Source: Candidatus Poribacteria bacterium
GTDB lineage: Bacteria; Poribacteria; WGA-4E; WGA-3G
Length of the DNA stretch: 64,000 bases
Reading direction: 5' to 3'
Assembly (NCBI GenBank): GCA_965215265.1
Contig: OZ244048.1
Coordinates: forward strand, 2,016,001-2,080,000
Shown here: positions 1-64,000 of the stretch, in pieces
Layout: the number at the start of each line of letters is the position of its first letter
How positions within the stretch are numbered: the stretch's first letter is position 1
Program-made: the position numbers and the translations under genes
The notes under the pieces: model-generated
Databases searched by the model: none
What the model was told of the DNA's origin: nothing
Seen by the model: the letters and a program-made list of their open reading frames with translations, nothing else

Positions 1-953
1 ATAAAGCACTCGTTGCTATAAATGGCGGATACTTTGAAATGGAAGGTCCCTTTCGCGGTGAATCCGTCGGTGCACTGAAAATTAACGGTGAATGGGTTAG
101 TGAACCAGAGCAGGGAAGGGCAGTTATAGGATTCAGAGCAGTTGATGGCAAAACCGAGGCATATATCGACCGGGTTGCTCTCTGGATGGAACTGGTGCTG
201 CCAAGTCAGAACCCCCTCATAATAGACGGTATCAATCGTAATCGTGGAAGAGACGAGTTGGTGCTTTACCGACCTTACTTTCATACGGTGACCTTGACAA
301 TGCCCGATGGTGTTGAGGTTGTTGTCGAAAATGACCAGGTCGTCGGCATCTACGATAGGCAGGGCAGTCTGCACATTCCGTCTGATGGTTATGTGCTATC
401 AGCAAGTGGAAAGCAGCGCACATCACTCTTGGCGGCAGTTGCTATTGGTGATAGGCTGCAAATTCGCAAGACGTTGATTCCCGAACGTGTTGGTAACAGC
501 AGGTTGTGGGCGAGTTGTGAGCACATTATCGGTGGCGGTCCGCTGTTACTACGGAATGGCATCGCAACTCCGAGGCGGGCGTATGAGGTTGAAGGGTTTG
601 ATAGGACGTTTCACAGTTTTTGGCATCCGCGCACTGCAATCGGTAGAAAGGCGGACGGCACGTTGCTTTTTGTGACAATAACGTCAACGGAGGCAGGTGT
701 TCGACGCGGGGTGACGCTGCCAAAAATGACACAGTTATTTTTAGAATGGGGTGCGACGGACGCGCTCAATTTAGATGGCGGGGCTTCTTCTATGCTAATT
801 ATTCAGGATGAGGTGGTGAGTGTCAAGCAGCACGACAAAAAGCAACGAGCTGGTGCACGCGCGAAACCAGCCCGTGGTAATCGTAGAATCCGCCCTTTAC
901 CCAAGCAACAGGGCCGCGCGATTGCAGACGCACTCTTGATTTTTCCGCGTTAA
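1..953 (+). CDS. Phosphodiester glycosidase (NAGPA/DUF2233) family protein, 5'-partial
   Basis: Frame is open from the window edge (KALVAINGGYFEM...). Family motifs INGGYF, IGGGPLLL, HPRTAIG, ALNLDGG. Confidence 0.85.
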   Translation, partial: KALVAINGGYFEMEGPFRGESVGALKINGEWVSEPEQGRAVIGFRAVDGKTEAYIDRVALWMELVLPSQNPLIIDGINRNRGRDELVLYRPYFHTVTLTMPDGVEVVVENDQVVGIYDRQGSLHIPSDGYVLSASGKQRTSLLAAVAIGDRLQIRKTLIPERVGNSRLWASCEHIIGGGPLLLRNGIATPRRAYEVEGFDRTFHSFWHPRTAIGRKADGTLLFVTITSTEAGVRRGVTLPKMTQLFLEWGATDALNLDGGASSMLIIQDEVVSVKQHDKKQRAGARAKPARGNRRIRPLPKQQGRAIADALLIFPR

Positions 954-1073
954 AAAGATTTCTTTTCCCATCATCCGATGTCTCTTTTTGATGATAAACG
1001 TTCGCGCCTATTCTCTCTATATACACACTAGGCCGGTTATGAGGCACGTTGGTACCGTCGACAAATTCGCAGA

Positions 1074-1466
1074 TTAACCTCTGTTCGACTCTGATACAGG
1101 CTTGACTTCAACCAGGGCGATCACCGGTGCTTGTAACAAATGCTGCACGGGTGACAAACTCACTAAAAAATCACACACTCCTGTCAATCCGTTTTTGGCA
1201 TCAACGCTCAAGTCAATGCCAAAAAAGAAACTAATACGCCGGTTTAAGTGCTCTCTCAGTTCAACGAGGACATTGGTGATAGTCAGTTCCGATTTTGCGT
1301 TCGCCGTATTTATGGCAGCGGCTAACGGGACATTTATCTCTAACGTTGTTAGGAGATATCCACTCGGCGTTACCGGTGCTGCTGGAGAAAAAAGATCTTC
1401 CGATTCAACGATTTCTAATTGAAACGTTGCCACGACCGTTTCTAAAGTCCAATTGCTATAAGTTAT
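1074..1466 (-). pseudogene. Truncated PD-(D/E)xK-fold hypothetical protein (same broad family as 33194..33808)
   Basis: Reads I-TYSNWTLETVVATFQL... with ATA at 1466-1464 where ATG is expected, downstream of GAGAAGG. Ends at 'CDF...VEVK' plus a short tail and lacks the 'QCxAExxAA...IYG' half seen in the paralog. Confidence 0.65.
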
Positions 1467-1755
1467 GGAGGGACCTTCTCAGGAATTGAAGTTATATTCG
1501 GTGACTTTATTCTACAAAAATTGCGGGGAAAAAGCAAGAATTATCCACCGTGTCACATAGTTGTTTAGGTTTTTAATATAGTGCGTGATTTTGTCAATCT
1601 CGTGTTTCTCTTGAGATATTTTAAATCTGATAGAAGCACTGAATGAATTCCTCTGGATTGAAAAAAAAACAGTGGACATTTCTACGCAGAATATAGTAAA
1701 ATATTTTTTGAGACATTTGCCACAACGAAAGCAAGATACAAAGGGGGATGGTACA

Positions 1756-2691
1756 ATGCTAATCAATAGAAAACCACTATATGAAAAATCGCCGCGTTTG
1801 TCTCGGCCTTCTATCGGTGATATAAGTAAGAGCATCATCGCACAAACAGATGCCTCTCGCTTTAATCGACGACAATTTATCAAAGTGGCTGCAGGACTTG
1901 CTACCTCTGTTTTTGCAGGAGGAAGCTTGCTTCAAGCAGCGGAAGCTCAGTTCGGATTCCGTGAACATATCCCTTATGATGCGGTTCGTGATATTCACTA
2001 CGGGACCCGCTACGGTAGGATTGAACACCACTATCCGGAGATGAACCCAACCGGTGAGAAATTCACGTTTGTGCGTCTCAAGTACCCAGGCGGCGATTGG
2101 TATACGAATATCGTTAACTACTACCGCTGGCAGTCTGATCTGAAGTTTACGGAGGTGCTGGCAGCGAATACGACGATTGATGTTGAGGTTCGTGAACATC
2201 CGCAATACGTTGATATTGACGACCCTGGGCTCTATGCGTATCCGTTTCTCTTCATGACAGGGCACCGTGGCATTCGGCTTTCTGATGAACAGGTACGCAA
2301 GTTCAGAGAATACTTTGAGCGCGGTGGATTCCTCCACATTGAGGATTGTGATATTCGTCTTAACAACGGTAGAGGCGGTCTGAAGCCGCACATCTATGAG
2401 ATGGTACGCCGGATTTTTCCCGAAAAGAAGTTTGAACGACTTGACACCAGCCATCCGATTTATCACACGCTCTATGCGCACGATGAGTATATGGGGGGAG
2501 ATAAGCGCATCCCTGGACTGTCCGATGCTGATGAGGCAATCATGGAAAATGACCGGATAATGGTCTACTTCTCCCCCAGTGACCTGAATTGTGCATGGGA
2601 AGGTAGGCCCTGTAGCCCTGGTGGTGAGGAACAGCGGGGCTGGGCGTTTGAGCAGGGGATGAATGTCGTCGCGTACGCCCTCACACGGTAA
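1756..2691 (+). CDS. DUF4159 domain protein with twin-arginine (Tat) signal
   Basis: RRQFIK plus hydrophobic helix; FTFVRLKY..GDW, YPFLFMTGH, GGFL..ED, HPIY, GxNVVAYAL motifs. ATG at 1756 after GGGGA (the ORF track starts at 1672). Confidence 0.8.
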   Translation: MLINRKPLYEKSPRLSRPSIGDISKSIIAQTDASRFNRRQFIKVAAGLATSVFAGGSLLQAAEAQFGFREHIPYDAVRDIHYGTRYGRIEHHYPEMNPTGEKFTFVRLKYPGGDWYTNIVNYYRWQSDLKFTEVLAANTTIDVEVREHPQYVDIDDPGLYAYPFLFMTGHRGIRLSDEQVRKFREYFERGGFLHIEDCDIRLNNGRGGLKPHIYEMVRRIFPEKKFERLDTSHPIYHTLYAHDEYMGGDKRIPGLSDADEAIMENDRIMVYFSPSDLNCAWEGRPCSPGGEEQRGWAFEQGMNVVAYALTR

Positions 2692-2754
2692 ATTTAACAA
2701 GTCTATCGGTTGTCGGTTATTAACTGGCACCTGAAAACGAACAAGAGGAAAACC

Positions 2755-4638
2755 ATGAAAAGGATTTTTAGTTCGACTTGCAAGCTACACCAAAAATGTA
2801 CGTTGTTTTGTTTCGTAATTGTGCTCATCGTTCTCGCCCAGTATGCTAACGCACAAGAACGATTCTCAGATGCTGTGGGTCCTGTTACCGTTCAAGAGAT
2901 GACGGCAACAACCCCTTTGGTAGTACCATATATTACATGGGGTGGGGAATCAGCACTTTTCCATGCCAATGGAGGGGTAACGACTCGTCCCGGTACAATT
3001 ATGGCGGAACTCGGCATGAATCTCAAATTAGTGCAAGGTGACAACTTTCAGCAGCAGGTACGTGACTATCTCTCAGGTAAATCTCCGTTCCTGCGTGGCA
3101 CGTTTAGAATGATAGCACAAGCAAGCGAAGCCGTCGGGAGAGATGCGCGTACAAAACCGGTCGTTTTTGGGCAGCTCACCTGGTCGGCAGGTGACCATTT
3201 CGTCGGACGTTCTAATATCCGGAAAATCTCTAACCTCCGGGGCAAAAAACTCGCTATCCAAAAAGGTGGACCGCACGTAGGGATGCTTTATGATATGTTG
3301 AAGACTGCTCGACTTTCGAAGTCACAGGTGGAAATCGTCTGGGTGGATGAATTAACAGGTGTTAATGGACCTGCAGAACGTTTCCGAAACGACGCAACTA
3401 TCGCAGGCTGTTTTGTGATTACACCCGATATGATCGGCTTAACAGGTGGTCCTGAGAACACCGGCACAGGGGCTGAAGGAACCGTCAAAGGCGCGCATGT
3501 TGTCGTTAGTACCGCGACACTCTCTCGTTCTATTGCGGATGTCTACGTCTGCCGTAAAGATTTCTACACCGCTTACAAACCGCTTGTTGAACGATTCTTT
3601 GCCGGTTATCTGAAGGGAGCCGAAGAGGTAGTGGCTCTTAAGAAAGCCTACGAAACGAGCGGCTCCCCAAAATACACACAGCTCCTGACGATGATGCAAA
3701 ACATCTACGGTAAAGAAGTATTACCGACCCTTGAGGAGGATGCCCACGGTTTAATTGCAGATTGCACGTTCGTTGGGCAACCGGGAAATATCGCTTTCTT
3801 CAACGACCCGAGGAACACCATTACCGGTTTTGAAGGCTTCAATAAAGCAGGATTGGATATGGCAATGAATTGGGGGTTTGCAACGCAAAGATATGCTTTG
3901 ATTCCTTCCGACTTAGACTTTAACTCACCAACTTTTAAGAACCTGCTCACTACAACTGTGACGGCTCCTACGCAATTGAAAGCAACACGTTTCAAAAAAG
4001 AGACAGTACGGGCTGAAATTGAATCGTTTAATGAGGACGCAGTGCTCGACGAAAAGACCCTCATTTCCTTCACAATTCAATTTGATGCGAACCAAGGCAC
4101 CTTTAGTGATGCTAAATATAAAGAAGAATTTGATAGAGTTGTAGAACTCGCATCTAAATATGGGAATGCTGCTATTGCGATCAAGGGACACAGCGATCCC
4201 TCTCGAACATTGAGCGTATTAGTAAAAACGGGGCTCCAAACAGGTATTTTGAGACGGACAGGCACGCGAGGCAGCTACAAATATTTTATGGACGGTAAGC
4301 CCTTTAGTTTGGAAGATACTGCGAACTTGATTCGTCTGATTCAGCAGAAGAAGTTCGATGATGGCACCAACGTTGAAAGTCCCTATCAAGTGATGCGGGC
4401 CGCGCTTAAACTTTCCGAGCAGCGTGGGCAAGCAGTCAAACAGTCTATTATCACCTATGCACAGCGCAAAAATGCACGGATTGATCCAGACCAGATTGTA
4501 CCAGTTGGCGTCGGAATTAAGGACCCTGTTATTGCAAAACCGACTAGCCCGCAAGAAGCAGCAGAAAACCGACGCGTTGAATTCGCAGTTATTAAAGTTT
4601 CAGCAGAAGCTGTTGCTGTATCTGATTTTGATTTTTAG
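2755..4638 (+). CDS. NMT1/THI5-like substrate-binding protein fused to a C-terminal OmpA-like domain
   Basis: Signal peptide ending ANA; 'LTWSAGD', 'LRGKKLAIQKGGP'; OmpA-C motifs GHSD...LSEQR...GVG...NRRVEF. ATG at 2755 after GAGG. Confidence 0.8.
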   Translation: MKRIFSSTCKLHQKCTLFCFVIVLIVLAQYANAQERFSDAVGPVTVQEMTATTPLVVPYITWGGESALFHANGGVTTRPGTIMAELGMNLKLVQGDNFQQQVRDYLSGKSPFLRGTFRMIAQASEAVGRDARTKPVVFGQLTWSAGDHFVGRSNIRKISNLRGKKLAIQKGGPHVGMLYDMLKTARLSKSQVEIVWVDELTGVNGPAERFRNDATIAGCFVITPDMIGLTGGPENTGTGAEGTVKGAHVVVSTATLSRSIADVYVCRKDFYTAYKPLVERFFAGYLKGAEEVVALKKAYETSGSPKYTQLLTMMQNIYGKEVLPTLEEDAHGLIADCTFVGQPGNIAFFNDPRNTITGFEGFNKAGLDMAMNWGFATQRYALIPSDLDFNSPTFKNLLTTTVTAPTQLKATRFKKETVRAEIESFNEDAVLDEKTLISFTIQFDANQGTFSDAKYKEEFDRVVELASKYGNAAIAIKGHSDPSRTLSVLVKTGLQTGILRRTGTRGSYKYFMDGKPFSLEDTANLIRLIQQKKFDDGTNVESPYQVMRAALKLSEQRGQAVKQSIITYAQRKNARIDPDQIVPVGVGIKDPVIAKPTSPQEAAENRRVEFAVIKVSAEAVAVSDFDF

Positions 4639-4647
4639 CCGGAATAG

Positions 4648-4764
4648 CAGTGGCAGGGTTCGGTTTTCTTTATCTCTCCTTTCAGGAGAGATAAGTGGCG
4701 AGATAGGTATCTTTCTCTGTCCTTCAGGATAGACAAGATTACCTTTTACTCGCCACCCACTGGG
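4648..4764. repeat. Palindromic intergenic repeat family A (truncated outer element plus complete 71-bp inner element 4694-4764)
   Basis: 4741-4764 is the exact reverse complement of 8648-8671. TGGCAGG / TCCTTCAGGA core is shared with 7460-7557. Confidence 0.8.
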
Positions 4765-4853
4765 GTCGGCGATCAGTTATCAGAAAAAGAAGCGCCTCTT
4801 AAGCGAAACCCATTATTGACTGTTTTTGATGGTTTCCAATAACTGACTGTTCC

Positions 4854-5813
4854 ATGACAGAGATAGGTCTTTTTATGAAATATATTACGGCAGCCGGATC
4901 CAGCATGCAATTTATTTACCTACTGAGTCTGATGGCTTTTGGTCTCCAGATTTGCAGTGCTGACGACAACATTCATAAAGATAACATTGTTGTGATTCTC
5001 GATGCCTCCGGTTCAATGCAGGATAAGTTTAGTGGAGACAGGACGAAATCGAAAATGGAAGCAGCAAAAGCAGCACTACAAGAAGTGCTAGCGAAAGTGC
5101 CTGACAACACCCAGATCGGATTGCTGGTGTTTAGTGGTGCCAATGTCCAAAACGAATGGGTGTACCCGTTAGGGCCCAAGGACATTCAAAAACTGATAGC
5201 GGCCATCCATTTACCACAACCTAGCGGGAACACACCGTTGGGGAAATACATCCGAATCGGGGCAAATCGTCTCCTTGAACAACGCGAAAAACAGTTCAGC
5301 TACGGAAACTATCAGTTGTTAGTTGTTACAGATGGCGAGGCTTCAGATGCTGACAAAGTTAAACATTACACACCTGAAATCCTCAATCGGCAGATTCGCA
5401 TTGATGTTATCGGGGTTGATATGAAGACAGATCACATGTTGGCAAATGTGGTGGATAGTTACCGAAAGGCAGATGATCCGGGGGAGTTGGTAGCGGCGGT
5501 GTCGGCGATCCTTGCGGAGACCGGCGATACAAGCACAGATGTTGGCAGCGAGGATGCTTTTGAATACATTGCGCCGCTTTCATCGGAAATTGCTGCCGAT
5601 TTGATTCAGCGGCTCACAACGCCTCCAAGCAATACTGAAATTGCAGTAAAGTCGAAGGAGTCGACACCATTACCACCGACAACACCGAGAAAAGTGCCGG
5701 CACCAGATCTACAGGGTACTGACTCAGACCCTGGACAAACTACGCTATGGTTTATAATACTTCTGGTTGTGCTTTCTGTTATAGGGTTCTTGGTTTTCAG
5801 AAATAGGAACTAG
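4854..5813 (+). CDS. von Willebrand factor A domain protein with C-terminal membrane anchor
   Basis: MIDAS DASGS...T(SGNTPLG)...VTDG; N-terminal hydrophobic segment; Pro/Thr linker; C-terminal TM helix followed by RNRN. Start may be 4875 or 4905. Confidence 0.85.
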   Translation: MTEIGLFMKYITAAGSSMQFIYLLSLMAFGLQICSADDNIHKDNIVVILDASGSMQDKFSGDRTKSKMEAAKAALQEVLAKVPDNTQIGLLVFSGANVQNEWVYPLGPKDIQKLIAAIHLPQPSGNTPLGKYIRIGANRLLEQREKQFSYGNYQLLVVTDGEASDADKVKHYTPEILNRQIRIDVIGVDMKTDHMLANVVDSYRKADDPGELVAAVSAILAETGDTSTDVGSEDAFEYIAPLSSEIAADLIQRLTTPPSNTEIAVKSKESTPLPPTTPRKVPAPDLQGTDSDPGQTTLWFIILLVVLSVIGFLVFRNRN

Positions 5814-5818
5814 GAGCT

Positions 5819-7414
5819 ATGGACGCTGTTAAGAAAAAGCGCATAATCATCATGGTAGCAAGCTGGCTCATTATCATCGGGGTAGCCGGACTCGTTTATA
5901 AGTTCGTCGTTGAACCGTGGATACGCGACGACCTTGTTAAAGAGACGAGTACCCAACGTTACGCACATACTATCAAGGTGGCACACGACTCGTTTCCGGG
6001 GTATGCAATACTCCGTTCTGCTGCTGTTCAGAATCTGCTGGATCGTCAAGGGATTAAACTCACGTTCGTTGATGATAAGGCGGATTACGTCGGGAGGATA
6101 CGCGCGCTGAAAAGTGGTAAGGTTCAGATGGCAGTATTTACTATTGATGCTTATCTCAAGGCAGGTAGCGTTATCGGTGAGTTCCCGGGTTCGATCGTCC
6201 TCGTGATCGATGAATCTAAAGGGGCTGATGCTATTGTTGCGTATAAGCGAGGCGTACCGCGAATACCGAGTTTGAGCAATCCGCAGGCGCGGATCGTACT
6301 GACCCCGGATTCGCCGAGTGAAACGCTTGCCCGAATCATGATCAACAAGATGAGCCTACCAAGTCTGCCCTCTTCGTGGGCGGTCGAGACAAACGGGGCT
6401 GAAGATGCCTATAAGAAACTCAAGTCCGCTGATCCGGATCAGCCGTATGCCTATGTCATCTGGGAACCTTACGTGACGAAAGCACTCGCTATAGAAGGCG
6501 TGCATCTGCTGCTAGATAGTTCAAAACTCAAAGGTTATATCGTTGATGTACTGGTAGTTCAGCGCGAATTTTTGGATTCACAACGTGAGCTCGTCGTGCA
6601 CGTTGTCCAAGCGTATCTCCGCGCGAACTATGATTACAATAACCAACCTGATGGGTTAGCCTCCTTGATTCAGGCGGATGCAAAGCAGTATGGTGACTCG
6701 CTTAATCGCAATGAGACGGATAAATTGGTCAAAGGAATTGAATGGCGTAACACAGTTGAGAATTACGCCCATTTCGGTATAATTTCCTCTGAACAGGCCA
6801 AAGGTAGCGAGCGCTTGGAGGCGATGATTGCTAAAATTGTGCAGGTACTGGTGCAGACGAATTCAATCCCCGTGCAACCCGTGTCAGGAAATTACGAGGA
6901 ACTCTTCTTTGAGGGTATTTTGCGATCACTTCACCACGATAAGTTTCACCCCGGTATTTTAAACGCAAGCGGGGCTGATGGGTTAGATAATATCTTCGTT
7001 GAATCAACACCTATGGAACAGGTTAGAGAAGAGGCATCACTCAATCCCCTTTCAGATACAAATTGGAATGCACTTGCACCTGTCGCGGCGATGAAAGTAG
7101 AACCAATCCAATTCGGACGCGGGAATGCCCGGATTCTTCCAAACAGTGAACGTGCATTGAAAGAACTCGCTGCAAATCTGAAATCGTTCCCCCAGTACTA
7201 TCTCAGAGTGGTAGGGCATACGCGTCAGGAGGGAGATCCGGCAGCAAATCAGATCCTCGCCTTACAACGTGCTGAGGCCGCAGCAGAATCTCTGAGGCGT
7301 TTCGGTATTGCAAACCACCGTATCCGTGCCATGGCAAGCAACGAAACCTCCACCCAGATGCGCGGGGCAGCAGCACAAAGCGTTACATTTGAGCTCCTCG
7401 GAAAACCGTATTAG
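5819..7414 (+). CDS. Membrane-anchored substrate-binding protein/OmpA-domain fusion
   Basis: N-terminal TM; 'DSFPGY', 'IDESKGADAIV', 'IWEPYV', 'IVDVLV' (NMT1/SsuA-like); C-terminal 'IQF...VGHTR..GD..AN..LALQRA'. Confidence 0.8.
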   Translation: MDAVKKKRIIIMVASWLIIIGVAGLVYKFVVEPWIRDDLVKETSTQRYAHTIKVAHDSFPGYAILRSAAVQNLLDRQGIKLTFVDDKADYVGRIRALKSGKVQMAVFTIDAYLKAGSVIGEFPGSIVLVIDESKGADAIVAYKRGVPRIPSLSNPQARIVLTPDSPSETLARIMINKMSLPSLPSSWAVETNGAEDAYKKLKSADPDQPYAYVIWEPYVTKALAIEGVHLLLDSSKLKGYIVDVLVVQREFLDSQRELVVHVVQAYLRANYDYNNQPDGLASLIQADAKQYGDSLNRNETDKLVKGIEWRNTVENYAHFGIISSEQAKGSERLEAMIAKIVQVLVQTNSIPVQPVSGNYEELFFEGILRSLHHDKFHPGILNASGADGLDNIFVESTPMEQVREEASLNPLSDTNWNALAPVAAMKVEPIQFGRGNARILPNSERALKELAANLKSFPQYYLRVVGHTRQEGDPAANQILALQRAEAAAESLRRFGIANHRIRAMASNETSTQMRGAAAQSVTFELLGKPY

Positions 7415-7459
7415 GAACGGTTTTAACCGTTTTCGTCTATAGGAGCCCAATAAAGGCTG

Positions 7460-7557
7460 CCCAGTGGGTGGCAGGTAAAAGGTTGGCAGGTTTGGCAGGG
7501 TCCGGTTTTCTTTATCCTCTCCTTCAGGACAGATAAAGACTACCTATCCTGCCACTG
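7460..7557. repeat. Repeat family A (partial inner element plus complete outer palindrome)
   Basis: CCCAGTGGGTGGCAGGTAAAAGGT at 7460-7483, then TGGCAGGG...CCTTCAGGACAGATAAAG...CCTGCCACTG. Confidence 0.75.
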
Positions 7558-7631
7558 CTATATTAAAACCCTTACAAATCTCGTCGGAGGGTTCTGATGT
7601 TTTGAATCAAAGCATAAACGGCTTAGGCATA

Positions 7632-7707
7632 GCATAAGAGGGCTCTGGCGAGGTTTCTAAGGGACTTATCAAAGCATCAGGTGTTATAGGGCTGAAATAT
7701 ACGAAAA
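7632..7707 (+). repeat. Degenerate intergenic repeat family B
   Basis: GCATAAGAGGGCTCTGGCGAG...AAAGCATCAG...GGGCTGAAATATACGAAAA; closely matches 13134-13207. Confidence 0.65.
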
Positions 7708-7717
7708 ACGAAAACAT

Positions 7718-8500
7718 GTGGTGAAGAAATTGATTGATCGGAGATTGTTTCAGAGGAAATTCCTACTTCATCTTCTTAGCAACACTTATATTCTCCTCCC
7801 TTTTGCTGCCGGAGGCTCCATCGCTTTTGCAGCCTGGGTATTCAATTTAGAACCGAAGGCACTCTATCTATTCGGTAGTGCGATTCTCAGCATCTTGGTG
7901 CCTATCGGGACCCTAATTAGCAAGTGGGCAACCGGAACAGAAGATATAGCGAAACAGGTTCACAGTGAGATCCTTCACGAAGTTCATCAAAAGCGAGAAG
8001 CAGAACTAAATAACTTACATCAACAACTTGAAGCTGATGGAGATGCCCGAACAGAAACGATGCTTGACGAACTTCGTGCTTTGCATAAATCCTTTCAAGA
8101 AGAAGCGGGGGGCGATGGTTGGTTGGGTGCCCTCCCTATTAGTGTTAGCGCTGATATTACCGATAAGGTTTCTGAACTCTTTACACAAGCAGTAGAGTGT
8201 TTGAAAGACACACTTAAGATGCATCAGAAATTAAGGAATACGCAATTGGCAACTGTCAAAAATGTGCTTCAACAATATCGCGAACAACGGATTGAAGATG
8301 TTCAGCAGACGATTGTTCAATTATCACACCTCTACACCCGGGTACTAACGTTCAATCCTGAAAGCAATGACACAGAGCTGACACGTCTCCGGTCCGAACT
8401 CGACGAAAGCCTCAGTTTTGCCAAACAGGTCGATGCAAAGATACGTGAGTTAACACCACTACATAATAATGATGTACACCAAACAGAAGATCCGAAATAA
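7718..8500 (+). CDS. Hypothetical membrane protein (2 TM + coiled coil)
   Basis: Two N-terminal hydrophobic helices, then a Q/E/L-rich heptad pattern. GTG start. Confidence 0.7.
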   Translation: MVKKLIDRRLFQRKFLLHLLSNTYILLPFAAGGSIAFAAWVFNLEPKALYLFGSAILSILVPIGTLISKWATGTEDIAKQVHSEILHEVHQKREAELNNLHQQLEADGDARTETMLDELRALHKSFQEEAGGDGWLGALPISVSADITDKVSELFTQAVECLKDTLKMHQKLRNTQLATVKNVLQQYREQRIEDVQQTIVQLSHLYTRVLTFNPESNDTELTRLRSELDESLSFAKQVDAKIRELTPLHNNDVHQTEDPK

Positions 8501-8507
8501 CAGATAC

Positions 8508-8580
8508 TTTGTATGCTGCAGCCCATCAACGCCTTATGCTTTCATAAAAACTGTGTCAAATCTCGTCAGAGCCGTTTATG
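8508..8580 (-). repeat. Repeat family B copy
   Basis: Reverse complement reads GGCTCTGACGAGATTTGACAC...AAAGCATAAGGCGTTGATGGGCTGCAGCATACAAAG. Confidence 0.6.
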
Positions 8581-8624
8581 TTTAGATTTTAAAGACTATA
8601 CCTAAGTAGTCTCCGATCTATAGA

Positions 8625-8755
8625 TGGCAGGTATAAGGTTATCTTGTCCCAGTGGGTGGCGAGTAAAAGGTAGCAAAGCGTGTCCTGAAGGACACGACTT
8701 TCTACCTATCTCGCCACTGTCCTTCAGGACAGACAAAGAATACCTAACCTGCCAC
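8625..8755. repeat. Repeat family A, nested (inner 8648-8718 inserted in the outer palindrome)
   Basis: Removing 8648-8718 restores TGGCAGGT..AGGTTATCTTGT/GTCC-TTCA-GGACAGACAAAGAATACCTAACCTGCCA. Confidence 0.75.
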
Positions 8756-8887
8756 GAGATTTGTGCTAAGGTTTACATCATATAGATTGGTGTTGTACTG
8801 CAGTAGACGAAAAAACGAGATTTATAGTGGGTTGAACAATGCATCAGCCTTGTTTGGGCTCCTGTAGACAGAGAAACAAAGAAAAGG

Positions 8888-10696
8888 ATGATAGTTATGA
8901 CACTCTACACATGGCACTACGACAACATCCCGAGCAGCTGGGAATCTATTTTAGAGCGTCTAAAGAAATTTGAAGTACTCGCACAGCAAATCAATGAAAG
9001 AAAAAAGAAGCAGGAAATCGATTCAACCGAAATGCTTAAAAACTTCTATACACATCATAACGAATTGGTGGCGGATACGTACGCGAACTTGCAACACGCG
9101 CAGCTGCACTGTGATGAGACGACTTTAGATACTGCCTTTGTTGAAGCTGTCTGGCTGTCTCTTGAGCACTATCCGGCACTTGTACATCATCCACAGATTG
9201 AGAATTTAGACACAGCCGGTTCTAAAACCTTCACCTTCTTTACACCGGATGCGCCAGCGGCTCCTGACAAACGAGAGCAACTAAAAATAGAACTTCAGCA
9301 GGCATTTAATCTGGATCCGGAAACAGTGGAGGAGCTAACCCGGCAGCTTTATATCCGGACGAGCCCCCTCCGTTATCGGCATCAAATTATGCGGAGTTTA
9401 GAGACGAGCTTCAATCTCATGGCTGCTAACCCGAAACTGGATGTAGCTATCCTACAACTTTTTAGGTCATTATATCCCGGTGCTCCGTTTGAGACAGGCG
9501 AAGTAAAGTTAGTCAAAACGTCTTCCGTGCTCTATTTTTGCTTCCCTACTGAGGCATGGGAAAACGCAGAGGAGCCCAATATCTCTACAGACGAACAGCG
9601 TGAAGAAAGCGAGACATCACAACGCCCACAGGCCTACCGGGAAAAATTTCTGAGAAAAATTTGGGAGGTAGAACCTTTTGCCCATTTTCCCGTGTTCGGA
9701 ACCTTTGACGCAGAAAATCTAGACTTAACCTTCCTTCAGAAAATTTCTGATGAAACTGGATTGCCTTTGGAACTAGTCACATCAACGCTGACGCGTATGA
9801 TAGGTGTCCTCCCTTTAGCTGAACTTGATAAATATCTAATTCACGATACTTGGGGACATCAGTGGCAGGAAAGTCTACTCGATTTTGAGGAACCGTATAC
9901 CGAATTGACTCTGTTTAAACGTCCCTTATCCCTAACTGAAACCGCTTCGGTCTTAGGAGAGCAGACTTCGTTCGCTGCCACATTCGTCAAAACTGAGGCC
10001 GGGACAATAGAACTTGACCCGGTCAAACTACAGCAATTCATCGATGCAGAATTATACGAACGCGCAATCATTGCTTTTACACCTATTCTCGCTGAAATCT
10101 TGGCGGATGTGGTAGAATATAAGTTCCTAAAATTACACCCGAGTCAGGAACACCTGCTGCCGAGTTCTTCGTTACTCAAAGCGTTTCCTAGCAAATTGGA
10201 TTTGACACTTGCAGATTTGCGTACTTGCTTTGTCCATGCCTCCGAAGTCTTCCAAAACTGGGTCGCTTCTGAATCAACACAACAGCAATTACATAACGAA
10301 ATTTGCGAAAAACTCGAAATTCCAAACGACGCAATAAAACACCAGGAACTCTCACAAGTCCTCAGCACCGCGGTCCGACTCTGTAAGGAGCAGCTTCACG
10401 CTTTCTATCAACCGGAATGGACTTGGGAAAAAAGCGAAGCCGGTTATTTGAAACTGAATGCATTTAGCTTCGCAGCACTGAACTTTCTCCGACTTCACAC
10501 CGCGCTTATCCAGACATACAAAGACCTCTCACATATCGAGACATCTTATGATTTCAAAGATATTCTGGTATTGGCGATAGGCACCTTCTTTGAAAGAAAT
10601 CCACAGCAGAATATTTGGCAACTCGACAGTTTTTTAACCCAAGCGTTTCTCCCACGTTGGGAAAAATTGGCTGCAGCGGGCTGTACAGCGTGTTAA
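8888..10696 (+). CDS. Hypothetical protein with HDTWGH putative metal-binding motif
   Basis: Long open ORF with RBS AAGGA; motif YLIHDTWGHQWQE and downstream AEILAD. Confidence 0.7.
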   Translation: MIVMTLYTWHYDNIPSSWESILERLKKFEVLAQQINERKKKQEIDSTEMLKNFYTHHNELVADTYANLQHAQLHCDETTLDTAFVEAVWLSLEHYPALVHHPQIENLDTAGSKTFTFFTPDAPAAPDKREQLKIELQQAFNLDPETVEELTRQLYIRTSPLRYRHQIMRSLETSFNLMAANPKLDVAILQLFRSLYPGAPFETGEVKLVKTSSVLYFCFPTEAWENAEEPNISTDEQREESETSQRPQAYREKFLRKIWEVEPFAHFPVFGTFDAENLDLTFLQKISDETGLPLELVTSTLTRMIGVLPLAELDKYLIHDTWGHQWQESLLDFEEPYTELTLFKRPLSLTETASVLGEQTSFAATFVKTEAGTIELDPVKLQQFIDAELYERAIIAFTPILAEILADVVEYKFLKLHPSQEHLLPSSSLLKAFPSKLDLTLADLRTCFVHASEVFQNWVASESTQQQLHNEICEKLEIPNDAIKHQELSQVLSTAVRLCKEQLHAFYQPEWTWEKSEAGYLKLNAFSFAALNFLRLHTALIQTYKDLSHIETSYDFKDILVLAIGTFFERNPQQNIWQLDSFLTQAFLPRWEKLAAAGCTAC

Positions 10697-10736
10697 ACTG
10701 GGAGCCCTCCGATGCTATGATTCATAGCATAGATAA

Positions 10737-10983
10737 CCTCCGACGAGATTTACACACGAATCAGCAAAGCATCAGCGATGATGGTGATGATGGTACTGAA
10801 ATATACGAAAAAGCATCAGGCGGTAATGGGCTCTTGTATACGAAAATATGAATCTAAACAGAACAGAGAGAGGATTTGGGTGGGCGGGCGACGAGATTTA
10901 CACATGAGCCATCAAAGCATCAGCAATGATGGTACGGAGATAGACGAAAACACATCAGTCTTGTTTGGGCTCCTGTAGACAGA
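10737..10983 (+). repeat. Tandem copies of repeat family B
   Basis: CGACGAGATTTACACA...CAAAGCATCAGC.ATGATGGT occurs at ~10741 and ~10889. CATCAG.CTTGTTTGGGCTCCTGTAGACAGA at 10953-10983 also matches 8842-8872. Confidence 0.7.
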
Positions 10984-10998
10984 AAAGAGATTCGCAAG

Positions 10999-12240
10999 TC
11001 AGACGAACTGCGGGAGAATCTTCTCGCGGAGCCGTTCATACGTGAGCATAGCACCGACAATGTTGCCTGCCGCAGGACCGAGCTGAAGTTGTGCGATAAC
11101 ACCGGAACCGAACAGATTCTCAATAGGATGGAGTTGTAAACTGTCATCAAGTTGAGGGAACCCCCATGGGAGTGGAATCCGGTGTTGCTCGATCAGTTCT
11201 GCTAAAAAAGGATAACGGCAGAGGTTGAATTGATACCCCGTTGCAAGGATAATACGTGAGATGTCATGAAGGGTACCGTGCGTCATCTCAATGTCGAGGC
11301 GTAGCTTGTTTGCGAGGGCAATGCTTGCATTGAAATGCTTTCTGTGCCGACAAGCCTTGATGTTTTGAATCTTCGTTGCAGGATAGAACTCAACGTTTCG
11401 CTGACTCTGTAACGTCTCAGCAATATCCGGTGTGATGCTACCTTCCCCTCTGGCGTGCTGAATCATGTTATAACGTTGTGTCCAGTCCTTTTCTTCTGCG
11501 AATTCAGCGAGACGTTTTGGCCCTACCCACACCGGTGGAAAATCAAACTGTTCTACACGCAAATCTGAGCGAGCAATTAAAGCAACCTTCACTCCGCATT
11601 CGCTTAGCGTTCGTGCCAAGGTTCCGGCCGTCAGTCCGCCTCCAATGATTGCAACCTTTCGGTCTTCGTCGGAGGCTTTATAGTGTGAGGCGTGTATAAT
11701 CTGATCGGGAAAACGCCGTTGCCAGACAGCAAATTCAGGCGGGACATAAAAACAGTCCTCTGTACCGATGGCGAGAATAATACAACGGCTCCGAAACCCT
11801 TCATGCTGTGTAGAAATCAAGCGGAACGGAAAACTGCCCGCACCTTTATCCCACCGCAATTTCGCCACGTCAAATTGATAATAGAGACTATGTACTGAAA
11901 ACTCTGCTATCGCCTCGTTGCAAAAATCCCAGAAGAGTTGTGTTGACGGTTGCGAGTAGGGTGGTGCCAATTCATCAGTGCGGTTGTGACGTTCTGCATA
12001 CTCCACGATACCTAAAGCATCTGGCGTGATGTGATGGACGGCAGGTGAGCGGAGGAACGTCATGCCTTGGCGTTCAGTTTTGTACTGCCAGGCTGTGAGC
12101 GGATGCGGATGCCGGTCGACAATCGCAAGGTGGCTGGCTGCTTCCGGCATGTCACGCAGTATCCGTAACGCGATCGAGATACCGTGTATGCCACCGCCAA
12201 TGATTGTTACGCGGATATTCCGATGGGCAAGGGTTTTCAT
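10999..12240 (-). CDS. FAD/NAD(P)-binding oxidoreductase (class B flavin monooxygenase-like)
   Basis: Two Rossmann motifs (IIGGGIHG, IIGGGLTA), LRSP, LATGY. Confidence 0.8.
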   Translation of the reverse strand: MKTLAHRNIRVTIIGGGIHGISIALRILRDMPEAASHLAIVDRHPHPLTAWQYKTERQGMTFLRSPAVHHITPDALGIVEYAERHNRTDELAPPYSQPSTQLFWDFCNEAIAEFSVHSLYYQFDVAKLRWDKGAGSFPFRLISTQHEGFRSRCIILAIGTEDCFYVPPEFAVWQRRFPDQIIHASHYKASDEDRKVAIIGGGLTAGTLARTLSECGVKVALIARSDLRVEQFDFPPVWVGPKRLAEFAEEKDWTQRYNMIQHARGEGSITPDIAETLQSQRNVEFYPATKIQNIKACRHRKHFNASIALANKLRLDIEMTHGTLHDISRIILATGYQFNLCRYPFLAELIEQHRIPLPWGFPQLDDSLQLHPIENLFGSGVIAQLQLGPAAGNIVGAMLTYERLREKILPQFV

Positions 12241-12241
12241 G

Positions 12242-13132
12242 TTAATCGGCGCTCGGTCCCGGTAGATGAAAGCTCTTCAACGCGAAGGTTTCTGTGAGTA
12301 GACTATCGGTAACGCGGAAACGGGTGTATCTATATTGGACAACTCCGATAGAAGGCGCAACCCAGTACTCTGCCGGGGGACCAATCACAAAAACAGACGG
12401 GTCGTCACTATCCCCATAGACCACCTCTTCGTAAACCACGTACGTGCTATAAGTGCCAGTTGGAACACGAATCGGCACATCTTTTTCAACCACAGTGCGT
12501 GTAACCTTGACTGGGGTTCCCACAGTTTTCTCAAAAACGACCCACTCCTTTCCGACTTCCAACGGGAAATCCCACAAGCGGCGCGCGGGCGCGTGCTTTT
12601 GGTGAAGTGTTGGGTTGGCTAAAATGAAGACATAAGCGTCGAACGCTGATTCTATCATGACTTCCGGCGTTTTGAAAAAGTATGTCGCGGAAATCGGAAA
12701 AGGGAAGACATCGTAAAATTCCGAATCTATGCGGAGGTAATATGCATTCGCAGCTAAATGATCTACGACATCGCGTGGCACTGAGTCTGGTTCAACAGGG
12801 CTGAGTTCACTGATGCTCATCTGTCGATGTGTCGTACCGCCGATGTCCCGTGTCCCTTCAATGCGGACAGTGAATTCCTGATCGGTGTCCACGTTGACGT
12901 AAGTCCAAGCGGTGCCGGTATTAGTGGGGAAATCGATTGCATGAAAGCCTCTGGTATCGGGCGGTGGCAATTTGGTTTCGCCGTGCGGATCCAGGAGCCC
13001 TTCGTCGCCGCAACCTATCAGGCAGCATAAGATAACGCACCCCGCCAAAAGTCCTCTGGCGACGGAAGTATAGGATGCTTTGCATCCTGCAGCTTTAATC
13101 GACGAAAAAAGTGAATAGTATGCTATCATCAT
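12242..13132 (-). CDS. Putative lipoprotein, beta-rich, unknown function
   Basis: Lipobox-like 'CLIG-C-GD'; 'GTAWTY', 'FPLEVGKEW', 'VPTGTY', 'WVAPSIGVV'. The ORF track extension to 13450 overlaps the upstream gene and a repeat. Confidence 0.7.
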   Translation of the reverse strand: MMIAYYSLFSSIKAAGCKASYTSVARGLLAGCVILCCLIGCGDEGLLDPHGETKLPPPDTRGFHAIDFPTNTGTAWTYVNVDTDQEFTVRIEGTRDIGGTTHRQMSISELSPVEPDSVPRDVVDHLAANAYYLRIDSEFYDVFPFPISATYFFKTPEVMIESAFDAYVFILANPTLHQKHAPARRLWDFPLEVGKEWVVFEKTVGTPVKVTRTVVEKDVPIRVPTGTYSTYVVYEEVVYGDSDDPSVFVIGPPAEYWVAPSIGVVQYRYTRFRVTDSLLTETFALKSFHLPGPSAD

Positions 13133-13133
13133 T

Positions 13134-13207
13134 GCATAAGAAGGCTCTGGCGAGATGTACACAAGCATTAACAATACATCAGCAGTTGATGGGCTGAAAT
13201 ATACAAG
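13134..13207 (+). repeat. Repeat family B copy
   Basis: GCATAAGAAGGCTCTGGCGAGATGTACAC...ACATCAGCAGTTGATGGGCTGAAATATACAAG. Confidence 0.65.
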
Positions 13208-13235
13208 AGAATCATTTTTTAAATGAGCCGCTGCC

Positions 13236-15860
13236 CTAATGTATGACGCAGAATTTGCCGGTGGTTTGGAACCCCTTTCCATCGGTCGCCCGGAAGAAGT
13301 ACAGCCCCGTACAAACCATCTCCCCACGTTGATTTGTACAATCCCAATGTGATGCGGAATTGAGAATTTTGATGAGTCTACCGTTGGCATCGTAGATATG
13401 CACAGTGAGTCCTTTTGGATAAAATTCGAGATGCTTACCTTGCCCAGCATAAAGGGGGTTAGGCGCGACCATGACTTTCTGCATTGGGGTGGAAGCTACA
13501 TAGTTGAAGGTCTGGCCATTCCAAATCCGAGTGCCGGTGGTACCTGCCAGCGTTTGTCCTCGAATCCGATAGGTATAAGTGCCAATAGGCGGAAACCCTA
13601 CCGTTCTGAGCATGCCTATCCACTTGTCGGAGTGCGCCGCTGCCGACATGTCCTCACGTGTCAATGTAATTGTATAGTGATGCCCGTTAGGGGATTCGAC
13701 AGTGAGGAGGGGTGTGCTTTGCAGTCGATGTGTGCTAAGTACTGCAATCTGCCATTCCCCAATGGCGCGAGACTGCGTTTCAATGAAAAACGTTGGTGCT
13801 GCGTTTGCTTCAGCAAACGCCGGCGTAATACTATCTGTCACCAGGCTTGGTGTGCCCATAATACCTATTGCGTCAATGGGGACAACGGCGTAGTAATAGT
13901 GGACGTTGCTTGGCTCAAACGAGGGGCTGTTGACATCCACATCCTGAAAGAGGGTGGTATCCTCAAATCGGGTTTGGTTCACCTGCACGCGTCCGACTAC
14001 GGTGATATCGTCCTCTGCGATTCCGTTTTCATCCCGGTCTGCGGCCCCAAGCACATCCTCCTTGCTCTGAAAAGGTTGTGGCGTATCGGTTTCGTTTTCG
14101 AGCACGTAGCGTTTCCGCACGAGCGCCACTTCGTGAATGTTTGTCGGATTGTCAACGTTCCATGTCACTATAGCACTGTTGCTTCCTTGAGAGACCTGGG
14201 CATTTGAGAGGCTGCCCGTTGGCGGTGGACCCGCCATATAACTGACAGAACCGCCAAAACTGCCACCCGGCCTGATAACTCGTTCAACATCAGGATGCAT
14301 GTTAATCAGGATGAGGGTGATTTCCTGAATCTCGCCGCCAAAATCCTTGAACGTTATTTGTGCTTCTTGCGACCGTTGATAGGTGAATGCTTCTCTGATT
14401 TCGGTGGTCCCATCTCTTTTCCTGATGATAAATTTCGCCGCCCATCCACGTAAACCGGTAAACGTATGTCGATCGAGTTCTGCCTGAATATCGCGCTGTT
14501 CATCACGTGTTAGCAGAGTCATGTCTATCGGTGCAAGATCAGCACCGTCAATTTTAACAGCGAATTCTGACATGATGCCTGCCGGTTTGAATACGACGTA
14601 CCGAGCAGAGAAGTGTTCCGGCATTGATTCTGAATCAAAATCGGTGCGGACAGGATAGACACTGTGGACATCGTTTGGGTGAATTGCCACGGGGGGGAAC
14701 CGATGTGCATTGTAGTAGGTGCCCCCATTGGTGCGGAGGCCGGCACGCGCGTGCGTAAAATAATTCCACACCGTAAACGTTTTAAACGCCTCGGCGAGGT
14801 TGGTTCCGCTGTTGGTGAACACATCGTAGAAATTGCCCATTTCTCGGTAGCTGCCATCGGTGGTGTCTTGATAAAGCTGCCGAACGATGTCGTATCCGAA
14901 CCGTTCTGTCATGTACAACGTCCAGATAACGGAGCCGTATTCGTGGTCGCCGATGCGGCTTTCTAGTGATATGTCCGGGCTGAGGAACCACCGACGGAGT
15001 TGGTGTATATAGTAATTGTAGGAGTCGGTTTCGTTGGGTTCATCCGGGTCGGGTATGTTATCGCCGTCGTCAATGCGCCCCCCATCATAAGTCATAATTT
15101 CTATCCACGTTGCGGAAGCTTCCATGAACCAGATCGGCATAGAGGCGTTATAGGCGAACTGGATCCCGTGGAGGAATTCGTGTGCACAAGTTGTTTCAAT
15201 GTAGCGTCTACCTTCCGATTTTCCGACATAGTCGTAGATACGCGAGTTTATCATGAAGTACGGTGCGACTGTGAGCGCGGTAGACAGCACACGTCCTTCG
15301 AACCAATCAGCTGTCGTAATGCCAAGTGCAGGGAAGGTAAATAGGTAGACATCGTACTTGTGATTGCCCCCGTTCTGCATTGCCCAAAAATCTATATAGG
15401 GTACCTTAAATCCCATCAAATCTATTTGGATGCGGTATGAACGTTCCATGGCATCTGCACAAATATCGACATAATCAGGGACACCGTTGCGCGGGTGAAA
15501 ATCCTCAAGTGGCGGCGCTTGCGGCCCGGTGCGTGTGTAGTGAAATCTAAAGTGCGGCGTGTTAAACTGTTCAGGCAGCTCGATTTCTCCGAACAGGCTG
15601 CCGGGCAGTCCAGGGCGCAAGAACATTCCTTTGAGTTTCTGCCGGTGTATTGAGGGGATATGCTGCCAATTCTTGGCAAGGGTGACAAAGGTATCGGTTG
15701 CACATTCCGTGATTTCGCTTGCCGTGTATCTCGGTTTGAGATTGCTAAACTGCAGGGCAGTTTGGAGTGCGCCTTGGAGTTCTGGGTCCGGCGGCAGTGC
15801 GAAGGTAGCGGATATGTATGCTGTAAATAACGCGATAATGAGTATTGGTGACAGTTTCAT
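13236..15860 (-). CDS. Secreted zincin metalloprotease (MXAN_6640-like) with C-terminal T9SS-CTD/FlgD-Ig-like domain
   Basis: Signal peptide; 'HFRFHY...NGVPDYV'; HEFLH + WFMEASATW; C-terminus 'VAPNP...IYDANGRLIK...WDCTN..GE.V.TGLYF'. Confidence 0.8.
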   Translation of the reverse strand: MKLSPILIIALFTAYISATFALPPDPELQGALQTALQFSNLKPRYTASEITECATDTFVTLAKNWQHIPSIHRQKLKGMFLRPGLPGSLFGEIELPEQFNTPHFRFHYTRTGPQAPPLEDFHPRNGVPDYVDICADAMERSYRIQIDLMGFKVPYIDFWAMQNGGNHKYDVYLFTFPALGITTADWFEGRVLSTALTVAPYFMINSRIYDYVGKSEGRRYIETTCAHEFLHGIQFAYNASMPIWFMEASATWIEIMTYDGGRIDDGDNIPDPDEPNETDSYNYYIHQLRRWFLSPDISLESRIGDHEYGSVIWTLYMTERFGYDIVRQLYQDTTDGSYREMGNFYDVFTNSGTNLAEAFKTFTVWNYFTHARAGLRTNGGTYYNAHRFPPVAIHPNDVHSVYPVRTDFDSESMPEHFSARYVVFKPAGIMSEFAVKIDGADLAPIDMTLLTRDEQRDIQAELDRHTFTGLRGWAAKFIIRKRDGTTEIREAFTYQRSQEAQITFKDFGGEIQEITLILINMHPDVERVIRPGGSFGGSVSYMAGPPPTGSLSNAQVSQGSNSAIVTWNVDNPTNIHEVALVRKRYVLENETDTPQPFQSKEDVLGAADRDENGIAEDDITVVGRVQVNQTRFEDTTLFQDVDVNSPSFEPSNVHYYYAVVPIDAIGIMGTPSLVTDSITPAFAEANAAPTFFIETQSRAIGEWQIAVLSTHRLQSTPLLTVESPNGHHYTITLTREDMSAAAHSDKWIGMLRTVGFPPIGTYTYRIRGQTLAGTTGTRIWNGQTFNYVASTPMQKVMVAPNPLYAGQGKHLEFYPKGLTVHIYDANGRLIKILNSASHWDCTNQRGEMVCTGLYFFRATDGKGFQTTGKFCVIH

Positions 15861-16077
15861 TTTTTTGTTCTTGGGTTTTGCTCGATTTGTGTTGCAATAT
15901 GCACAGTCTTAAGCGAAATAAGTCGGTTTTCCATCAAGGCTAGAGTTTCTGCCATCAGCGGTGCGGTTACGGTTGAACAAAGAAAATCTTTTGGTTTTCA
16001 ATAAATTGTTGTAGTTTTTGAGATATTCCGTTGTACAGTTTTGCAATGCGATTGATTTTTCCGTTGTTATATGTTGA

Positions 16078-16100
16078 GGGCGGGCATGAACCCGCCCTTA
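16078..16100. terminator. GC hairpin (terminator or REP-like) after the LamG gene
   Basis: AGGGCGGG-catgaa-CCCGCCCT directly downstream of the stop at 16111; no clear U-tract. Confidence 0.4.
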
Positions 16101-16110
16101 CCACTAAACA

Positions 16111-16893
16111 TTACTGCCTTTTGATGGCACCCCACGTTAGGGCAAGTTTTTTGCGCGCTTCAACTGCGAAAGCGATTGTAAAATTGTCCTGAACCTCTTT
16201 TTCGTCCAAGGCGCGATTGTAGACAGCGACATCGTCAATCTCGCCCTCAAAATAGAAGGGTTTGATAAAGGCGTTGCGGTCATGCCCAACGGCTACGACG
16301 ACGTGGCTACGTGTGTCACGGCTGTTTATTTTTCCATCGGCTTCTGCATCCGGTTCACCGTTGAGGTAGAGGACCTTTTTCTCGTTATCTCCATCTGCGA
16401 CAAATGTGATGTGTACCCATTCGCCTTCGGTGATAGGCGTTGTAGTTTTGAAGATGCCGAATCCGTCTCCATTTCTTTGGGTTTGCACTGTGCCATCAGC
16501 CAAGAGTTCTAGCCATGAATCGCCTCCCCCTTGCGGGTCATCGTCCCAGATGATAACTTTGGGCCCCTCGGGTAAGGCAGCTACATTAATCCACATAGCA
16601 TAGGTAACATTTTGTCCTTCTGTAGCTGCTCCGATAACGACATAATCTTCCTTGCCGTTGAAGTTGAGTGCTTCGCCGACGATACCTTCTACAATTTTGG
16701 GAGCCCCCTTAATCTCACCGTCATGTTCACCGAGGGCATCTTTTGCTATCTTCGCGTCGGTATCGGCTTTATCAAAAGTCCAGTGCCCTCCGAGTCCGTC
16801 TTCAACCGATTGTGCATGTGCTACCTTTGCATCTGCGGATGCAAAGACAACGCCTACTACGCAAAAGAGCGTAAAGCATAGATTGAATTTCAT
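16111..16893 (-). CDS. Secreted LamG-like jellyroll protein
   Basis: Signal peptide; HWTFD, GEALNFNG, WVHITFV, LYLNG, FEGEIDDVAVYNRAL; C-terminal AVEARKKLALTWGAIK. Confidence 0.9.
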   Translation of the reverse strand: MKFNLCFTLFCVVGVVFASADAKVAHAQSVEDGLGGHWTFDKADTDAKIAKDALGEHDGEIKGAPKIVEGIVGEALNFNGKEDYVVIGAATEGQNVTYAMWINVAALPEGPKVIIWDDDPQGGGDSWLELLADGTVQTQRNGDGFGIFKTTTPITEGEWVHITFVADGDNEKKVLYLNGEPDAEADGKINSRDTRSHVVVAVGHDRNAFIKPFYFEGEIDDVAVYNRALDEKEVQDNFTIAFAVEARKKLALTWGAIKRQ

Positions 16894-17062
16894 CGGTTTG
16901 CCTCCTGAATTGGTTGGTAATACCTTGAAGCGCTATGCGTTTTCGACACCGGCGGAATGTCATAAGTGCATTCAACCTGAAGTTAAATATTATACTGTTT
17001 TGTACGAGAATATGCAATGAATTTCTCTATATCGGCTGGCAAGCCTCATCTATCAGATAAGG

Positions 17063-17710
17063 TTAGTTCTGCTTTTCTGATTTGAGAGCTGCCCATTTGA
17101 TTGTCAATTTATCTTTCATTTCAACGTGTTGTGGTTCTGCTCCGTCTATGTCACTGACAAATTCGCCTTCATAGAGTCGGATATGGTCTAGCCAGACATC
17201 GACTTTCTGTCCGCCCATGATGACACCTGCGCGCGAATTGACATCATCCGCAGGCATTTCGAACGTAACGAAGAACTCCTTCCATTCTTCGATAACGTTA
17301 ATCTGTTGATTCGCGTATTGATCCCACGGGTCGCCTTGGTGGATGATGCGGATGTTGACAGTACGAGGCTTTTCGCTCTTTGCCCACAAATTATAGGTGT
17401 ACGTTTTACCTTTTTCCAAGGTGAAGGGCTGCTGATAGAATTGGATGTGCCAGGAGGCATTGCTGGGCTTACTGATTTTGATGTAGGCAGTGTTTTTTCC
17501 CACAATGGGTTCTGCTTTTTTGCCTTCCGTTTGGAAGAGGGCCGCGGCATCGGCATGCGTCCAGAGATGCCAATGCTCAAGTTTCAGGTCAAAATCGCCG
17601 TTTCTGAGAATGTTTTCAGGTTCATCTGCTGCGTACAAAAACGTTGCCACTGAAAACAGCCCTATGAAGGTGAAACTACTATGATATCGCTTCAGTCGGT
17701 GTGCTAGCAT
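17063..17710 (-). CDS. Secreted carbohydrate-binding (CBM4/9-like) protein
   Basis: NILRNGDF, WHIQFYQ, LEKGKTYT, WAKS, VWLDHIRL; C-terminal VEMKDKLTIKWAALK. Confidence 0.85.
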   Translation of the reverse strand: MLAHRLKRYHSSFTFIGLFSVATFLYAADEPENILRNGDFDLKLEHWHLWTHADAAALFQTEGKKAEPIVGKNTAYIKISKPSNASWHIQFYQQPFTLEKGKTYTYNLWAKSEKPRTVNIRIIHQGDPWDQYANQQINVIEEWKEFFVTFEMPADDVNSRAGVIMGGQKVDVWLDHIRLYEGEFVSDIDGAEPQHVEMKDKLTIKWAALKSEKQN

Positions 17711-17850
17711 GGTAGTCTCCTATAGATTAGTCGTGTTTACTTCCGCGTTCATCATGTGGAGTCATAACACGCATGGGCATAGGATACCCTATTCATAAAG
17801 AGGAAGTCAAGTACTTCAATAGAAACAGATGAATTGCAAAGTTTGCCGTG

Positions 17851-17873
17851 AGGGCAGGCGGGGTGCCTGCCCC
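17851..17873 (-). terminator. Hairpin downstream of 5S rRNA
   Basis: GGGCAGGC-gggg-(t)GCCTGCCC inverted repeat just past the 5S 3' end. Confidence 0.45.
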
Positions 17874-17886
17874 ATATAGGAAGGAT

Positions 17887-18004
17887 TTCCGGCGGCGACT
17901 TACTTTCCCGCGGGGTCGCCCCCGAAGTATCATCAGCGCAGAAGGGCTTAACTGCCGTGTTCGAGATGGGAACGGGTGGGTCACCTTCGCTATAGCCACC
18001 GGAA
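17887..18004 (-). rRNA. rrf: 5S rRNA
   Basis: Reverse complement TTCCGGTGGCTATAGCG...CCCGTTCCCATCTCGAACACGG...CGCCGGAA with paired ends. Confidence 0.95.
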
Positions 18005-18133
18005 AGTTTTTCGTATGGCTCAGTATTAAGATGTTTGCTGTTGCATTATCGGAGCCATCTGCTGGTACTGAGCTGCTACAATAATATTTGACAATTGCAT
18101 AGGGTTTGAGGGTTCGGTATGTTAATAAAGAAG

Positions 18134-21110
<2,977 letters not shown>

Positions 21111-21200
21111 GGTGATATTATTCTACCGATTTACCCTCTCTATGCAATTGTCAAAGAACCCCGCCTTTTTCAAAAGCAAAACTGCTTCTTTCAAAGACGA

Positions 21201-21273
21201 TGGAGATGAGCGGAGTTGAACCGCTGACCTTCTGCGTGCAAAGCAGACGCTCTCCCAACTGAGCTACACCCCC
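21201..21273 (-). tRNA. tRNA-Ala(UGC), CCA not encoded
   Basis: GGGGGTGTAGCTCAGTTGGGAGAGCGTCTGCTTTGCACGCAGAAGGTCAGCGGTTCAACTCCGCTCATCTCCA. Confidence 0.97.
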
Positions 21274-21295
21274 ATGTGGTTACCTGTTTATTTTC

Positions 21296-21610
21296 AGTAT
21301 ACCACAAAAAACGACGGTTGTCAAATTTATTTTCAATTTTCAAAACGATCAGGGAGGAATCGCACCCCCGTTTTCGGTTTTTGGAACCGATGTTCTTCCT
21401 ATTTGAACTACTGACCTTCAAGATGGTATATAGTATACCACAAAAAACGACGGTTGTCAAATTTATTTTCAATTTTCAAAACGATCAGGGAGGAATCGCA
21501 CCCCCGTTTTCGGTTTTTGGAACCGATGTTCTTCCTATTTGAACTACTGACCTTCAAGATGATATATAGTATACCACAAAAAGTGACGGTTGTCAAATTT
21601 ATTTTTCAAA
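21296..21610 (-). promoter_or_regulatory. 136-bp tandem repeat (2.3 copies), each copy carrying a sigma70-type promoter TTGACA-N17-TATACT
   Basis: Units start at 21296, 21432 and 21568. -35 at 21319-24, 21455-60, 21591-96; -10 at 21296-301, 21432-37, 21568-73, with extended TG. Confidence 0.8.
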
Positions 21611-21670
21611 AAAAACGATTTGCTGCTGCAATCCGTGAACGCCTCACCTATTCCTTGGTAAGAAAAAAGG

Positions 21671-21744
21671 TGGGCTTATCTGGAATCGAACCAGAGACCT
21701 CGCGCTTATCAGGCGCGCGCTCTAACCTTCTGAGCTATAAGCCC
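21671..21744 (-). tRNA. tRNA-Ile(GAU)
   Basis: GGGCTTATAGCTCAGAAGGTTAGAGCGCGCGCCTGATAAGCGCGAGGTCTCTGGTTCGATTCCAGATAAGCCCA. Confidence 0.97.
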
Positions 21745-21853
21745 GTGAAAGTACCAGAAAATTGTTCCAGAAAGTTAAATAGTGTCTGTGCGTCCCTATA
21801 AGGTAAAGAGCGTATTGAACAAGTAGACTGTGTGAGAATCCACCTGTTGTGTG

Positions 21854-23413
<1,560 letters not shown>

Positions 23414-23535
23414 TATTGAAATGCACCTTCACTTCATTGAAAGTGAAGCACATTCACAAGCTGTAAATTGGCACGTCACGTTCACTATTTAACTTTCAAA
23501 GAACACTTTCACCTTTTTTGTAAAAGGTTATTTTA

Positions 23536-23564
23536 ATTATACCCTATGAAAATGCGTTTGTCAA
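23536..23564 (-). promoter_or_regulatory. rrn promoter
   Basis: TTGACA-N17-TATAAT perfect consensus; AT-rich upstream tracts; boxA-like GTTCTTTGAAA at ~23494-23504. Confidence 0.85.
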
Positions 23565-23741
23565 GTTAAAATCAAAAAAAAATGATGATTTTTGGGAAAA
23601 AAGTGCTTTTTTTTGGCTTTTTTTCACTTTTTTTTGAAAAAAATGTGTTTGTGAAGTAGTCTTTTGGGATGTGCGTGCATTTTGCATGCATTTTGCACGA
23701 CAAATTCGCACGTTTTCAGATGCATGCATCATCAACGAACT

Positions 23742-24717
23742 TCATCCAGGGCGTAAACAATGCGGTGGCAATGCTATCCGTTTTGTGCTAGGGTTAGCGA
23801 TGTTGGGGGTGAGGTATTTAGTTTCCAGGTGGCAGTAGTCCTTGGGTTTTATGCGGGTCGGTGTGCTAGCGGTCTTGTAAATGAGATGCCTAAGGCGATT
23901 GATGGCCTTTACGAGCCTGTTTATCTGGAGTGTAAAGGTGCGTCTATTTCTGGAATGCCGGTTTTGAGGTATCCTGAATGTCCACAGATAGGGCCAAACG
24001 CTAAGGACTGTAAGCAACGTCACTGAGCAAAAGAGCAGCGCGCTCAGGAGCATTTTCTTCCCGGAGAAACGGCGTTGTTTGACATACCAAAAAAGCAGAA
24101 ACAGAAGAAATAGAAGAAACGCACCTACGTGACTTTTCGTTAGACACGCCAATCCAAAGCAAATCCCTAAAAAACGAGGTCGCACCGCCGCTGAGTTTCA
24201 CCATCCAGATAGCAGAGCCACAACAATACCGTTAAAAAGAGAAATTCGGAGGTGAGTGCATCCGTATGAATCCGTCGGCTTTCGGCGAGCAAAAACGGCA
24301 CCACGCCTAAAAACAGCGTGCCTACCGCTGCGAGGGGACTTCCGAACAAACGGTACAATAACACCCCGCTAGCAAAATGAGCACGCCGGTGAGAAAGGCT
24401 ATCGGAAACCGAAGACGGGCCAGCATCGCTGGCGAGAAAAACTGCTTTGGCTGCATCCAAGCCTTGAAAAGTAATTTCTTACCATAAACGTTCCAAATTG
24501 CAGTGCCGCCGAGCCAAGTCGTTGTCACACCCGGATGATAGGCGGTGAGGGTGTCTGCGAAACGGCCGCTTTCCAACGCGGAAACAAAGGTGCGAGAACG
24601 CCTCATCCAGAGATGCTCATCACTTGACCAGTGTGCGGAAAGCGACAATAGGCACGGCAAAAATGTGAGCAGCACCAAAAACAAAACAAAAGCACCTACA
24701 AAAATCGGTTTCTGCAC
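23742..24717 (-). pseudogene. Frameshifted and truncated GT39/ArnT-like membrane glycosyltransferase
   Basis: Three consecutive frames give 'WSSDEHLW...YHPGVTT', 'PFLLAESRRIHTDAL' and 'GLACLTKS...WPYLW'. Shifts lie in G4 (24364-67) and T6 (24169-74) runs. Confidence 0.8.
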
Positions 24718-24738
24718 GCGTTGTTCCTCCTTGCGTTT

Positions 24739-25743
24739 TTATGGGTTGGCGCTGCTTTCATTGAGGGCGTTCAGACGCTTCTGTCTACAGTAGAACACCC
24801 AAGCGATGCTTGCCAGCAGAATCTCTGCACTCATCACCCACACCCGTGAGAGAAGTGCCACCAACGTTGCCGTTGCGGGTGGCAGACACAGCGTTAACAA
24901 CAGACTCAAAATGCCTTCTCGCACGCCTAATCCGCCGGGGGTGACGAGACTGAGGAACCCGATGCTCCACGCGAGCGGGTAGATACCTATTAGCATGAGG
25001 AGGTGGCGAAACGGTATCGGGTGTATGCTTTTAACAAAGACAAAAAAGGCGATTCCGAAGTAACCCCAAAGCAGCAAGTAAACCGCGAGAAGGCGAAGTG
25101 TTCCCGTAACGGAAAATATTACCCGTACGCCTTTTTGGAAGAATTCCATTTTTTTCAAAAACCGCCCTTTGCACAATAATCTGAGATGGCGAGGAATAGG
25201 TATAAAGATGAGAAAAACACTGCCCAACGCTATGAGCACAACAGCGAGTCCAATGAGGTGCAGGGCAGTTAGACGAAAACTCGCAACCCCGTTGTGCAAA
25301 AAGTGTTTTGCCTCTTGCCTTGCCAAGAAAGGCACCCCCATGCCGAACCCGAGCACACACTGAAAAGCGAGCCCTTGCATGGTACTGACAACCGCCGCTG
25401 TTTTCGAGATGTCCAGGGGGCGACAGAGAATGATGATACTCGCAAATTGCCCGACTTTGCCGGGGAGGTATTTTCCTAATTGTGACAGTTGAAAAAGCGT
25501 CCAGATGGCTCTAAAGGAACCCTCAGTCTGTGACGCAGAACGATAGAGTGTTCTAGTAGGGTAAACCAACAGGGTCCGATAACCGAACAGGAGCCCAAAA
25601 GACGCTATCAACCAGAACAGCTGGAACGAAACGGATTCCGCTTCCAGTTCCGCCAAAAGACCTGTGAGCCTCTTGATGAGGAAACAGAGAATCCCCAATG
25701 CGAGGAGCAGCCTTCCCCACTGTAGCAGCCGTGAGTGCATCAT
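24739..25743 (-). CDS. Lysylphosphatidylglycerol synthase TM domain / flippase-like protein (UPF0104)
   Basis: SQLGKYLPGKV and TPGGLGVRE motifs; multiple TM helices. Confidence 0.85.
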   Translation of the reverse strand: MMHSRLLQWGRLLLALGILCFLIKRLTGLLAELEAESVSFQLFWLIASFGLLFGYRTLLVYPTRTLYRSASQTEGSFRAIWTLFQLSQLGKYLPGKVGQFASIIILCRPLDISKTAAVVSTMQGLAFQCVLGFGMGVPFLARQEAKHFLHNGVASFRLTALHLIGLAVVLIALGSVFLIFIPIPRHLRLLCKGRFLKKMEFFQKGVRVIFSVTGTLRLLAVYLLLWGYFGIAFFVFVKSIHPIPFRHLLMLIGIYPLAWSIGFLSLVTPGGLGVREGILSLLLTLCLPPATATLVALLSRVWVMSAEILLASIAWVFYCRQKRLNALNESSANP

Positions 25744-25772
25744 GTTTGATTCCGGTGGGGTTTGGATGACGT

Positions 25773-27104
25773 TCAATATCTCAGCCACCGCCATAATTCG
25801 CCCAACTCAGGTCGCTTGCCGTACATTAAAATTCCGACTTGATAAATTTTCCCAATGATAATAGTGACGAGAAAGAGGGTTGCGCCCATCACAGAGATGT
25901 TCAGCAGAATCTCCCACCACGGTGGCATCAGCACATTGATTCGCATGAACATCAGAAATGGCGAGAAAAACGGGATGTGGGAGAGGAATATAGCAAGTGG
26001 CACGTCAGGCATTTTAAACAATTGGACCATTAACACCACGGGAACAGAGGGAAAAATGGCGAGCAGTCCGCCGAACTGTTGTGCCTCTTCGTTGCTGTTG
26101 CAAATGGCACCGACAGCGGCGTAAAGCGTTGAATAGAAGAAGAAACCGCAAATGAAATAGACGAAGAAGTAGATAAGCACATCAGTACCGCTGGCTTTGA
26201 TGAGAGCAACCGCGATGAGTTGGGACGGCTGTGCATGGATACCAAGCACAGCAAGCAATCGGTTGAAGTGGTTTATCAGCACCGCTCCGGATATCACCCA
26301 AATGGCAAATAGTGTCAAACAGACAGAGCAGACACCGATGAGTTTGCCAAGCAGGAGATGATACGGCTTAATTGATGAAACAATCACCTCAATGATGCGT
26401 GTTGTTTTTTCTTCAAGGACGCTTTGCATGACAGAGTTGGCGTAGATGACGATAAACAGGTACAGAACGAAAATGAGGAGAATCGCTATACCGCGCCGCA
26501 TCCTCGTTTCTACTTTTCCCTCAATCTGAACCTCTCCTTTGTCACCATCGCTTGTAATCGCGAAAGTGTCAAATGTGACCGAACGCATCAATCGTCGGAT
26601 TTCCGGCTGCGAATAACCGCTTTCAGCAAATCGCTTATTCCTAACAATCTCTGAGAGGAGACGACGCAATGCCCCTTGTACGTCAAAATTGGTGATGGTT
26701 TTAGCGTAGTAGCGTACTTTTCCATCTTGAAACACATTTTTCGGGATGGCAAGATAGGCGTAAATCTCCCCTGTAGCAACTTGCTTCCTGAGTTCGGATT
26801 TTGCATCGCCCGTGGGATCTGATATATGACGGGTGAGTTGATAGCGTAACTCCCCTTTCTGTTGAAAAGTGGGATGTCGCACAACGCGGGCTTTCAGTTC
26901 CGGGAAAATGTCACCGGTTTCATCAATCACCACGAGCATTCTCACGCCTGTTGTTTTCTGCTCCATCATCGTATCCATTAAATTGGGCAGAAGTACTATC
27001 GTGCACATGAGCAGCGGCACCAGGAACACTGAAGCGATGAAGCCTTTCGTCTTGACGCGCATCGTGTACTCGCGTTTGATAACTGCAGCAATTTTATGAA
27101 ACAT
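25773..27104 (-). CDS. ABC-2 type exporter permease (NatB/YhaP-like)
   Basis: 'REY..RVKTKGF', 'VLEEKTTRIIEV', 'LLGKLIG', 'IYQVGILMYGK'. Confidence 0.9.
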   Translation of the reverse strand: MFHKIAAVIKREYTMRVKTKGFIASVFLVPLLMCTIVLLPNLMDTMMEQKTTGVRMLVVIDETGDIFPELKARVVRHPTFQQKGELRYQLTRHISDPTGDAKSELRKQVATGEIYAYLAIPKNVFQDGKVRYYAKTITNFDVQGALRRLLSEIVRNKRFAESGYSQPEIRRLMRSVTFDTFAITSDGDKGEVQIEGKVETRMRRGIAILLIFVLYLFIVIYANSVMQSVLEEKTTRIIEVIVSSIKPYHLLLGKLIGVCSVCLTLFAIWVISGAVLINHFNRLLAVLGIHAQPSQLIAVALIKASGTDVLIYFFVYFICGFFFYSTLYAAVGAICNSNEEAQQFGGLLAIFPSVPVVLMVQLFKMPDVPLAIFLSHIPFFSPFLMFMRINVLMPPWWEILLNISVMGATLFLVTIIIGKIYQVGILMYGKRPELGELWRWLRY

Positions 27105-27454
27105 TTTTCGTCTTCCTTTCGCCTTCAACGCGCTGCACGAAAAAATCATGGAGCATCGGTTCTACCAATGAGCTCTGTCATCGCTTGCATTACCGCGTTT
27201 TAGTTTAGTGGGACGCTTGTATCGGCAAACAGGCTGTGTTGTATCAATACATAGCCAAGGGCAATGGCGATATTGGTGAGTGCGAGATCGAAGGATAGTG
27301 AAGGTGAGAAGCGCATCTAATCTCTCTATCTTTATCATCATCTCTGCGCTGAGATAAAAATACACAGCAGTCGAGGAACATTTCTTTTTTTACGAAACGT
27401 TCCCCGACCGAAAGAGACAAGTTTGAGCTCCTCATAGAGATCGATTAAATTGGA

Positions 27455-28810
27455 TTATTCGGCGATACAGTAGAGATGCTCCGTACCACGCAGGTATAAC
27501 TCCGAACCGACAATCACAGGCGAGGAATTGAAACTGTCGTCGATATGATTTTCTGACAAAACCTCAAACGTGGTACCGTGTTTGATAACCAACACGGTAC
27601 CATTTCGGCTCGCAATATAGATGCGATCTGCTGCGCCGACAATGGAAGCGTAAACCCCTGAAATGCCCTGTAACCGCTCCGGCCCGTAATACGGCGAGCC
27701 TGTTTTTATATTGAAGGCAGAGAGGATGCCCTCGTTCCTCTTTAAAAAATAGATGATATCCCCATAGAGGAGCGGCGATGGGACATAGGGCGTGTCTCTA
27801 TTGTGTTCCCATACCATTGCGTCTGTATCGCTAATATTCCCATTCGCTTTTTCAAGTTGTATCGCTTGTAATACACTGCCCCGGAAACCGCTGGTGATAT
27901 AAACGAGCCCATCGGCAGCAACAGGTGTGGGTATAGCGTTCCGCGTCATACCGCCGCATTCCCAGATTTCCTCGCCCGTATCAAGTGCGTAGCCGCGGGT
28001 GCGGTTCGTTGCCGGCATAATCACTTGCGGTTTTCCGCCTTCCTCAACAACGATAGGAGAGGCCCAGGTCGTGCTTTCATCCCTCTCCATTTTCCAGCGA
28101 ATCTCACCCGTTCGCTTATCCAATGCAGTGATGAAAGAATCGCCTTCATGGTCCTGCACAATCACGAGTGTATCCCGGTAAAGTGCAGGAGAACTGCCTT
28201 CGCCAAAGGTCCTGCTCTTATACATTCTGCCGATGTCCTTTTCCCACTTTACATTGCCGTCCATATCCACGCAGTAGAGCCCCCTTGAACCAAAATAGGC
28301 GTAGACGTATTCTCCATCGGTGACGGGCGAATTTGAGGCAAAGCTGGCAGTTTGGTGCGTCCCTTCGTGGGGCACCTCTTCGCGCAGCGTTTTCTGCCAC
28401 AAGATGTCGCCGTTCGCCCGGTCGATGGCGAGCAGATCAAATCTGTATAACTTTGAGAGCCCCTCGCCTCTTCCCCTCTGGTTAAGCAGACCACTGAACG
28501 GATTGAAGTCATTTTCATTTTCTGTTTCCGCTTTCGGTTCCGGTTCACCGATTTCAATTGCAGTCTGGATGAAGATGTTATCGCCCCAGATAATCGGGGT
28601 TGCGTGGCCCTGACCGGGTATAGCCACTTTCCATCGGATGTTTTCAGTTGCACTCCACTTAACCGGCGGGTCAGCATCCGGTGCAACACCGGTTCCATAC
28701 GGACCACGCCATTGATGCCAATTCTTCTCAAAATCTACAGGTTGCGAGGCACTTGACACAACCGCCGCCAAGCCCAATACACAAACTACTAACATTGCAA
28801 TTCTTCTCAT
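27455..28810 (-). CDS. PQQ-like beta-propeller repeat protein, secreted
   Basis: Signal peptide; WHQWRGP; repeated SP...W motifs; ends LYCI. Confidence 0.9.
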   Translation of the reverse strand: MRRIAMLVVCVLGLAAVVSSASQPVDFEKNWHQWRGPYGTGVAPDADPPVKWSATENIRWKVAIPGQGHATPIIWGDNIFIQTAIEIGEPEPKAETENENDFNPFSGLLNQRGRGEGLSKLYRFDLLAIDRANGDILWQKTLREEVPHEGTHQTASFASNSPVTDGEYVYAYFGSRGLYCVDMDGNVKWEKDIGRMYKSRTFGEGSSPALYRDTLVIVQDHEGDSFITALDKRTGEIRWKMERDESTTWASPIVVEEGGKPQVIMPATNRTRGYALDTGEEIWECGGMTRNAIPTPVAADGLVYITSGFRGSVLQAIQLEKANGNISDTDAMVWEHNRDTPYVPSPLLYGDIIYFLKRNEGILSAFNIKTGSPYYGPERLQGISGVYASIVGAADRIYIASRNGTVLVIKHGTTFEVLSENHIDDSFNSSPVIVGSELYLRGTEHLYCIAE

Positions 28811-28867
28811 GATTATCTCCTTTTTTCGGTAAGATGGAAAATCTTTAACGAAATGTCACATCCTCAA

Positions 28868-31800
28868 TTAGGGCGATGCAAGAATATCCTCAATAGCGAG
28901 AGGCTTCGCTAATTCACGATTGGCTGCCTCTAATTTTTCTCGACTTGAAACAACGCAGACAGCAGCGTTATCGCGGTTCTCTTCTAGGAGTTCGAGCAGC
29001 ACCCGCTTGACTTCAGCAGGCGTGGCACGACAGAGCCGCGCATACCGTTCCTCCCGCATTTCGCGCGTCTGTCCAGCGAGATGTTGACTCAACGCACTAC
29101 TCGCAGCTTGGCTGGGCCGGATCGGTTTCTCCCCATCTTTCGCCGTTGCGATAATTGCTCTATCAATATCCGTCTGCGTCCAATCTACCTGCTTGACATA
29201 CTCTACAGTCTGTTCAAAAACGTTAAGCGTCCTTGCAATGTGCGGGTCGCGATACGATGCCTGGTAGAGTTGGGCATCAAACGGATTATAGGTAAACCAT
29301 GCCCCGTAAGCGTTGCCTTTGAACCGAATTTCACTCATGATATAATCCAGTCGAATGATATGGGCACCAATCCGTAGGAGCGTTGAATCCGGGTGCGAAT
29401 AGTGCGGTGCCGGTACCACGTGTGCGCAGTGCGCAATTTGAATGGGCCCCGCTAACCCTTCGCGTAGACGCATATCACCTGCCTCAAATCCAATCGGTTC
29501 ATCCATTATCGGCTCATCGCACATCTTTTGAATCCACTCATTGAGATGGGTGTTCAGCACGTTAAAAGCGGCATCGGAACCCGTAAAACTGGCTGTCATC
29601 CGCCCGCGCACTAACAGGAAATCCCGTATCTCTTCAATGTGACACATCAGCTCCTCATTAAGTTCGTCAAAATCGGTGAGCAACCTCTCACTCACATGCA
29701 ATTGCGGAAGCCCAAAAACGATTTCAGACAGCCGGGCTTGAGGCGATAAATTGCGGGCAGCGTGATGAATAGCGGTATTCGAACCGTCATGTACCATCTC
29801 TGTCCGATACTCCGCCACGGATTGCGTCAGGACATCGCGGAGACGTGCCTTATCGCGCGGATTTACGGAAAACACAAGCGCTCGCAGCACATCTAACGCA
29901 GACTCCATTTTTCCATCTAGTGCCTTGAAATGAAATCGTAGACTCTGTAGTGAACGATTCCCATCTAACGCATGTGTACTGAAACCCGGTGAACATCCAA
30001 TTCCCCCGGTAACCGCCGATTTTCGCTGGGCAACCTGTTCATAGTTCATGTCGGCAGCACCCAGTTTACCAATCGCTTCTGCGTATCGAGGGAGATATGC
30101 CCACAAGTGCTGCGGCAAACCTCTCAAGTCAAAGTTCAAGACTAGGTAGTTAACACCGTTGGCAAAGACATCATTCCGGAGCAGTTCAACATCGTGAACC
30201 TTCTCAATTGTGGTAGGAATATGTTTCGGTTTTTCAGGCAGGTCACTGACTTGAAGTTGTGGCAACTTTGCCAACGCCTCCGGTGAATTCGGTTGGCCGT
30301 TCAGTCGTTCCAACTCAGCAGCATCAGCGGCAATCTGCTGAACCTGTTCATCGCTCAGTTTTGCTCGCGTCGCCTTCATACGTGCCTCGAGGGCCGCATC
30401 CAATTCTGACTGCATGCCGGGGTGCGGTGAGAGTACACTTGTCAACCGATGCGGGTTCTCAAGCAGGCGCTCGCGAATTAGTTGATTGAAAATCGCAGCA
30501 TCCGCCTCCCACCGCCGCTGGATGATGGAAAGACACTCTCCCATCTTTAAAAAGGTATCCGGCTCCTTCTCATAGATCCACGCCTCAATCACACGGTAGA
30601 GCATCCGCAGCGGGAACATAGGCGCGACTTCCTGGTAGTAATAAGTGGCTTGTTGAAATGCGGCTTCTACCTTCGCACTTTCTATCTCCGTATCCGCAAT
30701 TTCTGTCAAAGTCTGCATCACTAGTTGCGTAAACGCATCCACACGCTCCTTTTCACTTCCCTTGAGCCCCACGTAAAAGGTACTCGATGCCCCGATAGAG
30801 CTCGCACCGGAGAAAATCAGATCTGCACCGAGTTTCGAATCAATAATCGCCTTTTTCAAGGGGGCGGCTTCATTACCGAGCAGAATCAAACTTAAAATCC
30901 GGCACATGGCGACATCTTCCGGATCTGTCGCATCCCCAATAAGCCAACTCAACATCAGATAGGTTTTTTCAGTCAGCGGTTCATCCGGCGCAACTGGATA
31001 GGTAGCTTGCACGGTTTGCGCAGATTTCCATCGTGATTGGCGCGTGACTTCCGGCCGGAGCGGGCGGAGCGAGGCACTCTCTTCGTTTCGCGGGATAGCA
31101 CTCAGTTTATCCGAAAGAAAGGCGAGATAGTCCCTGGTTGGGATATCGCCATAGAGAAAAAAGTAACTATTGCTTGGATGGTAATGGTTCTGATGGAATC
31201 TTTGCAGCTGAGCGTACGTTAAGTCAGGAATTGCATCCGGATCCCCGCCAGATTCGCGCGCATAGAGCGTATCCGGGAGCAGTCGACTCGTCATTGAACG
31301 GTACAACAACGACTCTGGATCCGAAAAAACGCCTTTCATCTCATTGTAGACAATGCCGGTGATCTTCAAATCGCCAGTCGGGTCTTCTGGGTTTATAGGC
31401 GCAAGATGATGTCCCTCGCGCTTGAAGGTCTCCTCCGTTAACAACGGGTGAAATACTGCATCAAAATACACTTCTGCCAAGTTGAAGAGGTCCTTTTTGA
31501 CGTTGCTCGCTACCGGATAGTAGGTATGATCGGAGCTCGTCATCGCATTGATAAAGGTCGCCATGCTCATCTTGATCATCTCAAAGAATGGTTCCTTTAC
31601 CGGATATTTTTGGGAGCCTGCCAACACGGCATGTTCTAAGATATGCGGCAGCCCGGTATCATCGGGCGGCGGTGTCGGGAAATTAATAGAAAAGAGATTT
31701 TCGGTATCGTCTGTATAGAGATGCAGCAGCCGCGCCCCACTCTGTGGATGCGCCAATTCAATCGTCACAGCGCGCAATTCGTCAATCGGTGTGACAGCTT

Positions 31801-31882
31801 TCACGTCAAAACCGTGTAGGTGTTGACCGGGGTGCAAATCAACGTTTGGCATCCGAGTCGTTTCCAATATTGTAACCTCCAT
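28868..31882 (-). CDS. M16C insulinase/presequence protease-like metallopeptidase
   Basis: Inverted zincin HILEH; GSQKYPVKEPF; NAMT; GIVYNEMKG; GNAYGA...SYRDP. Exact start uncertain (31882/31867/31852). Confidence 0.92.
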   Translation of the reverse strand: MEVTILETTRMPNVDLHPGQHLHGFDVKAVTPIDELRAVTIELAHPQSGARLLHLYTDDTENLFSINFPTPPPDDTGLPHILEHAVLAGSQKYPVKEPFFEMIKMSMATFINAMTSSDHTYYPVASNVKKDLFNLAEVYFDAVFHPLLTEETFKREGHHLAPINPEDPTGDLKITGIVYNEMKGVFSDPESLLYRSMTSRLLPDTLYARESGGDPDAIPDLTYAQLQRFHQNHYHPSNSYFFLYGDIPTRDYLAFLSDKLSAIPRNEESASLRPLRPEVTRQSRWKSAQTVQATYPVAPDEPLTEKTYLMLSWLIGDATDPEDVAMCRILSLILLGNEAAPLKKAIIDSKLGADLIFSGASSIGASSTFYVGLKGSEKERVDAFTQLVMQTLTEIADTEIESAKVEAAFQQATYYYQEVAPMFPLRMLYRVIEAWIYEKEPDTFLKMGECLSIIQRRWEADAAIFNQLIRERLLENPHRLTSVLSPHPGMQSELDAALEARMKATRAKLSDEQVQQIAADAAELERLNGQPNSPEALAKLPQLQVSDLPEKPKHIPTTIEKVHDVELLRNDVFANGVNYLVLNFDLRGLPQHLWAYLPRYAEAIGKLGAADMNYEQVAQRKSAVTGGIGCSPGFSTHALDGNRSLQSLRFHFKALDGKMESALDVLRALVFSVNPRDKARLRDVLTQSVAEYRTEMVHDGSNTAIHHAARNLSPQARLSEIVFGLPQLHVSERLLTDFDELNEELMCHIEEIRDFLLVRGRMTASFTGSDAAFNVLNTHLNEWIQKMCDEPIMDEPIGFEAGDMRLREGLAGPIQIAHCAHVVPAPHYSHPDSTLLRIGAHIIRLDYIMSEIRFKGNAYGAWFTYNPFDAQLYQASYRDPHIARTLNVFEQTVEYVKQVDWTQTDIDRAIIATAKDGEKPIRPSQAASSALSQHLAGQTREMREERYARLCRATPAEVKRVLLELLEENRDNAAVCVVSSREKLEAANRELAKPLAIEDILASP

Positions 31883-31887
31883 ACTTT

Positions 31888-33180
31888 TCATTTTGAATCT
31901 TTTGCCAAATTGGCACAAACTAATTCTTTATCGTTCCGAGCGAACACATGTTTGTAAGCGAACGCAGGGTGCGCCCAAGTCACACCGCCTCTACGGTTCA
32001 ACTGAGCGCGTGTGGGTTCAATCAGTTTAGCACGACTGATAATGTTCAGTCCCTCCGGCGAAACCGTGGTAATTAGGAGCTCGCCGCGCTCATTAAACAT
32101 CCATACCTTATCGGCATTTTTGATAAAATGAATATTACTCCACCGCCCTTTCGGCACAGCGGAGAGATCTTCCCAAATCCTATCGCCGTTCCGAGCATCC
32201 AGACAGCGGAGCTCACCGTAACTATCTACACCGTAAATATAATTGCCCTTGCGTATAGGGGTAGACATCGTCGAATGCAGCGCATCTGTGTTCGTTTCGT
32301 CTTTCCCTTTTCTATGCCATGCGAGCTCAGCTGCAAACTTCTCCGGTGCCAGTTTGAGTAGCATCGAGCCCTCAAAGAAATCGGTGATGAACAACTCGTT
32401 TTCGTGAAAAATAGGTGTCGCAATACCTATCTCCATGCGCGACGGCAGAAACGGATGCAGCCACAACACCTCGCCTGTGTCCGGATTAAGAGCGGCGACA
32501 TTAGCCCCGGTCCAACAGATTAAGACCCGTTTGCCTGCTTGCTTGATGATAATTGGTGCGGAATAGGAGGCTTTATCGTCAAGTGCCCGCCATTTTTCCG
32601 CTCCGGTTTTCCGGTCAAACGCTACGATACACGCCCCCGGTGTGCCCCCGATTTGGACAATGAGGTGTTCGCCTTCAATGATTGGCGCACTCGCAATACC
32701 CCACGTTGGCATGTTTATATTATACTCGACGTTCAGGTCTTTTTTCCACCTGATTTCGCCAGTGATAGCATCAAAACAGTGCAGATGCCCCATCGCCCCT
32801 AGGGCGTAGGCAAGCCCATCGTTAACAGTGACAGTCGCCCGTGGGCCAGCAGTGTAGTCAATTCTGTAGTCACACTCATAACTATAGGACCAGAGCACTT
32901 CTCCAGTTTCCCAGTCAAAGCAGTGTACACGTTCTACCTGCTTCGGTTTCGTCAGCCGGTCTGTAACGTAAACGCGCCCATCGGCAATGCTCGGCCCACT
33001 GTAACCGCTGCCAATCGGCACGCGCCAACGGATAGGGATATCCGGACCGTCAAATTTCTCAATCAGTCCTGTCTCGTTCCACACGCCGTTTCGGTGTGTT
33101 CCTCGCCATTGCGGCCATTCATCCGCAAAAACTGCCGGAACCCCTAATAGGAGAATGAGCCCAATTGCAATCTGTTTCAT
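31888..33180 (-). CDS. PQQ-like beta-propeller repeat protein, secreted
   Basis: Signal peptide ending VFA-D; WPQWRG; GSGYSGP; TWAHPAFA. Confidence 0.9.
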   Translation of the reverse strand: MKQIAIGLILLLGVPAVFADEWPQWRGTHRNGVWNETGLIEKFDGPDIPIRWRVPIGSGYSGPSIADGRVYVTDRLTKPKQVERVHCFDWETGEVLWSYSYECDYRIDYTAGPRATVTVNDGLAYALGAMGHLHCFDAITGEIRWKKDLNVEYNINMPTWGIASAPIIEGEHLIVQIGGTPGACIVAFDRKTGAEKWRALDDKASYSAPIIIKQAGKRVLICWTGANVAALNPDTGEVLWLHPFLPSRMEIGIATPIFHENELFITDFFEGSMLLKLAPEKFAAELAWHRKGKDETNTDALHSTMSTPIRKGNYIYGVDSYGELRCLDARNGDRIWEDLSAVPKGRWSNIHFIKNADKVWMFNERGELLITTVSPEGLNIISRAKLIEPTRAQLNRRGGVTWAHPAFAYKHVFARNDKELVCANLAKDSK

Positions 33181-33193
33181 AATTTATTCCTTT

Positions 33194-33808
33194 TTATTTT
33201 TTAATTTTTGAACGTTGCCCCGTTTTGAAGAACGTATCAATCACGCCAAATAAGCGCGGCAAATCCGTAAAACTAAATGGAGTTAGGTTTTGGGTAAACG
33301 TATCGCAGACCAGCCGTCCAAATTGCCAAAATATACCATCGGTAACGATGCCGTAGATAGGAAACGTCGCATCATCATTTATTTTTTTGGCAGCAACTAA
33401 TTCCGCGAGACATTGTGCCCAGCCTCGCTCAAAATCGTTCTTCTTCGCCTCGACGAGCATTAGTATAGGGGTACCCACGACAGATAGACCCAATTCGGAT
33501 TTCGTGGCAATAGAGTAATCTGGTGTCGTGCTCAGTGTCTCATCGTGGCCAATTGATTCGTGGCTCCAAAGCACGTAGTTATCCGCATACCGTTTGTAGA
33601 TTTCTCGTAAAATCGGAAAGATAATCGTCTCACACCTTGTAACCTCAGATCTAAAAATATTAAGATACTGCTTGTTGAACTCAAATTCCCGCAGAAATTC
33701 TGTCGAAGGAGTTATGGTTGCCTCGGCATCCACAAAGTCAGCCAACACGTATCTAATTCTGAATTTTTCTTGAACTTCAGCGACGGTTTTGAAATCACTA
33801 AACGCCAT
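33194..33808 (-). CDS. Hypothetical protein, PD-(D/E)xK restriction-endonuclease-like fold
   Basis: MAFSDFK start; TPDY...VEAKK...GWAQCLAELVAA...IYGIVTDG..WQFG. Confidence 0.7.
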   Translation of the reverse strand: MAFSDFKTVAEVQEKFRIRYVLADFVDAEATITPSTEFLREFEFNKQYLNIFRSEVTRCETIIFPILREIYKRYADNYVLWSHESIGHDETLSTTPDYSIATKSELGLSVVGTPILMLVEAKKNDFERGWAQCLAELVAAKKINDDATFPIYGIVTDGIFWQFGRLVCDTFTQNLTPFSFTDLPRLFGVIDTFFKTGQRSKIKK

Positions 33809-33824
33809 GAGAGTTACCCCCCCC

Positions 33825-34295
33825 TCAACCTGCCGTATGCTGCCGCAGCCAAGCAACCATCTTTTGATAAATGTCCGCAGTCTTTTTATATCTGCGTTTC
33901 AATTTTCTCAATTCAGCATGTGCCCCGTCAATTCGGCTCTGTTTGAGTGCATCCGAATTCCGATGGGTGTCCCCTTCGTACGTTACCTGCACAAGGGGCT
34001 CAAGGTGTTTTACTATCACCCCACTGTCGCGAAGATGTTCCCATATAAGGCGCGTGGCACATGTACTGTTTCTGTTTTTAAATGCAGGAGGCTTATGGTC
34101 GAATCTGTGGCATTCTGGACAGTAAGTGTTGCCGACATCAACTAAACAGTCCGCACGCTGCATCACTTTTTCCGGCACTTTCCGACTCACAAACAGCACC
34201 TCAGTTGGCTGATCGCGAAAGAGGAAATCTTGGGCAAGCCATGCACTCACGATGGCATCAAGGTCCGGATTGGCATGTGTGACTATCAGTTTCAT
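33825..34295 (-). CDS. Small DHH/MYG1-like phosphoesterase-domain protein
   Basis: VTHANPDLDA, LVDVG, RFDHK motifs. Confidence 0.65.
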   Translation of the reverse strand: MKLIVTHANPDLDAIVSAWLAQDFLFRDQPTEVLFVSRKVPEKVMQRADCLVDVGNTYCPECHRFDHKPPAFKNRNSTCATRLIWEHLRDSGVIVKHLEPLVQVTYEGDTHRNSDALKQSRIDGAHAELRKLKRRYKKTADIYQKMVAWLRQHTAG

Positions 34296-34410
34296 TTTTC
34301 TTTCGGTGTATCGGATAAAGGCATGTTGCGCGGCGACAGCCGAGTGCTCTCAGCTTTTCTATTTTATTCAAGTACGGGTAGCATGCGAAAGCACGCTTGA
34401 TCATTTCATA

Positions 34411-35283
34411 TCAGTTTTCGGTCGGGATGTCCATAGCACATCGGAAACCTCGCAAAAGCGAACCGGGGTTGCCCCCCAAACGACTTGCACAACGGGTGAA
34501 GTCTAAATTTTCGGCCCAGCCGCCCCCTTTTAAAACATGTCCGTCTCCGGTTTCCGGACCCTGTGGATTGATAGCACTGGCAACGGTGCGATAGTAATCC
34601 GGATCGTACCAATCGGATACCCACTCCCATAGATTGCCTGCCATATCCAGGGCACCATACGGACTTGCCCCCTGCGGAAACTGGCCTACCGGTGCTGTCT
34701 CTTTATAGCCATCTTTTAGACCTGTCCCGTCATTTCCGCTGAGCTTTGTTGCATCCCACTCATTGCCCCAGGGCCAAAAACGGCCATCAGTGCCGCGCGC
34801 GGCTTTCTCCCACTCCGCCTCCGTCGGCAAACGTTTACCTGCCCATTCGGCGTAAGCTGCAGCGTCTTCCCATTCAAGCACGGCCGCGGGCATATCAGGC
34901 GCATTATACGGCAGGTAATCCAAATAGTGTTTCGGTTCATAACCGGTTATAGCAAGAAACTTTTTGTACTGCCGATTGCTAACCTCAAGCCGGTCAATGT
35001 AGAACGCATCGACAAACACCTGCCGTTGTGGGCGTTCGTTGTCAAAACGTGATATGTTGCGCAGTGGGAACATAACTTTGTACTGTTCAATATCCGCATC
35101 GCTGCTACCCATTAAAAACTCACCCGCGGGGACATAAACCATGATAGCCCCGTCTTTAGGAGTTGTGAAGGTTTTGAGAGGTAGGGTGCCAACAAACGGA
35201 GAGTCGACCCTTTCATGGCAGGCAGGCACGAATAGTGAAAGGATGGTAACTATTAACAGAACAGTGAGAGCGCTAAATTTCAT
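34411..35283 (-). CDS. Formylglycine-generating enzyme (SUMF1/FGE-sulfatase) family lipoprotein
   Basis: VPAGEFLMGS, ERPQ, RLPTEAEWEKAARG, DMAGNLWEW, GFRC; lipobox-like VPA-C. Confidence 0.92.
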   Translation of the reverse strand: MKFSALTVLLIVTILSLFVPACHERVDSPFVGTLPLKTFTTPKDGAIMVYVPAGEFLMGSSDADIEQYKVMFPLRNISRFDNERPQRQVFVDAFYIDRLEVSNRQYKKFLAITGYEPKHYLDYLPYNAPDMPAAVLEWEDAAAYAEWAGKRLPTEAEWEKAARGTDGRFWPWGNEWDATKLSGNDGTGLKDGYKETAPVGQFPQGASPYGALDMAGNLWEWVSDWYDPDYYRTVASAINPQGPETGDGHVLKGGGWAENLDFTRCASRLGGNPGSLLRGFRCAMDIPTEN

Positions 35284-35331
35284 CTATTTTAAAAGGGCGG
35301 ATATCAGACAGATCCGCCCTAACACAAATCA

Positions 35332-36135
35332 TTAACGGCCCTGCTTCAAGTCTGCCCACGTTGTGGACAACTTTCCAGCAGGCTCAACAGGCGTTGTTGA
35401 CATCAGCCAAGTGATAATCTCAGCAGCGACCGCGCCTTTCGGTTCATCCCCATTTGCTGTTTGGATAACCGGTATCAACCTACCGAGGTTCCCATCGCGA
35501 ACAATAATGGGATCTGCACGGCTACCATCATCATTTTGTGCAAGCGAGACCTCTACTGCCCAATCGCCATCTAATTCATCAACATGGAACGGGCGATCCG
35601 AGGCAAAATCGGTTAAACTCGGAGAAATCGCTTTACCTTCCTCCGTGACAACCATCGCGGTATCATCATCCCACATCGTGATGCCTTCAATATCCATCAT
35701 GTTTTGGAGCCCACCCACTTCATTTCTACCACTCAAACCCCAGAACATATAGTCCGCGTGGTTAATAAACGCATCGCCATCCGTGGTTTCAATGAAAGTT
35801 TCAGCAATGGAACCGTCTGTCTGTGAATTGCCCTCCGGATAAATCGTCGGCGGGAGATCTCCGTAGAGAACACAGATATCCAGTCCATCGTCACCTGTGA
35901 CTCCTTCCATCCACGCGGCGAGGGCATCCATGTCGCCGTCGCTGTCAAACAACGTCGTGGAGATACCGGCCGCATCCAGCATGTCAACCGCGATTTGGGC
36001 TTGTTCGTCGGCAGGTGCCTTGCCAATCCATTGCACGGTACCTGTGTAGATTGCCACTTCACCGGCAGCAAATAGCGGCGCTAAGGGTAATGCTATTAAA
36101 GCAATAGCGGTTAGAAAAAGAAACCATTTGTTCAT
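35332..36135 (-). CDS. Secreted acidic hypothetical protein (paralog of 36141..36971)
   Basis: Signal peptide; shared blocks with the neighbour; C-terminal VEPAGKLSTTWADLK. Confidence 0.8.
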   Translation of the reverse strand: MNKWFLFLTAIALIALPLAPLFAAGEVAIYTGTVQWIGKAPADEQAQIAVDMLDAAGISTTLFDSDGDMDALAAWMEGVTGDDGLDICVLYGDLPPTIYPEGNSQTDGSIAETFIETTDGDAFINHADYMFWGLSGRNEVGGLQNMMDIEGITMWDDDTAMVVTEEGKAISPSLTDFASDRPFHVDELDGDWAVEVSLAQNDDGSRADPIIVRDGNLGRLIPVIQTANGDEPKGAVAAEIITWLMSTTPVEPAGKLSTTWADLKQGR

Positions 36136-36140
36136 TATTT

Positions 36141-36971
36141 TTACCTCCGGGTTTTAATATCTCCCCACAGTGCAGGAAGTTTGTCTTTGGGGTCAACATC
36201 AAGTGCCCCCACGGTTTCAAGATAGTAATTCAAAATAATTTCCGAGATAACCTCGCCTTTCGGATCGTCCTGGTTCGCCGTTTGGTAAACCTGGATGAGA
36301 CGGGCATCGGTCTTCGTATTCCGGACGATGCACGGGTCACACCGGTCGGCACCGGCGGCTTTGCCGGTATCCGTAGCGAATGCAATTTCCAATTCCCAAT
36401 CATTTTTAAGCAGGTCAACGTGGAACGGGCGATCTGTCGCATAATCATCCAAGCTAGGAGTCAACTCTTTACCTTCTTTTGTAACCTTCATCGGCGTATC
36501 GTCATCCCACTGAACCATATCCGGAATATCCATCATGTTTTTGATGCCACCCTCTTCATTTCGGCCGCCTTTTCCCCAAAAGAAGTAGTCAGCACTGTTT
36601 GAGAAAGTGTTCCCGGCATCGAGGAATTCCTCAGCAACCGTTCCTTTTTTCGCATCTTTACCGACATCATAAATTTCGGGCGGGATATCCCCGAACAGGA
36701 CAATTATGTGATGTCCTTTATCGACGGTGTGTTTCTTGGTCCAGGCTTCAATCGCTTTTGCCGGATCGTTAACTACCTCACCAATCCCGCGTTGTCCTTC
36801 GATTTCCTTGATTAGGATATCGGCTTCTTCTTGGGCTTGCGCTTGGCCAATCCATTGGACTGTCTCCGTGTAGACAAAGACATCGACTTTCGGAGCAGCA
36901 TCAGCTGGCGGTGCCCAGAGTGCTAGGGTTGCAGTGCACAACACACTAGCAACAATAATAAATAGCCTCAT
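36141..36971 (-). CDS. Secreted hypothetical protein (paralog of 35332..36135)
   Basis: Signal peptide ending ADA; RBS GAGGGAG; C-terminal VDPKDKLPALWGDIK. Confidence 0.8.
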   Translation of the reverse strand: MRLFIIVASVLCTATLALWAPPADAAPKVDVFVYTETVQWIGQAQAQEEADILIKEIEGQRGIGEVVNDPAKAIEAWTKKHTVDKGHHIIVLFGDIPPEIYDVGKDAKKGTVAEEFLDAGNTFSNSADYFFWGKGGRNEEGGIKNMMDIPDMVQWDDDTPMKVTKEGKELTPSLDDYATDRPFHVDLLKNDWELEIAFATDTGKAAGADRCDPCIVRNTKTDARLIQVYQTANQDDPKGEVISEIILNYYLETVGALDVDPKDKLPALWGDIKTRR

Positions 36972-37191
36972 TTTACAAACTCCCTCTATTCAGATTAAGT
37001 AGTTGTGTATCAAACTATGCTTTTTGCCTGCTCAGTGCAGACAAACGACATGTTAATATTTAATCTTACTTTTTTATCAAAAATTTGTCAAGAAAAAAAA
37101 TGTTAAAATCCGGAAAAGTGTAGAAATTTTAAGGTTAATGTGCTAAAATCAGTGAATAACGTGATTTGTACCTTCAAACATGAAAATCGGC

Positions 37192-37220
37192 TTGCTATTT
37201 GTTTTGAATTCTGCTATGAT
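37192..37220 (+). promoter_or_regulatory. Promoter of the R-M gene (probably leaderless transcript)
   Basis: TTGCTA-N17-TATGAT with extended TG, 6 nt before ATG 37227. Confidence 0.55.
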
Positions 37221-37226
37221 AAGGAC

Positions 37227-40200
37227 ATGCGAAACTTGAGGCTGAACTCCAACAGTAAATCTGTCCGTGACTACTACACGACGCTGGAACGCTACGAACA
37301 GAGCCACATCGTCCACGAAGGTGCGGTGAGTATTCCGCTGGGGACGCTGCTGCAAACGTGTGCGCGACAGGTAGATGCGGTATTTGTGCCGCAATATGCT
37401 ATGCGTACGGAACGCGGAAACCGTATCATTCTTGACGGTGCGATTCTTGACGAGTATGAACTCCCCTTCGCTTATTGTGAAGCGAAAGACATGGCAGATG
37501 ATCTGGAACGTGAAATTACACGGAAGATTGACGCGGGCTACCCGACATCTAATATCTTCTTCTACACGCCGCAGCGCGGTGTCCTCTATCAGAACGACAA
37601 GAGAGTGCTTGACGTAGACATGACGCAGCCTGACAGGCTCCTTGAGGCAGTGCAGCGTCTGTTTTCAGAGCCGTTTGCCGCGATTGAGAAGTGGCACGCC
37701 GCTGTTTCTGCATTCAAAGAGAGGGTCCCTGCGCTCGGGCGAGAACTCGCTCAACTCATCCGGCAACAGCACCAAACCAATACACGCTTCACCAGCGCCT
37801 TTGCTGATTTTTACCGGCAGTGCCGCGCATCAATCAATCCGAATCTGTCTAAAGCCGCAGTGGAAGAGATGCTCATCCAACACCTGCTCACAGAACGCAT
37901 TTTCCGCACCGTCTTTGATAATCCTGACTTCACCCGCAGAAATATCATCGCCCGCGACATTGAAAAAGTCATTTATGCACTCACGCACCACGCTTTCAGT
38001 CGAGACGGCTTCATGCGGCGTCTTGAGCCGTTCTATCGTGCGATTGAGCAAGCGGCTACGCTCTGCACGGATTTCTCCCAAAAACAACACTTCTTGAACA
38101 CGGTTTATGAACAGTTCTTCCAAGGGTTCTCCATAGAAGTTGCAGATACGCATGGGATTGTCTATACGCCGCAACCGATAGTCGATTTCATGGTGAAAAG
38201 TGTGGAATCCCTCTTAGAAACCGAGTTCAACCGTTCGCTTTCCGAGCCGGGTGTGCACATCATAGACCCGTTCGTTGGGACAGGCAACTTCATCGTGCGT
38301 CTGATGCAAGACATTGAAGGCACAATGTTGGAGGAGAAATACGGCGGGGAACTCCACTGCAACGAGTTGATGCTTTTGCCGTATTACATCTCCAGTTTGA
38401 ACATAGAGCATGAATATTTCCGCCGGACGGGTGAATACCTGCCGTTTGAGGGCATCTGCCTTGTGGATACGTTTGAGTTGCTTGAATCGCAGCAAGCCCA
38501 ACTCTTCACGCGTGAAAACACGGCCCGGGTGGAGCGTCAGAAAGCGTCGGAGATGTTTGTAGTTCTCGGGAATCCGCCCTACAATGCTGGCCAGGTGAAT
38601 GAGAACGATAACAACAAAAATCGGCAGTATCCAGCGATGGATAAACGCATCGCGGAAACGTACGTATCAGATTCCATGGCGCAGAACAGAAATCAGTTAT
38701 ATGATCCGTATGTGAAGGCAATTCGATGGGGGTTGGATAGGATAGGGAATGAAGGTATTGTCGCCTTGATAACGAACAATAGCTTCCTTGACGGATTGGC
38801 TTTCGACGGGATGCGGAAACACCTCGCGGCCGACTGCGATGCACTCTATGTTCTGGACTTGGGGGGCAATGCGAGGCGAGGCTTAAAGGTCTCTGACACA
38901 AATGTATTCGGAATCCAGGTCGGTGTCAGTATCAACCTGTTTGTGAAGAAACATCAAAAATCACCGGAGCCCTGCCGTATCTGTTACCATCGCCCCGATG
39001 AACTGTGGAATAGACAACGGAAGTTTGATTTTCTGAATGAACGCCAACATGCTGGGAATATTGAGTGGCAAACCATCGCCCCGGATGCCCGATACACGTG
39101 GCTGACGGAAGGACTCAAAGCCGAGTTTGATACCTTTATTCCTATCGGAACGCAGACAGCAAAGGCGGCAAAAAAAGCAGCAGCCGGTGTGATTTTTCAT
39201 CAATTTAGCAATGGTGTGCAAACCAGTCGTGATGCGTGGACCATCAATTTCAACGCCCAGGCGCTCTCTCAAAATATGCAGCGGATGATTGAGAACTACA
39301 ATATGCAGGTTTTGAAGTGGCAGCATCAGAGCGCTCGAGGTGCCAACGTTGATGATTTTGTGGATGCTGATGCCACGAAAATTAAGTGGAGTTCCACGTT
39401 AAAACGGCATCTGAATAGCGGACATCTCGCTGAATTTGAAGACTCAAAACTGCGGCGATGCCTCTACCGCCCTTTCACGAAGCGGGCGCTCTACTTTGAT
39501 CGGATGCTGATACACCGGCCCGGGCTCTTTCCTTTCATCTTCCCAACGACTGAGACGGAAAAAGAGAATCGGGTGATTTGTGTCAATATGACAAAAGAAA
39601 AACCTTTTACTTCTCTAATGGTTAATCGCATTCCCGAGCTCGTCATGACAGGCGGTTTTGGATCTCCGACGCAATGTTTCCCTTTCTATATCTACGCCGA
39701 GGACGGCAGCAACCGCCGTGAAAACATCACGGAGTGGGCATTGGCAGCGTTCAGAACTCACTACGGCGAGGACACCATCAGCAAGTGGGACATCTTTCAC
39801 TACATCTATGCGCTATTGCATCAGCCGGACTATCGCGAAACTTATCAGATGAACCTGAAGCGCGATTTACCTCACATCCCATTTGCACCAGATTTCTGGG
39901 CGTTCGTGAGCATTGGCGCGCGGCTAGCAGAACTTCACGTCAACTATGAAACGCAGCCCGAATCTGCAGGCTTGCAGTTTATTGAGACACCTAATGTCCA
40001 GCGGGATTGGCGTGTCGAGAAGATGAGATTCTCGAAAGAGAAGACGCAGTTGCACTACAACGACTTCCTGACGATAGCCGGTATTCCGGATGAGGTTTTT
40101 GTGTATCGTTTAGGAACGCGTAGTGCGTTGGAGTGGGTGGTGGATGGGTATCGTGTGAAGGTAGACAAACGGAGTGGCATTGTGAACGATCCGAATCGTG

Positions 40201-40298
40201 CGGATGTGCCGAAATATATTGTGGAATTAATCGGACGGGTTGTGTCGATGAGTCTAGAGACGGTGAAGCTTGTGGGGCAGCTGCCGCCGCTAGCATGA
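37227..40298 (+). CDS. Type ISP/IIG-like fused restriction-modification enzyme (N6-adenine MTase + specificity domain, no helicase)
   Basis: N-terminal 'ILDG...CEAKD'; GIVYTP; IIDPFVGTGNF; GNPPY; YRPF; C-terminal LlaBIII-like 'DIFHYIYALLH..YR..Y..NLKRDLPHIP', 'SGIVNDPN'. Confidence 0.88.
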   Translation: MRNLRLNSNSKSVRDYYTTLERYEQSHIVHEGAVSIPLGTLLQTCARQVDAVFVPQYAMRTERGNRIILDGAILDEYELPFAYCEAKDMADDLEREITRKIDAGYPTSNIFFYTPQRGVLYQNDKRVLDVDMTQPDRLLEAVQRLFSEPFAAIEKWHAAVSAFKERVPALGRELAQLIRQQHQTNTRFTSAFADFYRQCRASINPNLSKAAVEEMLIQHLLTERIFRTVFDNPDFTRRNIIARDIEKVIYALTHHAFSRDGFMRRLEPFYRAIEQAATLCTDFSQKQHFLNTVYEQFFQGFSIEVADTHGIVYTPQPIVDFMVKSVESLLETEFNRSLSEPGVHIIDPFVGTGNFIVRLMQDIEGTMLEEKYGGELHCNELMLLPYYISSLNIEHEYFRRTGEYLPFEGICLVDTFELLESQQAQLFTRENTARVERQKASEMFVVLGNPPYNAGQVNENDNNKNRQYPAMDKRIAETYVSDSMAQNRNQLYDPYVKAIRWGLDRIGNEGIVALITNNSFLDGLAFDGMRKHLAADCDALYVLDLGGNARRGLKVSDTNVFGIQVGVSINLFVKKHQKSPEPCRICYHRPDELWNRQRKFDFLNERQHAGNIEWQTIAPDARYTWLTEGLKAEFDTFIPIGTQTAKAAKKAAAGVIFHQFSNGVQTSRDAWTINFNAQALSQNMQRMIENYNMQVLKWQHQSARGANVDDFVDADATKIKWSSTLKRHLNSGHLAEFEDSKLRRCLYRPFTKRALYFDRMLIHRPGLFPFIFPTTETEKENRVICVNMTKEKPFTSLMVNRIPELVMTGGFGSPTQCFPFYIYAEDGSNRRENITEWALAAFRTHYGEDTISKWDIFHYIYALLHQPDYRETYQMNLKRDLPHIPFAPDFWAFVSIGARLAELHVNYETQPESAGLQFIETPNVQRDWRVEKMRFSKEKTQLHYNDFLTIAGIPDEVFVYRLGTRSALEWVVDGYRVKVDKRSGIVNDPNRADVPKYIVELIGRVVSMSLETVKLVGQLPPLA

Positions 40299-40491
40299 TA
40301 GCGAATTGCGTTCAATTAATGCGAGCATCAGAAAGCAAAATGGATAATAGAATATCCGTTTCATGGTTCATCTTCTAGGGTAAATTTAAAGAGGATGCGT
40401 TTTCGTAAATCTGTTGAATATGCCCTAATCGTAAACGATAACATAAGTCTCAGAAAATGTAAACTTATTTTTGGGATATACGATAAATGAG

Positions 40492-41367
40492 TTAAACACT
40501 CGCAAGAACAACCCGTTCTTTCTGTGCGTAATCCTTGAGCAGCGTATATGTACGATACATAGGTTGGGCATCCATGAGAGCTCGAACGGCATCGGCTTGT
40601 GTATCACCAATTTCAAAGATGAGTTTTCCGTTCAGCGCGAGATACTCAGGTGCCTCAGCCACGAAACGCCGGATTACGTCCAATCCATCGTCGCCAGCAA
40701 ATAGGGCGATCTCCGGCTCATAGTCACGCACATCAACACTCAAGGTATCCCTGTCTCCAATTTTGATATAGGGCGGGTTGCAGACAATCCAATTAAACAA
40801 GGTTGGGGTCCGGAGATGTGCATCTATCGGGGCGAATAGATCGCCAGTGAAGAAGGTAATTTTCTCGGTGCATGCATGCGTCTCCGCGTTTTTCCGTGCT
40901 ACAACTAATGCCGCTTCAGATATATCCGTCGCCACGATGTCCCATTCCGGGCGATGTACCCCTACACTTGTAGCGATAACGCCGCTACCCGTGCCAAGGT
41001 CGAGTAACTGCTGCGGTTGCGCTGTGCTGCAGCTCAAAATCGTCTCAACCAATTGTTCTGTCTCGGGGCGCGGAATGAGCACCTGTTCATCAACATAGAA
41101 ATCTAACGATAGGAATTCCTTCTGGTTTGTGAGATAACTGACGGGGGTACGTGCAATCCGTTTTTTGATGAGTTCGCGGAGCGGGATGAGATGTTCCTGA
41201 AAGACCGGCATTTCATAGTGGAGATAGAGCTGCAGCCGGCTTTTTTGTAGGAGGTGAGCGAGTAAGACTTCGGCATCTAATCGCGGATTAGGAATGCCGT
41301 GCTTTGCAAAATAGTCCGATGTCCACCGAAGTAGATCCAGCACACGCCATATTTTTCTACCGGTCAT
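40492..41367 (-). CDS. prmC: Release factor glutamine methyltransferase
   Basis: VLIPRPETE, LDLGTGSG, NPPY; follows prfA. Confidence 0.96.
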   Translation of the reverse strand: MTGRKIWRVLDLLRWTSDYFAKHGIPNPRLDAEVLLAHLLQKSRLQLYLHYEMPVFQEHLIPLRELIKKRIARTPVSYLTNQKEFLSLDFYVDEQVLIPRPETEQLVETILSCSTAQPQQLLDLGTGSGVIATSVGVHRPEWDIVATDISEAALVVARKNAETHACTEKITFFTGDLFAPIDAHLRTPTLFNWIVCNPPYIKIGDRDTLSVDVRDYEPEIALFAGDDGLDVIRRFVAEAPEYLALNGKLIFEIGDTQADAVRALMDAQPMYRTYTLLKDYAQKERVVLASV

Positions 41368-42440
41368 TCCGAAAAACCTTCTTTCAGTTTCTGTGCTTGA
41401 TCTACGGTTGTTAACCGATCAATGAAAGCCCGTAAATCACCGTCCAAAACGGCATCCAATTGGTACGAACTAAATTGGATGCGATGGTCGGTTACGCGAG
41501 ATTGTGGGAAGTTGTAGGTGCGAATTTTCTCGCTTCTGTCGCCGCTCCCTACCATAGAGCGCCGCGTTTCCGCCCGCTCACTGTTGAGCTCTGCCTGTTT
41601 TCTCTCGTGGAGTCGTGCACGAAGGATTTTCATGGCCTTCGAGCGGTTTTTGTGCTGTGATTTCTCGTCTTGGCAAGTTACAATCAGCCCTGTCGGTAGA
41701 TGCGTAATCCGAATGGCGGAGTCGGTTGTGTTAACGCTCTGTCCACCTGGGCCGGAGGATCGGTAGGTATCAATCCGTAATTCGGTGGCTTCATCGATAA
41801 CCAGATCGAGCTCAGCAGCTTCAGGCAGCACAGCCACGGTTGCTGCAGAGGTGTGTATCCGTCCACTCGCCTCTGTTGCAGGAATGCGTTGAACGCGATG
41901 AATGCCGCCTTCATACTTGAGTCGGCTATACGCGCCGGCACCGGCAACCGAGAACACAACCTCTTTAAAGCCTTTTAGCCCTGTCGCATTCGCGCTGAGC
42001 AGCTCCAGTTTCCAATTTTGACGTTCAGCGTAGCGAGTGTACATCCGAAAGAGTTCTGCAGCGAACAAACTCGCTTCTTCGCCCCCCGTACCCGCTCGAA
42101 TCTCAATGATCACGTTCTTTTCATCGTTCGGATCTCTCGGGATAAGTAGGAGTTTGAGCGCCTCTGAGAGCGTCTCTTTTTGGGTACTCAGGCTCTCCAG
42201 CTCTTCTTGTGCCAATCCGATCATTTCAGTATCTGTCTCGGACTCAATGAGGACGTGCGTCTCCTCTATCGCCGATTCTAGCTGCTGGTACTCCTGATAG
42301 GTAGACACGATTGGAGAGAGCTCTGCGTGCGTTTTGGAAAGTTCCATTAATCGCTGTTGATTTGAGATTTGCCCCGGATCGCCTAAAGCTCTTTCGACTT
42401 CGGCATATTTGGTTTCAATCTCCTTTAGTTTTTCAAACAT
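41364..42440 (-). CDS. prfA: Peptide chain release factor 1
   Basis: GGQ motif, PAT tripeptide, IRTYNFPQ. Confidence 0.98.
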   Translation of the reverse strand: MFEKLKEIETKYAEVERALGDPGQISNQQRLMELSKTHAELSPIVSTYQEYQQLESAIEETHVLIESETDTEMIGLAQEELESLSTQKETLSEALKLLLIPRDPNDEKNVIIEIRAGTGGEEASLFAAELFRMYTRYAERQNWKLELLSANATGLKGFKEVVFSVAGAGAYSRLKYEGGIHRVQRIPATEASGRIHTSAATVAVLPEAAELDLVIDEATELRIDTYRSSGPGGQSVNTTDSAIRITHLPTGLIVTCQDEKSQHKNRSKAMKILRARLHERKQAELNSERAETRRSMVGSGDRSEKIRTYNFPQSRVTDHRIQFSSYQLDAVLDGDLRAFIDRLTTVDQAQKLKEGFSE

Positions 42441-42626
42441 TTTCTGCTTCGGTATCTACCCTGAATTTGGGTTCAACCTTTTTCCTTGGCGCTTCCGTTA
42501 AACAAACAAATTTTGTAGGCTCGCGCTGGGTATAGTGGTGGCTACTGACTATCGTGCGTCGTTTGCAAGCACGCGATCAATAGTCACGTCAAAACAAACG
42601 TTTTGGAGTACGATACGCTAAAAATT

Positions 42627-42839
42627 CTATTTATCATCGGTAATGCCGTAGCGGCGTCTAAAACTTTCAACGCGCCCGGCTGTATCAATGAACCGTGCTT
42701 GTTGCCCCGTGTAAAACGGATGGCATTTGCTACAAATATCCACACGCATCTGGGGCCGAATGGCGAGCGTGTTATGGGTTGCCCCACAGATGCACGTGAT
42801 AACACTCTCCACCATCTCAGGATGAATTTCAGGTTTCAT
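42627..42839 (-). CDS. rpmE: 50S ribosomal protein L31 (Zn-binding form)
   Basis: MKPEIHP, CICG...[10 protein letters not shown]...GRVE.F. Confidence 0.95.
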
Positions 42840-42974
42840 GAAATAGATTCTCCGTCCTTTATTTTTCCTAGTGAGCATAGGCTGCCACGGAGCGCAGCGT
42901 TCACAAGGGTTTACTGTGATAATAGACTCAAATGAATTTACGACGATCGCCTGAGCTCACGTTTATACCAGTTT

Positions 42975-44291
42975 TTACCGGGAATTAGCTCGGGCAGATG
43001 CCTTTTGCGGTGTAGTCCCTACCATCATCTGAAGAAACTCTTCATTCGTCTTCGTCTTGCCAAATTGTTCAACCAGCAGTTCTAAGGATTCTGCGGTGTT
43101 CATCTGACTCATGAACTTACGTAAGACCCAGACTTTGTTAAGCACATCGGGGGCTAATAAGAGCTCTTCCCGCCGCGTTTTTGACTTCTCAATGTTAATG
43201 GAAGGGAAAATCCGGCGATCGAACAGTGAACGTTCCAAATGAATTTCCATGTTGGCAGTCCCCTTGAATTCTTCATAGATATACTCGTCGCCGCGACTCT
43301 CTGTATCAACGAGAACGGATGCGATAATCGTTAGGCTCCCGCCTTCTTCAAACTTCCGGGCCGCACCGCAGAATTGACGTGGTTTTACGAATGCCATAGC
43401 ATCCAGTCCACCGCTTAATGTCTTCCCGCTGTGAGGTGCCATCAAATTATGGGCCCGTGCGAGCCGCGTCATACTGTCTAATAAAATGACAACATCTTTG
43501 CCGAATTCAACCAACCGCTTGGCTTTTTCAATGACCATCTCTGCTACTTGGATGTGCCGCTCAGGATGCTCATCAAAGGTAGAACTAATCACTTCACCAT
43601 TGACAGAACGAGCCACATCTGTCACTTCTTCCGGACGCTCATCAATCAAAAGAAAGATCAGGATGACTTCCGGATGGTTTGCTTCAATGCCTGCGGCAAT
43701 GTTCTTCAAAAGCGTCGTCTTGCCGCTGAAAGGCGGGGCCACAATCAGCCCGCGCTGCCCTCTACCAATTGGTGAGACCAAATCGACGATACGTGTCGCG
43801 TATTCTGTCGGCTTATGTTCTAGCTTGAACTTTTGATAAGGATGAATCGGTATCAGATTATCAAAGAGAATTTTCTGTTTGACAGTCTCTGGGGATTCAC
43901 CGTTTACCTTCTCAATTTGCAACATCGCGAAATAACGTTCCGCCTTGTTTTCCGTCTTTTTCGGTGGACGAATAATCCCTTCAACGACATGACCTGTCTG
44001 AAGATCGAACCTCCGAATCTGAGAGGACGAGACATAAATGTCTTCATTGCTCTGCAAATAATTAGAACGTGATGAGCGCAGGAACCCGTAGCGTTGATCC
44101 CGGTCTTCGAGGATTTCTAGAACGCCCCCGCCATAAAATTGGGTGTCACCGTCTGCTTTTGCTTCTATAATTTGGCTAATCAAATCCTCTTTCCGAAGTC
44201 CGGCATATTCTCCAAGGCCGAATTCGAGGGCAAGGTTTTTGAGTTCTGTGAACCCCATTTCTTGGAGCTTGCCAATGTCCAAGCTCGTCAT
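42975..44291 (-). CDS. rho: Transcription termination factor Rho
   Basis: [35 protein letters not shown]. Confidence 0.98.
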
Positions 44292-44543
44292 AATTTCAAA
44301 TACTCCTCATTAGGTTACCCTGATTCCAAATAGACAACACTCTGAAAAACGAATCGTGCCGGTCGCATGTCACTAAGAATGGAAGATTTTTAGCAGCATG
44401 AAGTCAGAGAAGAGAATCAAGGTGGATTTCATCCTACCCTACGACAGGGCAGGATTCAATTCGTTAGATTTTCCGTATTGTGACGCGTCCACGCGTCTAT
44501 TACAAGCCCGATGAATTCCGGCTTCAGGAGTATATCAATACTA

Positions 44544-44572
44544 ATTATACCGAATTCATGAGAAAATTGCAA
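44544..44572 (-). promoter_or_regulatory. Putative rho promoter (~245-nt leader)
   Basis: TTGCAA-N17-TATAAT. Confidence 0.6.
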
Positions 44573-44575
44573 TTT

Positions 44576-46543
44576 TTATTCTTCGCCGGGTCCTTGCAAA
44601 TTTTTAAGACGCCGCTGAACGTTTTGGTTATAGCGGTTCGTCTCTAAAAAACTTTTCCATAAAGTTATCGCATCATCATTGTAGCCTTGTGAAACATAGT
44701 AGTCTCCCAATGCTAAAACGGCGGTATCAGATAACGGATCTTTTTCAATTGCTTTTTTGAAAGCCGCAATAGCTTTTTCACCATCGCCACTCAGAACTGC
44801 GAGCTCCGCTCTGCCATACGGAATTAACGCGTGTTCAGGATATTCAGTCTCCAATTCATCAATGAGTTGCTGTGCCTCCTCCATGCCTCTCACGTGGAAG
44901 GTTGCACGCGCAGCAAGAACACTCAGATACACGATTTGATGGCGGAGCTCCCGTTTCTCGGTACTACTCTCCGATTTCTTCAAAAACCGTTTCGCCGTTC
45001 TGGCAGCGGCTCTATACTTTGATCGCGCTTGGACATAGTTATCATATTTATAACAGAGATCCCCAAGGGTCTTTGAACCTATGTAACTATCGCTTTTTGC
45101 ATCAACGAGATCTTGAAAAATCCCAGCGGCCTTTCGCTCCTTCAAACGGTAGTGCAGCACCTCCGCGAGACTTTGCAAGGCATCCATATTCCCTGTATTG
45201 GCGGCAACAGAACGTTCCAAGGCTTCGCGCTCCTTTTCAGGCTCCCCTAACTTTTTGTGGGCAAGTGCTATCAGCCAGTATACCTCAGAATCTTTGTTCC
45301 GGTTGAGGCCAACAACCGAGTTATACGTTTCGATCGCTTTCTCGTATTCTTCATTGGTATATTGATTACGGGCAGTACTAATCACTGCCTCAACCACACC
45401 ACTATCGCGGCGTGCAGCTTTTTTGAGTACCTCTTTTGCCCGTTGATGCATGCCGACTTTGCGGTAGCAAACCGAGAGTTTGAGGTAGCTGTAAGGGTCT
45501 ATTTTCTCACTGTTCGCCTCGGCCCGCGTGATCGCGTCGTAGTACAACGCCCCTGCGTCGCGGTAACTCTCATCGCCATAGAAGAAGTTCGCAATCATTA
45601 GTTCTGCATCGTGGTAACTTCCTTGATCATCGCCAACAATAGCTGTCTGGCCACCAAAACTGCGCATCACCTCTGACGCGCTCACCCCGAACCCTGAATC
45701 CGCAATTTGGATGTCCACATTGCCCATTGCACGGCTCCGTTCGACCCCCCCGCGCGGCCGGTCTAGCTCGCGCCGTGCCTCTTGTCTCGCCAACGCCCTA
45801 CCGTACTGGGTTGAGAGCGGATCGTCGGGTGTCGGGATACTCGCGTTCAGTGCCTTGAGCTCTTCCTTCGCTTTTTCAATCTCTTTCTCGGTACCTTCAA
45901 CCTTCCCATATCTTTTTACAAGGGATTGATACGTCCGCTTCGCCTCGTCCTCATTCTTGAGATGCTCGCGCTGGATACGTGCTTTATTAGCGATGGCCTG
46001 CGCTGCACGCTCACTACGCGGGTTGCGGTTGGCGAAATTATCGAAAACCTCAACGGCTTGTTCAAATTCTTGGGATTCTTCGTAGCTTTTTGCTAACATG
46101 AGTTGTGCATTATGACTCAACTCCAACTGTGGAAATCGGTTCACAATTGTGTCAAATTGGATTTGCGCCGTTTTAAAATCTTTCTCTCTATAATAGTGCA
46201 TGCCGAGCCGATAGTGGGCTTCAGCCGCCTGATCGCTTTCCGGTGCCTCCGCGATGATCGCCTCGTAGGCTTTAACGCCAGCTGCCGGTTGATTCAACCG
46301 TTCAATTGAGAGTTTACCGATAGCAAGTTGTGCTTCCCGTGCTTCAACGGTGCCGGGTTTGGAATCCGCAATGCTTTGATAAATCTCAATAGCACCTCGA
46401 TAGTCTTTCGCTTCAACTAATTTTTCCGCATTCCTCGCGGCTCCGCCGCCAAGGCAACCAAACTGGGGCAGCGTGAGTAGCATAATCATTAATATAGCCG
46501 GTAAATATCCTTTAGCAAGCAGTCCATGACTGATAAACTTCAT
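44576..46543 (-). CDS. TPR-repeat (lipo)protein
   Basis: Lipobox-like QFG-C; many TPR units (A...LG..Y...A...F..I...P). Confidence 0.85.
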   Translation of the reverse strand: MKFISHGLLAKGYLPAILMIMLLTLPQFGCLGGGAARNAEKLVEAKDYRGAIEIYQSIADSKPGTVEAREAQLAIGKLSIERLNQPAAGVKAYEAIIAEAPESDQAAEAHYRLGMHYYREKDFKTAQIQFDTIVNRFPQLELSHNAQLMLAKSYEESQEFEQAVEVFDNFANRNPRSERAAQAIANKARIQREHLKNEDEAKRTYQSLVKRYGKVEGTEKEIEKAKEELKALNASIPTPDDPLSTQYGRALARQEARRELDRPRGGVERSRAMGNVDIQIADSGFGVSASEVMRSFGGQTAIVGDDQGSYHDAELMIANFFYGDESYRDAGALYYDAITRAEANSEKIDPYSYLKLSVCYRKVGMHQRAKEVLKKAARRDSGVVEAVISTARNQYTNEEYEKAIETYNSVVGLNRNKDSEVYWLIALAHKKLGEPEKEREALERSVAANTGNMDALQSLAEVLHYRLKERKAAGIFQDLVDAKSDSYIGSKTLGDLCYKYDNYVQARSKYRAAARTAKRFLKKSESSTEKRELRHQIVYLSVLAARATFHVRGMEEAQQLIDELETEYPEHALIPYGRAELAVLSGDGEKAIAAFKKAIEKDPLSDTAVLALGDYYVSQGYNDDAITLWKSFLETNRYNQNVQRRLKNLQGPGEE

Positions 46544-46585
46544 GCGTTTTCTCCTTCTATCAGTGCTTATTGGCATCCAGTTCTC

Positions 46586-47719
46586 CTAATACATCTTCTT
46601 AGATGCACATTCGTTAATGAGAGTTAACACAGTTTCTCGACTATACCCTTCTTTTTGAATAATAGCATCGCAATCCACTCTATTTTTCGCATCGGGTCCA
46701 CGGCCCGCCTCAAGAATCGAGTTGGTTAGCCAACTGGTTCGCACGCCATTGATGCCGGAGGTGTAGTTGGTATCGTAGTCGCCTTTGACTAAACCGACGA
46801 GCTGGTCTATTTTGTTGTTAGGATAGCCAACCGGGCGGGGATACTCAAGCGCTTTTGCCTCACCGCCCTTGGGTATGTAACGGATGCCGTTTTTAATTTC
46901 AATAGTGCCCTCATCCCCTTCAAGAATCACCCACTCTTCAAAACCGACGCGGGTATTGCCTAGGATAGTGATAGTCCCTTTAGCACCATTATCCAACGTT
47001 ACGTCGGAGTAGGAATTAATCTCAACGAATTTAGGGACAAGATTTCCATCTTCATCCTCAAATTTCTTGTCCGTTGTTCCGTAAACTTCAGCCGGTAGTG
47101 CAGAGGTCATCCACAAAAAGATATCTTGTAGGTGGCTTCCGGAGTCGTTTGGCTGGCCACCACCGGAAAATCTCGCATCTCCACGCCATCCACCGGCTCC
47201 CCAACGTTGCGCCATATAAACTTCAAATCTCTGTAGGTTTCCGATAAGCCCTTCCGCAATTGCTCGTCTGGCGGCCATGTAGGTACTTTCATAATGCCGT
47301 TGGTAGCCGCCGACAAGGTGCAAACCACTCCCCAAGGCGATTTTCGTCACCGCGATAGCATCACCTACAATATTCGCCATCGGTTTCTCTACGATAACAT
47401 GACAGCCTGCCCGAAGGGCATACTTCACATGTATATCGTGAAGTGAATGGGGAGAGAAAACACCGACGATGTCCAGGTCTTCGTGATTGAGCATCTCTAC
47501 AAATTCGTACTCACCAACGTAACGTTTGAAACTATTAGGTTGATAACCCTCAACACGTTCATTGAGTGCGTTCTCTAAAACGTCCAGGCTCCCTTCGTTG
47601 TTATCCGCAGCAGCAACGACTGCGGCATCGTCGCGCGTCGCGAATCCAAGGGTATTGCCACGCCCAGCACCGCCAGGGCCGATAACCCCAACTCTTAAAA
47701 TATCGTTTTTATTTCTCAT
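46586..47719 (-). CDS. Gfo/Idh/MocA family oxidoreductase
   Basis: VGVIGPG..G, HVIVEKPMA, GGG..DSGSH. Confidence 0.9.
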   Translation of the reverse strand: MRNKNDILRVGVIGPGGAGRGNTLGFATRDDAAVVAAADNNEGSLDVLENALNERVEGYQPNSFKRYVGEYEFVEMLNHEDLDIVGVFSPHSLHDIHVKYALRAGCHVIVEKPMANIVGDAIAVTKIALGSGLHLVGGYQRHYESTYMAARRAIAEGLIGNLQRFEVYMAQRWGAGGWRGDARFSGGGQPNDSGSHLQDIFLWMTSALPAEVYGTTDKKFEDEDGNLVPKFVEINSYSDVTLDNGAKGTITILGNTRVGFEEWVILEGDEGTIEIKNGIRYIPKGGEAKALEYPRPVGYPNNKIDQLVGLVKGDYDTNYTSGINGVRTSWLTNSILEAGRGPDAKNRVDCDAIIQKEGYSRETVLTLINECASKKMY

Positions 47720-47866
47720 CGTTAAGGTACTCCTTGTCACCGAAAACACAAAAATCAACCACCTCTACTACACTTTGCCTATAAGAACACGATTAGCTTT
47801 TGCTAGGACAAGCACCAACCGTGCTGCGATTACCTTGCACCTTGCATTCTCATGCTAGCTTGCAAA

Positions 47867-48607
47867 TTACGGTTTAAAAAGGCGGAAGAGTTTTTTCACC
47901 GGATCATAGAATTCGTCTACAACGCGCTCTTTGAGGGGGATAATCGCATTGTCCGTAATCGTAATATGTTCTGGACATACCTTCGTGCAACATTTTGTGA
48001 TGTTACAATACCCGATTCCGTCGGAATTTTTCAGTTCAGCGAGGCGATTCTCGGTGTCAATGGGATGCATCTCCAGCGATGCCGCATAGACAAAAAACCG
48101 AGGGCCGATGAACTCTTCATGGAGCTCGTGTTCGCGCAGCACATGGCACACATCTTGGCATAAGAAACACTCAATGCACTTCCGGAATTCTTGGACATGA
48201 TCAATATCTTCCTGCGCCATGCGCCATGTTCCATCTTCAGCATCCGGTTCCCGCGGTGTAAACGGTTTAATCTTCTGTTTAACCTTAAAGTTCCACGACA
48301 CATCCGTGACGAGATCTTTAATGAGTGGGAACGCACGCATCGGTTCTAAGGTTATCGGTTCGTCAACCGGAAAATCGCTCATCCGCGTCATACACAATAG
48401 CCTAGGATTTCCATTGATTTCGGCGGAACAGGAACCACACTTTCCAGCCTTACAATTCCATCGGACTGCCAAATCATTTGCCTGCTCCGCTTGTATGCGG
48501 TGAACGGCATCAAGCACTACCATGCCTTCAGAAACGTCAGTCTCGTAATCAACGAATTGAGCACCGTTGGCATCACCGCGCCAGATTCTAAAGGTTGTTT
48601 TTGCCAT
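47867..48607 (-). CDS. sdhB: Succinate dehydrogenase/fumarate reductase Fe-S subunit
   Basis: CKAGKCGSC...C; CIECFLCQDVC; CNITKCCTKVCP. Confidence 0.95.
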   Translation of the reverse strand: MAKTTFRIWRGDANGAQFVDYETDVSEGMVVLDAVHRIQAEQANDLAVRWNCKAGKCGSCSAEINGNPRLLCMTRMSDFPVDEPITLEPMRAFPLIKDLVTDVSWNFKVKQKIKPFTPREPDAEDGTWRMAQEDIDHVQEFRKCIECFLCQDVCHVLREHELHEEFIGPRFFVYAASLEMHPIDTENRLAELKNSDGIGYCNITKCCTKVCPEHITITDNAIIPLKERVVDEFYDPVKKLFRLFKP

Positions 48608-48629
48608 CTTCGTATTTTTCCCCTCGCTT

Positions 48630-50459
48630 TTAGCCAATCTCTTCTATAATTTCCTGTAAATCCGACCGCAGCTCAGGTACAGGTTCGCGCCGAATCATCA
48701 TCGTGCCATCATTTGCTTTTTGGACAATAGTATTGTACTTCACAGCCCCCGGTTCTTCTTTCTCGGGATAATCATCGCGTGAGTGCGCGCCGATGCTCGC
48801 TCTACGTTCAAGAGCCGCTAAGGCAATTGCCTCTGATACCGTCAGAAGACTGTCAAGGTCTAGCGCAGTATGCCATCCGGCATTGTACTCACGATTACCG
48901 CTCGCATGAACCTCACGTGTACTCGCTTTTAATGCACGGATTTCCTCCAACGCACGTGTCAGGCTCTCCTCATTCCGCGCGATGCCAACTAAATCTTGCA
49001 TCTTCTCCTGCAGCTGTGCCTGAATTTGGTACGGGTTATCGCCATCAGAGGGGTTATCAAAAGGTTGAAGCACATGCTGTACTATCGTATCAACTTGTTC
49101 TCGGTCAATTTCTGGTACTGCGTTTTCTCTCGAAAACTGTGCAGCGTACTCACCTGCACGCTTCCCGAAAACGAGCAGATCGGAAAGTGAATTCCCGCCA
49201 AGCCGGTTTGCGCCGTGTAATCCTGCGGCGCATTCACCCGCCGCAAATAGCCCTTGAACTGCTGTCATCTGCGAATCAGCATCAACCCGGATGCCACCCA
49301 TGATATAGTGAGTTGTCGGGCCAACCTCCATCGGTTCTGCAGTGATGTCAATATCTGCTAATTCCTTGAACTGATGGTACATGCTGGGCAATTTTCTGCG
49401 GATATGCTCAGCTGCGTTTGGGATTTTTTCTTTGATCCATGCAATATCTAAGAAGACACCTCCGTGTGGACTGCCGCGTCCCTCTTGCACTTCATGTACA
49501 ATGCATCTGGCTACGTGGTCACGGGTTAGGAGCTCCGGGGGGCGCCGGGCATCCCTATCGCCTTGGGTGTACTGCCATCCTTCCTCAGGATTATCCGCGG
49601 TCTGATCGCGGTAGAGTTCAGGGATATCCTCAAACATAAAACGGTTTCCCTCGCTGTTTTTGAGGATGCCGCCTTCACCGCGGACACCTTCGGTGACTAA
49701 AATGCCGCGCACACTCGGCGGCCAAACCATCCCGGTTGGATGGAATTGAACAAATTCCATATCAATTAACTCTGCACCGGCATCGTAAGCGAGCGCATGT
49801 CCATCCCCGGTGTACTCCCAACTATTACTCGTGATTTTGTATGCCTTACCGACACCGCCTGTTGCCAAGACGACGGCTTTCGCTTTAAAAATTTTGAAAC
49901 GTCCCTTTTCACGTTCATATCCAAAAGCACCTGTGATGCGAACGCCATCGCCATCTTGCGAAGTGAGGAGCGCAACGATCGTATGCTCCATGTGTACTTC
50001 TATGCCTTGGTGGATGCCGTGGTCTTGCAGGGCGCGAATCATTTCTAATCCTGTCCTATCCCCAACGTGTGCAAGGCGTGGATATTGGTGCCCACCGAAG
50101 TTTCGTTGTAGAATACTTCCATCTGGTGTCCGATCAAAGAGGGCACCCCACGCCTCAAGTTCCCGTACACAATCCGGTGATTCCTTCGCGTGGAGCTCAC
50201 CCATCCGTGCATTGGAGAGGTACTGCCCACCGCGCATCGTATCCGCAAAATGGACCTTCCAACTGTCTCTTTCGTCAACGTTAGCGAGCGCGGCAGCGAC
50301 ACCACCCTCTGCCATCACAGTGTGTGCTTTACCGAGCAAGGACTTGCAGATAAGGCCAACCGAAACGTTCCCGTTAGCAGCCTCAATTGCAGCGCGCAGT
50401 CCCGCACCACCTGCACCTATTATCAGTACGTCATAATCATAATTCTCATAAGATGCCAC
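48630..50459 (-). CDS. sdhA: Succinate dehydrogenase/fumarate reductase flavoprotein
   Basis: GAGGAG, HTVMAEGG, QFHPTG, HYIMGG, HGANRLGGNSL. Confidence 0.96.
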   Translation of the reverse strand: MASYENYDYDVLIIGAGGAGLRAAIEAANGNVSVGLICKSLLGKAHTVMAEGGVAAALANVDERDSWKVHFADTMRGGQYLSNARMGELHAKESPDCVRELEAWGALFDRTPDGSILQRNFGGHQYPRLAHVGDRTGLEMIRALQDHGIHQGIEVHMEHTIVALLTSQDGDGVRITGAFGYEREKGRFKIFKAKAVVLATGGVGKAYKITSNSWEYTGDGHALAYDAGAELIDMEFVQFHPTGMVWPPSVRGILVTEGVRGEGGILKNSEGNRFMFEDIPELYRDQTADNPEEGWQYTQGDRDARRPPELLTRDHVARCIVHEVQEGRGSPHGGVFLDIAWIKEKIPNAAEHIRRKLPSMYHQFKELADIDITAEPMEVGPTTHYIMGGIRVDADSQMTAVQGLFAAGECAAGLHGANRLGGNSLSDLLVFGKRAGEYAAQFSRENAVPEIDREQVDTIVQHVLQPFDNPSDGDNPYQIQAQLQEKMQDLVGIARNEESLTRALEEIRALKASTREVHASGNREYNAGWHTALDLDSLLTVSEAIALAALERRASIGAHSRDDYPEKEEPGAVKYNTIVQKANDGTMMIRREPVPELRSDLQEIIEEIG

Positions 50460-50553
50460 GTGTCTTTATCCTTCTTTGAGCGGTTTCGTTATATTCATTT
50501 CCGAGACAGAATAGGGCACTTAGACTGCCGCTCCGGTGATGTCTCTCTTTTTT

Positions 50554-51354
50554 TTATAGGAGAATCCAATCCTGCCACCCGGTTGTCGCTAAAACGCGTA
50601 CGTAAACATCAGAAAGGGCAACCCAGCAAAGACTCGTCCAGGCCCAGAGCATGTGCCGGCGGTTTAGGCAGCTGATACAGTCATAAGCTTGACGCCGAAC
50701 CGGGGTCTTAGAAAGCAAATCAATAACTCCGCCAACTAGATGGCGCAGCGAGTGGCAACCTAGGGTATATCCCCCTAAAAAGAATACATTCCCCGCTAAA
50801 ATCACAGTACCTATACCGAGGCCGAATGTCTCGCCACCACTCTCATTCTCAAACCACATCGCTTTCCAGACATCATACGCAAGAATGAACAAAAAAATTA
50901 GCGCGAGATATAGGAAATACCGATGAATATTTTGTATAACTAACGGGAACGAATATTCGCCACGATAACCTTTCCGTGGCTCTGACACGCTACAAGAAGG
51001 CGGATCTGCCCAAAAGGCTTTGTAGTAAGCACCACGATAATAGTAGCACGTAAAACGAAAACCTGCAGGCATCCAGAGAATCAGCGCAGCAGGCGAAATC
51101 CACCCCGGCAGCCACGCCGGCATGCTACCAAACCAACTATGTGAGCCAGGTTCATTGCTAAAAAGAAGCGGAGAATAAAACGGAGATAAATACGGACCAT
51201 GAAGGTAGTGAGAACCTTCTAAAACCCGGAACGTCGCGTAAACGATGAACGCGCCTAACCCGAAAAAAACAGCAAGCGGCTGCAACCACCAAGTATCTCG
51301 ACGCTGCGTCTGAAACGGACGGCGGTTGATTAAGGTTAATTCTGGATGTGTCAT
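50554..51354 (-). CDS. SDH membrane anchor, mycobacterial Sdh1 (Rv0249c)-like
   Basis: YLSPFYSP, FRFTCYYYRGAYY.AFWADPP.C, QNIHRYF, GCHSLRH, N..HM..AW motifs; lies upstream of sdhA. Confidence 0.85.
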   Translation of the reverse strand: MTHPELTLINRRPFQTQRRDTWWLQPLAVFFGLGAFIVYATFRVLEGSHYLHGPYLSPFYSPLLFSNEPGSHSWFGSMPAWLPGWISPAALILWMPAGFRFTCYYYRGAYYKAFWADPPSCSVSEPRKGYRGEYSFPLVIQNIHRYFLYLALIFLFILAYDVWKAMWFENESGGETFGLGIGTVILAGNVFFLGGYTLGCHSLRHLVGGVIDLLSKTPVRRQAYDCISCLNRRHMLWAWTSLCWVALSDVYVRVLATTGWQDWILL

Positions 51355-51532
51355 ATATGTAAATATCCTTAATGTCTGAATCGAGGATGGACAGGATTAT
51401 AGGATTTTTTTAACATGAAGGCTTGGGTAACTAACTGATGCCCATTCTTAGAGTAGGAACCAACGATGATTGTACTACCCTCTTTGTTACTATTAGGATA
51501 CTATAAATCCACTTTAAATGCAAGATAAAATT

Positions 51533-52273
51533 TTACAAAAAGCGCTTGTGCGTCAACGGTTCCCACCCCAGCAACCTTTTCGCTTTTGAAAGGTTAATCT
51601 CCTTTTGTTCATAATCGCCTGCTATAAATACAGCATTGAACCCCTGGGGCACTGCTGAAATTGCAGCGAGATATGCCCGGGCGAGGTCCTCCTCATCCGT
51701 CCACCAGATATGTACCGACGGAGGCTTCGGCTGGTTTCGCCGCTCAAGCCACTCTGCACGCGTAGATGGACCCGTGATACGCAACCCAATGAGCGACATG
51801 TCGTGTTCCCGCGCAAAATACTCGCAGATTTGCTCACCAAAACCCTTTGTTAAACCGTAAACACCGGGGTTATCCCGCGGCACAACGTCTTCATACGGAA
51901 AATTGTTCCGGGTGCGTTCATGCACAGTAAAGGTACTGGTATAGACAGCGTGACGAATGCCGGCTTCCTTCGCAGCATGTAATACCAGATGGAGCCCTTT
52001 GGCGTTTACGTCATAATTTACGGCAATATCGCCAAAATCTGCTACCGAAGATCTATCGCTAGTCGGACGCTGCATCACCATGTAGACAACCGTATCCATC
52101 CCCTTGATAGCTTCTTGAACAATTGCAGCATCGGTAACGGAACCGCAGATATACTCTACAGATGCATCTTTAGGGGGTGATATATCAAGCACGCGGAATT
52201 CATGATGGGGCTTCATGTAAGGTAACGTCATTGTGCCGACTTTCCCTGAACCCCCGACAAGTAGAACCTTCAT
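51533..52273 (-). CDS. NAD-dependent epimerase/dehydratase family protein
   Basis: GGSGKVG, YGLTK, LGWEP. Confidence 0.9.
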   Translation of the reverse strand: MKVLLVGGSGKVGTMTLPYMKPHHEFRVLDISPPKDASVEYICGSVTDAAIVQEAIKGMDTVVYMVMQRPTSDRSSVADFGDIAVNYDVNAKGLHLVLHAAKEAGIRHAVYTSTFTVHERTRNNFPYEDVVPRDNPGVYGLTKGFGEQICEYFAREHDMSLIGLRITGPSTRAEWLERRNQPKPPSVHIWWTDEEDLARAYLAAISAVPQGFNAVFIAGDYEQKEINLSKAKRLLGWEPLTHKRFL

Positions 52274-52328
52274 GATTTATCTCTTCAATATCCTTTTAAT
52301 CAAACTGAACATGCCGCAGCATCTCTAA

Positions 52329-53183
52329 TTAGAATGTATAGTCGCGGTGCTGAATCCGTAGGTCGAACGCATCACTCACTTCCCATGCCGGCATCTCTGC
52401 TGGCACATTGTAAGCGAACTGCTCAGTGTCGGATGAATATGGGTTCGTCCTCCGTTCGTGAAGTGCACGTTGGTAGAGTTTGCAGCGTTGAGTCAAAAAT
52501 TCGGGGTGCCACCATCTGTACGTCTCGTTCCACCGTGGTGTCCGCTGGTCAAAATAGATAACACGGCGCAGGGCATCACTCGTGTTAATTTTACTTCCGT
52601 GGAGAACCTTCGTATGATGAAGCAATATGTCTCCGGGCTCAACCTCAGCTGGCACCGCATCGGCACGCTCAAAGTTCGATTCACCTCTATCAATGATTTC
52701 CTGCGCCTCTTCAATGCCCCAGAGATGACTCTTCGGAATAACCCAAACACATCCATTATCTACAGTAGAACTATCAATATAGATATCAATGTTGAAGATA
52801 GGATGATTCTCTCGAATCGCATTGCCGTCACGGTGCCAGCGTACAGAGGAACCATGCCTGGGCAATTTGAATACAAGCGATTCGTAGCACGGAATGAAGT
52901 CCGGCCCGACTATCCGGTGTAGCAGATCTCCGATGAACGGATGTCCCAGCAACCGCATGGAAAACTCGTTTGGGTGAGAATGCAAGTACGTTAAATAGTA
53001 AGGAATCCCTTCGGGGCCACGGTTGCACCAGGCATCTGCCGGGCCCCCTGCCAAAATCTCGTCAATAAGCCGTTGGCTCTCTCCCTGCATGACAGCGAGC
53101 TCGTCGGACTGGATAACCTGTTTGAGGATAAGATACCCGTTATCATTGAAAAACTGAATTTCGTTGTCTGTAATCTTTCGCAT
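52329..53183 (-). CDS. Phytanoyl-CoA dioxygenase (PhyH) family 2OG-Fe(II) oxygenase
   Basis: F..NGY, WHRD, NGC.WVIP.SH, GD.L.H...LHGS..N.S...R. Confidence 0.9.
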   Translation of the reverse strand: MRKITDNEIQFFNDNGYLILKQVIQSDELAVMQGESQRLIDEILAGGPADAWCNRGPEGIPYYLTYLHSHPNEFSMRLLGHPFIGDLLHRIVGPDFIPCYESLVFKLPRHGSSVRWHRDGNAIRENHPIFNIDIYIDSSTVDNGCVWVIPKSHLWGIEEAQEIIDRGESNFERADAVPAEVEPGDILLHHTKVLHGSKINTSDALRRVIYFDQRTPRWNETYRWWHPEFLTQRCKLYQRALHERRTNPYSSDTEQFAYNVPAEMPAWEVSDAFDLRIQHRDYTF

Positions 53184-53250
53184 TTTTTATAAAGTGCTCA
53201 AAAGTGATGTTTGACATCAAGTTAGGGATGTCCGCTTCACCAGAAACTTT

Positions 53251-54072
53251 CTAACCTATCCCGGTCGCGATTGCTGCATGCCAGTCTTCAACAAAGTGCT
53301 GGACAGACTGATATCTCAACCGTCGCTCCACTTTTATCGCCTTCTTGGCAACCCGCCAGAGTGCCTCGCTTCCTTTCCAATCTTCATGTGAATCGCTACT
53401 ATTAGCAAGTAACACGAATGCTGTTCGTCCAAGCATAAACACATTCGTGGTTGCATCAATCTGCTCGCCTTTTTGAAATTCTTCCGGGGCCATAAAACGG
53501 CTCGAGCCGTATAACCGCCCACGTTCGTTTATGAAAGGTGCCGCGTGATAATGGTCAAAATCAAAGAGGTGTACCTGCTTCTTCTCAAAATCATAAATGA
53601 TACACCCGTCATAAAAATCCTCGGCGATAAAACCCTTTTTTTCTATAAGCAGATGGACATCATAGATGACATTAAGCGCAGCGATAATTTCAATTGCCGG
53701 CAACGCACAGAACCTATCACGCGGATATATCTCACCAGGGCCGAGTTCTCTTTCAGGGCGCAGACTCTCTCCATCCACCCAATTGTAAACTAACGCGAAG
53801 CCTTCGCGTGTTATGAAGGAGTTATGCAACCGCGGGAGGGCATCGTGCTGGATAGCAGCGTGAAAGCGCACCGCCTGCTCGAGCCAGGTAATCGCTTGTG
53901 GAACATCACTATATTTAACGAACCACCGTTTCCCATTCACCTTGGCTCCGAACGAACGACATCCAGAGTCATGCTCCGGAAATCGATACGTAATTTCACC
54001 GATGCTATTCAGATATGATTCAATATCTGTATCAACCTGCTCAGTTTCCAGAAGGCTATATCGCACGGACAT
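53251..54072 (-). CDS. Atypical Ser/Thr protein kinase-like protein
   Basis: WFVK, catalytic-loop variant IAEDFYDG, DFD, GSSRFMAPEE. Confidence 0.75.
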   Translation of the reverse strand: MSVRYSLLETEQVDTDIESYLNSIGEITYRFPEHDSGCRSFGAKVNGKRWFVKYSDVPQAITWLEQAVRFHAAIQHDALPRLHNSFITREGFALVYNWVDGESLRPERELGPGEIYPRDRFCALPAIEIIAALNVIYDVHLLIEKKGFIAEDFYDGCIIYDFEKKQVHLFDFDHYHAAPFINERGRLYGSSRFMAPEEFQKGEQIDATTNVFMLGRTAFVLLANSSDSHEDWKGSEALWRVAKKAIKVERRLRYQSVQHFVEDWHAAIATGIG

Positions 54073-54415
54073 GGCAGAAATCTTATCCCAATTTAGTTAC
54101 AAAAAATAGTATACCCTAAAAATTCAAAAAAGTCACGTCTTTTCTAATTTTTTACCTTTTTACCTTCTGCCCCCTAAACCGCTAAACTATTAGAGCGTAG
54201 GCTAAAGATAAGATGTCATATCCGATAACAGCCTGAGGCCGTCAAAACTTGCACTCGCCAAAATCGTACCATCATGGCGAAAACGTGAGTGTCTGAACGT
54301 CAGTTATTCAGTGAGGCGAATGCAGAATCGCGCGCAGGTTTAAATCTTCTGGCCGCCACACATTTGGAGTTGCACACGAAAACAGCTTAACTCAAAATTT
54401 TGGCATACAAGAAAC

Positions 54416-54451
54416 TTGACACACAATCCTATATAGTATACTATAGTATAC
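54416..54451 (+). promoter_or_regulatory. Putative promoter for the HIT gene with an overlapping 16-bp palindrome
   Basis: TTGACA-N17-TACTAT; perfect palindrome GTATACTATAGTATAC at 54436-54451. Confidence 0.5.
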
Positions 54452-54501
54452 CATGAAACCTCGCAAAAACTAAAATTTTCTTGACACTTAAGGACCTCTT
54501 T

Positions 54502-55020
54502 ATGCGACAAAACCTTTTTGTACCCAATAAAATGTCTTATGCCAGAGGAAAAAACAGACCCGATGTTGCATGTATCTTGTGCGCAATCGTTGAAGGCAGT
54601 GAAAAAGTGGAACGGCTTGAGGTGCATCGAACACAACTGTTTACGATTTCACTCAACCTTTATCCATACAGCCCCGGACATCTCGTGATTTTTCCCAATC
54701 GCCATCTGCTTGATGTACGCCAGTTAAACTCCGATGAGGTAAAAGAACTTCACGAACTCCAGTGCCTCAGCGTTGAGATTTTGGGACAGCTGTATCAGCC
54801 TCGCGGTTACAACGTTGGCTATAACATGGGTGAGGCATCTGGTGCCAGTATTGCACATCTACATCTGCACGTTGTTCCACGCTATGCACGCGAATTAGGG
54901 TTTATAGATGTTATCAGTGGTGCAAGGATTATCATTGAAGACCCGAACACGACACAAGAAAAATTACAGCAGGCATTTCAAGAACTCGCAAAAACACCCG
55001 CAAGGAAACTAATGGACTAA
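54502..55020 (+). CDS. HIT family nucleotide hydrolase
   Basis: CILC, NLYPYSPGH, GYNVGYN.G..SGASI.HLHLHVVPR. Confidence 0.92.
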   Translation: MRQNLFVPNKMSYARGKNRPDVACILCAIVEGSEKVERLEVHRTQLFTISLNLYPYSPGHLVIFPNRHLLDVRQLNSDEVKELHELQCLSVEILGQLYQPRGYNVGYNMGEASGASIAHLHLHVVPRYARELGFIDVISGARIIIEDPNTTQEKLQQAFQELAKTPARKLMD

Positions 55021-56181
55021 CGTCGCGCCACACGGACGCGGTGCTACAGGTCGGATCAGTGACTTCTCGTAGGAATGATATGCTAATTCCGCTAAGTGCG
55101 GCGTTTCAATCCGAATCTGACCTTGATACCGCGAGCGCATGACTGCATCAAGGATGCCCGTTGTCAAGAGCGTCCGTTCCACAGGGTACTGTGGAGTCCC
55201 TGTCACCAACATCTCCTCAATGTTGCGGCTCAAATAACTAAAATGGGCATGCGGCGGTCCATTTTGTAGATAAAACTCGGTAGCGTAAGTTGTACTGTCC
55301 ACCATTCCTGCATAAGCAAAATCAGTAACATAACCGTTCAACATCAACACAGCAGAACAGAATCCATCCCGATGCTCTATAAAAAACAGGGCTGGATTCG
55401 CACAGCCTTCTGCCATGCTACCCTCCGGTCTGTTTTCAATTTGCGCACACGCCGCCCCTGCTAATGCTTGCGACGATTTTCCAAATTCGCTCGCTTCCCA
55501 GACTGCGTCTCCCTCCAAGCATTGTACAGCAACTACCCCGGATTCGCCACCACGCCGACGTTCAATCATGCACTGTAATGTCTCAAGTGCATGGAATCCA
55601 TAAGACTCTATGCCACCATAACCAATACCGATAGCTGCTTCTAACGGAATTTCAAGCGGATGCTCAAGGAAAGGTTTCCGCCAACAGAGCGGCAACGAAG
55701 AACCTGCCATGAAAGGGATATTCAACTCCTTCGCGCGTTGATACATCCAATTTGCATCGGTCCAATTGTAAGCGAGGTGTTTATCACAAAATACCGGCAC
55801 TGAACGTCCGCTTGACGCAAATACACCACAAATTTGCTCAAACATATAGCGGCGCGGATACATGTGCTGTCCCAGTTCATTATGCGGATAATCACCGTGT
55901 TCCGCGATAAGTAATACGCCATCAACAGCGAGTTCATCGCCACCCAGTGTCAGCGCTTGCCGAATACTCGGGTATATTGGTACGTTATGTTCAGCAGCCA
56001 ATCCTAGGCCGATGTCTCGCGAATCTACTTGATCGAAGTAGATCGAAGCTAGTTCGACACGTGGTACCCGATGCCCTTCATCTGTCGGAAATCCGTTCAT
56101 GAATTTCGTAACTATCACATCTGCATGAGAATGGACAAAATACGTAGTAATGATTGCGGCAATTTTCTTCTTATTATTCAT
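55009..56181 (-). CDS. Conserved hypothetical protein, Gfo/Idh/MocA-like
   Basis: SHADVI, VDGVLLIAEHGDYP, PVFCDKHL, MAGSS, YGFHALE, PVERTLLTTG. Confidence 0.75.
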   Translation of the reverse strand: MNNKKKIAAIITTYFVHSHADVIVTKFMNGFPTDEGHRVPRVELASIYFDQVDSRDIGLGLAAEHNVPIYPSIRQALTLGGDELAVDGVLLIAEHGDYPHNELGQHMYPRRYMFEQICGVFASSGRSVPVFCDKHLAYNWTDANWMYQRAKELNIPFMAGSSLPLCWRKPFLEHPLEIPLEAAIGIGYGGIESYGFHALETLQCMIERRRGGESGVVAVQCLEGDAVWEASEFGKSSQALAGAACAQIENRPEGSMAEGCANPALFFIEHRDGFCSAVLMLNGYVTDFAYAGMVDSTTYATEFYLQNGPPHAHFSYLSRNIEEMLVTGTPQYPVERTLLTTGILDAVMRSRYQGQIRIETPHLAELAYHSYEKSLIRPVAPRPCGATLVH

Positions 56182-56254
56182 TGCGATTTCTTCCACAAAC
56201 CCTACGGCGAAACACTTAGGTTAAAATAACGGGTTTAACAAACAATCCAACAAC

Positions 56255-57133
56255 TTACCTGACGATTTCTGTACCTATTCCGCCTTCGGTAAAGATTTCC
56301 AGCAAAAGCGAATGCAAAATCCTGCCATCTATGATATGTGTCTTATCCACACCTCCGGCAAGAGCCGTCATACAAGCTTCGACCTTTGGGAGCATACCGC
56401 CGGCGATGAGCCCCTTCTTAATTAAGGATTCAATTTCTTTGAGATGGATGGTTGGCATCAGCGATGTCTTATCCGCTACATCTCGTAAAATTCCGCGAGT
56501 ATCTGTCAACACAATCAGTTTCTCCGCTTGGAGTGCCGCTGCAATCTCCCCGGCCATGGTATCCGCATTGATGTTATAGGTTTGCCCATCATCTCCAATT
56601 CCGTTCGGTGCAATAACCGGAATATATCCTGCTTTATCAAGGGTAATAATCGGTTCGGTGTTAATACCGACAATCTTTCCGACAAATCCTAAGTCAATTG
56701 TAGTCTGGTGCCCGTTTTCATCAGTAGCATGTATCTCCTGTTTCTCAGCAACAATCAGGTTGGCATCTTTTCCGGAGAGTCCAATAGCTTTGCCGCCGTG
56801 TTGGTTGATACGCGCAACAATTCCTTTGTTGATTGAACCGGCGAGTACCATTTCGGCAATTTCAACGGTTTCGGCATCCGTTACACGTAAACCCTGCACA
56901 AATTCGGCTGCTTTCCCTAACTTATCCATCCATGAACTGATTCGCGGACCGCCGCCGTGGACGACAATAGGACGCATGCCGACATACTTCATCAACACAA
57001 TATCTTCCATAACGGAGTGGATAAGCGTGTCTTCCTCCATTGCAGCCCCGCCATATTTGATGACAATGCGCCGGTCGTAAAACCGCCGGATATAAGGCAG
57101 TGCTTCTATCAGAACCTCAGCAGTTCTATCCAT
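56255..57133 (-). CDS. argB: Acetylglutamate kinase
   Basis: EALPYI, VIKYGG, VHGGGP, GLRVTD, NINAD, GGMLPK, GIGT. Confidence 0.97.
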   Translation of the reverse strand: MDRTAEVLIEALPYIRRFYDRRIVIKYGGAAMEEDTLIHSVMEDIVLMKYVGMRPIVVHGGGPRISSWMDKLGKAAEFVQGLRVTDAETVEIAEMVLAGSINKGIVARINQHGGKAIGLSGKDANLIVAEKQEIHATDENGHQTTIDLGFVGKIVGINTEPIITLDKAGYIPVIAPNGIGDDGQTYNINADTMAGEIAAALQAEKLIVLTDTRGILRDVADKTSLMPTIHLKEIESLIKKGLIAGGMLPKVEACMTALAGGVDKTHIIDGRILHSLLLEIFTEGGIGTEIVR

Positions 57134-57532
57134 GCTATTCTGTTAAATCCTCCGGGGATCGCTTTGTTGTAGGCAACTTTTTGATTCCAAACGACACAAC
57201 AAATTAAAACAAAAAAAACCTATTCTCACTCTGCAACATATCACCTTGAAGTCTCGTTCAGATAAGTTGTGGTAAACTTATATAGGTATAATACCATATC
57301 CTTAGCGCTTAAGTCAAATTTATTTTGTTTAACTCAAAAATGTTCTGGCAATTCGCATAAATATCTGCTATAATTTTTTTTAGAGTAACAATTTGTTGTG
57401 TTTTTCATACGCTTCTTCTGACATAATAGATAGTTCCGCCGCCCCGGATATTACAAGCGGCGGAACATGCCTGAAGCTAAACCGTTGAACAGACTGGACG
57501 CGAGGCTTATTTGACATAAGAAACCACACAAC

Positions 57533-58657
57533 GTGAAGAAACGGAAAATTCTTATTCTCTGTATTGATGCAGGGAGCCACGACTATTTCGCCGCAAGCGA
57601 TATCCCTAATATCCGAAAATTAGCGGAAGCAGGCTTTTATCGACACGTGAACGCGGTGATTCCATCTGTTACAAATGTCAACAATGTAAGCATCGCAACC
57701 GGGACATTTCCAGAAATGCACGGCATCACGACAAATTATCACGTAGATCGACAGACAGGAGAAGGCACGTTTATTGAAGATAACCGTTTTCTGCTTACGC
57801 CGACACTGTTTGAAATCGCCAAAACTACCGGATTTGCAGACTCTACAGCACTGTTTGTGACGAAGAAAAAATTATTGGCGCTACTCGCCGCCGGTGCCGA
57901 TATCGCTGTTGCTGCCGAAGAACCACCGCCTGAATACGTTCATGCCGCCGGCACCCCTGAAATGATTTATTCGGTCGAAATCAACTGGTGGTTACTCCGT
58001 GCACTCCGCTATATGCTACGAAAACAGGATGCCGACTTTGTCTACTGTTCGACAACCGATTGGGTACAACATAAATATCCGCCTGAGGCAGAACTTGCTC
58101 AACAGCACATGGCTGGACTTGATCGGATTATCGGTGATATTGTTGACGACGAACCCAATCGTGAGATTTATATCACTGCTGACCACGGTATGCTGTCTAA
58201 AACCGCCGCGCTCGATCCGGGACGTTGGCTCAGCGAAAACGGCATCCCTGCAAGTGCCATTCCAATTATTAAGGACCGGTACGTTGCACACCACAACAAC
58301 TTAGGGGGTGCCGCCTACGTTTTTCTCGAAAATCAATCTCATAAAAAAGAGAAAGATATTGAACAGGCAGTACTGACGCTTCAGTCCGCAAGCGGCGTTG
58401 AAGAAGTCTATCCGGCTGAAGAAGCTGCACGTAAATTTCGCCTGCATCCAGCACGTATCGGGGACATTTTTGTACTCGCAGACGAAAACACAGTCTTCGG
58501 TGAACTGGATGTGGCAGAGAAGTCTATTGCTGTGCGCTCACACGGCTCACGCCATGAAAGCTACGTACCGCTCATCGGCTATAACAGCCCTTGGTCGGCA
58601 ATCGATTTTGAATACAACCTTGATGTTGGAAAACGCTTTTTAGAAAGCCTGGCATAG
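57533..58657 (+). CDS. phnA: Phosphonoacetate hydrolase-like alkaline phosphatase superfamily enzyme
   Basis: PSVTNVNNVSIATG (Thr nucleophile), STTDWVQHKYPP, TADHGM, IKDRYVAHH, RSHGS. Confidence 0.75.
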   Translation: MKKRKILILCIDAGSHDYFAASDIPNIRKLAEAGFYRHVNAVIPSVTNVNNVSIATGTFPEMHGITTNYHVDRQTGEGTFIEDNRFLLTPTLFEIAKTTGFADSTALFVTKKKLLALLAAGADIAVAAEEPPPEYVHAAGTPEMIYSVEINWWLLRALRYMLRKQDADFVYCSTTDWVQHKYPPEAELAQQHMAGLDRIIGDIVDDEPNREIYITADHGMLSKTAALDPGRWLSENGIPASAIPIIKDRYVAHHNNLGGAAYVFLENQSHKKEKDIEQAVLTLQSASGVEEVYPAEEAARKFRLHPARIGDIFVLADENTVFGELDVAEKSIAVRSHGSRHESYVPLIGYNSPWSAIDFEYNLDVGKRFLESLA

Positions 58658-58803
58658 GCAGGATGGTTCAACCTTCTAGCGTAATACAAAGGTATAAGCG
58701 AAAAATCCGCCAATAGGGCGGGGGCGGCACCAGAAAGAGCATGTCCAATGGACAGGACAATGTACCTTATCCGTTCTGAAGGACAAAAACCGAAGGAGAA
58801 AAA

Positions 58804-59412
58804 ATGTTAACGACAAAAGAGCAAAATGAGGGGTGGATTTCCCTATTCGACGGCGAAACCCTGGATGGATGGGGAACCACCGGAAAAAGTGAAGGCTGGA
58901 TAGTTGATGATGGAAGCATCCTTTGCACCGTTCAAGGCGGAAAGTACCTTCATACGCATAAACAATTTGATAATTTTATCTTGTCACTTGATTTTAAAAC
59001 CGAACCGAAGGTTAACAGCGGTATCTTCGTACGATGGGCAGACCTGGACGACCCGGTACAGAGTGGTCTGGAAATTCAGATTTTAGATACACACGGTAAG
59101 GCACCGGCCGATAGCCATGACTGCGGCGCACTCTACGACGCGCTGGGACCGACCCGCAATACGTGTAAACCTGCAGGCGAATGGAATTCAATGAGCATCA
59201 GATGTGACGCAAATATCATCACCGTTGAGCTCAACTGCGAAGAAATCGTCCGTGCAGACTTGGATTCATGGGATACACCGCATCAGAACCCCGACGGAAG
59301 TCGGAACAAATTCGGTATCGCACTTAAAGAGTTTCCACGCAATGGATACATCGGCATCCAAGACCACGGGGGAAAAATTTGGTGCCGAAATATCAAAATC
59401 AAGCCGCTGTAA
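58804..59412 (+). CDS. DUF1080 (3-keto-disaccharide hydrolase) domain protein
   Basis: GWISLFDG.TLDGW, NSGIF, EIQILD, GEWN, GYIGIQDHG..I..RNIKI. Confidence 0.92.
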   Translation: MLTTKEQNEGWISLFDGETLDGWGTTGKSEGWIVDDGSILCTVQGGKYLHTHKQFDNFILSLDFKTEPKVNSGIFVRWADLDDPVQSGLEIQILDTHGKAPADSHDCGALYDALGPTRNTCKPAGEWNSMSIRCDANIITVELNCEEIVRADLDSWDTPHQNPDGSRNKFGIALKEFPRNGYIGIQDHGGKIWCRNIKIKPL

Positions 59413-59540
59413 ACAGAACCCACGCTGTTAGTGTTGTTCGCAACGTTTTCGGGCGGGACACGGACTCTCGCCCTACTATATCATAGTAAACAAAGCATCC
59501 AGGCACAATACATTACAAAGTGTGCTATACTTTTTAAATT

Positions 59541-61346
59541 ATGGCAAAAAATCTTCAAAGCATCCGAAATTTTTGTATTTTAGGGCACATCGACCACGGA
59601 AAAAGCACACTGAGCGACCGGCTGCTAGAATATACCAATACCCTTGCTGAACGTAAAATGCGAGATCAGGTTCTCGACTTGATGGAGCTCGAACGGGAAC
59701 GCGGTATTACCATTAAAGCCACTGCCGCTAAGCTGCATTACCGGGCCGTTGATGGAACTTTATATCAACTCAACTTGATTGATACACCCGGGCACGTCGA
59801 CTTCACCTATGAGGTCTCCCGAAGCCTCGCCGCATGTGAAGGCGCGATTTTAATTGTCGACGCAGCACAAGGTGTCCAAGCCCAAACGTTGGCAAACGCC
59901 TACCTGGCTATTGATAACGAACTGGAAATTATCCCGGTTATCAATAAAATAGATCTCCCCACCGCGCGCCCCGATGAAGCCAAACGCCAAATCCAAGAAG
60001 TTGTAGGTATCCCCGGAGACGACGCTCTGCTTGTCAGTGCAAAAGTAGGTACCGGGATTCCAGCCATCTTAGAGGCAATCATAAACCGCATTCCGCCCCC
60101 AAACGGACAAACCCAAGAACCCCTCAAGGCACTCGTTGTCGATTCTATATACAATAATTATCGCGGTGTCATTATGTACATCCGGATCTTCGATGGCAGC
60201 GTCAAACCAGGACAGAAAATTAAACTCATGGAGGCCAAACGTACTTATGAGGTTGAAGAAGTCGGCATTTTTACGCCTGAAATGCAACCCACATCTGAAC
60301 TTCTCACCGGAGCCGTGGGATATCTTATCGCAGGAATCCGCGAAATTGACAAGGCAAAAATTGGCGATACCATCACACATCACGCAAAACCTACATCAAT
60401 ACCCCTACCCGGGTACCGCGAGATGAAACCACTCGTATTTAGTGGACTCTATCCAGCAGACACCAATCAATTTCAAACGCTGCGTGAAGCACTCGATAAA
60501 CTTCGACTTAACGACTCCTCATTCAACTTTGAACCTGAGACATCCGTCGCGCTCGGTTTTGGGTTCCGGTGCGGTTTTTTAGGATTACTCCACATGGAAA
60601 TTATACATGAACGGCTCGAACGGGAATTCGGACTCGCACTCGTCCGAACCGCACCAAGCGTTATGTACCGCGTTTACCAAAAATCTGGAGAATGCATAGA
60701 TATCGATAACCCTGCACACCTTCCAGAACTTCAGCACATTGAACAAATTGAGGAACCGCATGTCAATATAGACATCATCGTGCCGCGCGAATATATTGGA
60801 AATGCAATGGAACTTTGTCAAAAGCGAAGGGGTGTATATAAGCGAATGAATCAATTGGATGCACAACGGGTTCAATTGCTTTATCAACTTCCGCTGAGTG
60901 AAATGCTTACCGATTTTTATCCAAAACTCAAGTCACTCACGCGCGGATACGGCTCTTTGGAATACGACATCGGCGATTATAAAGCCGCAGATTTGGTGAA
61001 ACTCGATCTGCTACTCAACGGCAAGTCTGTCGATGCTTTTTCTACCATTCTGCCTCGCGATATGGCTGAGTCACGCGGGAAAACCTTAGTCAATAAACTA
61101 AAGGAGTTAATTCCCCGGCAGATGTTTGAGGTGCCGATCCAAGCTGCAATTGGCAACAAAATTGTCGCACGCGAAACGGTACGTCCGATCCGAAAAAATG
61201 TCACTGCCAAATGCTACGGCGGCGATATCACACGAAAGCGGAAATTGCTGGAAAAACAGAGACAAGGCAAAAAACGGCTCAAACAGATTGGGAACGTTGA
61301 TGTACCCCAAGAGGCTTTCACAGCGATGTTAGAAATTGACGAATAA
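59541..61346 (+). CDS. lepA: Elongation factor 4
   Basis: [45 protein letters not shown]. Confidence 0.98.
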
Positions 61347-61428
61347 ACTCGCACGCAAAAAAAACACTGAGGAGATCGATAAGTACTCGTTTACACCAAC
61401 TCAGCCTCATCCCTATTACCTAAAAAAA

Positions 61429-61457
61429 TTGACATTAATCAGGAATTCTGATAGACT
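61429..61457 (+). promoter_or_regulatory. Putative lepB promoter
   Basis: TTGACA-N17-TAGACT with extended TG. Confidence 0.6.
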
Positions 61458-61690
61458 TTAAATAAAGGAGATATGCTGTTTTTTATACACGGTAAATTCC
61501 TGATGCCTATTGCTACATCTAGTACTAAGCAAATTTCAACATATCCTCACATTGCAAAACACGAACGGTGTGGGGAATCTGATAAATTATAAGTGCGGCC
61601 CCGTCTATAGAAAGTTATAGCCGCTAACCTAAAAAGTCAATAGTACCTAAAAAGAGAGGAATAAGCCGTTTCATCAACGGCAACTTTGGC

Positions 61691-62461
61691 ATGGATACTC
61701 ACTCAAAATGGCAAAAATTTAAAAGCACTGTTTTCTGGGAATATACACAGGTTATCGTTGTTGCACTGATTCTCGTTTTTGGCTTTATACGTCCATTTGT
61801 TGTTGAAGCATTTAAAATTCCTTCAGGTTCCATGGAGGACACGCTTCTTATCGGTGACCGGATCTTGGTGTGCAAGTTTATATACGGTGTGAAAGTCCCC
61901 GGCACCGACATAAAGGTTTTCGATTTTCATAAGCCTGCACGGGGCGATGTGTTCGTTTTTATTCCCCCGCACGACAGAGAAAGAAATTTCATCAAACGCA
62001 TCGTAGCCGTTGAAGGCGATACCGTCGAAACACGCGGAGATACACTCTACGTTAACGGTAAAGCCGTTGACGATAGCGGCTATACCAAACACTTGGCGTT
62101 CAGCCGTTTTAGTAGAGGCGACTTCCCACCTTTTCGAGAGCCTCAGCATCTTCCGGAGGGGGACGCATTTGCTGACTATACTCTCACAACGAGTCAGTTT
62201 AATCGGCGATTTCCCGCAGGGAAGCCGTTCACCGTTCCTAAAGGCATGGTGTTCGCCATGGGCGATAATCGGGACCAGAGTAGCGATAGCCGCACGTGGG
62301 GACCGGTGGACGTAGAAGACATTAAAGGGCAAGCGTTCATGATTTACTGGTCATTTGCCAATCGTCCCGCAAAACTTTGGGAAATCTGGAAGATGGTAGA
62401 AAATGTGCGATTCAACCGAATCGGTAAATTAATCCACTCGGAACCCGGAACGACTGAATGA
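61691..62461 (+). CDS. lepB: Signal peptidase I (copy 1)
   Basis: IPSGSM (catalytic Ser), FIKRIV (catalytic Lys), MGDNRD.SSDSR.WG. Confidence 0.96.
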   Translation: MDTHSKWQKFKSTVFWEYTQVIVVALILVFGFIRPFVVEAFKIPSGSMEDTLLIGDRILVCKFIYGVKVPGTDIKVFDFHKPARGDVFVFIPPHDRERNFIKRIVAVEGDTVETRGDTLYVNGKAVDDSGYTKHLAFSRFSRGDFPPFREPQHLPEGDAFADYTLTTSQFNRRFPAGKPFTVPKGMVFAMGDNRDQSSDSRTWGPVDVEDIKGQAFMIYWSFANRPAKLWEIWKMVENVRFNRIGKLIHSEPGTTE

Positions 62462-62741
62462 TGGGACTTCTTGAACAAGCGGGTTTATAGTTATGCAACA
62501 TAGGAATTCTGATAGACTTTAAATAAAGGAGATATGCTGTTTTTTTATACACGGTAAAATCCTGATGCCTATTGCTACATCCTACATATAGGACTAAGTA
62601 AATTTCAACACATCCTCACATTGCAAAACACGAACGGGGTGGGGAATCTAATAAATCGTAAGTGCGGCCCCGTCTATAGAAAGTTATAGCCGCTAACCTA
62701 AAAAGAGAGGAATAAGCCGTTTCATCAACGGCAACTTTGGC

Positions 62742-63509
62742 ATGGATACTCACTCAAAATGGCAAAAATTTAAAAGCACTGTTTTCTGGGAATATACACA
62801 GGTTATCGTTGTTGCACTGATTCTCGTTTTTGGCTTTATACGTCCATGTGTTGTTGAAGCATTTAGAATTCCTTCAGGTTCCATGGAGGACACGCTTCTC
62901 ATCGGTGACCAGATTCTGGTGTGCAAGTTTATATACGGTGTGAAAGTCCCCGGCACCGACATAAAGGTTTTCGATTTTCATAAGCCTGCACGGGGCGATG
63001 TGTTCGTTTTTATTCCCCCGCACGACAGAGAAAACTTCATCAAACGCATCGTAGCCGTTGAAGGCGATACCGTCGAAACACGCGGAGATATACTCTACGT
63101 TAACGGTAAAGCCGTTGACGATAGCCACTATACCAAACACTTGGCGTTCAGCCGTTTTAGTAGAGGCGACTTCCCACCTTTTCGAGAGCCTCAACATCTT
63201 CCGGAGGGGGACGCATTTGCTGACTATACTCTCACAACGAGTCAGTTTAAACGGCGATTTCCCGTAGGGAAGCCGTTCACCGTTCCTAAAGGCATGGTGT
63301 TCGCCATGGGCGATAATCGGGACCAGAGTAGCGATAGCCGCACGTGGGGACCGGTGGACGTAGAAAACATTAAAGGGCAAGCGTTCATGATTTACTGGTC
63401 ATTTGCCAATCGTCCCGCAAAACTTTGGGAAATCTGGAAGATGGTAGAAAATGTGCGATTCAACCGAATCGGTAAATTAATCCACTCGGAACCCGGAACG
63501 ACTGAATGA
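62742..63509 (+). CDS. lepB: Signal peptidase I (copy 2)
   Basis: Same catalytic motifs; differs from copy 1 by 8 substitutions and a one-codon deletion. Confidence 0.95.
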   Translation: MDTHSKWQKFKSTVFWEYTQVIVVALILVFGFIRPCVVEAFRIPSGSMEDTLLIGDQILVCKFIYGVKVPGTDIKVFDFHKPARGDVFVFIPPHDRENFIKRIVAVEGDTVETRGDILYVNGKAVDDSHYTKHLAFSRFSRGDFPPFREPQHLPEGDAFADYTLTTSQFKRRFPVGKPFTVPKGMVFAMGDNRDQSSDSRTWGPVDVENIKGQAFMIYWSFANRPAKLWEIWKMVENVRFNRIGKLIHSEPGTTE

Positions 63510-63540
63510 TGGGACTTCTTGAACAAGCGGGTTTATAGTT

Positions 63541-64000
63541 ATGTACCAAGGGAGACGACATCTTATCATTGGCACAGCCGGACATGTGGACCACGGGAAA
63601 ACAGCACTCGTCGGGACGCTCACCGGCATTGAAACCGACCGGCTCAAGGAAGAACGGGAAAGAGGACTCTCTATTGAATTGGGGTTCGCGTACTTTGATT
63701 TACCAGACGGCTCCCGGGCTGGCATTGTTGATGTACCAGGCCACGAGAAATTCATTCGGAACATGCTATCCGGGGCATACGGTATGGATGTGGTTCTGTT
63801 TGTCGTTGATGCGAAAGAGGGTGTCCAAGAACAGACGCTTGAACACCTAGCAATCTTGGATCTGCTCGGCATCTCAAACGGAATCCTTGTGATGACTAAA
63901 TCCGATATTGCGACACCCGACGAACTCGCTGAATCTACCGAAATGACACAAGAAATGCTCGTCGGGACAACACTCGAAGGCATACCAACTGTCAGCGTTT
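63541..64000 (+). CDS. selB: Selenocysteine-specific elongation factor, 3'-partial (absent from the ORF track)
   Basis: Hand translation: MYQGRRHLIIGTAGHVDHGKTALV..LTGIETDRLKEERERGLSIELGFAY...IVDVPGHEKFIRNM...QTLEHL. Confidence 0.93.
   Translation, partial: MYQGRRHLIIGTAGHVDHGKTALVGTLTGIETDRLKEERERGLSIELGFAYFDLPDGSRAGIVDVPGHEKFIRNMLSGAYGMDVVLFVVDAKEGVQEQTLEHLAILDLLGISNGILVMTKSDIATPDELAESTEMTQEMLVGTTLEGIPTVSV

Follow-up and report, generated by a model that had tools for sequence, protein, structure and literature searches.

In the classical Psp, Lia and Vipp1 systems (PspA with PspBC, LiaIH, IM30), a small protein embedded in the membrane recruits a PspA-family partner to it, a role that is possibly shared by G4, one of the proteins described below. 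No homologues of PspB/C, PspF or LiaI were seen, and the present system is unlike these precedents in that its partners are periplasmic wall-binding proteins together with a CdvC/CDC48-like AAA+ ATPase; a 2025 review (PMC7619361) says of a Vps4-like ATPase that it 'appears absent in bacteria'.

The type I ABC importers of the NitT/TauT group (TauABC, SsuABC) resemble the system both in the NMT1/SsuA-type substrate-binding protein (SBP) fold found in G1, G3 and a third SBP, and in the importer genes of the complete operon, where the permease matches TauC/SaoP models and the ABC ATPase NtrCD/PhnT models. By way of contrast, the SBP domains of G1 and G3 are fused to OmpA-like domains, G3 being membrane-anchored as well, and the importer is dispensable here, since it was not found in 68 of the 71 poribacterial genomes that bear G3. 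The combination of an N-terminal transmembrane (TM) helix and a C-terminal OmpA-like domain in G3 recalls the MotB, YiaD, YfiB and Pal family, and G3 does match YiaD, YfiB and Pal models and structures. Unlike those proteins, it carries an SBP domain of ~380 residues between anchor and OmpA-like domain, its TM helix contains no acidic residue, and the canonical pocket Asp (of GHTD) is replaced by Arg, as in 116 of 118 G3 homologues.

The closest precedent comes from the in silico study of Ravi et al. 2024 (mSystems, PMC11237479), which describes operons comprising PspA, a TM-'Snf7' protein, an inactive-AAA/AAA protein, an ABC ATPase, a permease and a PBPB-OmpA fusion, with OGG56892.1 from Candidatus Handelsmanbacteria as an example, and which proposes wall binding by the OmpA domain and solute binding by the SBP. 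The nine-gene operon type considered below was thus already noted in passing in that paper, and the split, importer-less version analysed here is a variant of it. Both sets of operons combine an SBP-OmpA fusion with a helical protein anchored in the membrane, PspA-like and tandem AAA+ proteins and a NitT/TauT-type ABC pair, although comparison of folds and sequences did not establish that G4 is equivalent to the 'Snf7' protein of that account. The relevant part of the paper does not mention the vWA protein or a second SBP-OmpA paralogue, and the gene order of its example differs; relative to the operons as described there, the present genome is distinguished by ABC genes that were not found, by an unlinked PspA-AAA+ pair and by a lineage-specific gene, G5, in the importer's slot. 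A search of the literature found no experiments on the nine-gene operon type.

The window, a stretch of 64,000 nucleotides of a contig from a poribacterial sponge symbiont, contains the four genes G1, vWA, G3 and G4, all co-oriented on the + strand (Table 1). An earlier note, made from the sequence alone, had described them as a SBP-OmpA fusion, a vWA protein with an intact MIDAS, an anchored SBP-OmpA fusion and a protein with two TM stretches, and domain and TM searches agree with each of these architectures. The intergenic gaps from G1 through to G5 are 215, 5, 303 and 387 nt in order, the G3 start codon thus lying 5 nt past the vWA stop; promoter-like and terminator-like matches within them were at chance level, and there were no Rfam hits at the locus.

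Table 1. Features of the cassette (window positions) and of the unlinked PspA-AAA+ pair (genome positions).
Feature	Length (aa)	Position	Strand	Description
DUF4159 protein		1672..2691	+	PF13709 135 bits; twin-arginine-type signal (RRQFIK)
G1	627	2755..4638	+	secreted; SBP fold (NMT1/SsuA-like) and C-terminal OmpA-like domain
vWA protein	319	4854..5813	+	VWA_2 51.3 bits, VWA 49.2 bits
G3	531	5819..7414	+	N-terminal TM anchor, SBP-fold domain, C-terminal OmpA-like domain
G4	260	7718..8500	+	two TM stretches (residues 24-42 and 48-66)
G5	602	8888..10696	+	cytoplasmic, mostly helical orphan downstream of G4
PspA-like		2097349-2098197		paired with AAA+, 73 kb from cassette (G4 end 2024500)
AAA+		2098331-2100274		paired with PspA-like, away from cassette

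The first three products face the periplasm. G1 begins with a signal peptide, its single hydrophobic stretch lying at residues 9-27, and matches Pfam NMT1 at 25.4 bits (cut-off 20.5) and Pfam OmpA at a sub-threshold 22.2 bits (cut-off 27.2); its OmpA-like domain contains an insert of ~55 residues, and every one of 110 homologues keeps the canonical OmpA Asp (GH[SA]D) and Arg. The vWA protein consists of a signal peptide, a periplasmic vWA domain, a Pro/Ser/Thr-rich linker and a C-terminal anchor that is its only TM stretch (residues 292-310), and its MIDAS is complete across aligned homologues (DxSxS 114/114, T 114/114, D 113/114). G3, anchored by residues 7-25, scores 49.1 bits against Pfam OmpA (cut-off 27.2) and 18.5 bits against NMT1, just under the cut-off of 20.5, but reaches 1e-7 to 2e-8 with TIGR03427/SsuA-type SBP models (TIGR03427 2e-8), and its profile finds the solved OmpA-like domains of YiaD, Pal and OprF at 1e-8 to 3e-11. 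Since the peptidoglycan pocket of this domain lacks its canonical Asp, wall binding by G3 is no more than putative. Sequence similarity among G1, G3 and the third SBP is very low, the best alignment showing 26% identity over 186 residues and the remaining similarity being confined to patches of ~45 residues.

The other two products belong to the membrane and the cytoplasm. G4 is predicted from its AlphaFold model (pLDDT 80) to be an N-in TM hairpin whose second helix continues into a cytoplasmic helical bundle. The two TM stretches that had been proposed were borne out; the suggested kinship with XpaC gained no support, as Pfam, NCBIfam and PDB sequences returned no informative match (NCBIfam gave a single chance-level row of 17 bits). 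A fold search with the model likewise gave no specific match to a known fold, and the family is large and unannotated, with 911 cluster representatives at E<=1e-3. G5 lies outside the coordinates covered by the earlier note, yet is co-inherited with the cassette. It was seen in Poribacteria only, gave no hit in Pfam or NCBIfam, and its model (pLDDT 76) yielded no fold match; there was no Atlas hit either. In the present genome it occupies the slot of the importer.

Related loci from bins that carry the labels of some ten other phyla place these genes in a wider setting. Where at least 3.2 kb of upstream sequence was available, the order G1-vWA-G3 was found in 62/62 poribacterial and 45/45 non-poribacterial loci, these counts including two loci (L095 and L106) in which the vWA gene was missed by the positional filter but is present in the locus listing; since the order recurs in every such locus, the arrangement is far from chance. 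G4 follows G3 in 39/41 non-poribacterial loci, and a PspA-like gene follows G4 in 36/40. The full co-oriented order outside Poribacteria is G1-vWA-G3-G4-PspA-like-third SBP-TauC-like permease-ABC ATPase-AAA+, and of the 34 non-poribacterial loci whose downstream flank reaches 7.5 kb or more, 26 had all five further genes, with the third SBP and the permease each present in 28 and an ABC ATPase in 30, two of these apparently unrelated. The PspA-like protein appears to be a divergent PspA/Vipp1-like (ESCRT-III-type) protein, its family profile matching solved Vipp1/PspA at 2.4e-3 to 3.6e-3 and the copy in the present genome matching PF04012 at 6e-8 (33.0 bits, cut-off 33.9). In the tandem AAA+ protein the PF00004 match falls in the C-terminal half, and matches to CdvC/CDC48 models stay short of the model cut-offs. 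The third SBP matches TIGR03427 at 1e-44. At homologous loci of one poribacterial lineage an SPFH pair was also present, so that the PspA/IM30-like, SPFH and ABC permease/ATPase neighbours for which the earlier note recommended looking were all encountered. Taken together, G1, vWA, G3 and G4 constitute the front of an envelope operon of ~9 genes and not a closed unit.

Importer genes define the point at which the present genome departs from this pattern. No permease or ABC ATPase lies inside the four-gene cluster, as had been reported, and none that is cognate was found elsewhere in the 4.83-Mb, single-contig, 95%-complete genome: tblastn searches of the whole of it did not find the permease or the third SBP (best E 0.45 and 0.007), the TauC model gave at most 25 bits (cut-off 342), and no cognate ABC ATPase was found. 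The lineage thus appears to have lost the importer, the PspA-AAA+ pair having moved elsewhere. The absence of a transporter, taken earlier as a property of the system, is accordingly better described as a lineage-specific loss, homologous loci in other phyla commonly encoding ABC permease and ATPase genes although cognates of these are not found elsewhere in this genome. An orphaned uptake system, in which G1 and G3 would be wall-tethered solute receptors feeding an unlinked transporter, with vWA and G4 as bystanders or assembly factors, would be consistent with an SBP fold of the NMT1/SsuA/TIGR03427 type, with the NitT/TauT-type importer in the same operon in other phyla, and with the presence in the genome of generic ABC ATPases 31-36% identical to that of the operon and of one other NMT1-type SBP (at 53942-54322). 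It is nevertheless unlikely: the complete operon owns a free SBP very distant from G1 and G3, a TauC-type permease is not detectable in so complete a genome, and the trio of G1, vWA and G3 is co-inherited with G4 and G5 and not with any transporter. Most non-poribacterial loci do encode the importer, so at least one SBP may serve chiefly in transport in those organisms.

Selection on the four genes was estimated against three importer-less relatives at dS 0.74-1.32, with dN/dS values of 0.05-0.07 for G1, 0.12-0.17 for vWA, 0.06-0.09 for G3 and 0.11-0.16 for G4 (0.05-0.17 overall), so that all of them are under strong purifying selection. Their persistence without a cognate importer, together with the PspA-like genes of homologous loci, supports the original suggestion of something more than plain uptake with a PspA-type tie.

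The distribution of the components was followed in 151 poribacterial genomes, 100 of them from the family of the window genome. Across the whole sample G3 was present in 71 genomes, G4 in 68 (all with G3), G5 in 66 and the PspA-like gene in 105, while the third SBP gave a strong match in only three; G5 is absent from the three poribacterial genomes that retain the importer SBP. Within the family, 65 genomes have G3 and exactly these also have G5, while G4 is present in 63 of them. The PspA-like gene was found in 98 family genomes, the third SBP in none. Being missing from 35/100 family genomes, the cassette is accessory, whereas the PspA-AAA+ pair is kept in 98/100 with or without it and the core must therefore work without the head; what connects the two loci here is consequently their synteny in other genomes and their nested co-occurrence. 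In genus g2 the order is G4, two to four PspA genes, G5 and AAA+ (L129, L130), and G5 likewise lies between PspA and AAA+ in L066; G4 thus stands beside PspA and not G3 in the sister genus. A trio-less g2 genome (G039, L131) has PspA-AAA+ but lacks both G4 and G5, and a genome of the same genus as the window genome (G025, L132) has PspA-AAA+ only. The trio, G4 and G5 are therefore kept or lost together, even where G4 and G5 are at the PspA locus. The sampled genomes are related and hence not independent, and presence and absence were both seen in only three genera, so that the pattern could have arisen through only three gains or losses.

These data bear on a second account, that the trio is a structural staple which holds inner membrane and wall together and sets periplasmic geometry, functionally unlinked here to PspA-AAA+, with synteny reflecting shared envelope regulation. 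The G3 anchor and OmpA-like domain, the canonical OmpA pocket of G1 and the long flexible tether of vWA all fit such a role, as do the retention of PspA-AAA+ in cassette-less genomes and the 73 kb between the two loci here. It is rendered improbable by the cytoplasm-facing G4 and G5, which lie inside the g2 PspA-AAA+ locus yet occur only in trio-bearing genomes, by the G4-then-PspA-like order outside Poribacteria, and by the PspA-like gene in 68 of the 71 genomes with G3 (the exceptions being G005, G146 (73%-complete) and G004 (distant)). Patchy distribution, with 65/100 family genomes positive and a same-genus relative without the cassette, might instead indicate an accessory island encoding a conflict or phage-related envelope module (e.g. 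for superinfection exclusion or anti-phage membrane defence). A weak TerY match of the vWA protein in PADLOC (2.2e-5) fits this, and a 2026 preprint (10.64898/2026.10.24.761521) reports PspA adjoining complete ABC transporters at 15 loci of huge phages. That possibility is very remote, as no nuclease, protease, toxin or other effector domain is encoded, the other five proteins match no PADLOC system model, the flanking genes are of housekeeping type, and the genes keep their order from phylum to phylum and evolve under strong purifying selection, no diversifying selection being seen.

The preferred reading, which has roughly an even chance of being right, is that the cassette encodes a periplasmic head, tethered to the wall and acting as receptor or tether, which connects to a PspA-AAA+ core without need of the importer. 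On that reading the core of the module would be the PspA/Vipp1-like protein with its dedicated tandem AAA+ ATPase, and the four genes its head. G1 would be wall-bound via its canonical OmpA-like domain and G3 anchored in the inner membrane with an atypical one, the membrane-tethered vWA protein would bind one or the other through its MIDAS site, and the three could together form a ligand- or geometry-responsive bridge from inner membrane to wall. G4, with almost no periplasmic exposure and a cytoplasmic bundle, might relay the state of the bridge to the PspA-like polymer and the AAA+ remodeller, G5 joining this relay step in Poribacteria; the SBP-fold domains would serve as receptors or scaffolds, and the importer would be an optional add-on. 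The stress-sensing or envelope complex originally envisaged is thus supported in part: the link to PspA is retained, and the transporter-free character and the likeness to XpaC are not supported.

The gene for the DUF4159 protein was not detected in non-poribacterial loci; its membership in the system is doubtful and it is treated as a neighbour only. In Poribacteria it adjoins the cassette, on the upstream side of G1 in some loci and immediately behind G3 in others.

The window genes correspond to the leading part of a longer operon that other phyla carry in full, and their membership of that operon family can be regarded as close to certain. Five open reading frames (ORFs), all on the + strand, span positions 2755 to 10696. 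The earlier note had described four co-oriented genes here, namely a soluble fusion of a substrate-binding protein (SBP) with an OmpA-like domain (G1), a membrane-anchored vWA protein with intact MIDAS, a membrane-anchored SBP-OmpA fusion (G3) and a coiled-coil protein with two transmembrane (TM) segments (G4), and this description proved correct in every detail. The vWA stop and the G3 start are 5 nt apart.

Coordinates of the operon genes of the window, of their unlinked partners on the same contig, and of G5 copies in other poribacterial loci
Feature	Sequence	Position	Strand	Remarks
G1	window	2755-4638	+	signal-peptide-like N-terminus; NMT1 above cut-off; C-terminal OmpA match sub-threshold
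vWA protein	window	4854-5813	+	VWA_2 and VWA matches; one C-terminal TM
G3	window	5819-7414	+	one N-terminal TM; weak SsuA/TIGR03427-type SBP matches; clear OmpA-like domain
G4	window	7718-8500	+	two TM stretches; no informative family match
G5	window	8888-10696	+	no TM; no family match (Pfam, NCBIfam)
PspA-like	contig (G000:C1)	2097349-2098197		72.8 kb downstream of G4
AAA+	contig (G000:C1)	2098331-2100274		paired with PspA-like
G5 copy	L066	13371-15044		
G5 copy	L129	9042-10916		
G5 copy	L130	10745-12568		

Pfam comparisons placed the NMT1 match of G1 above the cut-off (25.4 bits against 20.5) and that of G3 slightly below it (18.5 bits), and G3 also matched TIGR03427 (E 2e-8) and SsuA_fam (1e-7), both far under the NCBIfam cut-offs. 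For OmpA (PF00691; cut-off 27.2 bits), G3 scored 49.1 bits and G1 22.2 bits, the latter below cut-off. An SBP of the NMT1/SsuA fold, a feature of type I ABC importers (NitT/TauT), is present, as is the SBP (PBPB) plus OmpA fusion, NMT1/SsuA-type and OmpA matches being combined in both G1 and G3. The vWA protein matched VWA_2 at 51.3 bits, and the three elements of its MIDAS motif (DxSxS...T...D) were kept in 114, 114 and 113 of 114 homologues. In OmpA-like domains, an Asp (GHTD) and an Arg (RA) form the diaminopimelate pocket, as in A. baumannii OmpA and Pal. Both residues are retained in all 110 homologues of G1; in G3, 116 of 118 homologues have Arg at the Asp position, and 116 of 118 keep the pocket Arg, and wall binding by G3 is therefore less certain than that by G1, or its specificity is different.

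At 1672-2691 (+) lies a gene for a DUF4159 protein whose signal (RRQFIK) is of the twin-arginine type, and in Poribacteria this gene always adjoins the cassette, either 5' of G1 or directly 3' of G3. This neighbour had suggested a Bat/aerotolerance-type operon, an idea rejected because DUF4159 was not seen in the non-poribacterial loci.

Loci around G3 relatives were collected from species-representative genomes in two scans, deploying the window protein and a Desulfobacterales-headed alignment respectively, and their ORFs labelled by BLASTP; once duplicates (L086, L122, L123, L124, L127) had been dropped, 49 non-poribacterial loci with G3 remained. G1 and the vWA gene, which with G3 make up a trio, were present in all 45 loci with at least 3.2 kb upstream, the vWA genes of L095 and L106 having been missed by a positional filter and recovered from the locus listing. 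G4 was present in 39 of the 41 with enough downstream sequence (exceptions L076 and L111), and a PspA-like gene of ~275 aa came next in 36 of 40. Among the 34 loci whose downstream sequence reaches 7.5 kb or more, a third, free SBP (X; ~360 aa, secreted), a permease and an AAA+ protein (~606 aa) were each present in 28, and an ABC ATPase in 30, the assignment being doubtful in L111 and L117 (27-31% identity, far off); 26 of the 34 held PspA-like, X, permease, ABC ATPase and AAA+ together. X matched TIGR03427 at 1e-44, under the model cut-off, and the permease resembles TauC/SaoP. In the AAA+ protein, PF00004 falls in the C-terminal half, and CdvC/CDC48 models matched below their cut-offs; the PspA-like profile matched solved Vipp1/PspA sequences at E 2.4e-3 to 3.6e-3. 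G1, G3 and X are mutually only remotely similar and are old paralogues rather than recent copies.

According to bin labels, the carriers belong to Desulfobacterota, Verrucomicrobiota, Planctomycetota, Lentisphaerota, Sumerlaeota, Omnitrophota, Hydrogenedentota, Myxococcota and Pseudomonadota. Contigs with the full operon (L090, L113, L096) also occurred in bins that carry the labels Parcubacteria, Bathyarchaeia and Bifidobacteriaceae, labels that are not trusted; these cases probably reflect mis-binning, or else transfer. Shorter variants pass straight from PspA to AAA+ (L126, L121) or end after G3 or G4 (L076, L111, L115, L117). In nine listed non-poribacterial loci, a protein of ~341 aa is encoded 3' of AAA+ (e.g., L069 17946-18971; L084 18392-19432) and is similar to RaSEA, the radical SAM protein of archaeosine (TIGR01210, 9e-30, below cut-off). 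One poribacterial lineage (L060/L122, 12515-15906) carries a 216-aa protein and two SPFH/Band-7 genes between G4 and PspA-like. The PspA-like family, including the window genome's own copy, ends in an invariant Leu-Pro(-Glu) after a variable linker, a tail that may, by analogy with the MIM tails of ESCRT-III, be a docking motif for AAA+.

A prediction of such a system dates from 2024: Ravi et al. (PMC11237479) described an operon type combining PspA, AAA+, ABC transporter components and a PBPB/OmpA protein, and, in the available text, suggested that membrane remodelling is linked with solute transport; that text mentions neither a vWA protein nor a second SBP-OmpA paralogue. A phrase search for SBP-OmpA fusions returned only Ravi et al. 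and one unrelated Chlamydia paper, and no experimental study of the operon was found in a literature search that did not cover subscription journals.

The importer-less, split poribacterial form is new here. The window occupies bases 2016001-2080000 of a single 4.83-Mb contig. PspA and AAA+ belong to the same operon in the type of Ravi et al., as they do in loci of other phyla; in the present genome, by way of contrast, both genes are present and unlinked to the trio, forming a separate pair flanked by unrelated, divergently oriented genes. The PspA-like member of this pair scored 33.0 bits against PF04012, for which the cut-off is 33.9 (E 6e-8). X was not found in the genome, nor were the cognate ABC ATPase and permease that also belong to that operon type: tblastn gave a best E of 0.007 for X and of 0.45 for the permease (three operon permeases as queries), and the TauC model NF007545 reached at most 25 bits against a cut-off of 342. 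The SBPs may nevertheless still feed some other transporter, the NMT1/SsuA-type fold being shared with type I importers whose cognate permease and ATPase are not found here; the best ABC ATPase matches in the genome are generic (31-36% identity), and the sole other NMT1-type SBP lies 2 Mb away.

The distribution of each gene was followed in one sample of 151 poribacterial genomes that included the window's own. G3 was detected in 71, G4 in 68, G5 (the 602-aa orphan 3' of G4) in 66 and PspA-like in 105; X matched at E<=1e-20 in seven, strongly (82-100% identity) in G007, G038 and G061 and at 26-28% identity in the other four. Within the window's family (100 genomes), PspA-like was present in 98 and X in none, while G3 occurred in 65, G5 in exactly these 65 and G4 in 63 of them; the two genomes with G3 and no G4 match are G005, an assembly of 170 contigs with G5 on a short one, and G146, which is 73% complete. 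Genomes with G4 all had G3. G025, a one-contig genome of the same genus and the closest relative, is without G3, G4 and G5 and has retained PspA-AAA+.

Two break points were apparent. Sixty poribacterial loci extend 7.5 kb or more downstream; 32 of them have G4 and G5 beside the trio, as in the window, and in 22 DUF4159 follows G3 with no G4 nearby. In genomes of this second kind (genus g2), the PspA locus houses G4 and G5 and reads G4 - PspA-like (two to four copies) - G5 - AAA+ (L129 from G030; L130 from G074), and G039, a g2 genome without the trio, has two PspA-like genes followed by AAA+ and neither G4 nor G5 (L131). From this pattern of presence and the two break points, the trio together with G4 and G5 behaves as an all-or-none unit on a nearly universal PspA-AAA+ core, with G4 and G5 found on either side of the break, a co-inheritance that is new here. 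Relatedness, however, makes the genomes non-independent samples, and with presence and absence both occurring within only three genera, few events would be needed at minimum. The tandem g2 copies of PspA-like (L130/G074 7187-10553; L129/G030 6491-8902), several of the shorter of which hold in-frame stops, suggest ongoing duplication and decay.

G5 was seen only in Poribacteria, and is cytoplasmic and, as modelled (pLDDT 76), mostly helical, with an invariant IHDTWGHQWQE stretch. Searches of Pfam, NCBIfam and the Atlas gave no usable match and detected no relatives beyond Poribacteria; with the 602-residue model searched whole, so that single domains were barely tested, Foldseek returned nothing at E<=1e-3 and VIA (wide) a best Z of 6.1, for an 80-residue helical hairpin. 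G5 and strongly matching X never occurred together (0/66 and 0/3). L066 and G080, which represent a basal lineage, have the arrangement G4 - PspA - G5 - AAA+, and G5 thereby fills the slot held elsewhere by X, permease and ATPase. G5 is an apparent replacement of the importer, which is also new here, and a lineage-specific part worth a structure.

G4 can now be defined as a large family without annotation: of 1.84 billion, 911 representatives (counted at 50% identity) matched at E<=1e-3, of which 757 also passed E<=1e-10. Its model (pLDDT 80, from a 46-sequence alignment) comprises a positively charged N-terminus, a tight TM hairpin, a long helix running on from TM2 and a four-helix bundle (approximately residues 110-245) that, on the predicted structure, must be cytoplasmic. 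G4 is membrane-anchored and helical. No search tied it to ESCRT-III, PspA or another family. Pfam and NCBIfam gave no informative match, the sole NCBIfam row being a 17-bit, chance-level match to an ACT domain; against PDB sequences, the best profile E was 0.051, for unrelated proteins; Foldseek found nothing at E<=1e-3, CdvB chains appearing only at E~1; the best VIA (wide) results were generic helical bundles, superposed over 152 residues with an rmsd of 4.3 (Z 11.6); a comparison with the PspA-like family by hhalign gave 0.7% probability; and relatives retrieved by word-index search bore only 'hypothetical protein' names, with no Handelsmanbacteria entry among them. Neither the 'XpaC-like' label proposed for G4 in the earlier note nor 'Snf7-like', after the TM-'Snf7' member of the operon type of Ravi et al., could thus be shown.

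These data are consistent with an arrangement in which the trio would form a bridge from the inner membrane to the wall, G4 would couple this bridge to the PspA-like polymer and its ATPase, in Poribacteria together with G5, and the SBP-fold domains would serve as receptors or scaffolds independent of transport. Belief and doubt in such a sensor-head mechanism are evenly balanced. The trio may instead be a structural staple unrelated to PspA. A predicted complex of G4 residues 67-260 with the PspA-like protein (alignments A3 and A4) scored 0.04, 0.34 and 0.08 (mark: 0.32), values that speak on neither side of the question of binding. The poribacterial versions are themselves a natural dissection: the importer is gone, the operon is cut at different places in two genera, and the trio is retained or lost together with G4 and G5, with PspA-AAA+ staying. 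They point to which parts interact and suggest a role other than uptake for the SBP-OmpA proteins. That Poribacteria are uncultured sets a practical limit on tests.

The operon bears on the recruitment and recycling of PspA/Vipp1 polymers in bacteria. In its available text, a 2025 review (PMC7619361) states that bacteria appear to lack a Vps4-like ATPase; the present operon type, against that statement, pairs PspA with a CdvC/CDC48-like ATPase. It is conceivable, albeit improbable, that PspA/ESCRT-III-AAA+ cores take exchangeable input heads, the wall-tethered trio plus G4 as transmembrane adaptor being one such head, with its SBPs as receptors or tethers rather than transport components, and, in Poribacteria, G5 filling both the place and the function of the ABC importer between PspA and its ATPase. 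If true, this would constitute a natural non-homologous replacement within a membrane-remodelling machine, and G4 would be the first receptor known to couple periplasmic state to the recruitment of a bacterial ESCRT-III-type polymer.

The set may also be a conflict-type accessory island; the sole PADLOC match was a weak TerY for the vWA protein. Pairwise Nei-Gojobori comparisons with three importer-less relatives (L031, L019, L015; dS 0.74-1.32) established that the genes are under purifying selection, with dN/dS values of 0.05-0.07 for G1, 0.12-0.17 for vWA, 0.06-0.09 for G3 and 0.11-0.16 for G4; more distant pairs were saturated and yielded no value. Neither promoter matches (19; 13.5 expected) nor terminator matches (10; 9.3 expected) rose above chance level, and Rfam gave no match within positions 1-12000 of the window. 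Further downstream, at 12242-15860 (-), two long ORFs of 402 and 874 aa, without a Pfam match, overlap by ~215 nt.
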